A stretch of 64,000 bases of DNA from Escherichia coli. Its GTDB lineage: Bacteria > Pseudomonadota > Gammaproteobacteria > Enterobacterales > Enterobacteriaceae. Of this stretch, positions 1-64,000 are shown piece by piece; positions within the stretch are counted from its first letter, which is position 1; the number at the start of each line of letters is the position of its first letter. The notes below the pieces were generated by a model, which was not told where the DNA came from, searched no databases, and saw nothing but the letters and a program-made list of their open reading frames with translations. The translations under genes were made by a program, and so were the position numbers. The stretch lies in NCBI RefSeq assembly GCF_001677475.2, contig NZ_CP015229.1; one strand, 5' to 3'.

Positions 1-165
1 TCATTTTGTTTTTTTAGGAATATATCAATACAAAATATCAATATAATTTCATGAAGATATTCATGTGATGGATAATATTGGGGGCTATTGTTTTATTTCG
101 ATGTATTAATATGCAAAAAAAGAGGGGATTGCCTCCCCCCTTAATTCATAAATAGTGCAATATCT

Positions 166-1368
166 TTATATGTGAGCCTCACGCAACATTTTCTGTTCTG
201 GCTGACGAATCGTCGTAGAGAGCGCCAGTGACAGAATCAGCAGGGCGAAAATCACGTAGAAGGTCACATAGAAGCCGCCAAACAGTGAGGCGATAATCGA
301 CCCACAAATGCTGCCGATACCGAAACCGAGATAAATCACACCGTAGTTTTTCGCCAGGTTATTGAGGCCGAAGAACTCACTGACCAGTGACGGAAAGACG
401 GTAATAGTGCCGCCAAAGTTAAATGCCACGCAGGCAATCGCTGCAAAGAACGTCACTGCATTCAATGGTGCAAACAGCAGGGCCGCCATACCCACCAGCG
501 AAATCACCTGACCAATGGTGATAACACGGATACGGGCGATTTTGTCAGACAGTATCCCCAGAACCAGACGACCTGAAAGGTTGGCGATGGAAATAACAGT
601 AACTGCATTAGCTGCGGAAACCACATCAAGGTGTGCCAGACTTTGGGCGATATCTTTCGCTACCCCAATCACGTACAGGCCGCTCATGCAGGCAGTCAGG
701 AACATTACCGCTAACATCCAGTACTGCGGTTTACGCATCGACTCTGCCAGCGTGTAATCTTTCTCCACCACACCATTGCTGGTTTTCACTTCCTGTTTTG
801 GTGCGTCTTTCATTAACGTTGCGCCGAAAACAATCATCACCAGCGCAATCGCTCCCCAAATCACAAAGGTTTTTTCCAGACCGACCGTTTCCAGCAGCTG
901 CGTGTCGATAAATTTGAAACCCAGGCTACCCAGACCATAAGAACCGATAGCGAACGCGGAGATCAGACCTTTACGCTCCGGGAACCACTTCACGCAGTTA
1001 GAGAGCGTCAGCAGGTAACCCGCGCCATCCGCCAGACCGACCAGCACACCGGCGCTTAACCACAGCATCATCAGGTTGTCAGAATGCGCTGTCAGGAAGA
1101 AGCCTAATCCTAGCAAAATGCCGGAAGCCATAGTGACGCGTTTAACGCCAAAACGTTCCTGTAATTTCCCCGCAACAGAAGATGAAATTGCCAGCCCCAG
1201 ACTTAACAAGCCGAAAGAGAAAGCGACCTGGCTTACCGGCGCATCCAGCTTGGCAGAAAGCGCGCCGTTAAACAGGCTCCAGGTATAAACCGACCCCAGC
1301 GCAAACTGGGTAATGATAGTACCGATGAGTGTCAGCCAGCGGGTACGCTGATAATTTGAAGGTGTCAT
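166..1368 (-). CDS. yhjX: MFS transporter, oxalate/formate antiporter-like (YhjX)
   Basis: ORF 166..1413; translation recognised as YhjX with multiple hydrophobic helices. Start placed at internal ATG 1368 (MTPSNYQ...), which has an AGGAA Shine-Dalgarno about 9 nt upstream; the upstream ATG at 1413 is an alternative. Confidence 0.85.
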   Translation of the reverse strand: MTPSNYQRTRWLTLIGTIITQFALGSVYTWSLFNGALSAKLDAPVSQVAFSFGLLSLGLAISSSVAGKLQERFGVKRVTMASGILLGLGFFLTAHSDNLMMLWLSAGVLVGLADGAGYLLTLSNCVKWFPERKGLISAFAIGSYGLGSLGFKFIDTQLLETVGLEKTFVIWGAIALVMIVFGATLMKDAPKQEVKTSNGVVEKDYTLAESMRKPQYWMLAVMFLTACMSGLYVIGVAKDIAQSLAHLDVVSAANAVTVISIANLSGRLVLGILSDKIARIRVITIGQVISLVGMAALLFAPLNAVTFFAAIACVAFNFGGTITVFPSLVSEFFGLNNLAKNYGVIYLGFGIGSICGSIIASLFGGFYVTFYVIFALLILSLALSTTIRQPEQKMLREAHI

Positions 1369-1596
1369 GGCAGTATTCCTGCAGTAATAAAAAGGAAAAA
1401 TCTCTGCCGACAACCATAACGAAGTGCACTTTATGCCTGGGGAAAAACGGCATGAAATGCCATCAGAACGGAATGAAATGCCTTAGTTCAGGAATGAATG
1501 ACGCGACAATTATTCACCAAATTTATTATTTGGTAAGTTAGCACCCACTATCGCCACAACTATTGTTATTCAATGGTTTCAATTGTGATTGTTACG

Positions 1597-2301
1597 TTAA
1601 AATCTGGCACTAACCCCCATCGTATACAGATAATCGCTATTGTTAGTGGTATTTTCTGCCTGAGATAGCGCGGCATAGGCGGCAATATTTTGATTGAGCA
1701 ACATATCAGCGCCTACGGTGACATCCAGCCAGTTGCCGTTCTGGTTTGTCGCCGTCATCCGGCTCAGGCCTGATTGCGCCTTCCAGATATTCTCGCCAAA
1801 TTGCTGGTTATAGCTGATTTGCGCCCAGGGTCGGAGATCGCCAAGCCGGGAGTCAACACGCCAGCCTAAGGTACTCACGCTGGCATGCCATAACGGATCG
1901 GTCAGCGTGGTAGTACTGTCGCCAAACTCGTTATACATCGAGGTGGTTGTGCCATCGTAATGTAATGCCGCGACCGGGCCAGTTGTAACCTGTTCATATA
2001 AAGGAAAATTCCAGCCCATACTCATACTGCTGGTCACATCCACAGGGGTTTCTTCCGCCAGATTAACTTCCAGTCCCAGCGCCCTTTGGCTACTTTGAAT
2101 ACGTTGCGACAAAATATCGTTGTAATCAGGTTGATGATCACTATCCCAGGTGTAACGCTCTGTGGAATGTCCGGGTTGCGTATCAACGATATATTCTTGT
2201 TGCCAGGCGTAAGCTGTGTTGAGAAAAAAGGCACTGATTACCACACTCGCCAGCAGGCTTAGCTGCCAGCGACCACCGCTTTTTTTTATGATCATTAACA
2301 C
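1597..2301 (-). CDS. yhjY: Uncharacterised protein YhjY with N-terminal signal-like hydrophobic segment
   Basis: 234-aa ORF; hydrophobic N-terminus (LLASVVISAFFLNTAYA) and C-terminal aromatic residue (ends ...VSARF); position between yhjX and tag as in K-12. Confidence 0.75.
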   Translation of the reverse strand: MLMIIKKSGGRWQLSLLASVVISAFFLNTAYAWQQEYIVDTQPGHSTERYTWDSDHQPDYNDILSQRIQSSQRALGLEVNLAEETPVDVTSSMSMGWNFPLYEQVTTGPVAALHYDGTTTSMYNEFGDSTTTLTDPLWHASVSTLGWRVDSRLGDLRPWAQISYNQQFGENIWKAQSGLSRMTATNQNGNWLDVTVGADMLLNQNIAAYAALSQAENTTNNSDYLYTMGVSARF

Positions 2302-2452
2302 GACTCCAGGGAAGAGCCGAATTCGGCAATATTATTGTCATTGTATGAAGGATATCGGGCATAGTAGCCCTGTATTAAATATTGACTTTTTCACCGATGC
2401 GTCAAGAAAAGCTGCTGAAATTTTTACGATCGGGTACATAGCGAGGGAAAGT

Positions 2453-3016
2453 ATGGAACGTTGCGGCTGGGTGAGTCAGGACCCGCTTTATATTGCCTAC
2501 CATGATAATGAATGGGGCGTGCCTGAAACTGACAGTAAAAAACTGTTCGAAATGATCTGCCTTGAAGGGCAGCAGGCTGGGTTATCGTGGATCACCGTCC
2601 TCAAAAAACGCGAAAACTATCGCGCATGCTTTCATCAGTTCGATCCGGTGAAGGTTGCCGCAATGCAGGTAGAGGATGTCGAAAGACTGGTACAGGACGC
2701 CGGGATTATCCGCCATCGCGGGAAAATTCAGGCAATCATTGGTAATGCGCGGGCGTACCTGCAAATGGAACAGAACGGCGAACCGTTTGCCGACTTTGTC
2801 TGGTCGTTTGTAAATCATCAGCCACAGGTGACACAAGCCACAACGTTGAGCGAAATCCCCACATCTACGCCCGCCTCCGACGCCCTATCTAAGGCACTGA
2901 AAAAACGTGGTTTTAAGTTTGTCGGTACCACAATCTGTTACTCCTTTATGCAGGCATGTGGGCTGGTGAATGATCATGTGGTTGGCTGCTGTTGCTATCC
3001 GGGAAATAAACCATGA
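2453..3016 (+). CDS. tag: DNA-3-methyladenine glycosylase I
   Basis: Internal ATG of ORF 2216..3016 gives a 187-aa protein (MERCGWVSQDPLYIAYHDNEWGVPE...) recognised as Tag; the longer upstream extension is not used. Confidence 0.9.
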   Translation: MERCGWVSQDPLYIAYHDNEWGVPETDSKKLFEMICLEGQQAGLSWITVLKKRENYRACFHQFDPVKVAAMQVEDVERLVQDAGIIRHRGKIQAIIGNARAYLQMEQNGEPFADFVWSFVNHQPQVTQATTLSEIPTSTPASDALSKALKKRGFKFVGTTICYSFMQACGLVNDHVVGCCCYPGNKP

Positions 3017-3453
3017 TTCGGGAAGCGCAACGTTCAGAACTCCCCGCGATCCTCGAACTGTGGCTGGAAAGTACAACCTGGGGGCATCCCTTTATAAAAG
3101 CGAATTACTGGCGTGATTGCATTCCGCTGGTGCGGGATGCGTATCTTGCCAATGCGCAAAACTGGGTCTGGGAAGAAGACGGTAAGCTTCTCGGTTTTGT
3201 CAGCATTATGGAAGGCCGATTTCTGGCAGCAATGTTTGTCGCACCGAAGGCCGTCAGACGCGGTATTGGTAAGGCGCTGATGCAATATGTGCAGCAGCGC
3301 CATCCCCATCTGATGCTGGAGGTTTATCAAAAAAATCAACCGGCGATAGATTTTTACCATGCGCAGGGTTTTCACATTGTCGATTGCGCATGGCAGGATG
3401 AAACCCAACTACCCACCTGGATTATGAGCTGGCCGGTGGATCAAACGCTGTAA
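3013..3453 (+). CDS. yiaC: GNAT-family N-acetyltransferase YiaC
   Basis: 146-aa ORF recognised as YiaC; start overlaps the tag stop by 4 nt (ATGA), suggesting translational coupling. Confidence 0.85.
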
Positions 3454-5755
3454 GTGTCAGTTCCGGACCGTTGTATTTTTCCAGCCATGCCAGCGCCGTA
3501 TTACCCGCACAGCCATTCCCCAGCCGCGAGCTGGGGAGATCTTTGGTCAGCACGTTCACTGCGCCGTTTTTACAAATACCGTCAGCGGTTAAATCCAGAT
3601 CCGGCCATGCCCCTTCGTGAATGCAAATCACGCCAGGTTTAATTCCCTCGCTAATGACTGCCCCGGCAAGAATTTGCCCGCGTGCGTTCCACAGCCGAAC
3701 AGTATCGCCATCTTGTATGCCGCGCGCCTGAGCATCGTCAGGATGAATGGTGACAGGCTCACGGTTTGCCACCGCGTACAATTCGCGCAGAGAACTGTAA
3801 TTCAGCTGGCTGTGCAGACGATGTGCCGGATGAGCAGAAAGTACCTGCAACTGTTCCGGTTCGGCATTGCCCTGCCATTCGTCCGGCTCCAGCCACATTG
3901 GATGCCCCGGGCAATCCGGATAAGCGTAATCAGCAATACGCTGCGAGAAGATTTCAATCTTACCACTGGCAGTTTTTAATGGATGCGCCTGCGGATCGCG
4001 GCGAAAATCGGCGAAGCGAATAAACCGCTCGCTGTCTGGGTTTTCCGGCATCTCAATTAACTGGTTGGCTTGCCAGAACTCAGCAAATGGCGGCAATTCA
4101 ACCTGCTGGCTTGCCCCGCGCTGCCGGGCAACGTTATAAAACGTTTCCAGCCATTGCAGCTCACTTTTTCCTTCCGTAAACCGCGCATAGCCGCCCTTCT
4201 CCCAACGTTCACTCAACTCGGCAAAGACATCAAAATCATTACGCGCTTCATAACGTGGCGGCACCACTTGTTTCATCAGCACCAGATGCTGATTGCTGTA
4301 ATCGCCGGTCATGGTGAGATCATTACGCTCAAACGAGGTGGTCGCAGGCAGAACGATATCCGCGTGTTTCGCCGCCGCCGTCCAGAAGCATTCAGAGATC
4401 ACCACCAGCTCCGGTTTTTGCCAGGCACGGATCAGGCGATTGGTATCCTGATGATGAGTAAAGTTGGCACCGCCCGCCCACCAGATAAAACGAATATCCG
4501 GGAAATGTCGGTCCATACCGTTATGTTGATATGCGCCACCGGGGTTTTCCAGTGCTTCAACAATGCGGGCAACAGGGATTTTATCCACCGCATCGGTGCC
4601 GCCAGGCAAGCTGCCCTGCATGGAAGAGAGCACCGCAGCGCGGCGAGTGGGGTTACCACCATTGGCAAAATGGTAAGAAAGTCCAAAACCGCCGCCGGGT
4701 GTGCCGATTTGCCCCAACATTGCCGCCAGCGTGACGATCATCCAGTGTTTTTGCTCACCAAACTGTTGGCGCTGCATTCCCCAGCCAGCCATCAGCATGG
4801 TAGTATTTTGATGGAAAAGAGCCGCCAGTTCGCGGATTTTCGCTGCGCCAACACCACAAATCCCTGCCGCCCATTCGGCGGTTTTCGCTATTCCGTCGCT
4901 CTCGCCCAGCAAATAAGAGGCGAAAACGTCATAACCTGTGGTGCAACGCGTCAGAAACGCTTCGTCGTGCCAGCCATTTTCCACCAGCGTATGGGCGATC
5001 CCTAGCATCAGCGCAACATCGGTGCCCATGTGCGGTGCCACCCACTCCATTTTATCGCCAAAGAAATCGACGGTTTCCGATCGCATTGGATCAATGCAGA
5101 TCAGCTTTTTCCCGCTGTCACGCAGTGCGGAAAAGTAAGAAAGCCCCTGCTCATCAGATGCATTCCACGCAATTTTCAGCGTATTGAGTGGGTTAGCACT
5201 CCACAACACCACGACATCGCTATGTTCCAGCACCAGCGGCCAACTGGTTTGCTGCTGATAGACTTCGCTGCCCCCCACGACATATGGCATGATCGCCTGT
5301 GCCGCGCCGGTCGAATAATCCCCCAGATGCCCGGTATAACCGCCTGCCAGCGCCATATAGCGTTGTAATAATGTCGAGGCCTTATGCAGCACGCCGTTTG
5401 AACGCCAGCCGTAGGAACCAGCAAAAATCGATGCCGGACCATAAGCCTCACGAATACGTTTATGTTGTTGGTGAATAAGCTCCAGCGCCTCATCCCAACT
5501 CACACGAACAAATTCATCCTGCCCACGAATGCCTTGCGGGTTTTCCGGTGACGCGAGAAAGCCTTTGCGCACCATTGGAAATCGTACCCGCGTATTGCTG
5601 TGAACCTGGTCGCGAACCGCGCTCTGCAAGGAATTTTCCATTCCTGTGGCTAACGCGCCACGTGAGCTAAACACGGTTTCGCCGTCAGTTTCAACCAGCA
5701 TGGGCCCCCAGTGGGCGGCAGTCAGAACGGAATATCGTGAGGATGAGTTGGCCAA
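3422..5755 (-). CDS. bisC: Biotin sulfoxide reductase (molybdopterin oxidoreductase)
   Basis: 777-aa ORF recognised as BisC ([26 protein letters not shown]...); 3' end overlaps the 3' end of yiaC by 32 nt, convergently. Confidence 0.9.
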
Positions 5756-5907
5756 ACCGAAGGCTCCTGAAAGGTTAGATGTATTGAGCAGTTAAATATT
5801 ACTTACAAATTTCCGAGTATTCCCAGGAATAATCTTCATGTTCACGCGGCATAATCTCCCGCCACGGAACCCGTGGCAAAGAATAAAAAGGTTATTAAGG
5901 ATTAACA

Positions 5908-6567
5908 ATGAAGAAACGTGTTTATCTTATTGCCGCCGTAGTGAGTGGCGCTCTGGCGGTATCTGGCTGCACAACTAACCCTTACACCGGCGAACGCGAA
6001 GCAGGTAAATCTGCTATCGGCGCAGGTCTGGGCTCTCTCGTTGGCGCGGGTATTGGTGCGCTCTCTTCTTCGAAGAAAGATCGCGGTAAAGGCGCGCTCA
6101 TTGGCGCAGCAGCAGGCGCGGCTCTGGGCGGCGGCGTGGGTTATTACATGGATGTGCAGGAAGCGAAGCTGCGTGACAAAATGCGCGGCACCGGTGTTAG
6201 CGTAACCCGCAGCGGGGATAACATTATCCTCAATATGCCGAACAATGTGACCTTCGACAGCAGCAGCGCGACCCTGAAACCGGCGGGCGCTAACACCCTG
6301 ACCGGCGTGGCAATGGTACTGAAAGAGTATCCGAAAACGGCGGTTAACGTGATTGGTTATACCGACAGCACGGGTGGTCACGACCTGAACATGCGTCTCT
6401 CCCAGCAGCGTGCGGATTCCGTTGCCAGCGCGTTGATCACCCAGGGCGTGGACGCCAGCCGCATCCGTACTCAGGGCCTTGGCCCGGCTAACCCAATCGC
6501 CAGCAACAGCACCGCAGAAGGTAAGGCGCAAAACCGCCGTGTAGAAATTACCTTAAGCCCGCTGTAA
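5908..6567 (+). CDS. yiaD: OmpA-domain lipoprotein YiaD
   Basis: 219 aa; lipoprotein signal peptide with lipobox (LAVSGC); glycine-rich linker; C-terminal OmpA-like peptidoglycan-binding region (...GYTDSTGGHDLNMRLSQQRADSV...). Confidence 0.9.
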   Translation: MKKRVYLIAAVVSGALAVSGCTTNPYTGEREAGKSAIGAGLGSLVGAGIGALSSSKKDRGKGALIGAAAGAALGGGVGYYMDVQEAKLRDKMRGTGVSVTRSGDNIILNMPNNVTFDSSSATLKPAGANTLTGVAMVLKEYPKTAVNVIGYTDSTGGHDLNMRLSQQRADSVASALITQGVDASRIRTQGLGPANPIASNSTAEGKAQNRRVEITLSPL

Positions 6568-6670
6568 TCCCTTTCATGCCAGGTGATGCAGAAATCACCT
6601 GGCATTCTTCAGTTTTCCTTCATCATATTTCAGGCTAAGGTGATCGCCTTATCAGTGAATGGAGAGAAGC

Positions 6671-7645
6671 ATGAAGCCGTCCGTTATCCTCTACAAAGCC
6701 TTACCTGATGATTTACTGCAACGCCTGCAAGAGCATTTCACCGTTCACCAGGTGGCAAACCTCAGCCCACAAACCGTCGATCAAAATGCAGCAATTTTTG
6801 CAGAAGCTGAAGGTTTACTGGGTTCAAACGAGAATGTAGATGCCGCATTGCTGGAAAAAATGCCGAAACTGCGTGCCACATCAACGATCTCCGTCGGCTA
6901 TGACAATTTTGATGTCGATGCGCTTACCGCCCGAAAAATTCTGCTGATGCACACGCCAACCGTATTAACAGAAACCGTCGCCGATACGCTGATGGCGCTG
7001 GTGTTGTCTACCGCTCGTCGGGTTGTGGAGGTAGCTGAACGGGTAAAAGCAGGCGAATGGACCGCGAGCATAGGCCCGGACTGGTACGGCACTGACGTTC
7101 ACCATAAAACACTGGGCATTGTCGGGATGGGACGGATCGGCATGGCGCTGGCACAACGTGCGCACTTTGGCTTCAACATGCCCATCCTCTATAACGCGCG
7201 CCGCCACCATAAAGAAGCAGAAGAACGCTTCAACGCCCGCTACTGCGATTTGGATACTCTGTTACAAGAGTCAGATTTCGTTTGCCTGATCCTGCCGTTA
7301 ACTGATGAGACGCATCATCTGTTTGGCGCAGAACAATTCGCCAAAATGAAATCCTCCGCCATTTTCATTAATGCCGGACGTGGCCCGGTGGTTGATGAAA
7401 ATGCACTGATTGCTGCATTGCAGAAAGGGGAAATTCACGCCGCCGGGCTGGATGTTTTCGAACAAGAGCCACTGTCCGAAGATTCGCCGTTGCTCTCAAT
7501 GACCAACGTCGTCGCAGTACCGCATATTGGATCTGCCACTCATGAGACGCGTTATGGCATGGCCGCCTGTGCCGTGGATAATTTGATTGATGCGTTACAA
7601 GGAAAGGTTGAGAAGAACTGTGTGAATCCGCACGTCGCGGACTAA
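6671..7645 (+). CDS. ghrB: Glyoxylate/hydroxypyruvate reductase B (2-ketoaldonate reductase)
   Basis: Internal ATG at 6671 gives 324 aa ([14 protein letters not shown]...); D-isomer 2-hydroxyacid dehydrogenase pattern with NAD-binding GxGxxG (GIVGMGRIG). Confidence 0.9.
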
Positions 7646-7694
7646 GCCGCGACTGCGTGGAGTAAAGCCCGATAATCGCTCGGGCTTTTACTCT

Positions 7695-8405
7695 TTATTG
7701 GGTTGCAGTAACTGCTGTAGTCCAGGCCTGATTAAACGCCTGATGCTGTGCCGGTAATGGCGCAATCAGTTTGTTATATTCACTTGCCTGTTGTGACGTC
7801 GGGAACTGGATGCCATTTGCTACAAAGCTCACCTGAGTACCTTGCTGAGCAATGTAGTCTCCAACCATCACCAGTTGTTGCGTGAAAGTTTGTGCCGCCG
7901 GAATCAACGGTTGCAATGCATCAGCTGGTGTCGTTACCACTTTGGTGAATGCCTGATCAAAGACCGGTTTCAAATCATCGGTCTGTTTTAGCGCAGAGTG
8001 CGCAGCATCGGCCTGCAACTTCGCATTTTGCAGTTGTTGCGCCAGCACACCTAGCGAACCGTTCATTTCACGCAGCGGACCGCTTTGCGTAACGTAATCC
8101 TGCGGTACGCGAATTGCGTTAACGCTGTCTACGACCGGGCGCAGACCGGAATCCATCGCCTGATTCACCTGCTGAGAATAACCATACAGAATCGCGTAAT
8201 CAGAGACAAAAGGACCAAACTGTTTTTTCTGATCGGCAGTCAGGGTTGGTAGACGTTCGCCGCTACGCATCACTGTATTCTGCAGGAAGTCGATAAACGC
8301 TTTACGCTGATCGCCTTCTTTATCAAAACACCCACTCAGGCTAACTACCATTAATAACGCCGCAAGAGGCGCAAACCAGCGAGAGCAGGACTTTCCTGTC
8401 GCCAT
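7695..8405 (-). CDS. yiaF: Putative inner-membrane lipoprotein YiaF
   Basis: Start placed at internal ATG 8405 (MATGKSCSRWFAPLAALLMVVSLSGC...), 236 aa with lipobox LSGC; the upstream ORF extension is not used. Confidence 0.8.
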   Translation of the reverse strand: MATGKSCSRWFAPLAALLMVVSLSGCFDKEGDQRKAFIDFLQNTVMRSGERLPTLTADQKKQFGPFVSDYAILYGYSQQVNQAMDSGLRPVVDSVNAIRVPQDYVTQSGPLREMNGSLGVLAQQLQNAKLQADAAHSALKQTDDLKPVFDQAFTKVVTTPADALQPLIPAAQTFTQQLVMVGDYIAQQGTQVSFVANGIQFPTSQQASEYNKLIAPLPAQHQAFNQAWTTAVTATQ

Positions 8406-8838
8406 TTTCTTACTCCTTTCACCCAAAAAAAGCGCACAACGACACACGCGTGTCTGACGTGACAAGGATAGTCCAGGACAGGCTTGCAGGATACCCTTTC
8501 TACGTAATCTTCCTGGTAAAATCATGGAGAAAATGAAACAAGGTTAATTTGTTGTTTCATTGTTAAAAAATGATAGTGCCGTTGCTTTTTTTGTTGCCAG
8601 AGATTTACGCCTTCTCAGAACGTTAGATTTTCGAAATCTTTACAAACCGGGAGTGGTAAGAGATATATCGGCATTTATCAGATCGTTAGGTGGCTATAAG
8701 TCACGCTAAATGACTGGCTGAATCGAATCATAGCCAGAGCATGCCCTGACTTCACCCCGCTGTGTCTGCTTTTCCCGACTATTCTTAATGAGCTTCGATG
8801 CAATTCACGATCCCGCAGTGTGATTTGAGGAGTTTTCA

Positions 8839-9129
8839 ATGGAATATAAAGATCCAATGCATGAGCTGTTGAGCAGCCTGGAACAGATTGTTTTTAAAGA
8901 TGAAACGCAGAAAATTACCCTGACGCACAGAACAACGTCCTGTACCGAAATTGAGCAGTTACGAAAAGGGACAGGGTTAAAAATCGATGATTTCGCCCGG
9001 GTTTTGGGCGTATCAGTCGCCATGGTAAAGGAATGGGAATCCAGACGCGTGAAGCCTTCAAGTGCCGAACTAAAATTGATGCGTTTGATTCAAGCCAACC
9101 CGGCATTAAGTAAGCAGTTGATGGAATAG
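8839..9129 (+). CDS. yiaG: XRE-type helix-turn-helix transcriptional regulator YiaG
   Basis: 96-aa ORF recognised as YiaG; HTH segment (IDDFARVLGVSVAMVKEWESRR). Confidence 0.85.
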   Translation: MEYKDPMHELLSSLEQIVFKDETQKITLTHRTTSCTEIEQLRKGTGLKIDDFARVLGVSVAMVKEWESRRVKPSSAELKLMRLIQANPALSKQLME

Positions 9130-9213
9130 ACTTTTATCCACTTTATTGCTGTTTACGGTCCTGATGACAGGACCGTTTTCCAACCGATTAATCATAAATA
9201 TGAAAAATAATTG

Positions 9214-9242
9214 TTGCATCACCCGCCAATGCGTGGCTTAAT
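9214..9242 (+). promoter_or_regulatory. cspA: cspA sigma70 promoter (-35 TTGCAT, -10 CTTAAT) with AT-rich UP-like region upstream
   Basis: TTGCAT at 9214..9219 and CTTAAT at 9237..9242 with 17-nt spacing; AT-rich tract at 9191..9212; placed about 160 nt upstream of the cspA ATG, matching the known long leader. Confidence 0.7.
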
Positions 9243-9250
9243 GCACATCA

Positions 9251-9409
9251 ACGGTTTGACGTACAGACCATTAAAGCAGTGTAGTAAGGCAAGTCCCTTC
9301 AAGAGTTATCGTTGATACCCCTCGTAGTGCACATTCCTTTAACGCTTCAAAATCTGTAAAGCACGCCATATCGCCGAAAGGCACACTTAATTATTAAAGG
9401 TAATACACT
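9251..9409 (+). promoter_or_regulatory. cspA: cspA long 5'UTR (cold-box, RNA thermosensor leader)
   Basis: Leader begins ACGGTTTGACGTACAGACC, containing the cold-box-like TGACGTACAGA at 9256..9266, and runs about 159 nt to the ATG; the cspA leader is an established cold-responsive RNA element. Confidence 0.75.
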
Positions 9410-9622
9410 ATGTCCGGTAAAATGACTGGTATCGTAAAATGGTTCAACGCTGACAAAGGCTTCGGCTTCATCACTCCTGACGATGGCTCTAAAGACGTGT
9501 TCGTACACTTCTCTGCTATCCAGAACGATGGTTACAAATCTCTGGACGAAGGTCAGAAAGTGTCCTTCACCATCGAAAGCGGCGCTAAAGGCCCGGCAGC
9601 TGGTAACGTAACCAGCCTGTAA
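9410..9622 (+). CDS. cspA: Major cold-shock protein CspA
   Basis: 70-aa [41 protein letters not shown]...; RNP1 motif KGFGFI and RNP2-like VFVHF. Confidence 0.97.
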
Positions 9623-9650
9623 TCTCTGCTTAAAAGCACAGAATCTAAGA

Positions 9651-9678
9651 TCCCTGCCATTTGGCGGGGATTTTTTTA
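9651..9678 (+). terminator. Rho-independent terminator of cspA
   Basis: Stem TCCCTGCC / GGCGGGGA followed by T-run TTTTTTTATT at 9671..9680. Confidence 0.8.
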
Positions 9679-9774
9679 TTTGTTTTTCAGGAAATAAATA
9701 ATCGATCGCGTAGTAAAATCTATTATTATTTTTGTGAAAAATAAATTTGGGTGCAATGAGAATGCGCAACGCCG

Positions 9775-9801
9775 TAAGAAAGGCGGGAATAACTTCCCGC
9801 C
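9775..9801 (-). terminator. 3' stem-loop / terminator downstream of hokA
   Basis: On the minus strand, stem TTCCCGCC / GGCGGGAA (plus coordinates 9782..9801) is followed by TTTCTT; lies 8 nt after the hokA stop. Confidence 0.5.
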
Positions 9802-9809
9802 GAAGACTC

Positions 9810-9962
9810 TTACTCTTTTAAATTGCAGGCTAAAAATGCCGCCAGCTCATAACTCCCCTGTTTAATATGCAATTCACACAGTGAATCTCTTATCATCCAG
9901 GTGAAAAATAAAAGCGTGAAACAAATCACTATTAAAGAAAGCAATCTATATTTCTGCGGCAT
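9810..9962 (-). CDS. hokA: Hok-family type I toxin (small membrane peptide), HokA-like
   Basis: 50-aa product MPQKYRLLSLIVICFTLLFFTWMIRDSLCELHIKQGSYELAAFLACNLKE: single transmembrane helix plus conserved Cys, characteristic of Hok/Gef peptides. The same frame extends upstream to an ATG at 10022 (70 codons). No IS element interrupts the locus. Confidence 0.8.
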   Translation of the reverse strand: MPQKYRLLSLIVICFTLLFFTWMIRDSLCELHIKQGSYELAAFLACNLKE

Positions 9963-10284
9963 TCCCAGCCCCCTGTGTTGATTTCCAACGAGTAAGAGGC
10001 TAACCTTATGGTGTCTATGCATAGAGGGGCCTCACTTTGATTTATAGTCAGGTGGGGCTTTTCTCTGTCTGCCTTTCGGTGAATACCTGAGACAAACAGT
10101 CTCAAGCACCCGTGGCTATTCTAGCTTAATAAGTTTGTTTCTTCTCCTTGATATAATCCTAAAAAAATCTCATAAAATTAATATATGAGATAATCTTTAT
10201 TCAGCAGAAGATTATTAAAGGTTGCTGTATTATTTAGCGATAAAAAAAGCCTGCCAGATGGCAGGCTTTTTAATAACGGCGTTA

Positions 10285-12354
10285 TTACTGCAACAGCGAA
10301 ATATCCGCAACGCGCAGGAACAGTTCGCGCAGTTTCTCCAGCATGGTCAGACGGTTGATACGCAATTCTTTGTCATCAACCATGACCATCACTTTATCGA
10401 AGAAGGCATCGACCGGTTCACGCAGCTCTGCCAGTTCGACCAGCGCATCCTGGTAACGACCTTCCGCAAAGTACGGCTCCAGCTTGTCACGTAGCACCAC
10501 AACCTGCATCGCCAGTTTAATTTCTTCCGGCTCTTTCAGAGTAGAGGCATTCACGCGATCGCTCAGCACTTCGTCAGATTTCGCCAGGATGTTAGATACA
10601 CGTTTGTTCGCCGCCGCCAGTGCTGCAGCTGCTTCCAGGGTACGGAAGTGCGATACCGCTTTCATGCGGGCATCGAAATCAGCCGGACGAGTCGGACGAC
10701 GCGCCAGTACCGCCTGGATGGTGTCAACGGTATAACCTTCGTCCTGATACCAGGCGCGGAAGCGACCGAGCATAAAGTCGATAACATCATCAACTACGTT
10801 GGCATTAGTCAGCTTATCGCCATACAGACGCACCGCTTCTTCGGTCAGCGTTTGCAGATCAAGGTTGAGGTTCTTCTCAACGATAATTCGCAGCACGCCA
10901 AGTGCGGCACGACGCAGCGCAAACGGGTCTTTGTCGCCTTTCGGATGCTGACCGATACCGAAGATACCCGCCAGAGTATCCATCTTATCAGCAATCGCCA
11001 GCGCACAAGCTACCGGGTTGGACGGCAGGTCATCACCGGCAAAGCGCGGCTGATACTGCTCATTCAGCGCGACGGCTACGTCTTCCGCTTCGCCATCGTG
11101 ACGCGCGTAGTGCATCCCCATAACGCCTTGGGTGTCGGTGAACTCGAAGACCATGTTGGTCATCAGGTCACACTTAGACAGCAGGCCCGCACGGGTTGCG
11201 TGGTTAACGTCAGCGCCAATCTGTTCGGCGATCCAGCCAGCCAGCGCCTGGATGCGGTCAGTCTTGTCACGCAGCGTACCCAGCTGTTGCTGGAACAGCA
11301 CGGTTTGCAGGCGCGGCAGGTTATCTTCCAGACGTTTTTTACGGTCGGTGTTGAAGAAGAACTCGGCATCAGCCAGACGTGGACGAACGACTTTCTCGTT
11401 ACCAGAGATAATTTGCTGCGGATCTTTCGATTCGATGTTGGCAACGAAGATAAAGTTCGGCAGCAGTTTGCCGTCGTTCGCATACACCGGGAAGTATTTC
11501 TGGTCACCTTTCATGGTGTAAACCAGCGCTTCAGACGGCACCGCGAGGAATTTCTCTTCGAATTTCGCGGTCAGAACGACCGGCCACTCCACCAGCGAAG
11601 CGACTTCTTCCAGCAGGCTTTCGCTTAAGTCAGCGTTACCGCCAATCTTACGCGCTGCTTCTTCGGCATCGGCTTTAATCTTCGCCTTACGTTCTTCGTA
11701 ATCGGCGATGACTTTCCCGCGCTCACGCAGAATTTCTGGATATTGATCGGCGTTGTCGATAGTGAATTCCGGCTCGCCCATAAAGCGGTGGCCGCGAATC
11801 ACGCGATCGGACTGAATGCCCAGAATGGTTGCCGGAATGACTTTGTCGCCCAGCAGCAGGGTCACGGTGTGCACCGGACGCACGAAGTGCACGTCGCTTG
11901 CACCCCAGCGCATCAGTTTCGGGATCGGCAGTTTCGCCAGCGAAGTCGCAACCATATTCGGCAGCAGTGCTTCAGTGCTTTCGCCCTTCACATGGGCGCG
12001 ATACAGCAGCCATTCGCCTTTATCGGTAGTCAGACGCTCAGCCTGGTCAACGGTAATACCGCAACCACGCGCCCAACCTTCTGCCGCTTTGCTCGGTTTG
12101 CCTTCAGCGTCGAACGCCTGGGCAATCGCCGGGCCGCGTTTTTCGATTTCACGATCCGGTTGCGCTTCCGCCAGGTTAGCTACTTTCAGCGCCAGACGAC
12201 GCGGAGCAGCAAACCATTGAACGGTGCCGTGTGCGAGGCCAGCGTTATCCAGCTCCGCAGTAAAGTTCGCAGCAAAGGACTCAGCCAGGCTGCGCAGTGC
12301 TTTTGGTGGCAGCTCTTCAGTGCCGATTTCCACCAGAAAAGTTTTCTCAGACAT
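10285..12354 (-). CDS. glyS: Glycine--tRNA ligase beta subunit
   Basis: 689-aa ORF recognised as GlyS ([23 protein letters not shown]...); immediately downstream of glyQ on the same strand. Confidence 0.97.
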
Positions 12355-12363
12355 AGCCGCCTC

Positions 12364-13275
12364 TTACTTATCTTTGTTGCACATCGGGAAGCCGAGGGCT
12401 TCACGGGAAGCGTAGTATGCTTCTGCCACTGCTTTGGTCAGGGTGCGAATGCGCAGAATGTAGCGCTGACGCTCGGTGACGGAGATGGCTTTACGCGCAT
12501 CCAGCAGGTTGAAGCTGTGGGCGGCTTTCAGAATACGCTCGTAGGCTGGCAGCGGCAGCGGATTTTCCAGCGCCAGCAACTGCTGCGCTTCTTTCTCGTA
12601 TTGCTCGAAGCAGGTGAACAGGAAATCCACATCCGCGTATTCGAAGTTGTAAGTGGACTGCTCCACTTCGTTCTGATGGAACACGTCGCCGTAGGTGGTT
12701 TTACCCAGCGGGCCGTCGCTCCAGACCAGGTCGTAAACGCTGTCTACGCCCTGAATGTACATGGCCAGACGTTCCAGACCGTAAGTGATCTCGCCGGTAA
12801 CCGGTTTACACTCCAGACCACCAACCTGCTGGAAGTAAGTGAACTGCGTCACTTCCATGCCGTTTAGCCACACTTCCCAGCCCAGCCCCCAGGCACCCAG
12901 CGTCGGGTTTTCCCAGTTATCTTCCACGAAACGGATGTCGTGAATAGTCGGGTCCATGCCCAGCTCTTTCAGAGAACCGAGGTACAGCTCCTGAATATTG
13001 TCCGGCGATGGCTTAATGACCACCTGGAACTGATAGTAGTGCTGTAAACGGTTGGGGTTTTCGCCGTAGCGACCATCGGTCGGGCGACGAGAAGGCTGAA
13101 CATAAGCAGCCGCCATCGGTTCTGGCCCCAGCGCGCGCAGACAGGTCATTGGGTGAGAGGTTCCCGCGCCGACTTCCATGTCCAATGGTTGAACAATGGT
13201 GCAGCCCTGGCGAGCCCAGTAATCCTGTAAGGTCAGGATCAAGCCCTGGAAGGTCCTGGTATCAAACTTTTGCAT
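12364..13275 (-). CDS. glyQ: Glycine--tRNA ligase alpha subunit
   Basis: 303-aa ORF recognised as GlyQ ([25 protein letters not shown]...); 9-nt spacer to glyS. Confidence 0.97.
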
Positions 13276-13369
13276 ATTATTTCGTGCTGGATACGTGTGG
13301 ATTTAAAGGAAGGGATCAGTATACCCGCTGGATGGAAGATATACAGTACGAAACGGGAAAAAGCAGGGC

Positions 13370-13678
13370 TTAACGCATGGAAAGATGCAAAAAATGGCCA
13401 TCTGCGTCAAAAGAACAGACAAACTGCTCTTTACGGAAGGTATAACCGCGCATTTCGTAGCTTCCCTGGAACTGTTCAAATGCGGTGACGTCGATTTTTT
13501 GCTCGCCGGTGTTATAACGTTTCGCCGCCTGATCCTTGCATAACGCTTCCATATTCAACGAACGCAGAGGATCAACCTTTACCCGTTGTGCTTTCTGCAC
13601 GGGTGACGGTGTAGAACAACCCACTAGCACCATAAGCGCCATAAGCGCCATTGCCGGAAAGAAAGAGTTCATCATCAT
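13370..13678 (-). CDS. ysaB: Uncharacterised lipoprotein YsaB
   Basis: About 100 aa; signal peptide with lipobox LVGC. Three consecutive ATG codons at 13670..13678 make the exact start ambiguous. Confidence 0.75.
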   Translation of the reverse strand: MMMNSFFPAMALMALMVLVGCSTPSPVQKAQRVKVDPLRSLNMEALCKDQAAKRYNTGEQKIDVTAFEQFQGSYEMRGYTFRKEQFVCSFDADGHFLHLSMR

Positions 13679-13852
13679 TAAATTACCGTCTGGTTTGCAG
13701 GTGAGTCTTATTATTTATATCGGTATAGTGGCTGATATCTTACGAACTTCCTTAAGCCTCTATAAGCTGTAGTGATAAAACTCAGATTATTCCAGTGCGC
13801 CAACTGAATGATTTATCGGTCAGACTTTTTTTAACCAGATACAGAGACACAG

Positions 13853-14848
13853 ATGCAGCCCAAAATTTACTGGATTGATAACCTGCGAGGGATAGCGTGT
13901 TTAATGGTGGTGATGATTCACACCACTACCTGGTATGTGACCAATGCTCATAGTGTTAGCCCCGTCTCCTGGGATATCGCCAATGTTCTGAACTCTGCCT
14001 CTCGTGTCAGCGTGCCGCTATTTTTCATGATTTCCGGCTATCTCTTTTTTGGCGAACGCAGCGCCCAGCCGCGCCATTTCTTGCGTATCGGCTTATGTCT
14101 GTTTTTTTATAGCGCAATCGCGCTGCTCTACATTGCACTGTTTACCTCCATTAATGTGGAGTTAGCGCTGAAAAACCTGCTGCAAAAGCCAGTGTTTTAC
14201 CACTTATGGTTTTTCTTCGCGATTGCGGTGATTTATCTGGTTTCACCGTTGATTCAGGTGAAGAACGTCGGCGGAAAAATGTTGCTGGTGCTAATGGTGG
14301 TGATTGGTATCATCGCTAACCCAAACACCGTGCCGCAGAAAATCGACGGTTTTGAATGGCTGCCAATTAACTTATATATCAATGGCGATACTTTTTACTA
14401 CATCCTGTATGGCATGTTGGGCCGAGCTATAGGAATGATGGACACACAGCATAAAGCACTGTCGTGGGTGAGCGCCGCACTGTTTGCAACGGGGGTTTTT
14501 ATTATCTCTCGCGGGACATTATATGAATTGCAGTGGCGCGGAAATTTTGCCGATACCTGGTATCTTTACTGTGGGCCGATGGTTTTTATCTGCGCAATCG
14601 CGCTATTGACTCTGGTTAAAAACACGCTGGATACGCGTACCATTCGCGGACTTGGCTTAATCTCCCGCCATTCGTTGGGTATATACGGATTCCACGCCTT
14701 GATTATCCATGCGCTGCGCACCCGGGGAATTGAGCTTAAAAATTGGCCAATACTGGATATTATTTGGATCTTTTGCGCGACGTTGGCAGCGAGTTTGTTA
14801 CTTTCTATGCTGGTACAACGAATCGACAGAAACAGATTAGTGAGTTAA
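13853..14848 (+). CDS. wecH: Membrane O-acyltransferase (acyltransferase-3 family), WecH/YiaH
   Basis: 331 aa, polytopic hydrophobic protein recognised as YiaH/WecH ([25 protein letters not shown]...). Confidence 0.85.
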
Positions 14849-14889
14849 GTAAAAGCCCGGTCACATTGGACTGACCGGGCTTACGTGAG

Positions 14890-15330
14890 TTATTCGCTGT
14901 ATTCTTCCGGGGTAACCTGTGTTTCTTTTGGTGGGTTTATTCCGGCATCACGAATATTTTTCTGCACCGCTACTGCACCAAACAAGCTTAAGAAGAAAGC
15001 CAGTCCATAAAAACCTTTTTCGCTGAGTAATAATGTCGCATTCCACAGACCTACCATCAGTAATGCAACAGAGATAATAAAGACAGTCAGGCAGGTCATA
15101 TAATAAATGGAAGTGGTCGGTATGCCTTCATACTTGTCCCGAACGGTCTTTTGATAAGACGCCGCAGAAAACAGTCCTAATACCAGTACGGCAAAATAAT
15201 ATCCTTTTTCATTTAACTGCATCTCTGCATTCCATAGCCCTAACAGATAGGTAACGATACCACCAACGAGAGCTATCCATGACACAATACTAAAGGCCGG
15301 TGAATAGGTTGATATTTTGTTGTCCATCAC
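14890..15330 (-). CDS. yiaA: Inner-membrane protein YiaA (YiaA/YiaB family)
   Basis: 146-aa ORF with four hydrophobic helices arranged as two internally repeated halves (...[19 protein letters not shown]... / ...[19 protein letters not shown]...). Confidence 0.8.
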
Positions 15331-15372
15331 AGTATTCCTTTCATTCCTGAATGTGTAAGAGCTTTATGTTGC

Positions 15373-15714
15373 TCATGCCGAGCGAAACAAACGCATTTGA
15401 CCAAACAAGCAGACAAAAAAGGCGATGGGATAGATCACCATTTCATAAGCATTGATAGGTGCATTTAAAACACCGATAAACAAGAGACCGATAGTGATTA
15501 ACGCAACTAACTGGCAAATATGGATAAAAAAATCATCCAGTTGCCCGAGTTTTTCTGCGCGAAGATATGCATAGTTGCCAAAAGTTGCCGTCATTAACAC
15601 GCCAAGAAAATAGCCTTTTCCACTTAACAATGGGCATGAGATCCATAGCCCAACCAGATAAACCAGCGCCCCGACAACAAATAATAGTTTTGCCACAGTC
15701 TTTGAGGTTTTCAT
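15373..15714 (-). CDS. yiaB: Inner-membrane protein YiaB (YiaA/YiaB family)
   Basis: Start at internal ATG 15714 (MKTSKTVAKLLFVVGALVYLVGLWI...), 113 aa, with GGAG Shine-Dalgarno about 6 nt upstream; paralogous to the adjacent yiaA. Confidence 0.8.
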   Translation of the reverse strand: MKTSKTVAKLLFVVGALVYLVGLWISCPLLSGKGYFLGVLMTATFGNYAYLRAEKLGQLDDFFIHICQLVALITIGLLFIGVLNAPINAYEMVIYPIAFFVCLFGQMRLFRSA

Positions 15715-15882
15715 AACGATCTCCATATCTACCAGCGATACATTACGAGTAACCAACGAAAGACAAAACTGAAAAATGCCATTAACAAATGATTTTCAGA
15801 ATAAATTCATACTAAATATTAATTAATTACTGAGATGTATAGATGTGAATTATCCCCCACCCGGTCAGGCAGGGGATAACGT

Positions 15883-17337
15883 TTACGCCATTAATGGCAG
15901 AAGTTGCTGATAGAGGCGACGGAACGTTTCTCGTCGTGGCTGATAAGCGGCATAACGCTGCGCATCAGGTAGATGCGACTGTTCTAACGGTAGCTGCGGC
16001 AACAACTCAATGAGCGATTTCTCTGGATTCGCCGCAATCTGCGCCAGCCTTGCTGCGCCCAGTGCTGGCCCCACATCCCCCCCCGTACGGTAATCGAGCT
16101 GCTGACCGCTGATATCCGCCAGCATCTGACGCCAGTACTCACTACGCGCCCCGCCACCAATCAACGTAACACTTTGCGGTTTAATGCCGCAGGCATGCAC
16201 GACATCCATGCCATCTGCCAGCGCATAACCCACGCCTTCCAGCACTGCTCGCGCCAGTTCATTGGGGCCATGTTGATGAGTCAAACCAAAGAAAACCCCC
16301 TTCGCCTGGGGATTATTGTGTGGTGTACGCTCGCCGGAAAGATAAGGCAGAAACCAAACTGGCTCGGCACTTTCATCAGCCTGTTGAGCAGCCGCGATTA
16401 AAGCTGGGACATTGTTCAGGCCCGTTAATTTCGCGGCCCAATCCAGACACGACGCTGCACTCAGCATTACAGACATTAAATGCCAACGCTGCGGTAGCGC
16501 ATGGCAAAAGCTGTGTACGGCGCTTTCTGGCTTGCTTAAAAACCCTTCGCTAACAGCAAAATAGACCCCCGACGTCCCCAGCGATAACATTGCCTGATTA
16601 GCATCAACCATTCCCACACCAACCGCACCAGCTGCATTGTCGCCACCGCCTGCGACAACTGGCACCGTCGCCATCCCCCACGCTTTCGCAACTTCAGGTA
16701 ACAAAGCACCAGTAATTTCGCTGCCTTCGTATAATGCGGGCATCTGGTCACGAGATAAGTGGCAAGCCTGCAGCATGACGTCACTCCAGTCACGCTTTGC
16801 GACATCCAGCCACATGGTGCCAGCTGCGTCAGACATATCGCTGGCAAACTCCCCCGTCATACGCAGACGCAAGTAATCTTTCGGTAATAATACTTTGTCG
16901 ATTTGACGGAATATCTCCGGCTCATGCCGCTGAACCCATAGCAATTTAGGCGCAGTAAATCCGGGCATCATCAGGTTGCCGGTAATCACCCGCGATTGCG
17001 GAACTCGCGCTTCCAGCAAAGTGCACTCTTGCGCACAGCGCCCGTCGTTCCACAAAATGGCAGGGCGCAATACCCGTTGTTGAGCATCCAGTAAGGTTGC
17101 ACCGTGCATCTGGCCGGCAATACCCAATGCTTTAACGTCCTGCAGAGAATGCTGATCGCCCAGGGCTTTCATTGCGCGATCAGTTGCCTGCCACCACTGT
17201 TCCGGGTCTTGTTCCGACCAGAGTGGATGCGGGCGCGAAACGGTCAGCTTTTCCGTTTGCGAAGCAACCACCTCACCCTGCTCGTTGAGCAAAATAACTT
17301 TTACGCCCGAGGTGCCAAGATCTATCCCGATATACAT
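15883..17337 (-). CDS. xylB: Xylulokinase
   Basis: 484 aa; FGGY sugar-kinase N-terminus MYIGIDLGTSGVKVILL; directly downstream of xylA. Confidence 0.97.
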   Translation of the reverse strand: MYIGIDLGTSGVKVILLNEQGEVVASQTEKLTVSRPHPLWSEQDPEQWWQATDRAMKALGDQHSLQDVKALGIAGQMHGATLLDAQQRVLRPAILWNDGRCAQECTLLEARVPQSRVITGNLMMPGFTAPKLLWVQRHEPEIFRQIDKVLLPKDYLRLRMTGEFASDMSDAAGTMWLDVAKRDWSDVMLQACHLSRDQMPALYEGSEITGALLPEVAKAWGMATVPVVAGGGDNAAGAVGVGMVDANQAMLSLGTSGVYFAVSEGFLSKPESAVHSFCHALPQRWHLMSVMLSAASCLDWAAKLTGLNNVPALIAAAQQADESAEPVWFLPYLSGERTPHNNPQAKGVFFGLTHQHGPNELARAVLEGVGYALADGMDVVHACGIKPQSVTLIGGGARSEYWRQMLADISGQQLDYRTGGDVGPALGAARLAQIAANPEKSLIELLPQLPLEQSHLPDAQRYAAYQPRRETFRRLYQQLLPLMA

Positions 17338-17408
17338 ATCGATCGTTCCTTAAAAAAATGCCCGGTATCGCTACCGATAACCGGGCCAACGGACTGCACA
17401 GTTAGCCG

Positions 17409-18731
17409 TTATTTGTCGAACAGATAATGGTTTACCAGATTTTCCAGTTGTTCCTGGCGACCACTCTGATGCACCGGAGACAAATTGTGTTCCTGAGCAT
17501 ATTTGGCTAAATCTGCCAGTGACATTTGGCCTTTCAGGATTTGCTGGCCTAATTCGCTATTCCAGCCGGAATAACGCTGCGCGATGCGTTTATCCAGCTC
17601 GCCATCTTCAATCATGCGTGCTGCAATTTTCAGCGCCAACGCCATCGTATCCATCGCGCCGATATGACCGTAAAACAGATCATATTTATCAGTACTTTGA
17701 CGACGTACTTTGGCATCGAAGTTCAGACCACCGGTGGTGAAACCGCCTGCTTTGAGAATTTCATACATCACCAGCGCATTCTCTTCCACACTGTTCGGGA
17801 ACTGGTCGGTGTCCCAGCCCAGTTGCGCATCGCCACGGTTGGCGTCGACAGAACCGAACAGGCCAAGCGCAATGGCGGTGGCTATTTCATGATGGAAAGA
17901 GTGACCTGCCAGCGTCGCGTGGTTAGCTTCAATGTTCAGTTTAATCTCTTTTTCCAGACCAAACTGTTTCAGGAAGCCATAGACCGTCGCGGCATCGTAA
18001 TCATATTGATGTTTGGTCGGTTCTTGCGGTTTCGGTTCGATAAGCAACGTGCCCTGGAAACCGATTTTATGTTTATGCTCAACCACCATCTGCATAAAGC
18101 GGCCCAGCTGTTCACGCTCCTGACGCAAGTCGGTATTTAACAGCGTTTCGTAACCTTCACGACCGCCCCACAGGACATAGTTTTCACCGCCCAATTTATG
18201 GGTTGCTTCCATCGCTGTAACAACTTGCGTTGCCGCCCAACTGAAGACTTCAGGATCTGGGTTCGTCGCCGCACCCGCGCCATAGCGAGGGTTTGTAAAG
18301 CAGTTAGCGGTTCCCCACAGCAGCTTCACGCCGCTCTCTTCTTGCTTGCCTGCCAGGACATCAACCATTTGCGCAAAATTATTGATGTACTCTTTTAACG
18401 ACGCGCCCTCAGGGGAAACATCCACATCGTGGAAGCAATAAAATGGCACATGTAACTTGTGGAAAAACTCAAATGCGACATCTGCTTTACGCTTCGCCAA
18501 CGCCAGTGCCTCACCAGGCTGCTGCCACGGACGATTAAACGCCCCCACACCAAACATGTCCGCTCCGTTCCAGCAGAAGGTGTGCCAGTAGCAGGCGGCA
18601 AAACGCAAGTGCTCTTCCATACGCTTACCCAACACCAGTTCGTCGGGATTGTAGTGACGGAATGCTAACGGGTTTGAGGATTTTGAGCCTTCATAACGAA
18701 CGCGATCGAGCTGGTCAAAATAGGCTTGCAT
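17409..18731 (-). CDS. xylA: Xylose isomerase
   Basis: Start at ATG 18731 ([28 protein letters not shown]...), 440 aa, recognised as XylA. Confidence 0.97.
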
Positions 18732-19096
18732 ATTGAACTCCATAATAAGGTAATGCCGCGGGTAATGGATGATGTCCTAATATTGGGCACTCCCTTTCAG
18801 TTGCTCAATTATGTTATTTCACACTGCTATTGAGATAATTCACAAGTGTGCGCTCGCTCGCAAAATAAAATGGGATGATGAAACTGGGTAATTCCTCGAA
18901 GAGAAAAATGCAATAAGTACAATTGCGCAACAAAAGTAAGATCTCTGTCATAAATCAAGAAATAAACCAAAAATCGTAATCGAAAGATAAAAATCTGTAA
19001 TTGTTTTCCCCTGTTTAGTTGCTAAAAATTGGTTACGTTTATCGCGGTGATTGTTACTTATTAAAGCTGTCCTCTAACTACAGAAGGCCCTACACC
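18732..19096. promoter_or_regulatory. Divergent xylAB / xylFGH control region (expected XylR and CRP operators)
   Basis: 365-bp AT-rich intergenic region between divergent operons; contains CRP-half-site-like TTCACAC and TTCACAAG (about 18815..18850). Individual operators were not mapped. Confidence 0.55.
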
Positions 19097-20089
19097 ATGA
19101 AAATAAAGAACATTCTACTCACCCTTTGCACCTCACTTCTGCTTACCAACGTTGCGGCACACGCCAAAGAAGTCAAAATAGGTATGGCGATTGATGATCT
19201 CCGTCTTGAACGCTGGCAAAAAGATCGAGATATTTTTGTGAAAAAGGCAGAATCTCTCGGCGCGAAAGTATTTGTACAGTCTGCAAATGGCAATGAAGAA
19301 ACACAAATGTCGCAGATTGAAAACATGATTAACCGGGGTGTCGATGTTCTTGTCATTATTCCGTATAACGGTCAGGTATTAAGTAACGTTGTAAAAGAAG
19401 CCAAACAAGAAGGTATTAAAGTATTAGCTTACGACCGTATGATTAACGATGCGGATATCGATTTTTATATTTCTTTCGATAACGAAAAAGTCGGTGAACT
19501 GCAGGCAAAAGCCCTGGTCGATATTGTTCCGCAAGGTAATTACTTCCTGATGGGCGGCTCGCCGGTAGATAACAACGCCAAGCTGTTCCGCGCCGGACAA
19601 ATGAAAGTGTTAAAACCTTATGTTGATTCCGGAAAAATTAAAGTCGTTGGTGACCAATGGGTTGATGGCTGGTTACCGGAAAACGCATTGAAAATTATGG
19701 AAAACGCGCTAACCGCCAATAATAACAAAATTGATGCTGTAGTTGCCTCAAACGATGCCACCGCAGGTGGGGCAATTCAGGCATTAAGCGCGCAAGGTTT
19801 ATCAGGGAAAGTAGCAATTTCCGGCCAGGATGCGGATCTCGCAGGTATTAAACGTATTGCTGCCGGTACGCAAACTATGACGGTGTATAAACCTATTACA
19901 TTGTTGGCAAATACTGCCGCAGAAATTGCCGTTGAGTTGGGCAATGGTCAGGAACCAAAAGCAGATACCACACTGAATAATGGTCTGAAAGATGTTCCCT
20001 CCCGCCTGCTGACACCGATCGATGTGAATAAAAACAACATCAAAGATACGGTAGTTAAAGACGGATTCCACAAAGAGAGCGAGCTGTAA
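19097..20089 (+). CDS. xylF: D-xylose ABC transporter periplasmic binding protein
   Basis: Start at internal ATG 19097, 330 aa, signal peptide MKIKNILLTLCTSLLLTNVAAHA; periplasmic sugar-binding fold pattern. Confidence 0.95.
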   Translation: MKIKNILLTLCTSLLLTNVAAHAKEVKIGMAIDDLRLERWQKDRDIFVKKAESLGAKVFVQSANGNEETQMSQIENMINRGVDVLVIIPYNGQVLSNVVKEAKQEGIKVLAYDRMINDADIDFYISFDNEKVGELQAKALVDIVPQGNYFLMGGSPVDNNAKLFRAGQMKVLKPYVDSGKIKVVGDQWVDGWLPENALKIMENALTANNNKIDAVVASNDATAGGAIQALSAQGLSGKVAISGQDADLAGIKRIAAGTQTMTVYKPITLLANTAAEIAVELGNGQEPKADTTLNNGLKDVPSRLLTPIDVNKNNIKDTVVKDGFHKESEL

Positions 20090-20166
20090 GCGTTACGCCC
20101 CGGCGAGGAGCGGGGGCGTGATTTCTCTCCATGCCGCGTGAATTAATTGGCTTAGGTGGAGTCGTT

Positions 20167-21708
20167 ATGCCTTATCTACTTGAAATGAAGAACATTACCA
20201 AAACCTTCGGCAGTGTGAAGGCGATTGATAACGTCAGCTTGCGGTTGAATGCTGGCGAAATCGTCTCACTCTGTGGGGAAAATGGGTCTGGTAAATCAAC
20301 GCTGATGAAAGTGCTGTGTGGTATTTATCCCCATGGCTCCTACGAAGGCGAAATTATTTTTGCGGGAGAAGAGATTCAGGCGAGTCACATCCGCGATACC
20401 GAACGCAAAGGTATCGCCATCATTCACCAGGAATTGGCGCTGGTGAAAGAATTGACCGTGCTGGAAAATATCTTCCTGGGTAACGAAATAACCCATAATG
20501 GTATTATGGATTATGATCTGATGACGCTACGCTGTCAGAAGCTGCTCGCACAGGTCAGTTTATCTATTTCACCAGATACCCGCGTTGGCGATTTAGGGCT
20601 TGGGCAACAACAACTGGTTGAAATTGCCAAGGCACTTAATAAACAGGTGCGTTTGTTAATTCTCGATGAGCCGACAGCCTCATTAACTGAGCAGGAAACG
20701 TCGGTTTTACTGGATATTATTCGCGATCTACAACAGCACGGTATCGCCTGTATTTATATTTCGCATAAACTTAACGAAGTCAAAGCGATTTCCGATACGA
20801 TTTGCGTTATTCGCGACGGTCAGCACATTGGTACGCGTGATGCTGCCGGAATGAGTGAAGACGATATTATCACCATGATGGTCGGGCGAGAGTTAACCGC
20901 GCTTTACCCAAATGAACCACATACCACCGGAGATGAAATATTACGTATTGAACATCTGACGGCATGGCATCCGGTTAATCGTCATATTAAACGAGTTAAT
21001 GATGTCTCGTTTTCCCTGAAACGTGGCGAAATACTGGGTATTGCCGGACTCGTTGGTGCCGGACGTACCGAGACTATTCAGTGCCTGTTTGGCGTGTGGC
21101 CCGGAAAATGGGAAGGAAAAATTTATATTGATGGCAAACAGGTAGATATTCGTAACTGTCAGCAAGCCATCGCCCAGGGGATTGCGATGGTACCCGAAGA
21201 CAGAAAGCGCGACGGCATCGTTCCGGTAATGGCGGTTGGTAAAAATATTACCCTCGCCGCACTCAATAAATTTACCGGTGGCATTAGCCAGCTTGATGAC
21301 GCGGCAGAGCAAAAATGTATTCTGGAATCAATCCAGCAACTCAAAGTTAAAACGTCGTCCCCCGACCTTGCTATTGGACGTTTGAGCGGCGGCAATCAGC
21401 AAAAAGCGATCCTCGCTCGCTGTCTGTTACTTAACCCGCGTATTCTCATTCTTGATGAACCCACCAGGGGTATCGATATTGGCGCGAAATACGAGATCTA
21501 CAAATTAATTAACCAACTCGTCCAGCAGGGCATTGCCGTTATTGTCATCTCTTCTGAATTACCTGAAGTGCTCGGCCTTAGCGATCGTGTACTGGTGATG
21601 CATGAAGGGAAACTAAAAGCCAACCTGATAAATCATAACCTGACTCAGGAGCAGGTGATGGAAGCCGCATTGAGGAGCGAGCATCATGTCGAAAAGCAAT
21701 CCGTCTGA
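20167..21708 (+). CDS. xylG: D-xylose ABC transporter ATP-binding protein (tandem ABC domains)
   Basis: Start at internal ATG 20167, 513 aa; Walker [10 protein letters not shown]; ABC signature-like LSGGNQQK and a second nucleotide-binding domain. Confidence 0.95.
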
Positions 21709-22867
21709 AGTGAAATTGGCCGTACCGACATCCGGTGGCTTTTCCGGGCTGAAGTCACTGAATTTGCAGGTCTTCGTGATGATTGCAGCTATCATCGCAA
21801 TCATGCTGTTCTTCACCTGGACCACCGATGGTGCCTACTTAAGCGCCCGTAACGTCTCCAACCTGTTACGCCAGACCGCGATTACCGGCATCCTCGCAGT
21901 AGGAATGGTGTTCGTCATAATTTCTGCTGAAATCGACCTTTCCGTCGGCTCAATGATGGGGCTATTAGGTGGCGTCGCGGCGATTTGTGACGTCTGGCTA
22001 GGCTGGCCTTTGCCACTTACCATCATTGTGACTTTGATTCTGGGACTGCTTCTCGGTGCCTGGAACGGATGGTGGGTAGCGTACCGCAAAGTCCCGTCAT
22101 TTATTGTCACCCTCGCGGGCATGTTGGCATTTCGCGGCATACTCATTGGCATCACCAACGGCACGACTGTATCCCCCACCAGCGCCGCGATGTCACAAAT
22201 TGGGCAAAGCTATCTACCTGCCAGCACCGGCTTCATCATTGGCGCGCTTGGCTTAATGGCTTTTGTTGGCTGGCAATGGCGCGGAAGAATGCGCCGTCAG
22301 GCTTTGGGTTTGCAGTCTCCGGCCTCTACCGCAGTTGTCGGTCGCCAGGCATTAACGGCGATTATCGTCTTAGGCGCAATCTGGCTTTTGAATGATTACC
22401 GTGGCGTTCCCACTCCTGTTCTGCTGCTGACGTTGCTGTTACTCGGCGGAATGTTTATGGCAACGCGGACAGCATTTGGACGACGCATTTATGCCATCGG
22501 CGGCAATCTGGAAGCAGCACGTCTCTCCGGGATTAACGTTGAACGCACCAAACTTGCCGTATTCGCTATTAACGGATTAATGGTCGCTATCGCCGGATTA
22601 ATCCTCAGTTCTCGACTTGGCGCTGGTTCACCTTCTGCGGGGAATATCGCCGAGCTGGACGCAATTGCAGCATGCGTGATTGGCGGCACCAGTCTGGCAG
22701 GCGGCGTCGGGAGCGTGGCTGGAGCGGTAATGGGGGCATTCATCATGGCTTCACTGGATAACGGTATGAGTATGATGGATGTACCGACCTTCTGGCAGTA
22801 TATCGTTAAAGGTGCGATTCTGTTGCTGGCAGTATGGATGGACTCCGCAACCAAACGCCGTTCTTGA
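21686..22867 (+). CDS. xylH: D-xylose ABC transporter permease
   Basis: 393-aa polytopic membrane protein; start overlaps the xylG 3' end by 23 nt. Confidence 0.95.
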
Positions 22868-22944
22868 TTTTGATAAAAATTTTCTCAAAGCCGGTAACGT
22901 ATTACCGGTGTTGAGTTTTTGCATGATTCAGCAGGAAAAGAACC

Positions 22945-24123
22945 ATGTTTACTAAACGTCACCGCATCACATTACTGTTCAATGCCAATAAAGCCTATGA
23001 CCGGCAGGTAGTAGAAGGCGTAGGAGAATATTTACAGGCGTCACAATCGGAATGGGATATTTTCATTGAAGAAGATTTCCGCGCCCGCATTGATAAAATC
23101 AAGGACTGGTTAGGAGATGGCGTCATTGCCGACTTCGACGACAAACAAATCGAGCAAGCGCTGGCTGATGTCGACGTCCCCATTGTTGGGGTTGGCGGCT
23201 CGTATCACCTTGCAGAAAGTTACCCACCCGTTCATTACATTGCCACCGATAACTATGCGCTGGTTGAAAGCGCATTTTTGCATTTAAAAGAGAAAGGTGT
23301 TAACCGCTTTGCATTTTATGGTCTTCCAGAATCAAGCGGCAAACGTTGGGCCACTGAACGCGAATATGCATTTCGCCAGCTTGTCGCCGAAGAAAAGTAT
23401 CGCGGAGTGGTTTATCAGGGGTTAGAAACCGCGCCAGAAAACTGGCAACACGCGCAAAATCGGCTGGCAGACTGGCTACAAACGCTGCCACCGCAAACCG
23501 GGATTATTGCCGTTACTGACGCCCGGGCGCGGCATATTCTGCAAGTATGTGAACATCTACATATTCCCGTACCGGAAAAATTATGTGTGATTGGCATCGA
23601 TAACGAAGAACTGACCCGCTATCTGTCGCGTGTCGCCCTTTCTTCGGTCGCTCAGGGCGCGCGGCAAATGGGCTATCAGGCGGCAAAACTGTTGCATCGA
23701 TTATTAGATAAAGAAGAAATGCCGCTACAGCGGATTTTGGTCCCACCAGTTCGCGTCATTGAACGGCGCTCAACAGATTATCGCTCGCTGACCGATCCCG
23801 CCGTTATTCAGGCCATGCATTACATTCGCAATCACGCCTGTAAAGGGATTAAAGTGGATCAGGTACTCGATGCGGTCGGGATCTCGCGCTCCAATCTTGA
23901 GAAGCGTTTTAAAGAAGAGGTGGGTGAAACCATCCATGCCATGATTCATGCCGAGAAGCTGGAGAAAGCGCGCAGTCTGCTGATTTCAACCACCTTGTCG
24001 ATCAATGAGATATCGCAAATGTGCGGTTATCCATCGCTGCAATATTTCTACTCTGTTTTTAAAAAAGCATATGACACGACGCCAAAAGAGTATCGCGATG
24101 TAAATAGCGAGGTCATGTTGTAG
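22945..24123 (+). CDS. xylR: Xylose operon activator (AraC/XylS family with sugar-binding N-domain)
   Basis: 392 aa; C-terminal AraC-type HTH (...EISQMCGYPSLQYFYSVFKKAYDTTPKEYR). Confidence 0.95.
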   Translation: MFTKRHRITLLFNANKAYDRQVVEGVGEYLQASQSEWDIFIEEDFRARIDKIKDWLGDGVIADFDDKQIEQALADVDVPIVGVGGSYHLAESYPPVHYIATDNYALVESAFLHLKEKGVNRFAFYGLPESSGKRWATEREYAFRQLVAEEKYRGVVYQGLETAPENWQHAQNRLADWLQTLPPQTGIIAVTDARARHILQVCEHLHIPVPEKLCVIGIDNEELTRYLSRVALSSVAQGARQMGYQAAKLLHRLLDKEEMPLQRILVPPVRVIERRSTDYRSLTDPAVIQAMHYIRNHACKGIKVDQVLDAVGISRSNLEKRFKEEVGETIHAMIHAEKLEKARSLLISTTLSINEISQMCGYPSLQYFYSVFKKAYDTTPKEYRDVNSEVML

Positions 24124-24167
24124 CGATGATGAGAATTGTCGGCGTCACATCAGGTAACGCTGCATGG

Positions 24168-24203
<36 letters not shown>

Positions 24204-24267
24204 CCGCCAGGCATGATAAAACGCACCAACAACGCTTCAGGCTCGTAGCTCAACTGCCTGAGACAAA

Positions 24268-24305
24268 GTAAAAAGCCTTATCCGACTGACAAGTCGGATA
24301 AGGCT
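24268..24305 (-). terminator. Rho-independent terminator of bax
   Basis: Perfect 13-bp inverted repeat GCCTTATCCGACT / AGTCGGATAAGGC at 24275..24305, followed on the minus strand by CTTTTTAC. Confidence 0.7.
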
Positions 24306-24318
24306 CAAGGAAATGCAA

Positions 24319-25143
24319 TTACATATGCGCCGCGATTAACCGTTGGTTATCCTGGTACATTGCGAACAGGTAGTTGTTATAACTCTTCCCTTTGGTCGAG
24401 TAGCCCTTCAGCTTGTGAATCATCGCTGTAGCAGTCACTTCCTGATCCGCTTTACGCAGCTGTGCACGCGATTTACGGAACGAAGAGTAAGCCGGGTGCG
24501 TATTCAGGTTAGTGACATAGGCGCTCACCGATTCTTTGACAGAACTAAACTGTGAGTACCCTTTCACTTTACCCGGCGCATTAGTACAACGTCCTTTCAT
24601 GCATTTCATGCCGAACAGGTTGTTGTTGTTGCGCGCCAGCTTCGACGTTCCCCAACCGCTTTCTGCTGCAGCCATCGTCGCCACCATACTAGTGGGGATA
24701 ATGTCTACGCGTTCAAGCAAGGTATTCCACGGGATTTTTCGCGTATTACCAGACCACTTCACCTTGTAGCGTTTGGCGATGTCTTTCAGACGCGCACGCT
24801 CAGCAGGTGACCATTGGCCCTGATACTGTTTTGAAATGAGCCAGTTACGTTCCGCAGTAATGGCCGCATTTTGGCTGGTAATGTAAGGCATTACGGTCCG
24901 GAGAAACGCTTTTTTCCTTGGTGTTCCGGAAGGGTATTTTCGCAAATCAGGAAGTGAACTACTCTTTGCACTATTGCGAGAATACTCTTGTTTACTGCTT
25001 ACCTGTTTATTACTAGCTTTAGTTAAGTGGGACTTTTGACTCGCTGTTGTTGTGTGCGTCTTCGCTAACACCTCACTCGAAAACACCAGAGTGAGTAACA
25101 TAAGAATCATCGCCCCATATCGTCGTATGGGAGTCAAAATCAT
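24319..25143 (-). CDS. bax: Bax protein (putative peptidoglycan glucosaminidase-like)
   Basis: 274 aa recognised as Bax; N-terminal signal sequence (MILMLLTLVFSSEVLA); position between xylR and malS as in K-12. Confidence 0.85.
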   Translation of the reverse strand: MILTPIRRYGAMILMLLTLVFSSEVLAKTHTTTASQKSHLTKASNKQVSSKQEYSRNSAKSSSLPDLRKYPSGTPRKKAFLRTVMPYITSQNAAITAERNWLISKQYQGQWSPAERARLKDIAKRYKVKWSGNTRKIPWNTLLERVDIIPTSMVATMAAAESGWGTSKLARNNNNLFGMKCMKGRCTNAPGKVKGYSQFSSVKESVSAYVTNLNTHPAYSSFRKSRAQLRKADQEVTATAMIHKLKGYSTKGKSYNNYLFAMYQDNQRLIAAHM

Positions 25144-25462
25144 CAGGTCTCCTGGTCGGATTTAATCATTCCAACACCTTATATTTTTCACAAATTTGAG
25201 AGTTGAATCTCAAATCATATCAAAAATAGCTGTCAAGAGCACCCCAAGGAATAGTCCAAATCTGAAACTATGTCACGAGTTAACGATTCAGATTGGCGCT
25301 AAATCGCAGAAAATGTGGGGTTTATCGCAAAATTCAGCCGTTTTTTGCGCGCGATCGCTCCCCCTTGCTTCTCATCCTGTGGACTTACCGTTCAGGGATG
25401 AGTTTTGTCTGGCTTATCGCTGGCAAACTGTCTGAAATCGCAGCAATAAGGACTCATCCGCC

Positions 25463-27493
25463 ATGAAACTCGCCGCCTGTTTTCTGACACTCCTTCCTGG
25501 CTTTGCCGTTGCCGCCAGCTGGACTTCTCCGGGGTTCCCTGCCTTTAGCGAACAGGGAACGGGAACATTTGTCAGCCACGCGCAGTTGCCCAAAGGTACG
25601 CGTCCACTAACGCTAAATTTTGACCAACAGTGCTGGCAGCCTGCGGATGCGATAAAACTCAATCAGATGCTTTCCCTGCAACCTTGTAGCAACACGCCGC
25701 CTCAATGGCGATTGTTCAGGGACGGCGAATATACGCTGCAAATAGACACCCGCTCCGGTACGCCAACATTGATGATTTCCATCCAGAACGCCGCCGAACC
25801 GGTAGCAAGCCTGGTCCGTGAATGCCCGAAATGGGATGGATTACCGCTCACGCTGGATGTCAGCGCCACTTTTCCGGAGGGAGCCGCAATCCGGGATTAT
25901 TACAGCCAGCAAATTGCGATAGTGAAGAACGGTCAAATAACGTTACAACCCGCTGCCACCAGCAACGGTTTACTCCTGCTGGAACGGGCCGAAACTGACG
26001 CCCCTGCCCCTTTCGACTGGCATAACGCCACGGTTTACTTTGTGCTGACAGATCGTTTCGAAAACGGCGATCCCAGTAATGACCAGAGTTACGGACGTCA
26101 TAAAGACGGTATGGCAGAAATTGGCACTTTTCACGGCGGCGATTTACGCGGCCTGACCAACAAACTGGATTATCTCCAGCAGCTGGGCATCAATGCTTTA
26201 TGGATAAGCTCCCCATTTGAGCAAATTCACGGCTGGGTCGGCGGCGGTACAAAAGGTGATTTCCCGCATTATGCCTATCATGGTTATTACACACAGGACT
26301 GGACGAATCTTGATGCCAATATGGGCAACGAAGCCGATCTACGGACGCTGGTTGATAGCGCACATCAGCGCGGTATTCGTATTCTCTTTGATGTCGTGAT
26401 GAACCACACCGGCTATGCCACGCTGGCGGATATGCAGGAGTATCAGTTTGGCGCGTTATATCTTTCTGGTGACGAAGTGAAAAAAACGCTGGGTGAACGC
26501 TGGAGCGACTGGAAACCTGCCGCCGGGCAAACCTGGCATAGCTTTAACGATTACATTAATTTCAGCGACAAAACAGGCTGGGATAAATGGTGGGGAAAAA
26601 ACTGGATCAGAACCGATATCGGCGATTACGACAATCCTGGATTTGACGATCTCACTATGTCGCTGGCCTTTTTGCCGGATATCAAAACCGAATCAACGAC
26701 CGCTTCTGGTCTGCCGGTGTTCTATAAAAACAAAACGGATACCCACGCTAAAGTCATCGACGGCTTTACCCCTCGCGATTACTTAACCCACTGGTTAAGT
26801 CAGTGGGTCCGCGACTATGGGATTGATGGTTTTCGGGTCGATACCGCCAAACATGTTGAGTTGCCCGCCTGGCAGCAACTGAAAACCGAAGCCAGCGCCG
26901 CGCTTCGCGAATGGAAAAAAGCTAACTCCGACAAAGCATTAGATGACAAACCTTTCTGGATGACCGGTGAAGCCTGGGGCCACGGCGTGATGCAAAGTGA
27001 CTACTATCGCCACGGCTTCGATGCGATGATCAATTTCGATTATCAGGAGCAGGCGGCGAAAGCAGTCGATTGTTTTGCACAGATGGATACTACCTGGCAG
27101 CAAATGGCGGAGAAATTGCAGGGTTTCAACGTGTTGAGCTACCTATCGTCGCATGATACCCGCCTGTTCCGTGACGGGGGCGACAAAGCAGCAGAGTTAT
27201 TATTATTAGCGCCAGGCGCGGTACAAATCTTTTACGGTGATGAATCCTCGCGTCCGTTCGGTCCTACCGGTTCTGATCCGCTGCAAGGCACACGTTCAGA
27301 TATGAACTGGCAGGATGTTAGCGGTAAATCTGCCGCCAGCGTCGCACACTGGCAGAAAATCAGCCAGTTCCGCGCCCGTCATCCCGCAATTGGCGCGGGC
27401 AAACAAACGACACTTTCGCTGAAGCAGGGCTACGGCTTTGTTCGTGAGCATGGCGACGATAAAGTGCTGGTCGTCTGGGCAGGGCAACAGTAA
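25463..27493 (+). CDS. malS: Periplasmic alpha-amylase
   Basis: 676 aa; signal peptide MKLAACFLTLLPGFAVAA; GH13 motifs (DVVMNH, GFRVDTAKH). Confidence 0.95.
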   Translation: MKLAACFLTLLPGFAVAASWTSPGFPAFSEQGTGTFVSHAQLPKGTRPLTLNFDQQCWQPADAIKLNQMLSLQPCSNTPPQWRLFRDGEYTLQIDTRSGTPTLMISIQNAAEPVASLVRECPKWDGLPLTLDVSATFPEGAAIRDYYSQQIAIVKNGQITLQPAATSNGLLLLERAETDAPAPFDWHNATVYFVLTDRFENGDPSNDQSYGRHKDGMAEIGTFHGGDLRGLTNKLDYLQQLGINALWISSPFEQIHGWVGGGTKGDFPHYAYHGYYTQDWTNLDANMGNEADLRTLVDSAHQRGIRILFDVVMNHTGYATLADMQEYQFGALYLSGDEVKKTLGERWSDWKPAAGQTWHSFNDYINFSDKTGWDKWWGKNWIRTDIGDYDNPGFDDLTMSLAFLPDIKTESTTASGLPVFYKNKTDTHAKVIDGFTPRDYLTHWLSQWVRDYGIDGFRVDTAKHVELPAWQQLKTEASAALREWKKANSDKALDDKPFWMTGEAWGHGVMQSDYYRHGFDAMINFDYQEQAAKAVDCFAQMDTTWQQMAEKLQGFNVLSYLSSHDTRLFRDGGDKAAELLLLAPGAVQIFYGDESSRPFGPTGSDPLQGTRSDMNWQDVSGKSAASVAHWQKISQFRARHPAIGAGKQTTLSLKQGYGFVREHGDDKVLVVWAGQQ

Positions 27494-27670
27494 CTTTTCC
27501 GGCTTCCCGTTCGTCAGTACCTCGGGAAGCCGCCAACCAGGATAAAATGTCAGCCCTAATCAGCGTTGCAGGATAAAGTACCGCTCACCCTTCAACAGAC
27601 CGATTTGCACCCCAGCAAATGTAGCGTTATTGTTACCTTCCTTGCTACAGAGTTCGACAGATATCCCGCT

Positions 27671-28924
27671 ATGACATTCTCCCTTTTTGGTGACAAATTT
27701 ACCCGCCACTCCGGCATTACGCTGCTGATGGAAGATCTGAACGACGGTTTACGCACGCCCGGCGCGATTATGCTCGGCGGCGGTAATCCGGCGCAGATCC
27801 CGGAAATGCAGGACTACTTCCAGACGCTACTGACCGACATGCTGGAAAGTGGCAAAGCGACTGATGCACTGTGTAACTACGACGGTCCACAGGGGAAAAC
27901 GGAGCTACTCACACTGCTTGCCGGAATGCTGCGCGAGAAGTTGGGTTGGGATATCGAACCACAGAATATTGCACTAACAAACGGCAGCCAGAGCGCGTTT
28001 TTCTACTTATTTAATCTGTTTGCCGGACGCCGTGCCGATGGTCGGGTCAAAAAAGTGCTGTTTCCGCTGGCACCGGAATACATTGGCTACGCTGACGCCG
28101 GACTGGAAGAAGATCTGTTTGTCTCTGCGCGTCCGAATATTGAACTGCTGCCGGAAGGCCAGTTTAAATACCACGTCGATTTTGAGCATCTGCATATTGG
28201 CGAAGAAACCGGGATGATTTGCGTCTCCCGGCCGACGAATCCAACAGGCAATGTGATTACTGACGAAGAGTTGCTGAAGCTTGACGCGCTGGCGAATCAA
28301 CACGGCATTCCGCTGGTGATTGATAACGCTTATGGCGTCCCGTTCCCGGGTATCATCTTCAGCGAAGCGCGCCCGCTGTGGAATCCGAATATCGTGCTGT
28401 GCATGAGTCTTTCCAAGCTGGGTCTACCTGGCTCCCGCTGCGGCATTATCATCGCCAATGAAAAAATCATCACCGCCATCACCAATATGAACGGCATTAT
28501 CAGCCTGGCACCTGGCGGTATTGGTCCGGCGATGATGTGTGAAATGATTAAGCGTAACGATCTGCTGCGCCTGTCTGAAACAGTCATCAAACCGTTTTAC
28601 TACCAGCGTGTTCAGGAAACTATCGCCATCATTCGCCGCTATTTACCGGAAGATCGCTGCCTGATTCATAAACCGGAAGGAGCCATTTTCCTCTGGCTAT
28701 GGTTTAAGGATTTGCCCATTACGACCGAGCAGCTCTACCAGCGCCTGAAAGCTCGGGGCGTGCTGATGGTGCCGGGGCACAACTTCTTCCCAGGGCTGGA
28801 TAAACCGTGGCCACATACACATCAATGTATGCGCATGAACTACGTGCCGGAGCCGGATAAAATTGAGGCGGGTGTGAAGATTCTGGCAGAAGAGATAGAA
28901 AGAGCCTGGGCTGAAAGTCACTAA
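27671..28924 (+). CDS. avtA: Valine--pyruvate aminotransferase
   Basis: Start at internal ATG 27671 (MTFSLFGDKFTRHSGITLLMEDL...), 417 aa, recognised as AvtA; candidate PLP-binding lysine in SLSKLG. Confidence 0.93.
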   Translation: MTFSLFGDKFTRHSGITLLMEDLNDGLRTPGAIMLGGGNPAQIPEMQDYFQTLLTDMLESGKATDALCNYDGPQGKTELLTLLAGMLREKLGWDIEPQNIALTNGSQSAFFYLFNLFAGRRADGRVKKVLFPLAPEYIGYADAGLEEDLFVSARPNIELLPEGQFKYHVDFEHLHIGEETGMICVSRPTNPTGNVITDEELLKLDALANQHGIPLVIDNAYGVPFPGIIFSEARPLWNPNIVLCMSLSKLGLPGSRCGIIIANEKIITAITNMNGIISLAPGGIGPAMMCEMIKRNDLLRLSETVIKPFYYQRVQETIAIIRRYLPEDRCLIHKPEGAIFLWLWFKDLPITTEQLYQRLKARGVLMVPGHNFFPGLDKPWPHTHQCMRMNYVPEPDKIEAGVKILAEEIERAWAESH

Positions 28925-28929
28925 AAATT

Positions 28930-29028
28930 GCCTGATGCGCTACGCTTATCAGGCCTACATGATTTCTGCAATATATTGAATTTGGTAGAATTTGTAGGCC
29001 GGATAAGGCGTTTTAGCCGCATCCGGCA
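28930..29028. repeat. BIME: pair of inverted REP elements
   Basis: GCCTGATGCGCTACGCTTATCAGGCCTAC (28930..28958) and GTAGGCCGGATAAGGCGTTTTAGCCGCATCCGGCA (28994..29028). Confidence 0.85.
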
Positions 29029-29075
29029 TAAACAAAGCGCACTATCCCTGCGTTGAGAAACGCCGGAAAAACGTT

Positions 29076-29549
29076 TCAAACAGGCTGCTGCCGTAGCCGA
29101 TGCCGCTGCACTTTCTCGACATCCATGCACTGCAATGCCTTTGTCGGGCAGGCTTCAACACAGGCCGGTCCCGTCTCCCGATGCCAGCACAGATCGCACT
29201 TAATCGCCCTCGCCTTTTTGCGCGAAGAAACGACCTCCATCGCACCAAACGGGCAAGCCAGCATACAGCTTTTACAGCCAATGCAACGTGTTTGTTCAAC
29301 GAAAATATGCCCATGTTCGCGGCTTATCGCGCCAACAGGGCAGACATTCGCGCACGGTGCATCTTCACACTGATGACAGGCTACCGCCGTGGTCCAGCAG
29401 TGGTCTTTAATGACACGAATACGGGAAATAAACTCGTCTGGTGACAACGCAGCGCAATCCTGATTCTCCTGATGCGACACTGCGCAAGCCACTTCACAGG
29501 TACGGCAACCGATACATTTCGTCGCATCCGCAATAATAAACCGGTTCAT
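29076..29549 (-). CDS. ysaA: 4Fe-4S ferredoxin-type protein YsaA (HycB-like electron-transfer subunit)
   Basis: Start at ATG 29549 (MNRFIIADATKCIGCRTCEVAC...), 157 aa; four Cys clusters of CxxCxxCxxxC type. Confidence 0.88.
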   Translation of the reverse strand: MNRFIIADATKCIGCRTCEVACAVSHQENQDCAALSPDEFISRIRVIKDHCWTTAVACHQCEDAPCANVCPVGAISREHGHIFVEQTRCIGCKSCMLACPFGAMEVVSSRKKARAIKCDLCWHRETGPACVEACPTKALQCMDVEKVQRHRLRQQPV

Positions 29550-29792
29550 GATCACTCCTTTGCACTAAAACAGCAGAGTGCCAGAGAGCGCGTCTCTACT
29601 GCTTTGATCCAACGAAGGAAATGTTAAAGTTTTGGCACTTGTCCAAAGCGTTATTTGATCGCGCCCTGGTCGTCCCTGACAGTAAATCCCAGTTCATTAG
29701 AAATAGCCTGCGCGGTTTCACGCAGTGGTTTCAGGAGATTTTTCTCCCCCACCTGTTTCAGACGTGATGTCGAAAGAGAAATCGACACGGCA

Positions 29793-30608
29793 CTACGAAT
29801 TGATATGTTCCTTGCTGTAACGCCGCTTCCACGCTGCTGGCGTTAAACCGGTGTGTTTGCGAAAAATCTGCCGGAAATAGCCAACGTCATTAAACCCGCA
29901 CAACGCCGCCACTTCCGTGAGCGATCGCGCTTCGCTAATTAACAGCTTTTCGGCTTCGCGCACCCGCTGGCGATGGATTGCTTCTGTTAACGTCAGATGA
30001 AACACCCGCCGGTAGACGCGCCCAAGATAATCGGCATTGCAGTACAGCTCGCGGGCCAGAAGCGCCGTAGAAAGCGGGCGATGATATTGCGTGCGGATCA
30101 GTTTCTGCGCTTTCCAGGCAAGGGTGGTGCCTGCGCCATCGGCCTGTTCATCAAGACGCGCGTCACGGGTGAGCTGCTGCAAAATGAGCAGCACAATAAA
30201 CTCCAGCGCCGGAGTGCGTTGATGCTTTTCCTGTTCGCTTAAGAACTGGCGAAACAGGGCCACCAGCGCCTGCGGATCGACAACCTTCGTTTGTTGCGGC
30301 ACGCTAAGATGAGTAAGCCAGCGAGGGTCGTTGTCCGGCGCTTTAACCTCAAAATGCAGCCAGTAAAATTTGAGATCGGCGGGAAAATCCTCCACCCCAA
30401 CATGTTGTCGGTTCGGCCAGAGTAATAAACTCTCTCCCGCATCGACCAGAAATATCCGTTCTTCTTCCTGAATCGTTAATCGACCTTTTTCGACAAAGAT
30501 AATTTCCCATGACTCCAGCCGCCTTGCAGGATGCCTCCCTACGCCACGGGAAATAAATAATCCACCATTTTGCACTTTAATCGGTAACGTCATGGATAAT
30601 TCGAGCAT
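29793..30608 (-). CDS. AraC/XylS-family transcriptional regulator (cupin-like N-domain plus C-terminal HTH)
   Basis: 271 aa; N-terminal effector-binding region; C-terminal AraC HTH (...LTEVAALCGFNDVGYFRQIFRKHTGLTPAAWKRR). Divergent from the downstream transporter gene. Start could be ATG 30608 or 30593. Confidence 0.8.
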   Translation of the reverse strand: MLELSMTLPIKVQNGGLFISRGVGRHPARRLESWEIIFVEKGRLTIQEEERIFLVDAGESLLLWPNRQHVGVEDFPADLKFYWLHFEVKAPDNDPRWLTHLSVPQQTKVVDPQALVALFRQFLSEQEKHQRTPALEFIVLLILQQLTRDARLDEQADGAGTTLAWKAQKLIRTQYHRPLSTALLARELYCNADYLGRVYRRVFHLTLTEAIHRQRVREAEKLLISEARSLTEVAALCGFNDVGYFRQIFRKHTGLTPAAWKRRYSKEHINS

Positions 30609-30833
30609 TGATATGTAATTTCCCGCTTATTCATTAATGATTAAACACATTACCTTTTGATTATTAATCAAAAATATTAATTTCACCTGATCCATTTCAC
30701 ACTTTTAAATTCAGGTCGGAATCGTCACCTTTTTTTACTCTTTTCTCGCCTTGTTGATATTCCCGTTCACGGCAGAATTAATCAGGTCATTTCAATAAAA
30801 CTAAAAATTGCTCCCTATTCACGAGGAATATCT

Positions 30834-32234
30834 ATGACCTCTACACCGATTACTACCGCTGATATCGCTAAAGGTAAAATTGACGATGCGTTATCTGTAC
30901 GGGAAAAAATAGGCTACGGCCTGGGTGACGCAGGCGGCACCGTAATAACTTGCCTGATCATGAATTTTCTCACCTTTTTCTACACCGACGTTTTTGGATT
31001 AACTCCGGCGCTGGTTGGCACGCTGTTTATTGCACTGCGCGTGTTTGATGCCATCTCCGACCCGGTGATGGGCGTCATTGCCGACCGGACGCAAAGTCGC
31101 TGGGGGCGCTTTCGCCCGTGGCAGCTATGGATTGCCATTCCCATCGGCATTATCGGCATCCTGACGTTCACCGTGCCAGATGCCAGCATGGGAGTAAAAA
31201 TCGCCTGGGCGTTCGGTACTTACCTGCTCCTTTCAGTCGGTTATACCGCCATCAACGTACCGTACTGCGCGCTGATCAACACCATGACCACCCGCCACAA
31301 TGAAGTGATCTCCTGCCAGTCCTGGCGATTCGTTCTCTGTGGCGTAGCGGGATTTCTGGTTTCGGTAGGCTTACCGTGGATGGTAGATCTCTTCGGTCAG
31401 GGTAATGCCGCGCGCGGCTATCAATTGGGCGTCGGCGTGCTGTGCGCCATTGCCGTGGTGATGTTCCTGTGCTGTTTTTTCTGGGTTCGTGAACGGGTGC
31501 CACTCTCCACAATGGGGAAATTTACCCTGCGCGAACATCTTGCCGGGCTGCGGAACAACGACCAACTGCTGCTGATGCTGGTCATGTCTTTCCTGCTGAT
31601 TAACGTCTTTAACATTCGCGGCGGTGGGTATATGTACTTCATTACCTACGTCTTACAAGGCAGTACGGGCTACACGTCGCTGTTCTTCACCATGGTCACC
31701 TTCGCCTCCATTATCGGCTCGGTGATTGTCAGCCCGTTAACGCGGCGTTTCGATACCGTCAAAATTTACTACTACACCAACCTGCTCCTCGCTGCGCTGG
31801 CGGTGTTGATGTGGTTCCTGCCCTCCGGCCCGGCTTATCAAACGCTGTGGCTGGCGGTGATCCTCGGTAATGGCGTAATTCTTGGCTTCACATTGCCACT
31901 GCACTTCTCATTGATGGCCTTTGCCGATGACTACGGCGAGTGGAAAACCCGCGTACGTTCTTCCGGCATGAACTTCGCCTTCAATCTGTTTTTCATCAAG
32001 CTGGCCTGGGCCTCCAGCGCCGGGATCATCAGCCTGCTGTTTATTTTTGTCGCCTACCAGCCTGGCGTGGAAAACCAGACCGCCAGTTCGCTTGGCGGGA
32101 TCGCGGCGATGGAAACATTACTGCCTGCGCTATTCCACCTGCTGCTGGCAGGGGCGATCCGCTTTTGCAAACTCAATAATCCTATGATGTCACGCATAGC
32201 TACCGACCTGCGTCAGCGTCATGTACAGCCTTAA
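30834..32234 (+). CDS. GPH-family (glycoside-pentoside-hexuronide) cation symporter, MelB/YicJ-like
   Basis: 466 aa, about 12 transmembrane helices; GPH hallmark [25 protein letters not shown]; GAGGA Shine-Dalgarno 8 nt upstream of the ATG. Confidence 0.85.
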
Positions 32235-32244
32235 GGAGCACAAG

Positions 32245-34215
32245 ATGAACATTTCGGAAGTCGATCTGCATAAACTGACGGTCAGCGATCCGTTCCTCGG
32301 TCAGTACCAACAACTGGTCCGCGACGTGGTGATTCCTTATCAGTGGGATGCCTTGAACGATCGTATCCCAGAAGCGGAACCCAGCCATGCGATTGAAAAC
32401 TTTCGCATTGCCGCCGGACTTCAGGAGGGTGAATTTTACGGGATGGTGTTTCAGGACAGCGACGTCGCCAAATGGCTGGAAGCGGTAGCCTGGTCGCTGT
32501 GCCAGAAGCCGGACGCCGAACTGGAAAAAACCGCCGACGAGGTAATCGAACTGATCGCCTCCGCCCAATGCGAAGACGGCTATCTCAATACTTACTTTAC
32601 GGTAAAAGTACCCGAAGAACGCTGGAGCAATCTGGCGGAGTGTCATGAACTTTACTGCGCCGGTCATCTGATTGAAGCCGGAGTCGCCTTCTTCCAGGCC
32701 ACGGGCAAGCGGCGCTTGCTGGAAGTGGTTTGCCGTCTGGCCGATCATATCGACAGCGTATTTGGTCCAGATGAAAGTAAGTTACACGGTTACCCTGGTC
32801 ACCCGGAAATTGAACTGGCACTGATGCGTCTGTATGAAGTGACCGAAGAGCCGCGCTACCTGGCACTGACGAACTATTTTGTCGAACAGCGTGGTGCGCA
32901 ACCGCACTATTACGACCAGGAATATGAAAAGCGCGGGCAGACCTCGCACTGGCACACCTACGGCCCGGCGTGGATGGTGAAAGATAAAGCCTACAGCCAG
33001 GCGCATTTGCCCATCGCACAGCAACAAACCGCCATCGGACATGCAGTACGCTTTGTCTATCTGATGACCGGCGTCGCGCATCTCGCGCGTTTAAGTCACG
33101 ATGACAGCAAGCGTCAGGACTGCCTGCGGCTGTGGAACAATATGGCCCAGCGTCAGTTATATATTACCGGCGGCATTGGCTCGCAAAGCAGCGGCGAAGC
33201 GTTCACTAGCGATTACGATCTGCCGAATGACACGGTATACGCTGAAAGTTGCGCCTCCATCGGCCTGATGATGTTTGCCCGACGAATGCTGGAAATGGAA
33301 GGCGACAGTCAATATGCCGATGTGATGGAGCGCGCACTGTACAACACCGTGCTCGGCGGCATGGCGCTGGATGGCAAACATTTCTTCTATGTGAATCCGC
33401 TGGAAGTACATCCAAAATCGCTGAAATTCAACCATATCTACGATCACGTTAAACCGATCCGCCAGCGTTGGTTTGGCTGCGCTTGTTGTCCGCCAAATAT
33501 CGCCCGCGTGCTGACCTCGATTGGTCATTATCTCTACACGCCGCGTGAAGATGCGTTGTATATCAACATATACGCAGGAAACAGCATGGAAGTGCCGGTA
33601 GAAAATGGCACGCTGCGCCTGCGGGTTAGCGGGAACTATCCGTGGCAGGAGCAGGTGACGATTGCGGTTGAATCGCCCCAGCCGGTACGTCATACGCTGG
33701 CTTTACGTCTGCCGGACTGGTGCACACAGCCGCAGATCATATTGAATGGGGAAGAGGTCGAGCAGGATATTCGTAAAGGGTATTTGCACATTACCCGCGA
33801 ATGGCAGGAGGGCGATACGCTGAATCTGACTTTGCCGATGCCGGTACGCCGCGTTTACGGTAACCCGCTGGTGCGTCACGTCGCCGGAAAAGTGGCGATT
33901 CAGCGCGGCCCGCTGGTGTATTGCCTGGAACAGGCCGACAACGGCGAGTCACTGCATAATCTGTGGCTGCCCACCGATGCGCCATTTACGACATTTGAAG
34001 GCAAGGGATTGTTTAGCCATAAGATCTTAATCCAGGCACCGGGTTACCGGTATGAACAGAGCAATCCAGAGCAGCAACCGCTGTGGCATTACGACAGCGC
34101 GCCAGCCAAACGCCAGACGCAAACTCTGACCTTTATCCCGTGGTTTAGCTGGGCCAACCGGGGTGAAGGCGAAATGCGGATCTGGGTGAATGAGGAAAAG
34201 CATTGCCATCCGTAG
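32245..34215 (+). CDS. Glycoside hydrolase family 127 (DUF1680, beta-L-arabinofuranosidase-like) protein
   Basis: Start at ATG 32245 (AAGGAG Shine-Dalgarno at 32233..32238), 656 aa. Motifs E-S-C (YAESCASIG) and C-A-C-C-P-P-N (WFGCACCPPNIARVL) match what I recall of the Zn/Cys catalytic centre of GH127 enzymes. Immediately follows the GPH symporter. Confidence 0.75.
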   Translation: MNISEVDLHKLTVSDPFLGQYQQLVRDVVIPYQWDALNDRIPEAEPSHAIENFRIAAGLQEGEFYGMVFQDSDVAKWLEAVAWSLCQKPDAELEKTADEVIELIASAQCEDGYLNTYFTVKVPEERWSNLAECHELYCAGHLIEAGVAFFQATGKRRLLEVVCRLADHIDSVFGPDESKLHGYPGHPEIELALMRLYEVTEEPRYLALTNYFVEQRGAQPHYYDQEYEKRGQTSHWHTYGPAWMVKDKAYSQAHLPIAQQQTAIGHAVRFVYLMTGVAHLARLSHDDSKRQDCLRLWNNMAQRQLYITGGIGSQSSGEAFTSDYDLPNDTVYAESCASIGLMMFARRMLEMEGDSQYADVMERALYNTVLGGMALDGKHFFYVNPLEVHPKSLKFNHIYDHVKPIRQRWFGCACCPPNIARVLTSIGHYLYTPREDALYINIYAGNSMEVPVENGTLRLRVSGNYPWQEQVTIAVESPQPVRHTLALRLPDWCTQPQIILNGEEVEQDIRKGYLHITREWQEGDTLNLTLPMPVRRVYGNPLVRHVAGKVAIQRGPLVYCLEQADNGESLHNLWLPTDAPFTTFEGKGLFSHKILIQAPGYRYEQSNPEQQPLWHYDSAPAKRQTQTLTFIPWFSWANRGEGEMRIWVNEEKHCHP

Positions 34216-34217
34216 GT

Positions 34218-34293
34218 TGGATAAGGCACTCGCGCCGCATCCAACGTAAGGAGCACATTGCCTGATGCGACGCTTAACACGTCTTATCAGGCA
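34218..34293. repeat. REP-like palindromic elements
   Basis: GGTTGGATAAGGCACTCGCGCCGCATCCAAC and GCCTGATGCGACGCTTAACACGTCTTATCAGGC between the GH127 gene and yiaT. Confidence 0.7.
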
Positions 34294-34344
34294 TACAAGT
34301 CGGTGCGAGAGCGTAGGCCAGCCGCACCGACATCCACCGGTGAA

Positions 34345-35085
34345 TTAAAAACGCCAGCTCACGCCGGTGACAAAGGTAAAACTCTCATTACGATCAATCA
34401 TCGGGCTGTCGGTAATCTCTTCCGGCAGCTCGCTGTATCCTGCGCTCGCCATCAATACGACGTGCTCTCCTATCGGGTATTTTGCCGTCAGGCTGACATA
34501 GGGCACCCAGGAATCCTGCGCGGAATAACTTGCCAGACCGCTACGACGGGACTCACTCTCTGAAATGCCATAGTAATAGTCACTGAAATTCTCGTCATAA
34601 TAGAGAACGCCCAGCGCAGGTGTCAGCGACAGACGACCTATCTGCATTTTGTGGAATACCGATAGCTCCCCCACCCAGCCGTTGCTGTTATCCAGAACGT
34701 CCGCAGCTGCAGAGGCTTTCACGGTTCCCCAACGCTCGTGGTGATACCAGGCAACCCCCGCCATAGCCGTACTATCACGCTTATCAAGCTGTTGCATGGC
34801 ATAATCGTCATTATCGGCAGGGTCAAATTCCAGCGGCATCCAGGATGCGGTCAGGCTAAGTTCATTTTTTTCACTTTGCGACAGAATAAAACCTAACGTG
34901 GTCTGACGAACATAAAAAGAATCACCTTCATAACTAATCAGGGGAATTGCCTTTGTATTTTCATTATAACCGCGATAAGGCGATTCATTATAAGCCGCAC
35001 CGGCACCAATGGATAATTCAGAAGCAGTTGCGCTTGCCATAAAAGGCAACGCAAATAACGCCACAATATTGCGGTTAATTAACAT
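34345..35085 (-). CDS. yiaT: Outer-membrane protein YiaT (MipA/OmpV family)
   Basis: 246 aa; signal peptide (ALFALPFMASATASE); beta-strand-rich; C-terminal ...GVSWRF with terminal Phe typical of outer-membrane beta-barrels. Confidence 0.85.
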   Translation of the reverse strand: MLINRNIVALFALPFMASATASELSIGAGAAYNESPYRGYNENTKAIPLISYEGDSFYVRQTTLGFILSQSEKNELSLTASWMPLEFDPADNDDYAMQQLDKRDSTAMAGVAWYHHERWGTVKASAAADVLDNSNGWVGELSVFHKMQIGRLSLTPALGVLYYDENFSDYYYGISESESRRSGLASYSAQDSWVPYVSLTAKYPIGEHVVLMASAGYSELPEEITDSPMIDRNESFTFVTGVSWRF

Positions 35086-35208
35086 GTCCGGTATTCCATT
35101 TTAAAATAAGATAAAAAAGAGTCGGCATAGTAATGCTTACAATTTCTCCGGTGCAAGATTCATATTTATATAGTAATATATAAAATTATATATAATTGGG
35201 CTGTTGCG

Positions 35209-36183
35209 ATGACAAAATTACAACTTAAGTACCGGGAGTTAAAAATTATCTCGGTAATCGCTGCCAGTGAAAATATCAGCCATGCCGCGACTGTACTTGG
35301 CATCGCACAGGCCAACGTCAGCAAATATCTTGCTGATTTTGAATCAAAAGTAGGTTTAAAAGTCTTTGACCGAACCACCCGGCAACTGATGCTCACACCT
35401 TTTGGTACCGCGCTGTTGCCATACATCAATGACATGCTGGACAGAAACGAGCAGCTTAATAATTTTATTGCAGATTATAAGCATGAGAAACGTGGTCGGG
35501 TCACTATCTATGCACCAACCGGCATAATTACCTATTTATCCAAACATGTAATCGATAAAATTAAAGATATCGGTGATATCACCTTATCGCTAAAAACCTG
35601 CAATCTTGAGCGTAATGCCTTTTATGAAGGCGTCGAATTTCCCGATGATTGTGATGTTTTAATCAGCTACGCTCCACCAAAAGATGAATCGCTGGTTGCC
35701 AGTTTTATTACGCAATATGTCGTAACCGCTTATGCCAGCCAGCGCTATCTTGAGAAACATCACATTAGCCGTCCTGACGAACTCGAACATCACTCCTGTA
35801 TTTTGATCGACTCAATGATGATCGACGACGCGAATATCTGGCGCTTCAACGTCTCCGGGAGTAAAGAGGTGCGGGATTATCGTGTGAAGGGAAATTACGT
35901 TTGCGACAACACGCAATCGGCGCTGGAGCTGGCACGAAATCACCTGGGGATTGTGTTTGCGCCAGACAAAAGTGTGCAGAGCGATCTGCAAGACGGCACG
36001 CTGGTGCCCTGCTTTCAGCACCCGTATGAATGGTGGCTGGATCTGGTGGCTATCTTCCGTAAACGGGAATACCAGCCCTGGCGGGTCCAGTATGTGCTGG
36101 ATGAAATGCTGCGTGAAATTCGCCACCAGCTTGCTCAGTCGCAGCAACTGCGGCCTGAACAAGCGGCGGAAAGCGAAGATTAA
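35209..36183 (+). CDS. yiaU: LysR-family transcriptional regulator YiaU
   Basis: 324 aa; N-terminal LysR HTH (...[37 protein letters not shown]). Confidence 0.85.
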
Positions 36184-37316
36184 TGATCGAGATAAAGGTA
36201 ATGCACCCAGCTGGTCATGCGTAATAACACTTTGCGCATCACCGAGACATGGCTGAAATGATCGGAGTAGACCGCCACCTGGGCGTAAATACCGTCTGGT
36301 AAAGCGCTCAAATCAGTATGCTCATCCAGTTCAATGGTCGCGATAACGCCATCTGAACCCGGCGCTGTGTTTAACGTCTGTAAGGTACCGGTCGACTGAT
36401 AAGCTCCACCGGGAACAGCTGGACTAATGGCTGCCAGCTTACCGCTGAATACCTTACCTGGCAGAGCATTAAACACCACTTCCGCATCGTCACCAGGAGC
36501 CAGTCGCAGCAAGGAGTTCTGACGGAACTGCGCCACGATTTGTCGTTTCTGATCGGGTATAAACACCATCACCGGACGTAGCGGCAGCGACGCGGCATAG
36601 GTACCCGGACGAATCAGGACCTGGGCCACGTAACCATCGCTCGGCGCACGCACTATCGTCTGCTCAAGGTTATATTTTGCTTCCGCGAGCTGCGCTTTCA
36701 GGCTGGCGATTAGAGAATGTTCACCCAACACCAGGCTATCCAGCTGGCTCTGGACCTGTTTTTGTTCCGCCGCCGATGACTTTACGGAGGCTTCCTGCGC
36801 CAGATAATTTTGCCGCGCCACATCAATATCGCGTTCTGAAAACGGGTTTACTTTCGCCTGGCTGCCGCGTGCGTAACGCTGATACTCTTTAGCGAATTTA
36901 TCCCGCGTGGCCTTTGCCTGCTGAGTATTCGCCGCCATCTCATCTAACTCTGCGCCCAACGCCCGCTGTTTATGTTCTGCGGTAACGATATCCGCCATCA
37001 GCCGATCCACCCGCGCCTGATAACGCGTCGGGTCCAGTCGAAAAAGCACCTCGCCTTTTTTAATCAGCGTATTTTTCTTATCCGTCACTTCAATCACCAC
37101 GCCTGTCACCTGTGGGACAACAGGGATGGAAATAACCGCTTTTTGCGCTTTAAAGGTATACGGATGGTTATAGTTCATTAACAGAATTAAACCGCTGACA
37201 ATAAATATTCCCCCCAGGGCCGCTGTGGGAATGGTCCATTTATTTACAGGAATTTTGAAGATCTTAAACATTGCCCATGCGAAAGCCACATAGGTCAAGA
37301 TAATCAGTAAATCCAT
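36180..37316 (-). CDS. yiaV: HlyD-family membrane-fusion-type protein YiaV (no adjacent transporter)
   Basis: 378 aa; N-terminal transmembrane helix, long coiled-coil middle, C-terminal beta domain. Roughly three-quarters identical (by eye) to the ORF at 45242..46378 (yibH). 3' end overlaps yiaU by 4 nt, convergently. Confidence 0.85.
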
Positions 37317-37321
37317 AAGTA

Positions 37322-37645
37322 TTACTCGGCAGAAGAGGATTTGATGTCGGCGAGCTGTTTCTCCAGCCCGGCAATACGCTGTTGTAGTTGCACAACGGAG
37401 GAGTCATGGTTTTGCATTCCCCATCCCCGCTCCGGGCGGTAAAGCGTGGCCCAAATCCACAAAAATGGCCAGATAACATGCAGCGTAAAAAGACTCACCC
37501 AACCAGCGACATGAATGGCGTCGGCATGAGGATGATTACGTTTTTTAGCAATCAGGTAGGGAATATCATGTAAAATAATAATCCCATAGAATATCACCAG
37601 AAATACAAAAATAAGCACTCCCAGTGCAAAATAATCCAGGAACAT
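37322..37645 (-). CDS. yiaW: Small inner-membrane protein YiaW (DUF3302-type, two transmembrane helices plus C-terminal coiled coil)
   Basis: Start at ATG 37645 ([45 protein letters not shown]...), 107 aa, Shine-Dalgarno GAGGGA; stop lies 5 nt from the yiaV start; paralog of yibI. Confidence 0.8.
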
Positions 37646-38075
37646 ATTTCCCTCAGAGAATATAAAAAAGAACAATTAACGCATATTATGAAATGCCATG
37701 ATGCAGTGCAATTTCCTTATTTATATAACGACATATTGTTTTTTATATACTTTCTGAAGTGTGCTGCCTGGCTTTTCAGCAGGTCGAGGCTTATCATATT
37801 GAAATAATGGAACTATTGACAAAACTAATGAATAACTCCAGTAAAACATCCACAGTACAGATAAAGCGTATTAAACCTTCAATTATCTACCGTTTATTGC
37901 TGATTGGCCTCGGAACACCAATGGTGATTTACGGCCTGGTTCGCCCGCTCACCATCGAAACGCGAGATTAAACTCCTGGCAAAACACGCCCCAGAAACGC
38001 ACTTCTGTTGGCGTAGTCTGGGTTATTGCGCACGTAGGTTTAAAACGTAAATTGTAACAAAGTGCGCTTTGTTTA

Positions 38076-38158
38076 TGCCGGATGCGGCGTGTACGCCTTA
38101 TCCGGCCTACGGTCAGGTCCCCGTAGGCATGATAAGACGCGTAAGCGTCGCATCAGGC
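38076..38158. repeat. BIME: pair of inverted REP elements
   Basis: GCCGGATGCGGCGTGTACGCCTTATCCGGCCTAC and GTAGGCATGATAAGACGCGTAAGCGTCGCATCAGGC. Confidence 0.85.
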
Positions 38159-38189
38159 AATGAATACCCAATGCGACCAGCTTCTTATA

Positions 38190-39728
38190 TCAGAACAGCC
38201 CCAACGGTTTATCCGAGTAGCTCACCAGCAGACACTTGGTTTGCTGATAATGCTCCAGCATCATCTTATGGGTTTCGCGTCCGATGCCCGACTGTTTGTA
38301 GCCGCCAAACGCCGCATGTGCCGGGTAAGCGTGATAACAGTTGGTCCACACGCGCCCGGCCTGAATGCCGCGCCCCATCTTATAGGCCAGATTACCGTTG
38401 CGGCTCCAGACGCCCGCGCCCAGGCCATATTGCGTGTCATTCGCCAGCTCCAGCGCCTCTTCCATCGTTTTGAAGGTGGTCACCGCCAGCACCGGGCCAA
38501 ATATCTCTTCCTGGAACACACGCATATTGTTCTGACCAAACAGAATCGTCGGTTCGAGGTAGTAGCCGTCTTTCAGTTCGCCTTCCAGCAGCTTGCGCCG
38601 CCCGCCGGTAAGCACATCTGCGCCCTCTTTTTTGCCGATATCAATGTAATTGAGGATGGTTTCCAGTTGCCCGTGAGATACCTGCGCGCCCATTTGCGTC
38701 ACGCTGTCGAGCGGGTTACCGCTACGAATGCTTTCAACACGACGGATGGCGCGTTCCATAAAGCGTTCGTAGATAGACTCCTGCACTAAAGCACGGCTTG
38801 GACAGGTGCAAACTTCGCCCTGGTTGAAGGCGAACAATGCAAAGCCCTCCAGCGCCTTATCGAAGAAAGCATCTTCTTCATCCATCACATCGGCAAAGAA
38901 GATATTTGGCGACTTACCGCCCAACTCCAGCGTCACCGGAATAATATTTTGCGTGGCGTACTGCATAATCTGCTGACCGACTTCCGTTGAGCCGGTAAAC
39001 GCCACTTTGGCGATACGTTTTGAGGTCGCCAGATATTCACCTATTTCGCCGCCCGCACCGTTGACCACGTTCACCACGCCTGGCGGCAGTAAATCACCGA
39101 CGATCTCCATCAAAAGCAACACTGAAAGCGGGGTAAGTCGTGCGGGTTTTAGCACCACGCAGTTGCCCGCCGCCAGCGCGGGAGCCATTTTCCAGCTCGC
39201 CATCAGCAACGGGAAGTTCCACGGGATAATCTGCCCCACCACGCCTAACGGTTCGTGGAAGTGATAAGCCACAGTTTCGCTATCGACTTCACTGATCCCA
39301 CCTTCCTGCGCCCGAATACACGAGGCGAAATAGCGGAAATGGTCAATCGCCAGCGGCACATCGGCAGCACTGGTTTCGCGGATGGGCTTGCCGTTATCCC
39401 AGGTTTCTGCCGTCGCTAACAGTTCGAGGTTCTGCTCCATCCGATCGGCAATCTTAAACAGAATCGCCGCGCGATCCTGCACCGAGGTATGCGCCCATTT
39501 GTCTTTCACTTTATGCGCGGCATCCAGCGCCAGATCGATGTCGCGTTTGCCCGAAGACGCCACTTCGCACAGTAGCTGCCCGGTCACCGGCGTCAGGTTC
39601 TGGTAATACTCGCCGTCGGCGGGTGCTACCCATTCGCCGCCGATAAAGTTGTCATAGCGAGCTTTTAACTTGAGGGGGAAACCATACTCGCCGGGCTTAA
39701 TCTGTGCTGAAGGGGGATTGTTGGTCAT
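38190..39728 (-). CDS. aldB: Aldehyde dehydrogenase B (NADP-dependent)
   Basis: Start at internal ATG 39728 ([28 protein letters not shown]...), 512 aa; ALDH motifs including catalytic Cys in GEVCTCPSR and Glu in LELGGKSP. Confidence 0.93.
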
Positions 39729-39892
39729 GATCGTCTCCTTGCGGTGTGAGGTATAACAAGGGTAGACGTGACTGGCGAAATCTTCGCCAGCCGGTGACAG
39801 CTTTACGACGGCAATCACGAATTTACGGGCAAGGATTACAGAGATAATTGAAAAATCGGCTGACAATTTGCCAGCCGTTGTGGGAATGATGA

Positions 39893-41044
39893 TTACATCG
39901 CAGCGCGATAAATCGCCACAATTTCTTCGTGAGTTGCCTGAATCGGGTTAGTAAATCCGCAGGCATCTTTCAGAGCATTGGTCGCCAGTACCGCGAAATC
40001 TTCTTCTTTCACGTTCAGATCGCGCAGACCTGCCGGAATATCGACTTTCTTCGCCAGTTCACGGATAGCGTTAATGCAGGCTTCTGCACCTTCCGCGTCG
40101 TTTTTACCTGTCACGTTCACGCCCATTGCAGCAGCGCAGTCACGCAGACGTGCGGCAGCTACTTTGCTGTTGAATACCTGAACGTGCGGCAGCAGAACGG
40201 CGTTACATACACCGTGCGGCAGGTTGTAGAAACCGCCTAACTGGTGCGCCATCGCATGAACATAACCCAAAGACGCATTGTTGAACGCCATACCGGCGAG
40301 GAACTGGGCATAAGCCATCGCTTCACGCGCTTTCGCATTGCTGCCATCTTCTACGGCTAACGGCAGGTTTTCGGCAATCATGGTCACGGCTTTCAGTGCG
40401 CAAGCGTCAGTGATCGGCGTTGCGGCAATAGACACATACGCTTCGATAGCGTGTGTTAAGGCATCCATACCCGTTGCAGCGGTCAGTGACTTCGGCATAC
40501 CGATCATCAGAGAGGAGTCATTGACAGAAAGCAGCGGAGTCACGTGTTTATCCACAATCGCCATTTTGATGTGGCGCGCTTCGTCAGTGATAATGCAGAA
40601 ACGGGTCATTTCAGACGCAGTACCCGCCGTGGTGTTGATGGCGATCATCGGCAACTGCGGTTTTGCAGAGCGGTCAACGCCTTCGTAATCGCGAATATCA
40701 CCGCCGTTGGCTGCCACCAGCGCAATGCCTTTCGCACAATCGTGCGGAGAACCACCACCTAAGGAAATCACGCTATCGCAATTATTTTCTTTCAGCAGTT
40801 TGAGGCCTGCGGCGACGTTTTCCGTAGTTGGGTTAGGCTGGGTGCCATCATAAATAACGCTAAAAATATTGCGTTCTTCCAGTGCTTTTTGCACATCGCC
40901 CGCCATACCTAATTTCGTTAAAATATTGTCAGTAACAATTAATGTACGGGTAAAGCCATAGTCTGCCATCATATTCATTGCATCATTCAATGAATCAGCG
41001 CCGATGACATTCACTGAAGGAATAAAAAAGGTTGAAGCTGCCAT
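39893..41044 (-). CDS. yiaY: Iron-containing (group III) alcohol dehydrogenase YiaY
   Basis: 383 aa; Fe-ADH family pattern ([11 protein letters not shown]; conserved His residues in ...HAIEAYV... and ...HAMAHQLGG...). Confidence 0.88.
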
Positions 41045-41232
41045 AAAACACTCCTGGAAGAGTAAAAAGGGCTGGCAGATTACAAAGTATTTTCATTCGG
41101 AAATATGATCAACATTACCGTTTATCAAAATATTTTTAATAAAAAGCACGTTACATTCATCAAATAACGTGCTTCTTTAATATTAATAAGAATTTTGTAT
41201 TAATTCATATTTATTATGAATTAATCATTTCC

Positions 41233-43077
41233 TTATTTTTCGGGAAATAATAATGCATCGCGCAATAAATGATCATTTCCACGACGCCGCGTAAAGCCAA
41301 TGCGGTCAAAATATTCCAGAATCTGAATTGCCAGCTTTCGGCCTACACCTAAGCGATCGCGGAAATCCGCCGCGCAGGTTGAGCCACATTCCTGATCGAG
41401 ATCGCGGATCATATTGGCAAATTCAACAATCCGATCATTACGGTAATAACGATCTTTGACGATCGCCGTAATTATCCCCTGCTGTGCCGCCTGGCGTAGC
41501 GTCAAGCGCATTGCCTGCTCGTCGGTTCCCGTCTCTTTTGCCAGGTCACGCACCCACCACGGCTCGTCACCAAACAGCGGCTCTGCTTTTTGCCAGATGG
41601 CCTGCTGCTCTTCGCTGAAGCCCGCTTTGTGATCCGGCAGATGCAGCCAGCCGTGATGACTGAGGATGTCGCCGCTTTCGCGCATCTTTTCAATCAGCAA
41701 CAGTACCAGCGCTTCATCTTCCATTGGCAACGCCATACGTCGCAGACGTTCGCGCCCAGGACCAGGTTCATCGCGATGTTGCTCATGATAAGTCGCTAAT
41801 GTGTCGAGAATTTTCCGCTGCCAGCGGGCGGCAACCGGCGCATTCAACAAGCTATAACCAGCCTGAATATAGCCAGGCTGTTGCAATAGTTCGCGCATCC
41901 CTTCGCCGTTGAGCTGCCGTGCCCAGGCGAAATCGGCAAGGTTAACCGCGCCGCGTTCCAGATGAACAGATAACGCATCGGCATCGCTCTGCGCCCGTGC
42001 CAGTGACGCCAGCCATTGCAGATATTCCGGCTTACGTTTACCGCGACGCGGCGGGTTAAGCATCACCACACGCGCCCCCGCCAGCGTGTTGCGGGCCGAG
42101 ATATCGCGCAGCACTAAGCGATCGTTATCCGCCAGCCACAGCGGCGTGTCGAACACCAGCTCGGCAAGGTTATCTTCCAGCAGCGAAACGCGCCCCGTAA
42201 CATGGCTGGCGGCGTGGTGAATATGCAGCGGCTGCCACTGGGTCAGCGGTGTATGAGTTTGAAGCTCGACAATCACCCGTGTGAACGGCTCTGGCGGCAC
42301 ATCGGCAAGCAGCCAGTCGCCACGGTTAATCTGCTCTTTTTCCGCATCACCCGCGATGTTAAGTGCGATACGCTGCCCGGCATGGGCGGTTTCTGTTGGC
42401 TGGTTTTGCGCATGCAGCGCACGTACACGCATCGATTTATTTACACCAGTCAGCCATAGTGAATCGCCTACCTTCACTTCCCCGCTTAACGCCGTACCGG
42501 TGACGACCAGCCCGGCACCTTTTACAGTAAATGCGCGGTCGATCGCGAGGCGGAAACTATGTTGGCTGGCGTGTTCACGTTCTGGTAACTGAAGCAGATG
42601 CTCGCGCAGGGCATCAATTCCCCGACCTTCGGTTGCTGCGGTGATAAACAGTTTTGCCTCAGCAAAACCGTATTCCCGCAGCACCTCCTTTACCTGGCGT
42701 TCAACCTCATCAACACGCGCTTCGTCCACGCGATCGGCTTTGGTCAGCGCCACTGTCAGCATCGGGTTACCAGTCAGCTGCAAAATCGCCAGATGCTCAC
42801 GGGTCTGTGCCATCACGCCGTCATCGCACGCCACCACCAACAGCGCGTGATCGATACCACCAACGCCCGCCAGCATGTTGGAAAGAAACTTTTCATGACC
42901 GGGAACGTCGATAAAACCAGGCACGCGGCCATCCGGCTGCGGCCAGTAGGCATAACCGAGATCGATGGTCATGCCGCGCTTTTTTTCTTCCGGCAGACGG
43001 TCGGCATTTACGCCAGTAATCGCCTGCAATAAGGTTGTTTTGCCGTGGTCAACGTGTCCGGCAGTCGCAATAATCAT
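41233..43077 (-). CDS. selB: Selenocysteine-specific translation elongation factor
   Basis: 614 aa; GTPase G1 motif GHVDHGKT at the N-terminus; C-terminal extension; 4-nt overlap with selA. Confidence 0.95.
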
Positions 43078-44465
43078 TTCAACAACATCTCCAAAAACCG
43101 TTGCTCATCTTCAAGGCAGCGTAAATCCAGCCACAATCGTCCGTCATAAATACGACCAATCACCGGCACTGGCAATTCACGCCAGCGGGCGGCTAATGAC
43201 TCAAGGTGGCTACCGCGTCCATCATGGGGTGTAAACGTTAATGCCGCGCTCGGCAGGCGATCAACCGGCAGCGAACCACTGCCAATCTGCGAAAGACATG
43301 GCATAACCTGGACTGCAAACTCCGCGCCGTAATGTGCGGCAAGGGGAGCCTGTAAACGTTGTGCCTGGATTTGAATGACCTCTGCGCTGCGGGTAAGCAG
43401 GCGCAGGGTCGGTAATTTTTCACTCAGCGCCTCAGGGTGTAAATAAAGACGCAGCGTGGCTTCCAGCGCCGCGAGGGTCATTTTATCCGCGCGTAATGCA
43501 CGCTTCAGTGGATGGCTTTGCAGGCGGGCGATCATCTCTTTTTTACCAACGATAATCCCTGCCTGCGGCCCGCCTAACAACTTGTCGCCGGAGAAGCTCA
43601 CCAGGCTGACGCCCGCCGCAATCAACTCCTGCGGCATCGGCTCTTTCGGCAAACCGTACTGGCTAAGATCGACCAGCGAACCACTGCCTAAATCAGTCAC
43701 TACGGGAACATCCAGTTCTTTGCCAAGCGCCACCAGTTCAGCTTCATCTATCGCTTTGGTGAACCCCTGAATGCTGTAGTTACTGGTATGTACTTTCATC
43801 AACAGTGCGGTATTTTCATTCACCGCCTGACGATAATCATTCGCGTGCGTGCGGTTGGTGGTCCCCACTTCGTGCAGGGTACAGCCAGCCTGACGCATGA
43901 CGTCAGGGATACGAAACGCGCCGCCGATCTCCACCAGTTCGCCACGAGACACCACCACCTCTTTACCGCTGGCAGTGGCCGCCAACATCAATAACACCGC
44001 CGCCGCATTGTTATTAACGATACAGGCATCTTCCGCCCCCGTAATACGGCACAGCAGCTGCGCCAGCGCACGATCGCGATGTCCGCGTCCGGCGTCGTCC
44101 AGATCGTACTCCAGCGTCACCGGCGAACGCATAGCCTGCGCAACGGCTTCCACCGCGGCTTCTGCCTGTAAAGCTCGCCCAAGATTGGTATGCAGCACGG
44201 TTCCCGTCAGGTTGATCACCGGACGCAGCGCGCTCTGCGCTTCTTTCGTCAACCGGGCATCGACTTCTTGCGCCCAGTTCTCACACCACGCGGGCAGCGT
44301 CTGGCTGTCACGAATCACTTCTCGCGCTTCGTCAAGCATCTGACGCAGCAATTCCACCACGCGGGTGTGACCATAAGTATCACGCAAAGAAAGGAAGGAG
44401 CTATCGCGCAATAAGCGATCAATAGCCGGAAGTTGACTATAGAGGGAACGCGTTTCGGTTGTCAT
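43074..44465 (-). CDS. selA: L-seryl-tRNA(Sec) selenium transferase
   Basis: 463-aa ORF recognised as SelA ([21 protein letters not shown]...); candidate PLP-lysine region [13 protein letters not shown]. Confidence 0.95.
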
Positions 44466-44562
44466 AGGAAACCTGGCTAATCAAGGCTCTCTCACACGGA
44501 GAAGGGCGTTTAACATAACCACGGATTGTAACGTGAGATGGGTCAGGAGGACATATCGCGCA

Positions 44563-45171
44563 TCAAGCCTTTGGCGGTTCGGTGCGAGCAAAACTTTCGC
44601 GGCTAAACAGGTTTTCGACCAGTTTGACTAAGTGTGGGCGGTCGACACACCAGCCTGGCGCAACGCGGCGGAAATTGAGATATCCGACGGCACAGGCAAT
44701 GGCGATAGTCGCCAGATTGACCGTATCGGTTTTGAGTGTGCCATCGACCAGATATCCTTCCAGCACATCCAGACTGCGGTTGATTTTCTCCCGCTGGCGT
44801 AACAATTCATCTTCAGACTGCTGCGCCGCCGGACGCGCCTGTTCGCGCACCGACACCAGCCCGGCATCCATAATACCGTCGGCCAGCGCCTCAATTTTAC
44901 GCACTCGCAACGACTCCAGCGGATCGCGCGGCAACATCGCCGGAGCGACATTCATTAATTCAATATATTCGGCAATGATCGGCGAATCAAACCAACATTC
45001 GCCCTCTTCGGTCACCAGCACCGGCACTTTCCCTAACGGGTTAAATTGCGCCACGCCGTTGTCCGCGTTATAGGGCAGCTCATTAATAAATTCGAAAGTT
45101 ATGCCCTTTTCTAACAACAGAATAGAAAGTTTGCGTACAAACGGGCTGGTGTAGCTACCGACGAGTTTCAT
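44563..45171 (-). CDS. yibF: Glutathione S-transferase-family protein YibF
   Basis: 202 aa; N-terminal thioredoxin-like GST domain ([28 protein letters not shown]). Confidence 0.88.
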
Positions 45172-45241
45172 GCCGAGTCCTTTGTGCGAGGAAAAATATC
45201 AGTATGGCTCAGGCTCGCGCAAAACACAGGTGACATAAGTC

Positions 45242-46378
45242 TCAATGATCCAAATAAAGATAATGCATCCAACTGGTCATTCTCAGCAGCACCTTCCGCA
45301 TCACCGAAACATGGCTGAAATGGTCGGAGTAAACTGCTACCTGGGCGTAAATGCCGTCGGGTAAGGCATCGATATCATCGTTGGGGTCCAGTTCAATGGT
45401 TCCCAGCACACCGTCCGTGCCGGGCACGACCGTTAATGATTGCAATACCCCCTGCGCCTGATAAGAACCGCCTGGCACGACAGGTAAAATACTGGTCAGT
45501 TTGCCGTGGAACACCTGCCCAGGTAGCGCGTTAAACACCACTTCCGCATCATCGCCGGGTTTCAGACGTAACAGCGAGTTCTGCCGAAATTGGGCGACAA
45601 TTTGCCGTTTTTGCTCGGGGATGAAAACCATCACCGGACGTAGCGGCAAGGCAGCTGCGTATGTACCTGGGCGGATCAGTACCTGAGTAACGTAGCCATT
45701 GCTTGGTGCGCGAATGACAGTCTGCTCAAGGTTATATTTTGCTTCAGTAAGTTGCGCTCTTAAGCTCACAATCTGCGACTGCTCGCCGTTAACCATACTG
45801 TCGAGCTGGCTCTGGATCTGCGCCTGCTCCGCCACCGAGCCTTTCACCAGCGCGTCCTGCGCGAGGAAGTTTTGCCGCGCATCGTCGATGTCACGTTCCG
45901 AGAACGGATTCACCGCCGCCTGGCTACCTTTCAGGTAACGTTGATAATTTTTAAACAGACGGTCGCGCTCCGCTGAAACCTGGGTGGTGTTGGCCTGCGC
46001 TTCAGTGAGCTGGGCGCGCAGCGTCTTTATATTATGCGTCGCCGTCATCAGGTCAGCCTGAAGTCTGTCAACTCGCGCCTGGTAACGAACCGGGTCGAGT
46101 TTAAAAAGCACCTCGCCCTTTTGAATAAGCTGATTATTCTTGTCAGTGACTTCAGTAACAATTCCCGTCACCTGTGGCGTGATGGGGATCGCTATCACTG
46201 CCTTTTGCGCGGTAAAAGTGTAAGGATGGTTGTAGTTCATCAATAAAATCAAACCACTCACCAGAAATACGCCTCCCAACGCCGCCGTCGCCAGCGTCCA
46301 CTGATTCACCGGAATGCGGAAGATTTTAAATACTGCCCATGCCAGCGCCACGTAAGTTAAAACAATTAACAGATCCAT
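45242..46378 (-). CDS. yibH: HlyD-family membrane-fusion-type protein YibH (paralog of YiaV)
   Basis: 378 aa; same architecture as yiaV; the N-terminal region and the last ~30 residues are near-identical to YiaV (differing at one position in the final 30, V/M). Confidence 0.85.
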
Positions 46379-46380
46379 AA

Positions 46381-46743
46381 TCAGATCTCCGGGAACGTGG
46401 AATAGTCACTCTTTTTTTCAGCTGCAAGTTGGTGCTCCAGCCGGGAAATACGGTCAGAAAGTGCGGCGATTTCCGGGTCAGTCACTTTCTCCTGCGACGC
46501 AACATGTGACTGCATGCCCCAGCCGCGCTCCGGTTGATAGAGCGTCGCCCAGATCCACAGAAACGGCCAGATAACATGCAGAGTAAACAGGCTAACCCAG
46601 CCCGCCGTATGAATAGCGTCGGCATGGGGATGGTTGCGCTTTTTGGCAATCAAATAAGGGATGTCATGTATCGCGATGATTCCATAAAAAATCACCAGAA
46701 AGACGAAGATCAGCACTCCCAACGCGAAGTAGTTTAGAAACAT
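46381..46743 (-). CDS. yibI: Small inner-membrane protein YibI (DUF3302-type, paralog of YiaW)
   Basis: 120 aa; N-terminal region near-identical to YiaW, C-terminal tail divergent; stop is 2 nt from the yibH start; GAGG Shine-Dalgarno. Confidence 0.85.
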
Positions 46744-47279
46744 ATCTGCCTCGGATTCACGCTTATCAGTGTTGTTTTTTGGCTGGCAGCCGGAAGGGAG
46801 TCAGGCTGATACTTTGACATTAATCTGCGTTTGCCAATCTCGCCATCACACCGAAGGATAATTTTAAAAGGCGATGAGTTGCTCAGTTACAAAACTGTCT
46901 TAAGGCAAAGTCAGAACATGTTGCAGATCACATCAGGTGAATTACCGAAGAAAATATCTTGTGATTCAGATCACAAAAATCTAACAAACCATCAAAACAA
47001 AAATGTGACATTACTCACATTTAAATGCCATTTTTAGCGAAAATCGCCGCCTTGTTGCTTTTTTACACAAGCGTTTTGTGATGAACGTCACGCCAATTAC
47101 CTCTCTACCCCCTATATTTATGTGACTGATATCACACAAAAGACCGTCGACTGGACAGTTAACCGATTCAGTGCCAGATTTCGCAGTATCTACAAGGTCC
47201 GGCTACCTCTGCCGCCACATTAACAAAAAACCTCGGGCTTCCAGCCTGCGCGACAGCAAACATAAGAAGGGGTGTTTTT
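46744..47279 (+). promoter_or_regulatory. mtlADR promoter/operator region
   Basis: 536-bp AT-rich non-coding region upstream of mtlA; known to carry the sigma70 promoter with CRP and MtlR operators. Individual sites were not mapped here. Confidence 0.5.
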
Positions 47280-49193
47280 ATGTCATCCGATATTAAGATC
47301 AAAGTGCAAAGCTTTGGTCGTTTCCTCAGCAACATGGTGATGCCAAATATCGGCGCGTTTATCGCGTGGGGTATCATCACCGCGTTATTTATTCCAACAG
47401 GGTGGTTACCGAACGAAACGCTGGCGAAGCTGGTCGGGCCGATGATCACTTATCTCCTGCCGCTGCTGATCGGTTATACCGGTGGTAAGCTGGTAGGCGG
47501 CGAACGTGGCGGCGTAGTCGGTGCCATTACCACCATGGGCGTTATCGTCGGCGCAGACATGCCGATGTTCCTCGGTTCTATGATTGCAGGTCCGCTGGGC
47601 GGCTGGTGCATTAAGCACTTCGACCGCTGGGTAGACGGTAAGATCAAATCCGGTTTTGAGATGCTGGTGAATAACTTCTCCGCAGGCATCATCGGGATGA
47701 TCCTCGCTATTCTGGCATTCCTCGGCATTGGCCCGATTGTTGAAGCCCTGTCCAAAATGCTGGCTGCGGGCGTTAACTTCATGGTTGTCCATGACATGCT
47801 GCCGCTGGCGTCTATCTTTGTTGAACCGGCGAAAATCCTGTTCCTCAACAACGCCATTAACCACGGTATCTTCTCGCCGCTGGGCATTCAGCAGTCCCAT
47901 GAACTGGGTAAATCCATCTTCTTCCTGATTGAAGCTAACCCAGGTCCAGGTATGGGCGTGCTGCTGGCGTACATGTTCTTTGGTCGTGGCAGTGCTAAAC
48001 AATCTGCGGGCGGTGCGGCAATCATCCACTTCCTGGGTGGTATCCACGAAATCTACTTCCCGTATGTGCTGATGAATCCGCGTCTGATTCTGGCCGTTAT
48101 TCTCGGCGGTATGACTGGCGTGTTCACGCTAACTATCCTGGGCGGTGGTCTGGTTTCTCCGGCATCTCCAGGTTCTATCCTTGCGGTACTGGCGATGACA
48201 CCAAAAGGTGCTTATTTCGCTAACATCGCGGGTGTGTGTGCGGCGATGGCTGTCTCCTTCGTTGTCTCTGCTATTTTGCTGAAAACCAGCAAAGTGAAAG
48301 AAGAAGATGATATTGAAGCAGCAACTCGTCGTATGCAGGACATGAAAGCTGAGTCTAAAGGTGCGTCTCCGCTGTCTGCGGGCGATGTGACTAACGACCT
48401 GAGCCACGTACGTAAAATCATCGTTGCCTGTGACGCCGGTATGGGTTCCAGTGCAATGGGCGCAGGCGTGCTGCGTAAGAAAATTCAGGATGCAGGTCTG
48501 TCGCAGATTTCGGTCACTAACAGCGCGATCAACAACCTGCCGCCAGATGTGGACCTGGTCATCACTCACCGTGACCTGACCGAACGCGCTATGCGCCAGG
48601 TTCCGCAGGCACAGCATATTTCGCTGACCAACTTCCTCGACAGCGGCTTGTACACCAGCCTGACCGAACGTCTGGTTGCTGCCCAGCGCCATACTGAAAA
48701 CGAAGTAAAAGTGAAAGACAGTCTGAAAGACAGCTTTGACGATTCCAGTGCTAACCTGTTCAAGCTAGGCGCGGAGAACATCTTCCTCGGTCGCAAAGCG
48801 GCCACCAAAGAAGAAGCGATTCGTTTTGCTGGCGAGCAACTGGTGAAAGGCGGTTACGTTGAGCCGGAATATGTTCAGGCGATGCTGGATCGTGAAAAAC
48901 TGACCCCGACTTATCTGGGTGAGTCTATCGCGGTGCCACACGGTACGGTTGAAGCGAAAGATCGCGTACTCAAAACGGGCGTCGTGTTCTGCCAGTACCC
49001 GGAAGGCGTACGCTTCGGTGAAGAAGAAGATGACATTGCCCGTCTGGTGATTGGTATTGCTGCCCGTAACAACGAGCACATTCAGGTTATAACCAGCCTG
49101 ACCAATGCACTGGATGATGAGACTGTCATCGAGCGTCTGGCACACACCACCAGCGTGGATGAAGTGCTGGAACTGCTGGCAGGTCGTAAGTAA
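47280..49193 (+). CDS. mtlA: PTS mannitol-specific EIICBA component
   Basis: 637-aa ORF recognised as MtlA: N-terminal polytopic EIIC, then EIIB (candidate phospho-cysteine in IVACDAGMGSS) and C-terminal EIIA. Confidence 0.97.
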   Translation: MSSDIKIKVQSFGRFLSNMVMPNIGAFIAWGIITALFIPTGWLPNETLAKLVGPMITYLLPLLIGYTGGKLVGGERGGVVGAITTMGVIVGADMPMFLGSMIAGPLGGWCIKHFDRWVDGKIKSGFEMLVNNFSAGIIGMILAILAFLGIGPIVEALSKMLAAGVNFMVVHDMLPLASIFVEPAKILFLNNAINHGIFSPLGIQQSHELGKSIFFLIEANPGPGMGVLLAYMFFGRGSAKQSAGGAAIIHFLGGIHEIYFPYVLMNPRLILAVILGGMTGVFTLTILGGGLVSPASPGSILAVLAMTPKGAYFANIAGVCAAMAVSFVVSAILLKTSKVKEEDDIEAATRRMQDMKAESKGASPLSAGDVTNDLSHVRKIIVACDAGMGSSAMGAGVLRKKIQDAGLSQISVTNSAINNLPPDVDLVITHRDLTERAMRQVPQAQHISLTNFLDSGLYTSLTERLVAAQRHTENEVKVKDSLKDSFDDSSANLFKLGAENIFLGRKAATKEEAIRFAGEQLVKGGYVEPEYVQAMLDREKLTPTYLGESIAVPHGTVEAKDRVLKTGVVFCQYPEGVRFGEEEDDIARLVIGIAARNNEHIQVITSLTNALDDETVIERLAHTTSVDEVLELLAGRK

Positions 49194-49197
49194 TCCA

Positions 49198-49385
<188 letters not shown>

Positions 49386-49421
49386 CCCTCTCGGGTAAAA
49401 ACATTGATGAAGGTTAATACT

Positions 49422-50570
49422 ATGAAAGCATTACATTTTGGCGCAGGTAATATCGGTCGTGGCTTTATCGGTAAACTGCTGGCAGACGCGGGTATCCAAC
49501 TGACGTTTGCCGATGTCAATCAGGTGGTACTTGATGCCCTGAATGCCCGTCATAGCTATCAGGTTCATGTGGTCGGTGAAACCGAGCAGGTAGATACCGT
49601 TTCCGGCGTCAATGCCGTCAGCAGCATTGGTGATGATGTCGTTGATCTGATTGCTCAGGTTGATTTAGTCACTACCGCCGTTGGTCCGGTTGTGCTGGAA
49701 CGTATTGCCCCGGCAATCGCCAAAGGGCTGGTGAAACGTAAAGAACAAGGTAATGAATCCCCGCTGAACATCATCGCTTGTGAAAACATGGTCCGCGGCA
49801 CCACACAGCTGAAAGGCCATGTGATGAACGCCCTGCCGGAAGATGCCAAAGCGTGGGTAGAAGAACACGTTGGCTTTGTTGATTCCGCCGTTGACCGCAT
49901 CGTGCCGCCTTCGGCTTCTGCAACCAACGATCCGCTGGAAGTGACGGTAGAAACATTCAGCGAATGGATTGTCGATAAAACTCAGTTCAAAGGCACGCTG
50001 CCAAACATTCCTGGTATGGAGTTAACCGACAACCTGATGGCGTTTGTCGAACGTAAACTCTTCACCCTGAACACGGGTCATGCTATAACCGCGTACCTCG
50101 GAAAACTGGCCGGTCATCAGACCATTCGTGACGCTATTCTCGACGAGAAAATCCGCGCGGTGGTTAAAGGTGCGATGGAAGAAAGTGGTGCAGTATTGAT
50201 CAAGCGCTACGGCTTTGACGCTGACAAGCATGCGGCGTACATCCAGAAAATCCTCGGCCGTTTCGAGAACCCGTATCTGAAAGATGATGTAGAGCGCGTA
50301 GGCCGTCAGCCGCTGCGTAAACTGAGTGCTGGCGACCGTCTGATCAAGCCACTGCTGGGTACGCTGGAATACGGCCTTCCGCACAAGAATCTGATTCAGG
50401 GGATTGCTGGTGCAATGCACTTCCGCAGTGAAGATGATCCGCAGGCTCAGGAGCTGGCAGCACTGATCGCTGACAAAGGCCCGCAGGCGGCGCTGGCACA
50501 GATTTCCGGTCTTGATGCCAACAGCGAGGTTGTATCCGAGGCGGTAACCGCTTATAAAGCAATGCAATAA
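49422..50570 (+). CDS. mtlD: Mannitol-1-phosphate 5-dehydrogenase
   Basis: Start at internal ATG 49422 ([20 protein letters not shown]...), 382 aa; NAD-binding GAGNIGRG; the upstream part of the ORF is the palindrome-rich spacer. Confidence 0.96.
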
Positions 50571-51157
50571 TGGTGGACCAGGCGCAGGACACCCTGCGCC
50601 CGAATAACAGATTGTCAGATATGCAGGCAACAATGGAACAAACCCAGGCCTTTGAAAACCGTGTGCTTGAGCGTCTGAATGCTGGCAAAACCGTGCGAAG
50701 CTTTCTGATCACCGCCGTCGAGCTTTTGACCGAGGCGGTAAATCTTCTGGTGCTTCAGGTATTCCGCAAAGACGATTACGCGGTGAAGTATGCTGTAGAA
50801 CCGTTACTCGACGGCGACGGTCCGCTGGGCGATCTTTCTGTGCGTTTAAAACTCATTTACGGGTTGGGTGTCATTAACCGCCAGGAATACGAAGATGCGG
50901 AGCTACTGATGGCATTGCGTGAAGAGCTAAATCACGACGGCAACGAGTACGCGTTTACCGATGATGAAATCCTTGGACCCTTTGGTGAACTGCATTGCGT
51001 GGCGGCGTTACCACCGCCGCCACAGTTTGAACTTGCAGACGCCAGTTTGTATGCAATGCAAATTCAGCGTTACCAACAGGCTGTGCGATCAACAATGGTC
51101 CTTTCACTGACAGAGCTGATTTCCAAAATCAGCTTAAAAAAAGCCTTTCAAAAGTAA
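50570..51157 (+). CDS. mtlR: Mannitol operon repressor
   Basis: 195-aa ORF recognised as MtlR; ATG shares one nucleotide with the mtlD stop (TAATG). Confidence 0.92.
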   Translation: MVDQAQDTLRPNNRLSDMQATMEQTQAFENRVLERLNAGKTVRSFLITAVELLTEAVNLLVLQVFRKDDYAVKYAVEPLLDGDGPLGDLSVRLKLIYGLGVINRQEYEDAELLMALREELNHDGNEYAFTDDEILGPFGELHCVAALPPPPQFELADASLYAMQIQRYQQAVRSTMVLSLTELISKISLKKAFQK

Positions 51158-51167
51158 GTACTTTCGC

Positions 51168-51377
51168 TTACTTCTCCTCTACCTGTTTCGGCCGATAAAG
51201 CCGACGATAATACTCCAGACGTTGTAGATATAACGGCACGCTTTCATCAGGTATTCCGGACGGAATCGCGTTACGGGGAGGTAGTTTTTTCAGATACTCC
51301 CGGAACGCCTGGCTGGATGCCATGAAATCTACGGCTTTATCGATAAGAAGCGGAACGTTTTCACCTAATTTGCCCAT
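51168..51377 (-). CDS. yibT: Small uncharacterised protein YibT
   Basis: 69-aa [44 protein letters not shown]...; position as in K-12. Confidence 0.75.
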
Positions 51378-51660
51378 GATGATATCTCCGAATTACCCCG
51401 CGCCGGGAATGCGCGGCCGCCAATTTTAGTTTAGATCCCGGTATAAATGACATTAAGGAAAACGTGCTCAATCCTCAATAATCATCCGCTTCTGTTAATT
51501 ATCTTTTTTCTATAAATTTCTTAGTTAATCAACAAATTGCGTGCTTTTTAAGCAAGTTAATGATTACGTTATAGAACTATTGCAATGTCATCAGTTGTGA
51601 ACAAAGCACCTGGTCGCGCATACTAGGGGCTATAAATTTATCTTTATCAGAAGTCATCAC

Positions 51661-52023
51661 ATGAAAGAAGTCGAAAAAAACGAAATCAAACGTCTCAGCG
51701 ATCGTCTGGACGCCATCCGTCACCAGCAGGCCGATCTGTCGCTGGTTGAAGCCGCAGACAAATATGCCGAACTGGAAAAAGAGAAAGCTACGCTGGAAGC
51801 TGAAATTGCCCGCCTGCGTGAAGTTCATAGCCAGAAACTCAGCAAAGAAGCACAAAAGCTGATGAAGATGCCGTTCCAGCGTGCGATTACCAAAAAAGAA
51901 CAAGCCGATATGGGTAAGCTGAAGAAGAGTGTCCGTGGGTTAGTCGTAGTGCATCCGATGACCGCACTGGGTCGTGAAATGGGTCTGCAAGAGATGACCG
52001 GGTTCTCAAAGACAGCGTTTTAA
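51661..52023 (+). CDS. yibL: Uncharacterised coiled-coil protein YibL
   Basis: 120-aa [45 protein letters not shown]... Confidence 0.8.
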
Positions 52024-52513
52024 CCCTCTTACCTGTATATCTCCCTCACATCCCGCGTTTCTAAATGCGGGATGCAACAAATATCCTCCTCTTTTTCCTC
52101 TGTTACCTCGTAGAGTCTACTTTTTACCAATGGCACTAAATCTGAAAATGCATTCAGTAAAAGGTTTGGTTCGACGCCTAAAAATGGAAGATATCATTCA
52201 TAAAATAAAACTTTTGCCGTTATTTTTTCCATCTACATTCTAAAAACTCACCCAAAACATTTATTGTGTGAATATTAAATGAAAGCTATTTTTCTGCTTT
52301 AAATGCAGTGTTTGACATCTGATAACCCTCCTCATTAAAATCCGCCTCCCTAACACAATTAAACAATTTTAAAACTTAATAAATAATTTTCATAACAAAT
52401 ATATTCGCAACATTCATAAAGCCAGCCGTATAAATCGCAAAAGCATCAACCACAAATGGACACATCCCTTAGACCGCGTTGGTATCAGGGATGATATGTA
52501 AGGATAACTTTAT

Positions 52514-53197
52514 ATGAAAGTGAATAAATTATTGATAAGCGTCCTGGCGGCTTCGACAATACTGATGCTGTCAGGTTGTGATTACGTCGAAAAAACGAAA
52601 GTCGTTGATGAACTCACAAAACAACAAGAAGAACAAAAGGCCAGAATTGATCAACTCGAAAAACGATTAGAACAAGAAACCAAAAAGACAAACACCATTG
52701 AAAAACAAAGCATTAGTCTGATAAACAGTACAAAGCTGCTGGCTCAGGTAGTGAAAGAGATTAAGCATCAGCAAGATACATTTGTCTTTACTGAATTTAA
52801 CCCCGATCAAACAAAATATTTCATTTTAAATAACGGTTCGGTAGGTATTGCCGGCAGGGTGTTATCTGTTGAAGCAATAGAAAATGGCAGTGTTATTCAT
52901 ATGTCATTGGCCAATTTATTAAGTGTTCCCGTATCAAATATTGGTTTTCATGCCACCTGGGGCGGTGAAAGACCGGGTGATCAAAAAGAATATGCCAAAT
53001 GGCAACAACTGCTATTTAGCACCAACATGAACTCCACGCTGAAATTATTACCAGGTCAATGGCAAGACATTAACTTGACGTTAAAAGGGGTGTCTCCCAA
53101 CAACCTGAAATACCTGAAGTTGGCTATTAATATGCAGAATATCAACTTCGACAACCTTCCACCTGCTGATAACCGGCAGAAAAAAAGCAAAAAATAA
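52514..53197 (+). CDS. Inner-membrane lipoprotein with coiled coil, SadB-like putative export helper for the downstream trimeric autotransporter
   Basis: 227 aa; signal peptide with lipobox LSGC followed by Asp at +2 (the inner-membrane retention signal); long coiled-coil (QQEEQKARIDQLEKRLEQETKK), then a beta-rich domain; Shine-Dalgarno AAGGA; AT-rich codon usage; 43 bp upstream of the adhesin gene on the same strand. Confidence 0.65.
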   Translation: MKVNKLLISVLAASTILMLSGCDYVEKTKVVDELTKQQEEQKARIDQLEKRLEQETKKTNTIEKQSISLINSTKLLAQVVKEIKHQQDTFVFTEFNPDQTKYFILNNGSVGIAGRVLSVEAIENGSVIHMSLANLLSVPVSNIGFHATWGGERPGDQKEYAKWQQLLFSTNMNSTLKLLPGQWQDINLTLKGVSPNNLKYLKLAINMQNINFDNLPPADNRQKKSKK

Positions 53198-53240
53198 ATG
53201 CAGTCATTGCACTTATATCAAGGAATAGAGAGCAACAACA

Positions 53241-56200
53241 ATGAACAAAATTTTTAAAGTTATCTGGAACCCTGCGACGGGAAGTTACAGCGTCGCCAGC
53301 GAAACGGCAAAAAGCCGTGGAAAGAAGAGCGGTCGCAGCAAGCTGTTAATTTCTGCGTTGGTTGCCGGTGGGTTGCTGTCGTCGTTCGGGGCGAGTGCTT
53401 CTGTCAGTCTTGATGGTGGTACATATTCTGATGGCACCGAACTTACTGATGCATGGATTGCTATTGGTAAAGGTGCGAAAGCTTCCTCTGTAGGCGGTAG
53501 CACAGCAAGTATTTCTATTGGGGTAAATGCAATCTCTGCTGCTGGGGCTACTGCAGTGGGTTATAACAGTAATGCTACTGGACAAAGTTCAGTATCAATG
53601 GGGCAGCTATCGAAAGCCACAGGGAGCAGGGGGGTTGCTATCGGCAGTGGAGCTAGTGCCATTGGCGACTATACAGTTGCATTAGCGGTTGGCTCCAGTG
53701 CTAGCGGTGAGAGTGCAGTGGCAATAGGTCAAGGTTCCGGAGCCAAAAATAAAGGTAGTGTTGCGTTAGGTAACAGAGCGTCATCATTAGGAGAAAAATC
53801 GGTAGCACTAGGGGTAGACAGTAAGGCCACTGGTGACGATAGCCTGGCATTAGGTAGAAACGCCTTGGGCAATAGCACAGGTTCCATTGCAATGGGTGCC
53901 GCAAGCGAAGCCAATGGATTATATAGTTTGGCATTAGGCGCAAGCAGCGTAGCTAACGCGGACAATACCGTTGCGCTCGGATATGGTGCCAATGCAGCCA
54001 AAGCTGGAGCAATGGCTTTCGGTCAGGCAGGAAAGGCAGATGGTGTAAATTCTATTGCGCTGGGTAATAAAAGTCAGTCAAGCGGCGAAAACAGTATTGT
54101 GCTTGGACAAGAAAGCTATGCTGGTAGTGAAAAAAGTATTGCGATTGGTAGCCTGTCCAACGTAACCGGTGTTAACTCCGTTGCTCTGGGCACAGAGTCT
54201 ACTGCCGTGGAAGATAATACTGTTTCAGTAGGTAACGACACGCTGCAGCGTAAAATTGTCCATATGGGAAAAGGCGATATTAGCAGTACCAGTACTGATG
54301 CCATCAATGGTTCACAGCTTTATGATATCAGTAAGTCAGTTGCAGACCGTCTGGGCGGCGGTGCCTCCGTGAGTACTGCCGGGGTTGTTAACGCCCCTAA
54401 CTACAAACTGCAAAGTGGTAACTTTAATAATGTTGGCGACGCATTAAAGGGTCTTGATGATAATACGTTGCAATGGGACTCGCTTAAAAAAGTCTACAGT
54501 GCAAAACACGGTTCCGATGCCACCAGCAAAATCACCAACGTTACGGCGGGTGAGCTGAACGCATCCAGTACCGACGCCGTTAACGGTTCTCAGTTGAAAA
54601 CCACTAACGACAATGTGGCAACCAACACCACTAATATCAGCAACCTGACCGGCGAAGTTGCTAACAACACCACCAATATCACTAACCTGACGAATGATGT
54701 TGCCGCCAACACCACCAGTATCACCAACCTGGCTGATACGGTGACTAACCTTGGTGAAGATGCGCTGAAATGGGATGACACCGCTGGCGTATTCACTGCT
54801 GCACACGGCACCGAAGCCACCAACAAAATCACCAATGTTACGGCAGGTGAGCTGACGGAGACCAGTACCGATGCGGTTAACGGTTCTCAGTTGAAAACCA
54901 CTAACGATAACGTGGCAACCAACACCACCAGTATCACCAACCTGACTGATACAGTGACTAACCTTGGTGCCGACGCGCTGGCATGGGATGACGCCTCAGG
55001 TGCATTCACCGCCAAACACGGCACCGAAGCCACCAACAAAATCACTAACGTTACGGCAGGTGAACTGACGGAGACCAGTACCGATGCCGTTAACGGTTCT
55101 CAGTTGAAAACCACTAACGATAACGTGGCAACCAACACCACCAATATCAGCAACCTGACCGGCGAAGTTGCTAACAACACCACCAACATCACTAACCTGA
55201 CGAATGATGTTGCCGCCAACACCACCAGTATCACCAACCTGGCTGATACGGTGACTAACCTTGGTGCCGACGCGCTGGCATGGGATGACGCCTCAGGTGC
55301 ATTCACCGCCAAACACGGCACCGAAGCCACCAACAAAATCACTAACGTTACGGCGGGTGAGCTGACGGAGACCAGTACTGATGCCGTTAACGGTTCTCAG
55401 TTAAAAACCACTAACGACAATGTGGCAACCAACACCACCAACATCACCAATCTGGCTGATACGGTGAACAACCTCGGTGAAGATGCGCTGAAATGGGATG
55501 ACGCCGCAAGCGCATTCACCGCTGCACACGGCACCGAAGCCACCAGCAAAATCACTAACGTCACCGCTGGAACAATCTCGTCTACCAGTACCGACGCTGT
55601 TAACGGTGGGCAACTCTTTAGCTTAAGTGATTCACTGGCAGACTATTTTGGCGGTAACGCCTCGGTTGATGAAAACGGTGTATTTACTGGCCCGTCCTAC
55701 ACCATCGGTAGCAACAGCTACGATAACGTAGGTGATGCGCTGGCGGCGATTAACACCTCCTTTAGCACTTCACTGGGCGACGCTCTGCTGTGGGATGAAA
55801 CGGCAAGTGCATTCAGCGCCGGCCACGGTGGCAATGCCAGCAAAATTACCAATGTCGCAAACGGTACTATTTCTGAAACCAGCACCGATGCCATCAATGG
55901 TGGGCAACTCTACGGTGTGAGCAACTCTGTTGTTGATGCCCTGGGCGGTGGCGCCGCAGTAAATGCTGACGGTAGCATCAGTGCGCCGACGTACTCCATT
56001 GCTGATACCGATTACAATAACGTCGGTGATGCTCTGGACGCGATCGACTCAACCCTGGATGATGCGCTGCTCTGGGACGCAACCGCCGGTGAAAATGGTG
56101 CGTTCAGCGCCAGCCGCGATGGCAAAGCCAGCGTAATCACTAATGTTGCTAATGGTGATATTTCTGAAACCAGTACTGATGCAATTAATGGTTCACAGTT

Positions 56201-57905
56201 GTTCGCCACCAACACGTTGATCAATCAGCAAAATGAGATCATCAACCAGATTGCCGGTAATACCAGCACAGACTACATCGAAGAGAACGGTGCGGGTCTG
56301 AACTATGCGCGTACTAATGACACCGGCTTAACCTTTATTGATGCGAGCGCATCAGGTACTGGCGCTACAGCGGTGGGTTATAACGCTGTCGCTTCCGGCG
56401 AAAGCAGTGTCGCAATTGGTCAGAATAGCAGCAGCAGCGTTGATACTGGTATCGCGCTGGGTAGCGAATCCGTCTCCAGCCGTGTGATTGTTAAAGGTTC
56501 TCGTAACACCAGCGTAACCGAAGAAGGCGTTGTGATTGGTTACGACACCACTGACGGCGAACTGCTTGGTGCATTGTCGATTGGCGATGATGGTAAGTAC
56601 CGTCAGATCATCAACGTTGCTGATGGTACTGAATCCCATGACGCCGTGACTGTACGCCAGTTGCAAAACGCCATTGGTGCGGTCGCCACTACGCCGACCA
56701 AGTACTACCATGCCAACTCAACGGAAGAAGATTCACTGGCGGTAGGTACTGACTCGCTGGCGATGGGCGCGAAAACTATCGTCAATGGTAATGCGGGTAT
56801 TGGTATCGGCCTGAATACTCTGGTTCTGGCAGATGCCATCAACGGTATTGCTATCGGTTCTAACGCACGCGCCAACCATGCAAACAGTATTGCAATGGGT
56901 AATGGTTCTCAGACCACTCGCGGCGCTCAGACTGGCTACACCGCCTACAACATGGACGCGCCGCAGAACTCTGTCGGTGAGTTCTCTGTCGGCAGTGAAG
57001 ACGGTCAACGTCAGATCACTAATGTCGCGGCGGGTTCGGCAGATACCGATGCCGTTAACGTTGGTCAGTTGAAAGTGACGGACGCACAGGTTTCCCAGAA
57101 CACCCAGAGCATTACTAACCTGAATACTCAGGTAACGAATCTGGATACCCGCGTCACCAATATCGAAAACGGTATTGGCGATATCGTAAGCACCGGTAGC
57201 ACCAAGTACTTCAAGACCAACACCGATGGCGTAGATGCTAACGCGCAGGGTAAAGACAGTGTTGCGATTGGCTCTGGCTCTATTGCTGCCGCTGATAACA
57301 GCGTTGCGCTGGGTACTGGCTCTGTGGCAAACGAAGAAAATACGATCTCCGTAGGTTCTTCCACTAACCAACGCCGTATCACCAACGTTGCCGCTGGTAA
57401 AAATGCTACTGACGCGGTTAACGTTGCGCAGTTGAAGTCTTCCGAAGCAGGCGGCGTGCGCTATGACACCAAAGCTGACGGTTCTGTTGATTACAGCAAC
57501 ATCACTCTCGGCGGTGGTAATGGCGGAACGACTCGCATCAGCAACGTTTCCGCTGGCGTTAACAACAACGACGCGGTGAACTACGCGCAGTTGAAGCAAA
57601 GCGTGCAGGAAACGAAGCAATACACCGATCAGCGCATGGTTGAGATGGATAACAAACTGTCCAAAACCGAAAGCAAGTTGAGCGGTGGTATCGCTTCTGC
57701 AATGGCGATGACCGGTCTGCCGCAGGCTTACACGCCAGGTGCCAGCATGGCCTCCATTGGTGGCGGTACATACAACGGTGAATCGGCTGTTGCTTTAGGT
57801 GTGTCGATGGTGAGCGCCAACGGTCGTTGGGTCTACAAATTACAAGGTAGTACCAATAGCCAGGGTGAATACTCCGCCGCACTTGGTGCCGGTATTCAGT
57901 GGTAA
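53241..57905 (+). CDS. upaG: Trimeric autotransporter adhesin (YadA-like head/stalk repeats and C-terminal membrane anchor), UpaG/EhaG/SadA-like
   Basis: 1554 aa; extended signal peptide [27 protein letters not shown]...; many head-type repeats (SVALG, NSIALG, AVAIG); neck-like motifs (TDAVNGSQL); tandem stalk repeats; C-terminal YadA-type anchor ending ...AALGAGIQW. Confidence 0.8.
54540..55600 (+). repeat. In-frame tandem coding repeats (alternating ~297-nt and ~213-nt units) within the adhesin stalk
   Basis: GTTAACGGTTCTCAGTTGAAAACCACTAACGA recurs at about 54579, 54875, 55088 and 55385; the encoded 99-aa and 71-aa units ([21 protein letters not shown]...[21 protein letters not shown]) are near-identical at nucleotide level. 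Confidence 0.9.
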
Positions 57906-57907
57906 TG

Positions 57908-57925
57908 ACCCATTAACAAATGGGT
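57908..57925 (+). terminator. Stem-loop immediately after the adhesin stop codon
   Basis: ACCCATT AACA AATGGGT, a perfect 7-bp inverted repeat 3 nt after TAA; no strong T-run, so terminator function is uncertain. Confidence 0.4.
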
Positions 57926-57945
57926 AAACGCCAAATTGCCTGATG

Positions 57946-58022
57946 CGCTACGCTTATCAGGCCTACAGGGGATTCTGCACATTCCTGTAGGCCGGATAAG
58001 GCGTTCACGCCGCATCCGGCAA
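57946..58022. repeat. BIME: pair of inverted REP elements
   Basis: GCCTGATGCGCTACGCTTATCAGGCCTAC and GTAGGCCGGATAAGGCGTTCACGCCGCATCCGGCA. Confidence 0.85.
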
Positions 58023-58321
58023 GATAAGACGCACCAGGTCAATGGTCTAAGGGCAATTCTCTGACGGGGATTGCCCTTTTCTTTACCAGACATCTCCCTA
58101 TCAAAAAATTGGCCCTACCAATTCTTCGCTTATCTGACCACTGGTTCACAGTTCCCCAATTAAAACTCACATTAACGTTGCCAATACAAAACATTTAGTT
58201 AACTATTCATTGTCATTATCCCTACACAACAAAATTGGCAGTGCCACTTTTACACAACGTGTGACAAGGAGATGAGCAACAGACTCATTACACGATGTGC
58301 GTGGCCTCCAGGAGACCTGCA

Positions 58322-59977
58322 ATGAATCTCTGGCAACAAAACTACGATCCCGCCGGGAATATCTGGCTTTCCAGCCTGATAGCATCGCTTCCCATCCTGT
58401 TTTTTTTCTTTGCGCTTATTAAGCTCAAACTAAAAGGCTATGTCGCCGCTACATGGACAGTCGTTATCGCTCTGACTGTCGCGCTATTGTTCTACAAAAT
58501 GCCGGTCGCCAATGCGCTGGCCTCAGTGGTTTATGGCTTCTTCTACGGTTTGTGGCCCATCGCGTGGATCATTATTGCAGCGGTGTTCGTCTATAAGATC
58601 TCGGTGAAAACCGGACAGTTTGACATCATCCGCTCGTCTATTCTTTCAATAACCCCTGACCAGCGCCTGCAAATGCTGATCGTCGGTTTCTGTTTCGGCG
58701 CATTTCTCGAAGGTGCCGCAGGCTTTGGCGCACCGGTAGCAATTACCGCCGCATTGCTGGTCGGGCTGGGCTTTAAACCGCTGTACGCCGCCGGGCTGTG
58801 CCTGATTGTTAACACCGCGCCGGTGGCATTTGGCGCGATGGGTATTCCGATTCTGGTTGCCGGACAGGTAACAGGCATCGACAGCTTTGAGATTGGCCAG
58901 ATGGTGGGACGTCAGCTACCGTTTATGACCATTATCGTGCTGTTCTGGATCATGGCGATTATGGACGGCTGGCGGGGTATCAAAGAGACGTGGCCTGCGG
59001 TCGTGGTCGCGGGAGGCTCGTTTGCCATCGCACAGTACCTTAGCTCTAACTTTATTGGGCCGGAACTGCCGGACATTATCTCTTCGCTGGTATCGCTGCT
59101 CTGCCTGACACTGTTCCTCAAACGTTGGCAGCCGGTGCGCGTTTTCCGCTTCGGCGATCTGGGCGCATCGCAAGTTGATATGACGCTGGCTCATACCGGT
59201 TACACCGCAGGTCAGGTGTTACGCGCCTGGACACCGTTCCTGTTCCTGACCGCCACCGTAACGCTGTGGAGTATTCCGCCGTTTAAAGCCCTGTTCGCTT
59301 CGGGTGGTGCGCTGTATGAATGGGTGATCAATATTCCGGTGCCGTACCTCAATAAACTGGTTGCCCGTATGCCGCCAGTGGTCAGCGAAGCGACAGCGTA
59401 TGCCGCCGTGTTTAAGTTCGACTGGTTCTCTGCCACCGGTACCGCCATTCTTTTTGCTGCCCTGCTCTCGATTGTCTGGCTGAAGATGAAACCATCTGAC
59501 GCTATCAGCACCTTCGGCAGCACGCTGAAAGAACTGGCTCTGCCCATCTACTCCATCGGTATGGTGCTGGCGTTCGCCTTTATCTCGAACTATTCCGGAC
59601 TATCATCAACGCTGGCGCTGGCACTGGCGCACACCGGCCATGCATTCACCTTCTTCTCGCCGTTCCTCGGCTGGCTTGGTGTCTTCCTGACCGGATCGGA
59701 TACCTCATCTAACGCCCTGTTCGCCGCCCTGCAAGCCACTGCAGCACAACAAATTGGCGTTTCTGACCTGTTGTTGGTTGCCGCCAACACCACCGGTGGT
59801 GTCACCGGTAAGATGATCTCTCCGCAATCTATCGCTATCGCCTGTGCGGCGGTAGGCCTGGTAGGCAAAGAGTCAGATCTGTTCCGCTTTACCGTCAAAC
59901 ACAGCCTGATCTTCACCTGTATGGTGGGCGTGATTACCACGCTTCAGGCCTACGTCTTAACGTGGATGATTCCGTAA
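58322..59977 (+). CDS. lldP: L-lactate permease
   Basis: Start at internal ATG 58322 ([30 protein letters not shown]...), 551 aa, polytopic membrane protein recognised as LldP. Confidence 0.95.
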
Positions 59978-60753
59978 TGATGGTTATACCCAGACGCCTG
60001 TCAGACGAGGTAGCTTCCCGTGTGCGGGCGCTGATTGAAGAACAAAATCTGGAACCGGGCATGAAGTTGCCCGCTGAACGCCAACTGGCGATGCAGCTCG
60101 GCGTGTCGCGTAATTCACTGCGCGAGGCGCTGGCGAAACTGGTGAGTGAAGGTGTGCTTCTTAGTCGTCGCGGTGGCGGGACGTTTATTCGCTGGCGCCA
60201 TGACGTGTGGTCGGAACAAAACATCGTCCAGCCGCTGAAAACGCTAATGGCCGATGATCCGGATTACAGCTTCGATATTCTGGAAGCCCGCTACGCCATT
60301 GAGGCCAGCACCGCCTGGCACGCAGCAATGCGTGCCACACAAGCCGATAAAGAAAAGATACAGCTCTGCTTTGAAGCGACGCTGAGTGAAGACCCGGATC
60401 TCGCCTCGCAAGCGGACGTTCGTTTTCATCTGGCAATTGCCGAAGCCTCACATAACATCGTGCTGCTGCAAACCATGCGCGGTTTCTTTGATGTCCTGCA
60501 ATCTTCAGTGATGCAAAGTCGTCAGCGGATGTATCTGGTGCCGCCCGTTTTTTCGCAACTGACTGAACAGCATCAGGCGGTCATTAACGCCATTTTTGCC
60601 GGTGATGCCGACGGTGCGCGTAAAGCAATGATGTCGCACCTCAGCTTTGTCCACACCACCATGAAACGATTCGATGAAGATCAGGCTCGCCGTGCACGCA
60701 TTACCCGCCTGCCCGGTGAGCATAATGAGCATTCGAGGGAGAAAAACGCATGA
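59977..60753 (+). CDS. lldR: GntR/FadR-family L-lactate operon regulator
   Basis: Start at ATG 59977 ([25 protein letters not shown]...), 258 aa; GntR-type HTH (...[25 protein letters not shown]); shares one nucleotide with the lldP stop. Confidence 0.9.
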
Positions 60754-61940
60754 TTATTTCCGCAGCCAGCGATTATCGCGCCGCAGCGCAACGCATTTTG
60801 CCGCCGTTCCTGTTCCACTATATGGATGGTGGTGCATATTCTGAATACACGCTGCGCCGCAACGTGGAGGATTTGTCAGAAGTGGCGCTGCGCCAGCGTA
60901 TTCTGAAAAACATGTCCGACTTAAGCCTGGAAACGACGCTGTTTAATGAGAAATTGTCGATGCCAGTGGCGCTGGCTCCGGTGGGTTTGTGCGGCATGTA
61001 TGCGCGTCGCGGCGAAGTTCAGGCAGCCAAAGCGGCTGATGCGCATGGCATTCCGTTTACTCTCTCAACGGTTTCAGTTTGCCCGATTGAAGAAGTCGCT
61101 CCAGCTATCAAACGTCCGATGTGGTTCCAGCTTTATGTGCTGCGCGATCGCGGCTTTATGCGTAACGCACTGGAACGGGCAAAAGCGGCGGGCTGTTCGA
61201 CACTGGTTTTCACCGTGGATATGCCGACGCCAGGCGCACGTTATCGTGACGCACACTCCGGTATGAGCGGCCCGAATGCCGCAATGCGCCGCTACTTGCA
61301 GGCGGTGACGCATCCGCAATGGGCGTGGGATGTCGGCCTGAACGGTCGTCCACATGATTTAGGTAATATTTCGGCTTACCTCGGCAAACCGACCGGACTG
61401 GAAGATTACATCGGCTGGCTGGGGAATAACTTCGATCCGTCCATCTCATGGAAAGACCTTGAGTGGATCCGCGATTTCTGGGATGGCCCGATGGTGATCA
61501 AAGGGATCCTCGACCCGGAAGATGCGCGTGATGCAGTACGTTTTGGTGCTGACGGGATTGTGGTTTCTAACCACGGTGGCCGCCAGCTGGACGGTGTACT
61601 CTCTTCCGCTCGTGCGCTGCCCGCTATTGCGGATGCGGTAAAAGGTGATATCGCCATTCTGGCGGATAGCGGGATTCGTAACGGGCTTGATGTCGTGCGT
61701 ATGATTGCGCTCGGTGCCGACACCGTACTGCTGGGTCGTGCTTTCCTGTATGCGCTGGCAACAGCGGGCCAGGCGGGTGTAGCTAACCTGCTGAATCTGA
61801 TCGAAAAAGAGATGAAAGTGGCAATGACGCTGACTGGCGCGAAATCGATTAGCGAAATTACGCAAGATTCGCTGGTGCAGGGGCTGGATAAAGAGTTGCC
61901 TGCGGCACTGGCTCCGATGGCGAAAGGGAATGCGGCATAG
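60750..61940 (+). CDS. lldD: L-lactate dehydrogenase (FMN-dependent)
   Basis: 396-aa ORF recognised as LldD, FMN-dependent alpha-hydroxyacid dehydrogenase pattern; 4-nt overlap with lldR. Confidence 0.96.
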
Positions 61941-62011
61941 TTGGGGTGAGGGGAAAAGGCCGTACCAATCACCAATTTTCTGCTATCCTGCCCCCGCACT
62001 AAGGGGGCAGT

Positions 62012-62485
62012 ATGCTAAACATCGTACTTTACGAACCAGAAATTCCGCCAAATACTGGCAACATCATCCGTCTTTGCGCTAATACCGGCTTTCGTCTACA
62101 TATCATCGAACCGATGGGATTTGCCTGGGACGATAAGCGCCTGCGCCGCGCGGGGCTGGACTATCACGAGTTTACCGCCGTTACGCGTCATCATGACTAT
62201 CGCGCGTTCGTCGAAGCCGAAAATCCCCAGCGCCTGTTTGCCCTCACCACGAAAGGTACGCCTGCTCACAGCGCCGTAAGCTATCAGGATGGCGATTATC
62301 TGATGTTCGGCCCGGAAACGCGCGGCCTGCCAGCAAGCATTCTTGATGCCCTGCCCGCTGAACAAAAAATTCGCATTCCAATGGTGCCGGACAGCCGCAG
62401 CATGAACCTGTCCAATGCGGTGTCGGTCGTGGTGTATGAAGCCTGGCGGCAGTTGGGATATCCGGGAGCGGTGTTGAGAGATTAG
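62012..62485 (+). CDS. trmL: tRNA (cytidine/uridine-2'-O)-methyltransferase TrmL (SPOUT family)
   Basis: 157-aa [37 protein letters not shown]..., recognised as TrmL/YibK. Confidence 0.93.
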
Positions 62486-62496
62486 TTACGCCATGC

Positions 62497-62533
62497 CGGA
62501 TAAGATGCGTTATGAACCGCATCGCATCCGGCA
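62497..62533. repeat. REP-like palindromic element
   Basis: GCCGGATAAGATGCGTTATGAACCGCATCGCATCCGGC between trmL and cysE. Confidence 0.7.
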
Positions 62534-62546
62534 TAATCACAGGACA

Positions 62547-63368
62547 TCAGATCCCATCCCCATATTCAAACGTATGGTTAATACCGTTGAAATGCTGATC
62601 CATGTCCATTGACGGTTTATCGCTGTCTGGTTTACCGACAATGCGTGCCGGAACGCCAGCGGCGGTGGTATGCGGCGGCACCGGTTGCAGCACCACGGAA
62701 CCTGCGCCAATCTTCGCGCCGCGCCCAACTTCAATATTGCCGAGGATTTTCGCGCCCGCGCCAATCATCACACCTTCACGAATTTTCGGGTGACGGTCAC
62801 CACCAGATTTACCCGTACCGCCAAGCGTGACAGATTGCAGTATCGACACATCGTTTTCAATCACCGCCGTTTCACCAACGACGATGCCTGTCGCGTGGTC
62901 GAGCATGATACCGCGACCGATTTTTGCTGCCGGGTGAATATCCACCTGGAACGTCACAGAAACCTGGTTTTGCAGAAAGATTGCCAGTGCGCGGCGGCCC
63001 TGATTCCACAGCCAGTGACCGATGCGATAGGCCTGCAAGGCATGAAAACCTTTCAGGTATAACAGTGGGGTTGAGTATTTATCGACTGCCGGGTCGCGGG
63101 TACGTACGGCCTGAATATCGCAGGCCGCAGAAGCGATCATTTCCGGGTCGGCGGCGTAGGCTTCTTCAACCACTTCGCGGATAGCAATGGCAGGCATAAT
63201 TGGCGATGACAGCTTGTTCGCCAGCATGTAGCTCAGTGCACTGCCAAGGTTTTCGTGCTTGAGTAGCGTTGCGTGGTAAAAACTGGCCAGCATTGGCTCA
63301 CAGTCCGCCAGCGTTCTGGCTTCCGCTTTAATATTGTTCCAGACAATTTCCAGTTCTTCACACGACAT
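62547..63368 (-). CDS. cysE: Serine O-acetyltransferase
   Basis: 273 aa; N-terminus MSCEELEIVWNNIKAEAR; C-terminal left-handed beta-helix hexapeptide repeats. Confidence 0.97.
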   Translation of the reverse strand: MSCEELEIVWNNIKAEARTLADCEPMLASFYHATLLKHENLGSALSYMLANKLSSPIMPAIAIREVVEEAYAADPEMIASAACDIQAVRTRDPAVDKYSTPLLYLKGFHALQAYRIGHWLWNQGRRALAIFLQNQVSVTFQVDIHPAAKIGRGIMLDHATGIVVGETAVIENDVSILQSVTLGGTGKSGGDRHPKIREGVMIGAGAKILGNIEVGRGAKIGAGSVVLQPVPPHTTAAGVPARIVGKPDSDKPSMDMDQHFNGINHTFEYGDGI

Positions 63369-63447
63369 TGCTTACTCCACACGATGAGATAATGACCGGC
63401 TCGTTCTGCGCGAGCCGGGTCATAGCGGTAACAAAGGTTCCCTGGGT

Positions 63448-64000
63448 TTAGTGGCTGCTTCGCTCGTCCTTGCGTGCACGACCTAATAACGTCAATGCTG
63501 CCTCGCGCGCGTTTTTTCCGCAATATAATACTTGATAAATTTCCTCGGTTATTGGCATTTCAACGCCGAAGCGATGCGCCAGTTCGCGGACTTCTTTCGT
63601 ATTGCGGTAGCCTTCCACCACCTGACCAATCTTCTCTTGCGCGCTTTGTACATCCATGCCCTGACCGAGCATCATGCCAAAACGGCGGTTACGCGACTGG
63701 TTGTCGGTACAGGTAAGCACCAGATCGCCCAGCCCCGCCATGCCCATAAAGGTGGCAGGATCGGCACCCAGCGCCGCGCCAAGACGCGACATTTCAGCCA
63801 GGCCACGGGTGATTAGCGCCGTACGCGCATTCGCGCCAAAACCGATACCGTCGGACATCCCCGCGCCAATGGCAATGACGTTTTTCACCGCGCCGCCAAG
63901 CTGCACGCCAATGAAATCCGGGTTACTGTAAACGCGGAAACTTTTACCGCAGTGCAGCAGCTGCTGAAGATCATCAGCAAAAGTTTGGTCGGTCGAGGCC
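63448..64000 (-). CDS. gpsA: Glycerol-3-phosphate dehydrogenase [NAD(P)+], C-terminal part (gene continues beyond the window end)
   Basis: Reading frame open from the window edge to the stop at 63448; C-terminal sequence ...[59 protein letters not shown] recognised as GpsA. Confidence 0.9.

Follow-up and report, generated by a model that had tools for sequence, protein, structure and literature searches.

The yibI-yibH operon of Escherichia coli and its paralogue yiaW-yiaV: layout, conservation and origin of a DUF3302-adaptor gene pair

Within the analysed window, i.e., a stretch of 64,000 nucleotides of E. coli contig NZ_CP015229.1, positions 45242-46743 hold the known yibI-yibH operon, which is a paralogue of the neighbouring yiaW-yiaV operon (Table 1), the genes as well as their paralogy being already annotated. 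As described in the initial annotation, the ORF layout reveals both cassettes to be alike in gene order and strand and to lie on either side of the aldB-yiaY-selB-selA-yibF block. Their separation had been given as about 8 kb; here the gap amounts to 7.6 kb and the start-to-start distance to approximately 9.1 kb, a distance which varies by strain, since in K-12 the rhsA element sits between yibF and yibH (PMC11551758). Likewise, a 2-nt spacer had been ascribed to both cassettes, which holds for yibI-yibH (yibI stop codon TGA at 46381-46383, yibH start codon ATG at 46376-46378), whereas yiaW and yiaV are separated by 5 nt. Judged from the sequence, translation of yibH would be coupled to that of yibI. 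For yiaW, the TTG-extended ORF reaches position 37675, and the 3' end of yiaV overlaps the convergent yiaU by 4 nt. The gene order mtlA, yibI-yibH-yibF-selA-selB, with mtlA divergent, is kept across the Enterobacteriaceae.

Table 1. Features of the two cassettes in window coordinates.
Feature	Position	Strand	Length	Description	Basis
yibI	46381..46743	-	120 aa	small inner-membrane DUF3302 protein	ORF, PF11742, hydropathy, RefSeq
yibH	45242..46378	-	378 aa	HlyD/EmrA-like periplasmic adaptor (membrane fusion protein)	ORF, Pfam, NCBIfam, AF2, Foldseek
yiaW	37322..37645	-	107 aa (from ATG)	yibI paralogue	ORF, alignment, RefSeq
yiaV	36180..37316	-	378 aa	yibH paralogue	ORF, ungapped alignment, RefSeq
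DUF3302 core of YibI	46510..46743	-	residues 1-78	carries the family motif; repeat family D1	
YibH C-terminal signature ALPDG...H.S[VI]...	45245..45367	-	residues 338-378	amphipathic helix past the last beta-strand; repeat family D2	
YibH N-terminal hydrophobic pair	46229..46378	-	residues 1-24 and 26-50	basic loop between the segments	hydropathy, model, conservation
GGAG Shine-Dalgarno-like element for yibH	46387..46390	-		within the yibI 3' end; GGAGATCTGATTATG	read directly
yibI/mtlA divergent intergenic region	46744..47279	.		holds the yibIH promoter	layout, K-12 mapping (PMC3946193)

Genomic SELEX with K-12 mapped a constitutive sigma-70 promoter of yibIH to the yibI/mtlA spacer, and promoters were mapped for both the yibIH and the yiaWV operons (PMC3946193). 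A study of the NO response included yibIH in its set of tested candidates (PMC5320621); when the region upstream of yibI was scanned for an NsrR operator, the best site agreed with a consensus at only 13 of 22 positions, which is not convincing. Rfam returned no match over 34-48 kb of the window, and a literature search found no functional study of yibI, yibH, yiaW or yiaV.

Residues 3-78 of YibI match positions 1-76 of the 77 positions of Pfam PF11742 (DUF3302; E = 3.3e-41), and hydropathy analysis identified two hydrophobic segments followed by a hydrophilic tail with a short amphipathic helix. Only 5 of the 78 N-terminal residues differ between YibI and YiaW, and the first 80 codons share 76.7% DNA identity (pS 0.86, pN 0.055), which bears out the earlier statement of near-identical small-protein N-termini on diverged DNA. 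No other part of the cassette is as constrained as the DUF3302 core, and strong purifying selection on it is seen between the Escherichia and C. amalonaticus orthologues (dN 0.011-0.014, dS 1.2-1.4). The tails evolve fast even between orthologues (dN 0.18-0.34), although the short amphipathic helix motif is kept in all of them; YiaW possesses a shorter tail of the ancestral type. Hence the difference between the YibI and YiaW tails, which had been suggested to reflect partner or signal specificity, says little on specificity, and this suggestion is poorly supported. When YibI was searched against the PDB, solely designed coiled coils were matched, via the tail.

The adaptors YibH and YiaV, both 378 aa in length, align without gaps at 76.5% protein and 69% DNA identity. 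Residues 338-378 contain a single difference and an identical run of 33 aa, with the underlying DNA being 83% identical (pS 0.69). The near-identity of the adaptor C-termini, as initially reported, is thus real, but the similarity extends over the whole length of the proteins. An independent check of both conserved blocks came from a repeat finder, which returned 36182-36305 versus 45244-45367 (83%) and 37413-37657 versus 46511-46755 (78%), i.e., exactly the adaptor C-terminus and the small-protein core. Uniform divergence along the proteins, named at the outset as an outcome which would refute the proposal, was not observed, as the differences per 21-residue bin range from 1 to 11 (permutation p = 1e-4). 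What varies is, in the adaptor, the surface of the long alpha-hairpin arms together with one loop region of the barrel and, in the small protein, the linker of the tail. Besides architecture and lengths, the two cassettes share the C-terminal motif and the DUF3302 core; they differ in their flanking genes and promoter region, and yiaW-yiaV carries ancestral residues in the membrane loop and in the core.

Across the whole gene, yibH and yiaV show a saturated pS of 0.775 and a dN of 0.18. The longest exact runs common to both cassettes amount to 26 nt and 17 nt, their upstream regions are unrelated, and paralogues from one genome (pS 0.775, 0.726) are no closer than those from different genomes (pS 0.744, 0.783). 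Saturated synonymous sites and the lack of conversion tracts together indicate that the split is ancient and that the copies were held by purifying selection, so that the initially proposed old divergence under purifying selection, with no recent gene conversion, stands. Recurrent gene conversion, i.e., concerted evolution rather than selection on each copy, as the cause of the alike cassette ends is accordingly a very improbable explanation: the cassettes are indeed close to each other and in direct orientation, and mosaic YiaV/YibH proteins occur in public metagenome assemblies, but these mosaics are found as pairs reciprocal to each other on 1.2-1.8 kb contigs, which is the signature of assembly chimeras, the synonymous sites within the blocks are at or near saturation, and distant single-copy cassettes conserve these blocks as well. 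Neither long identical tracts nor low pS within the blocks nor closeness of same-genome copies, as expected for homogenised paralogues, was found in these cassettes. Since the split, each copy would have evolved on its own under purifying selection, with no gene conversion between the two.

Comparison with the wider family places the conserved blocks in a different context. Also in homologues of 35-44% identity, the adaptor is best conserved in its C-terminal motif and its N-terminal membrane region, with residues 1-40 showing the highest conservation to distant homologues (identity 0.56-0.57), and the DUF3302 core retains 65-79% identity in cassettes with adaptors of only 35-42% identity. As conservation of these blocks reaches into distant homologues, the pattern seen for YibH/YiaV and YibI/YiaW is the general constraint profile of the family, and the protein ends of both pairs are near-identical because these parts are almost invariant family-wide. 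The proposal that the conserved segments are interaction surfaces is therefore compatible with the data as far as interaction or functional surfaces in general are concerned, but their conservation is not peculiar to this pair. The two genes form a module: in 8 of 8 distant homologues a small gene lies immediately upstream of the adaptor gene, and in seven it yields a DUF3302 hit, the eighth (109 aa) being cut by the contig end and without domain record. The spacing of the two genes is 0-3 nt or an overlap in six of these cassettes and 63 nt in L084, while the remaining neighbours differ in each of the eight contexts, with locus L089 having an ABC gene that lies divergently on the other strand. 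Natural DUF3302-adaptor fusions were not found among 367 family members, the longer of which possess longer hairpins and the same N-terminal double-segment architecture. Across taxa, residues 24, 25, 46 and 70 of the small protein shift between ancestral and derived states together with residues 21, 26, 29 and 30 of the adaptor membrane loop. This sequence covariation is suggestive of both proteins being part of one complex, and the coordinated substitutions may reflect a single evolutionary event.

How E. coli came to possess two cassettes is less clear-cut than their paralogy. Of 5426 E. coli genomes, RefSeq annotates yibI in 5424, as 'DUF3302 domain-containing protein', and yiaV in 3807, which corresponds to 70% as compared to more than 99.9% for yibIH and renders yiaWV accessory. 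Whilst YibH-type cassettes with mtlA synteny are found across the Enterobacteriaceae, the YiaV clade occurs in Escherichia/Shigella, Citrobacter and Pseudocitrobacter only. In a neighbour-joining tree computed without the chimeric YiaV/YibH sequences, the backbone of which is weak, the YiaV clade was monophyletic in 100% of the bootstraps and sister to the Escherichia yibH of the same genome in 0 of 200. YiaV furthermore lacks about half of the yibH-lineage changes common to Escherichia, Citrobacter, Enterobacter, Leclercia and Lelliottia. The old duplication initially put forward is consequently retained as ancient paralogy, but in view of the bootstrap result and the patchy distribution, duplication in place can be regarded only as a possible origin. 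A dating of the split by dS is not workable, because already the Escherichia and Citrobacter orthologues are close to saturated at synonymous sites (pS about 0.70); the copies would have split at least as early as the core Enterobacteriaceae genera radiated. With a Yersinia/Serratia-type outgroup yiaV appeared to evolve about 3x faster (40 versus 13 changes), whereas no yiaV excess was seen with distant outgroups (7 versus 9).

Considering these data, it is conceivable, if somewhat short of an even chance, that yiaWV was acquired horizontally in an already diverged state and entered the aldB/yiaU junction in the ancestor of Escherichia, Citrobacter and Pseudocitrobacter, whereby homology to the resident cassette may have aided the insertion. 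Next to the restricted distribution of the clade, this reading is favoured by Lelliottia, in which aldB abuts yiaU-yiaT with no trace of yiaWV, by the joint lack of yiaWV, yiaU and yiaT in about 30% of complete E. coli genomes, and by toxin-antitoxin, Fic and restriction genes occupying the place in genomes without yiaWV. YiaV moreover falls outside all Enterobacterales YibH-type cassettes in the neighbour-joining tree while distant outgroups give no rate excess, Pseudocitrobacter and E. coli share 89-93% identity in YiaV and only 81-82% in YibH, and H-NS binding is listed for the promoter region of yiaWV (PMC3946193). However, same-strand paralogues at this distance are what a local duplication is expected to yield and would be improbable by chance, and long-branch attraction could explain the outside placement. 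YiaV and YibH are equally diverged between Escherichia and C. amalonaticus (yibH dN 0.036, yiaV dN 0.034), which implies joint inheritance of the two from that split onwards; the base composition is unremarkable and gives no hint of a foreign origin, and no donor lineage was found.

Regarding the adaptor itself, YibH matches the Pfam domains CusB_dom_1, HlyD_D23 and Biotin_lipoyl_2 and possesses the lipoyl and beta-barrel domains flanking a coiled-coil alpha-hairpin that mark the HlyD-type membrane fusion protein family (TC 8.A.1). The inner-membrane anchor belonging to this family definition is predicted from hydropathy, with two hydrophobic segments at residues 1-24 and 26-50; as the AlphaFold model likewise contains two helices there, they probably form a two-helix membrane hairpin. 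This model was computed for a single fused chain joining YibI to YibH by a linker, on the basis of 17 paired rows and 37 rows with the adaptor only, and its adaptor part is confident (pLDDT above 90 for the periplasmic part of YibH), whereas YibI reached a pLDDT of only 58-76. The C-terminal helix, residues 505-521 of the fused model, has a pLDDT of about 90 and coincides with a peak of the hydrophobic moment. EmrA of the MFS-type tripartite efflux system EmrAB-TolC (PDB 8zal/8zar) was identified as top match by sequence (E = 1.7e-11) and by fold, the best Foldseek hit of the YibH model being 8zal_A (E = 1.4e-20, TM 0.69), with MacA, AcrA and MexA also found. Both proteins have an N-terminal membrane anchor, lipoyl and beta-barrel domains and a long alpha-hairpin and lack a lipid anchor, but their sequence identity is only 16-20%, YibH has two N-terminal hydrophobic segments where EmrA has one, and YibH adds the conserved C-terminal amphipathic helix. 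The top NCBIfam matches of YibH, namely EmrA/EmrK (TIGR00998, 113.5 bits) and MdtN (NF007785, 110.9 bits), remained far below the respective cut-offs of 390.8 and 376, YiaV scoring similarly, and AaeA was matched as well (E = 5e-21). Reading of the YibH sequence gave no obvious canonical RLS tip motif, and against the PADLOC defence models YibH gave no more than coiled-coil noise (E about 0.005) and YibI no match.

The operon further differs from that of EmrA in lacking an emrB-like transporter gene and in encoding a DUF3302 protein as partner. More generally, a transporter encoded alongside, as is typical of TC 8.A.1 adaptors, was found neither in the two cassettes nor in 80 related Enterobacterales loci, and none recurs in the eight distant contexts. 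The E. coli operons aaeX-aaeA-aaeB and ydhI-ydhJ-ydhK encode a small membrane protein, an adaptor and a FUSC-type transporter. Like yibIH, they place the gene of a small two-helix membrane protein directly before that of an EmrA/AaeA-like adaptor; in yibIH, however, no FUSC gene follows and the small protein belongs to DUF3302 instead of DUF1656.

Taken together, the observations are well explained, with good though not full confidence, by yibIH and yiaWV being anciently diverged copies of a conserved DUF3302-adaptor module, which is proposed to operate as follows. The DUF3302 protein and the membrane elements of the adaptor would form the inner-membrane part of a single complex, from which the adaptor, probably as an EmrA-like oligomer, would extend its alpha-hairpin (approximately 57 residues per arm) over the periplasm. 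The hairpin would there contact an outer-membrane channel such as TolC, and a linked classical transporter would not be needed. A membrane complex reaching such a channel is our best guess for yibIH.

The lack of a linked pump can be read in a second way, namely that YibH and YiaV are orphan adaptors serving unlinked MFS, ABC or FUSC transporters, with the DUF3302 protein being merely a small accessory comparable to AcrZ in AcrZ-AcrB or AaeX in AaeX-AaeAB. This possibility is rather unlikely. It draws on the nearest characterised relatives EmrA, MdtN and AaeA, each of which pairs with a dedicated transporter (NCBIfam names; PDB 8zar), and on the gene arrangement shared with AaeX-AaeA and YdhI-YdhJ. 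The lack of any recurrent transporter gene beside the module argues against it, as do the adaptor's unusual conserved double membrane segment and C-terminal helix. Conservation is, moreover, much stronger in the small protein than in the adaptor, whereas a dispensable accessory would be expected to show the reverse.

Going beyond the single complex preferred here, the DUF3302-adaptor pair might be a self-contained envelope-spanning system in which the histidine-rich, near-invariant DUF3302 protein and the adaptor's membrane and C-terminal helices constitute a minimal inner-membrane translocator of a new kind, which would replace an RND, ABC, MFS or FUSC pump and perhaps carry a cation or small metabolite. 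We regard this as doubtful, a speculation with much the smaller part of the probability on its side. If it holds true, E. coli keeps two insulated versions of such a translocator, with partner specificity being set by the co-varying residues of the small protein and of the adaptor.

The finding as such is real but ordinary and adds little, given that the y-gene annotation already shows the paralogy of both operons. What is worth keeping is a strictly conserved two-gene module with a small membrane protein much more constrained than its adaptor and no linked pump gene, and with yibIH/yiaWV a model organism offers a tractable way into a class of such adaptor systems. As for reported phenotypes, yibI is induced in urine, where a UPEC yibI mutant is less fit (PMC5404293), and an IS1 insertion in yiaW arose during adaptation to macrophages (PMC5495878).

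Judged from their sequences, yibIH and yiaWV are paralogous operons that diverged long ago and on which purifying selection acts strongly, and the ends of the encoded proteins carry signature motifs found across the family. YibH and YiaV align without gaps over their whole length with 289 identical residues (76.5%) at a DNA identity of 69.3%, which means that the similarity is not limited to the protein ends. Within residues 338-378 the adaptors differ at one position, and YibI and YiaW differ at five of their first 78 residues, past which they are divergent and also show an indel of 8 residues and an extension of 5. An independent repeat search recovered exactly the two blocks named earlier for the cassettes and their near-identical protein ends, and the expected segment-wise divergence was found as well, the adaptor differences per 21-residue bin numbering between 1 and 11 (p = 1e-4 by permutation). 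The supposedly equal 2-nt spacers were measured as 2 nt in yibI-yibH, where a GGAG lies inside the yibI end, versus 5 nt in yiaW-yiaV. For yiaW, the mechanical ORF uses a TTG upstream of the ATG (117 aa versus 107 aa), whereby the alignment of all orthologues to the ATG (MFL(D/N)YFALG) supports the latter as start.

Features of the two cassettes and their surroundings in the window
Feature	Coordinates	Strand	Remark
yiaT-yiaW block	34345..37675		variably present in E. coli
yiaT	34345..35085	-	ORF layout
yiaU	35209..36183	+	LysR-type regulator, convergent with yiaV
yiaU/yiaV overlap	36180..36183		3' ends, 4 nt
yiaV	36180..37316	-	adaptor, 378 aa
Repeat block 1	36182-36305 / 45244-45367		83%
yiaW	37322..37645	-	small DUF3302 gene
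YiaW core	37412..37645		DUF3302 core
Repeat block 2	37413-37657 / 46511-46755		78%
yiaW TTG extension	37646..37675		30 nt upstream of ATG
aldB, yiaY, selB, selA, yibF		-	between yiaW and yibH, in that order
yibH	45242..46378	-	adaptor, 378 aa
yibI	46381..46743	-	small DUF3302 gene
YibI core	46510..46743		DUF3302 core
NsrR-like site (rejected)	47012..47034	-	yibI-mtlA intergenic
mtlA		+	beyond yibI

When 1.84 billion cluster representatives were searched, YibH and YiaV fell into the same 50% cluster, the full-length relatives that come next being 36-44% identical. In these distant adaptors conservation is highest in residues 1-40 and in the C-terminal motif H.[SA][IVL][IVM]R[KR][IV]LLRM.SW..Y[VIL][YF]..H, and the DUF3302 core is 65-79% identical where the adaptors are 35-42% identical. 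Because the same blocks are conserved in distant relatives, the near-identical ends reflect general constraints of the family, not a property special to this pair. The differing small-protein tails, earlier read as a possible sign of specificity, evolve fast in every lineage (Escherichia versus C. amalonaticus: tail dN 0.18-0.34, core dN 0.011-0.014), whereby a short L..L..R[IV]..LE..L helix is kept in all of them. The feature is real and its earlier description accurate, its explanation is ordinary, and existing annotation covers both the genes and their paralogy. Core loop and second helix of DUF3302 carry a near-invariant polar set (H26, D27, R35, N36, H37, P38, H39, D41, H45, H56 and several tryptophans) that is kept even in distant cassettes, a hint that it may bind metal or protons and not serve structure alone.

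More noteworthy than the paralogy is the DUF3302-adaptor module itself, which is uncharacterised. In all eight distant homologues whose contigs were read, a small gene immediately precedes the adaptor gene, with a DUF3302 match in seven (the eighth, of 109 aa and cut by the contig end, has no domain record). Six loci have the two genes overlapping or 0-3 nt apart, and in one (L084) the distance is 63 nt. What is shown is a conserved module of two closely spaced genes, which encode an EmrA-like adaptor and a far more constrained small membrane protein; natural fusions of the two were not found. YibH matches HlyD-type adaptor domains, its nearest named relatives being EmrA/EmrK, MdtN and AaeA, all far below curated cut-offs. 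EmrA is its best solved relative by sequence, and EmrA of the EmrAB-TolC pump also holds the top Foldseek rank (E = 1.4e-20, TM 0.69). Modelled by AlphaFold as one chain, YibI-linker-YibH (mean pLDDT 80, periplasmic part >90) shows two N-terminal helices, hairpin arms of ~57 residues and a C-terminal helix. Hydropathy identified hydrophobic segments 1-24 and 26-50 with a basic loop between them in YibH, and two hydrophobic segments separated by a basic, histidine-rich loop in the small protein. As the most likely mode of action, it is suggested that the small protein, together with the membrane elements of the adaptor, would form one inner-membrane assembly, from which the adaptor would extend to an outer-membrane channel, a classical pump not being needed. 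No recurring pump or outer-membrane gene lies beside the eight distant cassettes, whose other neighbours differ each time; the main rival assumes that the adaptors use unlinked transporters, with the small protein as an accessory. Small-protein residues 24, 25, 46 and 70 and adaptor residues 21, 26, 29 and 30 are jointly in an ancestral state in YiaWV, Klebsiella oxytoca, Trabulsiella and the outgroups, and jointly in a derived one in YibIH of Escherichia, Citrobacter, Enterobacter and others. These may be real specificity determinants, although one evolutionary event could explain the pattern.

A functional study of yibI, yibH, yiaW or yiaV was not found in the literature. It was reported that yibI is induced in urine, its mutant in uropathogenic E. 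coli being outcompeted (competitive index 0.33) and adhering less (PMC5404293), and that yibIH, one of 26 candidates (genes or operons) examined for NO scavenging in E. coli CFT073, was not required (PMC5320621). An IS1 insertion in yiaW of a macrophage-adapted clone had no phenotype when reconstructed (PMC5495878), and, as related in a citing paper, yiaW deletion reportedly raises Ca2+-mediated transformation (PMC12844161). Further, yibH serves as neutral integration site (PMC5852967), yiaV appears under TC 8.A.1.1.4 as an adaptor not yet characterised (PMC10971958), and genomic SELEX mapped the promoters of yibIH and yiaWV, the latter in an H-NS-bound region (PMC3946193).

Nei-Gojobori divergence between the paralogues amounts to pS 0.775 (saturated) and dN 0.18 for the whole adaptor genes, pS 0.69 and pN 0.031 for their last 41 codons, and pS 0.86 and pN 0.055 for the first 80 codons of the small genes. 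The paralogues share exact nucleotide runs of at most 26 nt and 17 nt, and their upstream regions show no relationship. This argues against concerted evolution, as does the finding that same-genome paralogues (pS 0.775, 0.726) are no closer than cross-genome ones (0.744, 0.783). Since the orthologue divergences between the window and C. amalonaticus match (yibH: dN 0.036, pS 0.695; yiaV: dN 0.034, pS 0.703), both copies existed as distinct genes before that split and have evolved at equal rate since. In neighbour-joining trees with bootstrap, from which four mosaic sequences were removed, the YiaV clade was monophyletic (100%), and none of the 200 replicates joined it as sister to the YibH group of Escherichia. 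At most 1% of replicates nested it within the core YibH group, and in the point estimate it lies outside all Enterobacterales YibH-type cassettes, all of these jointly splitting from the distant homologues with 100% support. YiaV also lacks 5-6 yibH-lineage substitutions common to Escherichia, Citrobacter, Enterobacter, Leclercia and Lelliottia. Because the rate tests disagree by outgroup (Yersinia/Serratia-type: 40 changes in YiaV, 13 in YibH, p 2e-4; distant homologues: 7 and 9, not significant), YiaV would either have arisen inside the Enterobacteriaceae and accelerated or have branched earlier, the split being old in both cases.

The removed sequences, the database proteins P0106, P0119, P0133 and P0117, are sharp-breakpoint mosaics of YiaV-type and YibH-type segments, form reciprocal pairs (P0106/P0119 and P0133/P0117) and all stem from metagenome contigs of 1.2-1.8 kb; most likely they are assembly chimeras between the paralogues. 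Such mosaics can mislead trees and clustering, and distorted a tree that included them.

Scanning one genome per species gave 80 YibH-type loci of 81-99% identity. The order mtlA, yibI-yibH-yibF-selA-selB is kept in Citrobacter, Enterobacter, Klebsiella, Raoultella, Kluyvera, Leclercia, Lelliottia, Yokenella, Trabulsiella and others, and one cassette each was found in other contexts in Buttiauxella, Serratia, Yersinia, Edaphovirga and on a Pantoea plasmid. YiaV orthologues (at least 83% identity) occur only in Escherichia/Shigella, many Citrobacter species and Pseudocitrobacter, with C. amalonaticus having the two-cassette layout of the window. Among 5,426 complete E. coli genomes, yibIH was matched by megablast in 5,424 (annotated as 'yibH: HlyD family secretion protein' and 'yibI: DUF3302 domain-containing protein') and yiaWV in 3,807; about 30%, e.g., ATCC 25922, lack the yiaT-yiaW block and carry HicAB toxin-antitoxin, Fic or type I restriction genes beside aldB instead. 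The split is old, with saturated pS and no sign of recent conversion, and may have been either a duplication in place with losses afterwards, favoured by the close same-strand spacing of the cassettes, or a later insertion of an already diverged copy, favoured by the patchy distribution and accessory behaviour of yiaWV.

The best E. coli records among the 5,426 genomes reach 96.7-98.1% identity to the window (tested for 36100-37800, 41233-44465 and 45100-46900), which also lacks rhsA between yibF and yibH, unlike K-12, where this element is present (PMC11551758); for these reasons the sequence probably belongs to a divergent Escherichia lineage and not to K-12. Its yibH differs from one E. coli allele by pS 0.27, and a YibH-type protein of Escherichia sp. 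MOD1-EC7003 (L001) is 99% identical. In the yibI-mtlA intergenic region, AAAATGGCATTTAAATGTGAGTA on the minus strand was considered as an NsrR-like site; it is weakly palindrome-like and, although among the best 0.07% of positions in the window, unconvincing, with 13 of 22 positions matching an NsrR consensus.

The 4-nt yiaU/yiaV overlap is also found in C. amalonaticus (L082). In Lelliottia, aldB adjoins yiaU-yiaT directly, without yiaWV and yiaY (yiaU being next to aldB in L091). The Fe-type alcohol dehydrogenase gene yiaY is present in Escherichia, Citrobacter and Kluyvera and missing in Enterobacter, Lelliottia and Leclercia, where selB is followed by aldB (L010, L020, L021, L027, L029, L030, L038-L041). 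Pseudocitrobacter YiaV is 89-93% identical to that of E. coli, its YibH only 81-82%. Both genes of the mtlA-linked cassette are of the derived state in R. planticola (L028) and of the ancestral state in R. terrigena (L048) and K. oxytoca (L055); such differences between close relatives suggest whole-cassette replacement by recombination.

Follow-up and report, generated by a model that had tools for sequence, protein, structure and literature searches.

A sadBA operon between the mtl and lld operons of an Escherichia coli strain, with an allele similar to those of cryptic-clade Escherichia

The window analyzed here is the whole 64,000-nucleotide stretch of Escherichia coli contig NZ_CP015229.1 (assembly GCF_001677475.2). 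It contains two adjacent genes between yibL and lldP (Table 1). One encodes a homolog of the lipoprotein SadB. The other encodes a trimeric autotransporter adhesin (TAA). The gene order is mtlD-mtlR-yibT-yibL-sadB-TAA-lldP-lldR, with sadB directly 5' of the TAA gene and the pair between the mtl and lld operons. E. coli K-12 contains neither gene, and 371 bp separate its yibL from lldP. The original prediction had described a two-gene unit between yibL and lldP that is missing in K-12, and both open reading frames lie exactly where it had placed them. The two genes are the known enterobacterial sadBA operon, whose adhesin gene in E. coli is upaG/ehaG. The operon, its position between mtl and lld, the inner-membrane localization through Asp at position +2, and the K-12 deletion were already reported by Grin et al. 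in 2014 (PMC3953254).

Table 1. Features of the sadBA locus and identities of its segments to E. coli 042 and E. ruysiae.
Feature	Position	Strand	Description
yibL	51661-52023		NCBIfam YibL equivalog (E 8e-57); left neighbor of the sadB unit
AT-rich intergenic/regulatory region	52024-52513	+	490 bp; 34.7% GC vs 50.8% in the window
Hairpin just 3' of the yibL stop	52049-52074	+	11-bp stem
Candidate sigma-70 promoter	52312-52341	+	TTGACA-18 nt-TAAAAT; 11 of 12 consensus matches
sadB homolog	52514-53197	+	227-aa ORF
Lipobox Cys22 of the lipoprotein	52577-52579		
Asp23 (+2) of the lipoprotein	52580-52582		
Coiled coil of the lipoprotein	52592-52774		aa ~27-87
sadB-adhesin spacer	53198-53240	+	43 nt; purine-rich ribosome-binding stretch AAGGAATAGAGAG
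Trimeric autotransporter adhesin gene	53241-57905	+	1554-aa ORF
Tandem repeats in the stalk	54623-55607	+	TRF: period 213 bp (71 aa; 2.1 and 1.8 copies), 42-bp (14-aa) sub-repeat
YadA anchor of the adhesin	57720-57902		aa 1494-1554
Two REP-type palindromic elements	57907-58030	+	Sub-threshold naRNA4 (REP-derived) matches at 57907-57963 and 57990-58030
Intrinsic-terminator-like hairpin at the putative operon end	58049-58078	+	13-bp stem with 6 GC pairs, then TTCTTT
lldP	58295-59977		Right neighbor of the adhesin gene
Cryptic-clade-like tract (E. ruysiae/E. marmotae) in an E. coli-like backbone	51650-59150		Segment identities below; second patch at ~59800-60650
Segment: left flank			97.5% to 042 vs 94.2% to E. 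ruysiae
Segment: yibL			90.9% to 042 vs 97.5% to E. ruysiae
Segment: upstream region			No match to 042 vs 89.4% to E. ruysiae
Segment: sadB (nucleotide)			74.4% to 042 vs 88.9% to E. ruysiae
Segment: adhesin 3' part			83.5% to 042 vs 98.1% to E. ruysiae
Segment: lldP middle			98.7% to 042 vs 91.7% to E. ruysiae
Segment: lldP 3' end to lldR			91.5% to 042 vs 97.6% to E. ruysiae

The lipoprotein begins with MKVNKLLISVLAASTILMLSGC-DY. Its signal peptide and lipobox (LSGC) occupy aa 1 to 22, and Asp23 follows the lipobox Cys22. G21, C22, D23, and Y24 are invariant across 13 homologs. A coiled coil follows and keeps a single uninterrupted heptad register over residues 27 to 87. The a positions are V31, Q38, I45, L52, T59, S66, T73, V80, and Q87, and the d positions are L34, Q41, L48, E55, I62, L69, L76, and I83. 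The remainder forms a beta-sandwich domain (aa ~89 to 215). The inner-membrane retention signal and the long coiled coil that had been read from the sequence were thus both found, and so was the proposed similarity to SadB. The protein matches PDB 4C47 ("inner membrane lipoprotein"; the SadB crystal structure) from residue 23 to residue 227 without gaps (E 5.3e-70). We found 180 homologs, of which the named ones are DUF3251 or SadB/YajI proteins. The Pfam-A scan gave no domain at E <= 0.001, with only insignificant coiled-coil-like matches and no DUF3251, and NCBIfam gave no model above its curated cut-offs. The family assignment is therefore drawn from the PDB match and the homolog names. The missing profile match appears to reflect incomplete coverage by the libraries searched, not a lack of homology. 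By these sequence comparisons, the lipoprotein is a SadB homolog, and its Asp+2 signature predicts an inner-membrane location. It may well be a trimer. The original prediction had also called the gene easily missed, which it is not, as RefSeq routinely annotates it as "DUF3251 domain-containing protein" or "SadB/YajI family lipoprotein."

SadB of Salmonella enterica serovar Typhimurium (STM3690, PDB 4C47) is like the window lipoprotein in length, and residues 3 to 207 of 4C47 pair with its residues 23 to 227. The two proteins share the lipobox Cys22, the Asp at +2, and an architecture in which a coiled coil of about nine heptads precedes a beta-sandwich domain. Their overall identity is only 50%; it is lower in the coil (36%) and higher in the C-terminal domain (57%). 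YajI (PDB 2JWY) is the E. coli paralog of SadB. It is a lipoprotein with the same beta-sandwich topology and shares the RefSeq family name. According to Grin et al. (PMC3953254), YajI is ~14% identical to SadB, lies at the locus yajC-secDF / nrdR, and has no adjoining adhesin. A survey of 106 SadB homologs found them in Enterobacterales only, adjoining TAAs (bioRxiv 10.64898/2026.01.22.700529). TpgA of Acinetobacter, the helper of the TAA AtaA, is the sole other described dedicated helper whose gene adjoins a TAA gene. TpgA is unrelated to SadB. It contains BamE-like and OmpA-like peptidoglycan-binding domains and acts at the outer membrane/cell wall, whereas SadB acts at the inner membrane.

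The adhesin contains an ESPR (aa 1 to 48), an N-terminal YadA head (aa ~99 to 333), a long stalk with ~13 neck/stalk motifs and three internal heads, and a C-terminal YadA anchor. Pfam matched the ESPR (E 1.9e-15) and the anchor (YadA_anchor, PF03895, E 2.2e-19) and gave >10 YadA_head and ~13 YadA_stalk matches. The protein matches the SadA fragment structures 2YO0 (E 3.5e-141) and 2YO3 (E 9.8e-91), and its anchor also matches Hia and other anchor structures (3EMO, 2GR7). In NCBIfam, it matched other TAA models such as Vomp, Ata, EmaA, BimA, and YadA, all below the cut-off. In RefSeq, the orthologs carry the names ehaG or upaG. An open frame of 4.6 kb that shows recognizable domains along its whole length is far beyond chance. 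The expected ESPR, head, stalk, and anchor were all present, and with the SadA and EhaG matches and the common locus they agree with the prediction of a YadA-type adhesin of the UpaG/EhaG/SadA family. Judged from its sequence and position, it is a YadA-type TAA of the SadA/UpaG/EhaG group of positional orthologs.

EhaG of EHEC, UpaG of UPEC, and SadA of Salmonella share the locus and the design of ESPR, head, long repetitive stalk, and YadA anchor with the window adhesin. UpaG, EhaG, and SadA have been studied as colonization factors and vaccine antigens. The window adhesin and EhaG of E. coli H19 are 65% identical end to end, and its identities with the adhesins of E. coli 042 and E. ruysiae are 60% and 88%. 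Its C-terminal ~450 residues are almost identical to those of EhaG. It is 1554 aa long, and the H19 and 042 proteins are 1616 and 1743 aa long. Stalk repeat number differs among strains, and the near-identical GCA_019083685.1 lacks one 71-aa unit. The tip (aa ~51 to 200) also differs, like the repeat number, even among near-identical strains. The head and repeat region of the window adhesin gave no DNA-level alignment to any of the 5426 complete E. coli genomes.

The ~490 bp of AT-rich DNA predicted 5' of the unit are present. The GC content falls to 30 to 36% at 52000-52600 and is 38.3% in sadB. The upstream region contains no ORF of >37 aa. A search of 50500-58600 against Rfam (E <= 1) retrieved only REP-like naRNA4 and chance-level matches, none of them in the 490-bp region. 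PADLOC gave no defense-system match. A hairpin lies just 3' of the yibL stop. The fold of 52020-52110 has a free energy of -17.4 kcal/mol (z = -5.96), and none of 200 shuffles was as stable. The yibL transcript probably ends at this hairpin, which would set yibL apart from the sadBA unit. No T-run directly follows its stem, so the terminator function is presumptive.

A candidate sigma-70 promoter lies ~170 nt 5' of sadB, and it implies a 5' UTR of ~165 nt. Overall, promoter-like sites are no more frequent in the region than in shuffles, so conservation is the evidence for this candidate. Of nine upstream regions that otherwise align poorly, eight, that of Pseudocitrobacter included, share the motif TTTGACA..N..CATTA(A/G)AATCC. 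Outside the motif, alignment to E. coli H19 and K-12 is mostly noise. The window allele and the common E. coli allele do not align upstream of sadB except at the motif. The alleles of E. coli H19, E. coli 042, and E. ruysiae have the same low GC content here (33 to 36%). A passage in PMC5012682, citing Totsika 2012, states that H-NS represses UpaG in UPEC. The DNA upstream of sadB is AT rich and of the kind that H-NS represses in E. coli orthologs, and the window allele may be under H-NS control as well.

The spacer between sadB and the adhesin gene contains no terminator-like site and no stable fold (z = +0.47). The Salmonella sadB-sadA spacer is 44 bp (PMC3953254). In E. coli H19, an extra A in a poly-A run lengthens SadB and makes it overlap the ATG of ehaG. 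Two REP-type elements follow the adhesin gene, and the right border of the unit sits in them. The K-12 deletion junction is within this REP region, near 57963, and the K-12 alignment restarts at CTACAGGG(T)GATTCTGCACATTCC. The terminator-like hairpin beyond the REP elements is kept in K-12 and H19.

The sadBA genes occur at the same mtl-lld site in E. marmotae, E. ruysiae, Pseudocitrobacter, Citrobacter youngae, and Enterobacter wuhouensis. Grin et al. also place them between mtl and lld in Escherichia, Salmonella, and Shigella (PMC3953254). Our contig search with the SadB alignment retrieved only 10 loci. Its peptide patterns (TKYFILNN and WQQLLF[SN]T) were too specific and missed Salmonella, for which the distribution is taken from the literature (PMC3953254). 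The locus was present in 4158 of 5426 complete E. coli genomes (77%), and 1268 were without it. An identical K-12-type empty junction was found in 1261 genomes, almost exactly the number without the locus, and this suggests one deletion event. K-12 carries a published ~5-kb deletion of sadBA (PMC3953254).

The allele in the window differs from the common E. coli one. The window is nearer to E. ruysiae and E. marmotae in a stretch from yibL into the 5' part of lldP, and again in lldR. Elsewhere it is 97.5 to 98.3% identical to E. coli. The 3' half of the adhesin gene is 98 to 100% identical to E. ruysiae, and its 3' 2.2 kb have 98% DNA identity. SadB of E. ruysiae and E. marmotae is 88 to 91% identical to the window SadB, and their upstream regions align at ~90%. 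The flanks are unlike those of the cryptic clades (~94%) and like those of E. coli (97.5% to 042), and the window is therefore a mosaic. An E. ruysiae-like 3' half of the adhesin gene between E. coli-like flanks argues for allelic replacement by homologous recombination. The donor of the window allele would be a member of the cryptic Escherichia clades near E. ruysiae, and this donor and direction are suggested by a handful of loci. No genome among the 5426 complete E. coli genomes covers >= 80% of the window sadBA allele. Even the best-matching complete E. coli genomes are only ~97 to 98% identical to the strain, which makes it a member of a poorly sampled lineage. Taken together, we consider it highly probable that the sadBA operon is ancestral at the mtl-lld site, that K-12 lost it through a single deletion, that the window allele was imported from cryptic-clade Escherichia by homologous recombination, and that SadB is a display helper for the adhesin.

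The original prediction had called the operon horizontally acquired. This holds for the allele, which lies in a cryptic-clade-like tract, but it fails for an inserted island. An island would have been placed recently between yibL and lldP by an unrelated donor, with K-12 as the ancestral empty site and the AT-rich DNA as foreign and H-NS silenced. The absence of the unit in K-12, the low GC content at 52000-52600, and the distance of the allele from the common E. coli one (sadB 74% nucleotide and 65 to 66% protein identity) would fit such an event. At least five genera, sister taxa included, nevertheless carry the gene pair at this site, as do most complete E. coli genomes, and the empty junction is a single identical one whose K-12 state is published as a deletion. 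The tRNA scan of the window found none, and the ORFs at the unit borders include no integrase-like or other mobility gene. The AT-rich DNA had been taken as a mark of acquisition. It is limited to the promoter region and sadB and is common to all divergent alleles, so it does not mark a recent acquisition, and the adhesin gene has a genome-typical GC content of 51.5% (vs 50.8% in the window). Recent insertion is largely refuted by synteny, and we regard it as extremely unlikely. A different alternative to import is vertical descent of an old sadBA allele within a deep E. coli lineage. Several allele classes would then be older than the split of the Escherichia species and would have persisted as a trans-species polymorphism, kept by diversifying selection on a surface antigen. 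E. marmotae contains both SadB classes (P0006 at 91% identity vs P0038/P0060 at 65 to 67%), the window backbone is only 97 to 98% identical to any complete E. coli genome, and surface adhesins are typical targets of balancing selection. The switch in identity, however, reaches housekeeping genes (yibL, 97.5% to E. ruysiae vs 90.9% to 042; lldR, 97.6% vs 91.5%), and the adhesin 3' part is up to 100% identical to E. ruysiae over 300-bp windows. The middle of lldP is E. coli-like (98.7% to 042) and lies between cryptic-like patches, which indicates a recombination mosaic and not lineage sorting of one gene. Vertical inheritance without recombination is thus improbable.

The two genes might also be mere neighbors, with a lipoprotein that has its own function, as its paralog YajI does, and an adhesin that is transcribed and exported independently. 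YajI-type paralogs do occur without adhesins (PMC3953254), and SadA is still surface exposed, at a lower level, without SadB (PMC3953254, PMC11054257). Cross-linking, pull-down, and phage display by Grin et al. gave no demonstrated direct SadB-SadA contact (PMC3953254). Against this, the pair is strictly conserved across genera with a 43- to 44-nt spacer, K-12 lost both genes together, and the SadB homologs of Enterobacterales adjoin TAAs (106 homologs; bioRxiv 10.64898/2026.01.22.700529). Surface display of SadA is ~three-fold higher with SadB, and an effect of SadB on display was measured by two independent laboratories (PMC3953254, PMC11054257). Independent function of the two genes is very unlikely.

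With SadB as a helper of the adhesin, the operon could work as follows. Transcription would most likely start at the conserved TTGACA-18-TAAAAT promoter. The transcript would cross the terminator-free spacer into the adhesin gene and stop at the hairpin past the two REP elements. SadB would be exported by Sec, lipidated at Cys22, and retained in the inner membrane via Asp23. It would form a trimer through its coiled coil of about nine heptads, with the three beta-sandwich domains facing the periplasm. Salmonella SadB is a trimer with nine heptads, and its Asp+2 and fractionation place it at the inner membrane (PMC3953254). By homology with that protein, the window SadB may transiently hold or synchronize the three nascent adhesin chains near the Sec exit. 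Direct SadB-SadA contact was not demonstrated by Grin et al., so this chaperone step is itself hypothetical. The repetitive passenger would then thread in register through the 12-stranded barrel of three YadA anchors, inserted by Bam. SadB action may raise the amount and integrity of surface adhesin about three-fold, an enhancement known only for Salmonella SadB/SadA (PMC3953254, PMC11054257). The displayed adhesin could promote aggregation, biofilm formation, and adhesion to matrix or cells.

The sadBA genes of this window add nothing mechanistic. A helper for type Vc secretion is textbook-level knowledge, with a crystal structure since 2014. The allele indicates that the whole sadBA cassette, together with neighboring housekeeping DNA, may be replaced by recombination across Escherichia species. 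This replacement and the variation of the adhesin tip are relevant to UpaG/EhaG as a typing marker or vaccine target. Helper and adhesin could also travel and diverge as a co-adapted cassette, with one recombination tract carrying the promoter region, sadB, and the adhesin gene together from one Escherichia species to another. We consider this unlikely. The divergence of SadB is greatest in the coil, in parallel with the variable adhesin passenger, which would fit allele-specific matching. If the cassette is co-adapted, SadB of one class would poorly serve a TAA of another class. Allele-specific matching, if true, would provide a first handle on what SadB recognizes.

The unit lies downstream of mtlD, mtlR, yibT and yibL. 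Both ORFs of the original prediction, a lipoprotein gene (sadB) and the gene for a trimeric autotransporter adhesin (TAA), were confirmed where it had placed them. The AT-rich DNA that it described upstream of sadB was also found. The GC content was 34.7% over these 490 bp (52024-52513), 38.3% in sadB, 51.5% in the adhesin gene and 50.8% in the whole window. The unit is indeed missing from K-12, which contains neither gene and in which yibL and lldP are 371 bp apart.

Features of the sadB-adhesin locus and of the rest of the window (nucleotide positions in the window; aa, residues of the adhesin)
Feature	Position	Strand	Details
cspA thermoregulator 5' UTR	9250-9677	+	Rfam, 501 bits
sok antitoxin RNA	9960-10111	-	Rfam, 120 bits; just downstream of the cspA thermoregulator
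ES036 (CssrF) sRNA	28951-28993	-	38.9 bits, barely above gathering threshold (37.6)
yibL	51661-52023		Upstream of sadB; NCBIfam YibL equivalog, E 8e-57
Hairpin 3' of yibL	52049-52074		Strong; -17.4 kcal/mol, z = -5.96
Best promoter-like site, TTGACA-18-TAAAAT	52312-52341		11/12 consensus matches
sadB	52514-53197	+	ORF, 227 aa
Spacer, sadB to adhesin gene	53198-53240		43 nt
Adhesin gene	53241-57905	+	ORF, 1554 aa
ESPR	aa 1-48		Pfam
YadA_head repeat block	aa ~99-333		Pfam
YadA_stalk (neck) motifs	adhesin		Pfam, about 13
Internal head segments	adhesin		Pfam, three
YadA_anchor	aa 1494-1554		Pfam
Tandem repeats	54623-55607		213-bp and 42-bp units, in stalk
REP-type palindromes, two	57907-58030		Sub-threshold naRNA4 matches (Rfam); between adhesin stop and terminator
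Terminator-like hairpin	58049-58078		3' of the REP-like elements
lldP	58295-59977		Downstream of adhesin gene, with lldR

The sadB product begins with MKVNKLLISVLAASTILMLSGCDY. It contains the lipobox LSGC with Cys22, followed by Asp23. It matches PDB 4C47 (Salmonella SadB, "inner membrane lipoprotein") with an E value of 5.3e-70. Residues 23-227 align without gaps to chain residues 3-207, and the identity is 50% (103/205) overall, lower in the coiled-coil part (36%) and higher in the C-terminal domain (57%). A single unbroken heptad register runs across residues 27-87, with V31, Q38, I45, L52, T59, S66, T73, V80 and Q87 at the a positions and L34, Q41, L48, E55, I62, L69, L76 and I83 at the d positions. 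The coil is about nine heptads long, like that of Salmonella SadB. G21, C22, D23 and Y24 are unchanged in 13 SadB homologs from Escherichia, Salmonella and Pseudocitrobacter. Among these, the C-terminal domain is strongly conserved, and the signal peptide and coil are variable, including in length. Pfam-A and NCBIfam release 20 did not recognize the product above threshold. RefSeq names its orthologs "DUF3251 domain-containing protein" or "SadB/YajI family lipoprotein," and precomputed Pfam annotation is empty for nearly all of the 120 SadB homologs listed. The predicted SadB-like lipoprotein, with Asp at +2 and a long coiled coil, is borne out.

The second gene encodes a YadA-type adhesin of the UpaG/EhaG/SadA family, as predicted from the ORF and now supported by its Pfam domains, structure matches and similarity to EhaG. 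It matches GCN4-fusion entries (2YO0/2YO1, E 3.5e-141; 2YO3, 9.8e-91; also 2YNZ, 2YO2, 2YNY and 3ZMF), which we take to be the SadA fragments of Hartmann et al. 2012. Further TAA structures also match strongly. Over its whole length, the adhesin shares 65% identity with EhaG of E. coli H19, and the last ~450 residues are nearly identical. RefSeq labels matching genes ehaG, upaG or "YadA-like family protein." The adhesin head behaves as a hypervariable cassette, seemingly swapped independently of the remaining gene, because its tip differs between close relatives and is poorly matched elsewhere. The GCA_019083685.1 locus (labeled E. coli) is ~100% identical to the window with two exceptions only: the tip (aa ~51-200; 53390-53840) is ~40% identical, and one 71-aa repeat unit is absent. 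No good match to the tip was found among 5,426 complete E. coli genomes, the best being 68.7% over half of it.

The adhesin gene is known from Escherichia, Salmonella and Shigella, where it lies between the mtl and lld operons and is preceded, 44 bp upstream, by a small lipoprotein gene of the same operon (Grin et al. 2014, J Biol Chem, PMC3953254). That work refers to the Hartmann SadA fiber structure and reports a ~5-kb deletion of both genes in E. coli K-12. It predicted SadB to be an inner-membrane lipoprotein from Asp at +2 and confirmed this with fractionation and mass spectrometry. Trimeric SadB has beta-sandwich domains and a coiled coil of nine heptads, and it made surface SadA more abundant and more resistant to protease; a direct SadB-SadA interaction could not be demonstrated (PMC3953254). 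A second laboratory found display about three-fold higher with SadB (PMC11054257). EhaG, UpaG and SadA are positional orthologs (PMC7247748). In a 2026 survey, the 106 SadB homologs found all came from Enterobacterales and adjoined TAAs (bioRxiv 10.64898/2026.01.22.700529). Every element of the original functional interpretation is correct and already known. The operon was correctly identified as this known operon, and nothing in the identification is new.

The spacer contains no terminator-like site and no stable fold (z = +0.47); its Salmonella counterpart is 44 bp (PMC3953254). In E. coli H19 (locus L002, 5510-5570), the poly-A run that ends sadB has one additional A, which abolishes the usual stop. 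H19 SadB is longer by 16 residues, to a TAA overlapping the ehaG ATG. In H19 at least, this places the spacer inside one translated and transcribed context. The homopolymer at 53180-53195 is a potential slippage site. Upstream of sadB (52024-52513), we found no ORF longer than 37 aa and no Rfam match, and the number of promoter-like sites was not above chance. There is good evidence that the TTGACA-18-TAAAAT site is the operon promoter, because the motif is kept in 8 of 9 otherwise barely alignable upstream regions (window, E. ruysiae, E. marmotae, E. coli 042, H19, SCPM-O-B-8794, Escherichia sp. E1V33 and Pseudocitrobacter). A palindromic motif, ATTGATTGACA...CGATCATTAAAATCCGCGCGATCAAT, encloses this promoter in common E. 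coli-type and Pseudocitrobacter alleles (L006 ~20385-20430, L011, L012 and L014; upstream-region alignment, columns 101-150). It could be an operator. The alleles of the window, E. ruysiae and E. marmotae do not have it, and the allele classes may therefore be regulated differently.

Homology, synteny, mosaic ancestry and the features of the sequence itself were shown directly here; the following steps are modeled on Salmonella homology. SadB would be exported by Sec, lipidated at Cys22 and held in the inner membrane by Asp23, and would trimerize via its coiled coil. Close to the inner membrane, three unfolded adhesin chains may be handled transiently, which would allow the repetitive passenger to assemble in register. 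The 12-stranded anchor would be inserted in a Bam-dependent manner and the passenger exported as a hairpin. The fiber would serve adhesion, aggregation and biofilm formation. The AT-rich promoter may be repressed by H-NS; a passage in PMC5012682 cites H-NS repression of UpaG.

Elsewhere in the window, the sok antitoxin RNA match indicates that a chromosomal hok/sok-type locus adjoins cspA. The aldB-yiaY neighborhood is variable, since only 1,270 of 5,426 genomes cover at least 80% of 25001-44000. At ~39841, the window is without a ~1.37-kb segment of E. coli 042 that contains, between aldB and yiaY, the gene for a Fic family protein.

None of the 5,426 complete E. coli genomes covers at least 80% of 52024-57905, and matching parts are ~82-84% identical; the remaining window shares 97.5-98.3% identity with complete E. 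coli genomes. For SadB, the identity is 65-66% with the common E. coli protein, 88% with that of E. ruysiae, 91% with that of E. marmotae and 97% with those of a small cluster labeled E. coli. Segment identities, backed by sliding windows, alternate between E. coli 042 and E. ruysiae. They were, respectively, 97.5% and 94.2% in the left flank, 90.9% and 97.5% in yibL, no match and 89.4% in the upstream region, 74.4% and 88.9% in sadB, 83.5% and 98.1% in the adhesin 3' 2.2 kb, 98.7% and 91.7% in the middle of lldP, and 91.5% and 97.6% from the lldP 3' end to lldR. Identity to E. ruysiae reaches 100% in several 300-bp windows within the adhesin 3' part. By sequence identity, this is a recombination mosaic, with a tract at ~51650-59150 and a second patch at ~59800-60650 assigned to cryptic-clade Escherichia.

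CP089930.1 (L015; "E. coli strain E69," listed as the representative of a separate species) shares 94% identity with the window over 45491-52960, but the N-terminal part of its SadB is 99% identical; its locus record ends inside sadB. It is probably a cryptic-clade Escherichia under an E. coli label and a further candidate for the donor lineage. Short contigs of Oscillospiraceae, Bacillota and Collinsella MAGs (L013, L016 and L017) contain Escherichia-type yibL-sadB-adhesin DNA, with 94% identity to the window over yibL in L013. They are almost certainly misbinned Escherichia contigs.

The original prediction had called the operon likely to be horizontally acquired. The allele itself is foreign to E. 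coli; insertion as an island is largely ruled out by the shared site, the one empty junction, composition and the lack of a tRNA in the window and of mobility genes at the borders. The same gene pair is present at the same site in E. marmotae, E. ruysiae, Pseudocitrobacter vendiensis, Citrobacter youngae and Enterobacter wuhouensis, and the locus is present in 4,158 of 5,426 complete E. coli genomes. An 80-bp probe spanning the K-12 junction was complete in 1,261 genomes, essentially the 1,268 without the locus, which argues that the empty state is the product of one event. In K-12, a point a dozen bases past the yibL stop is fused directly to the REP region that follows the adhesin gene in the window. 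The REP elements may have mediated this deletion, because its endpoint falls between the two palindromes. Only the promoter region and sadB are low in GC, to the same extent in every allele class (33-36% and 37-42%); the adhesin gene has a normal composition. No tRNA was found in the 64-kb window by tRNA scan, and no mobility gene was found among the ORFs at the unit borders. The operon is better described as an ancestral locus that was lost in K-12 and whose allele in this strain was replaced via interspecies homologous recombination.

Follow-up and report, generated by a model that had tools for sequence, protein, structure and literature searches.

Does the repetitive stalk of the trimeric autotransporter adhesin encoded in this Escherichia coli DNA (64,000 nt, referred to as the window) change its length in nature, and if so, by which kind of event? 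The original prediction regarded alternating in-frame tandem repeats in the adhesin gene as prone to expansion and contraction, by which the stalk length would change. To answer the question, we examined the identity of the gene, the anatomy of its repeat block, and the architecture of related alleles, for which the evidence of variation is throughout a comparison of assemblies.

An adhesin gene between the mtl operon and lldP

The open reading frame at 53241..57905 (+), the sole long one in that region, encodes a 1554-aa trimeric autotransporter adhesin. The exact protein match is ANO91553.1, annotated as "YadA-like family protein [Escherichia coli]", and the identical 1554-aa protein is present on 19 contigs, the longest of 5.50 Mb. 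The precomputed Pfam domains are ESPR (PF13018), YadA_head (PF05658), YadA_stalk (PF05662), and YadA_anchor (PF03895), the last of which is located at the C-terminus and was also precomputed for the called genes of the compared loci. According to Pfam, the passenger is composed of YadA-like heads, necks, and a coiled-coil stalk in addition to the N-terminal extended signal peptide. The NCBIfam search of the adhesin gave no family at cut-off and returned no UpaG, EhaG, or SadA model. The matches below threshold were Vomp, Ata, EmaA, BimA, and YadA, and the C-terminus resembles the anchor end of the EmaA and YadA models, under their whole-protein cut-offs. Judging from the homology to trimeric SadA fragments, the protein would form an obligate homotrimer on the cell surface.

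The gene order of the locus is mtlA, mtlD, mtlR, yibL, a sadB-like lipoprotein gene, the adhesin gene, and then lldP, lldR, and lldD. SadA of Salmonella enterica as well as UpaG and EhaG of E. coli are encoded at the same site, in the order mtlR, yibL, sadB-like lipoprotein gene, adhesin gene, lldP, and the adhesin of the window has the position of this group, namely between the mtl operon and lldP with a sadB-type gene preceding it. The domain set of the group is also that of our adhesin: ESPR signal, YadA heads, necks, DALL, FGG-type inserts, and YadA anchor. The lipoprotein gene (52514..53197 (+)) encodes a 227-aa SadB/YajI-type lipoprotein (DUF3251), and its stop codon lies 43 nt before the adhesin gene. 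RefSeq names the E. coli counterparts "SadB/YajI family lipoprotein" or "DUF3251 domain-containing protein", the NCBIfam search found no match for the lipoprotein, and a gene of this type is kept upstream of the adhesin in all related loci.

In megablast searches, 42-69% of the adhesin gene aligned to genes annotated as upaG, ehaG, or YadA-like at ~83% nucleotide identity. Against genes annotated as upaG or ehaG, the 3' part is ~83% identical. The N-terminal 405 aa are ~90% identical to a Salmonella allele and only ~50% identical to proteins of UpaG length (1778 aa). We searched 5,426 complete RefSeq E. coli genomes by megablast, and in no case was 80% or more of the allele covered; the best genome covers 69% at 82.6% identity. 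On the basis of the shared neighbours and the lack of a complete genome covering 80%, we regard the gene as the SadA/UpaG/EhaG positional orthologue in a rare allelic form.

Two further elements near the gene are matches to a consensus only. A promoter-like site (TTGACA-18-TAAAAT, 11/12; 52312..52341 (+)) upstream of the lipoprotein gene is a possible operon promoter, while the count of promoter-like sites in the region is not above the shuffled expectation. A terminator-like hairpin with 13 pairs followed by a T-run is found 3' of the adhesin gene (58049..58078 (+)). Rfam gave no match at the gathering threshold between 46000 and 60000, and thus an RNA element does not explain the repeats.

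Modular anatomy of the stalk repeats

When the unit boundaries were set at the recurring LxWD motif of the protein, a block of four units emerged at 54468..55487, all of them in frame and multiples of 3 in length. U1 (54468..54764 (+)) and U3 (54978..55274 (+)) represent a long form of 297 nt or 99 aa, and U2 (54765..54977 (+)) and U4 (55275..55487 (+)) a short form of 213 nt or 71 aa. The repeat search of the sequence gave start-to-start spacings of 297, 213, and 297. The alternation of 297- and 213-nt units had thus been predicted exactly, and the extent proposed for the block, 54540-55600, was about right, with the block beginning roughly 70 nt earlier. What sets the long unit apart from the short one is an extra 84 nt, made up of two coiled-coil repeats of 42 nt (14 aa) each. 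Downstream of the four units follow two modules of a different type (99 and 94 aa; 55488..56066 (+)) consisting of DALL, neck, and an FGG-like insert and containing the direct-repeat families D3 and D4. Their homology to U1-U4 is limited to the first ~123 nt, that is, to about 55610.

Tandem Repeats Finder, which had been suggested as a check of the prediction, recovered both the units and the smaller repeats. Arrays with a period of 213 were found at 54706-55159 (90% matches, score 754) and 55216-55607 (81%, score 546). Arrays with a period of 42 were found at 54623..54731 (+) within U1 and at 55133..55241 (+) within U3, each with 2.6 copies of a 14-aa sub-repeat with the pattern NTTxIxNLxxxVxx. 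The similarity between units is far above chance and spans whole units, which rules out a resemblance confined to short motifs. To call the units near-identical was, on the other hand, an overstatement. The whole-unit nucleotide identity is 93.0% for U3-U4, 92.0% for U2-U3, 86.2% for U1-U3, 85.9% for U2-U4, and 80.8% for U1-U2. Units therefore differ at 7-19% of nucleotides, many of the differences being non-synonymous.

Within the units, long stretches identical at the nucleotide level do exist, as had been proposed. The longest exact repeat in the block has 104 nt (left copy 54954..55057 (+), right copy 55251..55354 (+), spacing 297). Exact repeats of 79 nt (54678..54756 (+) and 55188-55266, spacing 510) and 55 nt (54876..54930 (+) and 55089-55143, spacing 213) were also found. 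In a permutation test for mosaic structure the 104-nt run was borderline (P 0.054), and the mismatches between units cluster in the variable DALL loop. With a run of such weak significance (P about 0.05) and mismatches clustered in this way, we make no claim for ongoing gene conversion between units.

What would one unit correspond to in the fibre? Six YadA_stalk matches were obtained when residues 381-960 were searched with Pfam, one of them in each of the units U1-U4. A solved fragment of SadA, 2YNZ, aligns with the repeat block at an E value of 5e-22 over chain residues 13-117, and this homology includes U1 with its DALL, neck, and long coiled coil. The alignment spans a coiled coil, the LGxDALxWD motif (DALL), a neck (a motif of 14 residues), and the next coiled coil. 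The block itself runs in the same order as 2YNZ, from coiled coil through LGxDALxWD and neck (a motif of 22 residues) to coiled coil, and it also aligns with 2YO2 and 3ZMF, which are SadA fragments as well. One YadA_stalk match per unit together with the 2YNZ alignment indicates that each repeat is a complete structural module of the fibre, in which a DALL domain is followed by a short neck and a stretch of trimeric coiled coil. In the 14-residue sub-repeat, I, L, V, and N are spaced by 3 and 4, which places asparagine at every second core position. This asparagine-bearing core presumably corresponds to the coiled coil with a polar core known from SadA. Weak matches of the block to 2WPQ and 2WPR are consistent with a polar-core coiled coil without proving it.

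Natural length variants and their explanation

We parsed the unit architecture in the best 120 homologues and compared their flanks with the protein of the window. The prediction that homologues vary in length held well, since these 120 proteins contain between 1 and 8 coiled-coil-type units each. The unit lengths fit 71+7n aa (71, 78, 85, 99, and 106), apart from a few that are shorter by two residues. Alleles with 98-100% identical flanks display five architectures. The protein of the window (1554 aa) has the arrangement 99-71-99-71, which is specific to this allele. The proteins P0008 and P0012 (both 1455 aa) have 99-71-71, with N-terminal 405 aa that are 100% identical to those of the window and C-terminal 604 aa that are 100% and 99.8% identical, respectively. 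The others are P0029 (1412 aa) with 99-99, P0005 (1575 aa) with 99-85-99-78, and P0004 (1653 aa) with 99-78-85-99-78. A second group sharing one common flank type contains 99, 99-78, 85-99-78, 85-85-99-78, and 99-85-99-78. Every variant allele stays an open frame. More distant orthologues, from Pseudocitrobacter, Citrobacter, and Escherichia sp. E1V33, have quite different module layouts.

The nucleotide sequences of the closest loci allowed the junctions to be located. An independent assembly, L004, matches the window at every one of 10,665 nt. The loci L001 and L005 correspond to the window minus exactly 297 nt, with 1 and 3 SNPs, respectively, outside the block in ~9.6 kb compared. The short allele belongs to the assemblies GCA_018682865.1 and GCA_019141265.1, and the long allele is represented by GCA_031299685.2. 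L001 shows no mismatch to the window up to 55057 and resumes at 55355, so that the junction is inside the 104-nt identity, which is the crossover zone of this natural 297-nt deletion. In L001 the diagnostic bases change from U2/U3-type to U3/U4-type within the 104-nt stretch, and the junction of L005 is placed there too. L002 is without 213 nt twice. The first of these deletions has its crossover zone in the 55-nt repeat, and the other junction is inside a 13-nt identity (55280-55292 = 55493-55505) that sits in roughly 79%-similar sequence. The flank of L002 carries 35 SNPs relative to the window, and L002 thus need not descend directly from the allele of the window. In L003, sequence is gained, with 42 nt (one sub-repeat) added in U2 and 21 nt in U4.

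A closely related allele in Salmonella offers a copy-number series. The form L008 (4.80 Mb contig) has two units of 297 nt, L007 (CP066545.1, 4.90 Mb) has three, and L006 (CP176655.1, 4.95 Mb) has four. L006 and L007 are identical except for one 297-nt unit, and L008 is set apart from L007 by one unit and a single SNP (8.2-8.5 kb compared). The two-unit form was found on 250 contigs and the three-unit form on 147. The Salmonella allele contains an exact repeat of 619 nt, as opposed to units of just 81-93% identity in the window, for which reason the allele of the window is probably the less unstable of the two.

Because such alleles are read from assemblies, one might suspect that short reads were collapsed or mis-threaded through the repeats and that there are no real length alleles at all. 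L001, L003, and L005 are taken from draft assemblies, and L002 is a scaffold from a metagenome. If a de Bruijn assembler jumped over the loop that separates the 104-nt copies, the result would be exactly the junction of L001. The draft genome representing the species E. coli splits the adhesin gene over two contigs, L015 and L016. The repeats of a related adhesin, BadA, had also been overlooked by earlier sequencing. As an account of the phenomenon as a whole, an artefact is nevertheless very unlikely. The Salmonella alleles with two, three, and four units are on contigs of 4.80-4.95 Mb, including two CP-numbered complete genomes, and the two- and three-unit forms each recur on >140 contigs. 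L001 and L005 share a flanking SNP absent from the full-length assemblies (position 58189, T in both, A in the window and in L004). An amino-acid change in P0012 accompanies the short form only, with no 1554-aa carrier among the closest homologues listed. The 42 and 21 nt added in L003 cannot come from collapsing the sequence of the window, whose longest exact repeat is shorter than common read lengths. The related warning that the copy number in the source genome itself might be collapsed is also unlikely to apply, given the 19 agreeing contigs (one of 5.5 Mb), the identity of L004 over 10,665 nt, and the absence of any exact repeat longer than 104 nt.

If the alleles are real, their differences could still be ancient, the modules being old domain duplications that selection on the protein has held alike. 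The divergence between units, with its many non-synonymous differences, the recurrence of the same allele on 19 contigs, and the quite different architecture of the Citrobacter and Pseudocitrobacter orthologues would agree with such static modules. We consider this highly improbable, because alleles with 0-3 flank SNPs in ~9.6 kb differ by a whole unit, because the Salmonella series with at most 1 flank SNP also differs by units, and because the junctions coincide with the longest identical stretches. Nor does the variation look programmed, whether by a diversity-generating element, by a recombinase acting at specific sites, or by phase variation in which simple repeats switch the gene on and off. 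Phase variation was raised as a possibility for the BadA locus by its authors, and we found nothing here in favour of programmed variation. Among the neighbours (mtlADR, yibL, the sadB-like gene, and lldPRD) there is no gene for a recombinase or a reverse transcriptase, and the junction homology varies (104, 55, and 13 nt) instead of marking a single fixed site. All units being multiples of 3, a frameshift switch is impossible. Programmed variation is accordingly the most improbable of these explanations, and we rejected a simple-sequence, on/off phase-variable contingency locus, as the periods of 21, 42, 213, and 297 are all multiples of 3.

Misaligned pairing as a probable cause, and the possible meaning of stalk length

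The remaining explanation, which we regard as very probable, is that in-frame stalk modules are gained and lost whole by misaligned pairing between identical stretches. Precise in-frame gain or loss of units, with junctions in shared identity, is seen in near-isogenic natural alleles, and the block has the properties of copy-variable in-frame surface-protein repeats, with long identical stretches and close strains that differ by whole units. The proposal that the repeats are a substrate for changes of stalk length is therefore borne out by L001, L005, L002, L003, and the Salmonella series. Mechanistically, identical stretches of 55-104 nt in the same reading phase would let modules misalign, and the misaligned pairing would remove or add whole modules of 297, 213, or 510 nt. 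At a smaller scale, coiled-coil sub-repeats of 42 or 21 nt would be added or lost. Since the frame is kept and the quantisation by 7 residues preserves the heptad register of the coiled coil, the products should still fold as a fibre of a different length.

In E. coli, direct repeats give rise to deletions and duplications either by RecA-dependent unequal exchange or by RecA-independent replication slippage. The adhesin gene resembles such cases in having close tandem repeats that are identical over tens of bases up to about a hundred, and precise junctions inside the identity. The pairing could occur by unequal recombination between sister chromosomes or by slippage during replication, and the sequence is compatible with both. 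With only 13 nt of identity, one of the L002 junctions would be more easily explained by slippage than by RecA-mediated exchange. Any statement on the enzymatic route, RecA-dependent or not, on the rate, or on how a changed stalk may affect antibody recognition and the distance to which the head extends beyond LPS or capsule is an inference from the compared alleles. As 19 contigs have the allele unchanged, the turnover is not fast on an epidemiological scale.

A direct precedent is BadA of Bartonella henselae, likewise a trimeric autotransporter with repetitive modules. Strains vary in how many neck/stalk modules they have and in how these are arranged, with 18-34 of them per strain by long-read sequencing, and their multiplication and deletion were ascribed to recombination; short-read or Sanger data had overlooked the repeats (PMC8859334). 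Unlike BadA, with its many modules and flanking donor pseudogenes, the adhesin of the window is encoded by a single-copy gene with four modules of two sizes, and the events observed at it are simple gains or losses of units. The modular and repetitive make-up of trimeric autotransporter adhesins has been reviewed as a route to rapid adaptation. Our literature search for length variation of UpaG found nothing specific. Gain and loss of units is the expected and well-known behaviour of repetitive fibre adhesins, here found in the enterobacterial SadA/UpaG/EhaG group.

The rise of a coiled coil is about 0.15 nm per residue. By our estimate, the 28 residues that distinguish the long from the short unit would thus correspond to about 4 nm, and a whole 99-aa unit to several nm more. 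The function of SadA is masked by LPS or fimbriae according to a review, and stalk length is therefore plausible as a selected trait. A more far-reaching reading, which we regard as doubtful, would see stalk length as a heptad-quantised trait (71+7n, 1-8 units) tuned in each lineage to the thickness of O-antigen or capsule. The block would then be a length-setting contingency region and not just a neutral polymorphism, and the sharing of modules between Escherichia and Salmonella an exchange of length cassettes.

UpaG, EhaG, and SadA have been proposed in reviews as candidates for vaccines or surface display. Otherwise identical strains carry different numbers of stalk modules, so the length of the adhesin gene should not be treated as constant when antigens are designed, typing schemes set up, or the gene annotated from short reads. 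The near-isogenic pairs provide ready material for asking whether the stalk length alters adhesion in cells whose adhesin is masked by LPS or capsule.

Hairpins and repeat units in the adhesin stalk

Among the closest homologues of the adhesin (P0002-P0120), the coiled-coil units of the stalk are 71, 78, 85, 99 or 106 aa long. A 92-aa unit, which would correspond to 71+21 aa, was found in none of the 120 closest proteins; units of this length are present in two distant orthologues. Every one of the four units of the main block (U1-U4) contains the sequence GTGGCAACCAACACCAC, which can form a hairpin of 6 pairs, with single copies at 54615-54631, 54912-54928, 55125-55141 and 55422-55438. The hairpin ends just 5' of the point where the coiled-coil sub-repeat is inserted or lost (junctions 54930/54931). 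The hairpin may promote slippage; alternatively, it may have arisen from the codons by chance.

Downstream of U1-U4, the FGG-type modules contain a second, weaker direct repeat of 95 nt (55807-55901 and 56098-56192; 81% identity, spacing 291). We found no copy variation at this repeat in the homologues compared, with the exception of UpaG-like alleles, which have 2-3 FGG-type modules. In the species-representative draft assembly (Escherichia coli SCPM-O-B-8794), the orthologous adhesin gene is divided over two contig ends (L015 and L016). The adhesin gene is a place where short-read assemblies can break.

The region upstream of the adhesin gene

The adhesin gene is immediately preceded by a SadB/YajI-type lipoprotein gene (DUF3251; 52514-53197), which is kept at all related loci compared, and whose product gave no match in the NCBIfam search. 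SadB has been reported to be a helper of SadA display on the surface. The segment 49239-53240, used as a query, has a median of 21 matching places per E. coli genome, from which we infer that it contains a short dispersed repeat. This repeat is probably of the REP type, and the spacer between mtlA and mtlD is a likely site. There, the ORF at 49239 has an odd, arginine-rich N-terminal extension.

Ancestry of the allele and of the source strain

The housekeeping genes lldP, lldR, lldD, trmL and cysE (58295-63368) have matches in 5,424 complete RefSeq E. coli genomes, and in virtually all of these the identity is just 90-95%. The adhesin allele (53241-57905) is carried by none of the complete RefSeq E. 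coli genomes searched. Entries named Escherichia ruysiae are among the closest protein relatives of the adhesin. The source strain, labeled E. coli at NCBI, may be a member of a cryptic Escherichia clade.

The N-terminal 405 aa of the adhesin, comprising the head region (53241-54455), are about 90% identical to a Salmonella enterica allele at the protein level, whereas for many proteins from E. coli, among them the ones as long as UpaG (1778 aa), the identity is only 46-60%. The 99-aa stalk unit is also found in Escherichia and Salmonella alike. These sequence similarities suggest either old allele lineages common to both genera or exchange between them.
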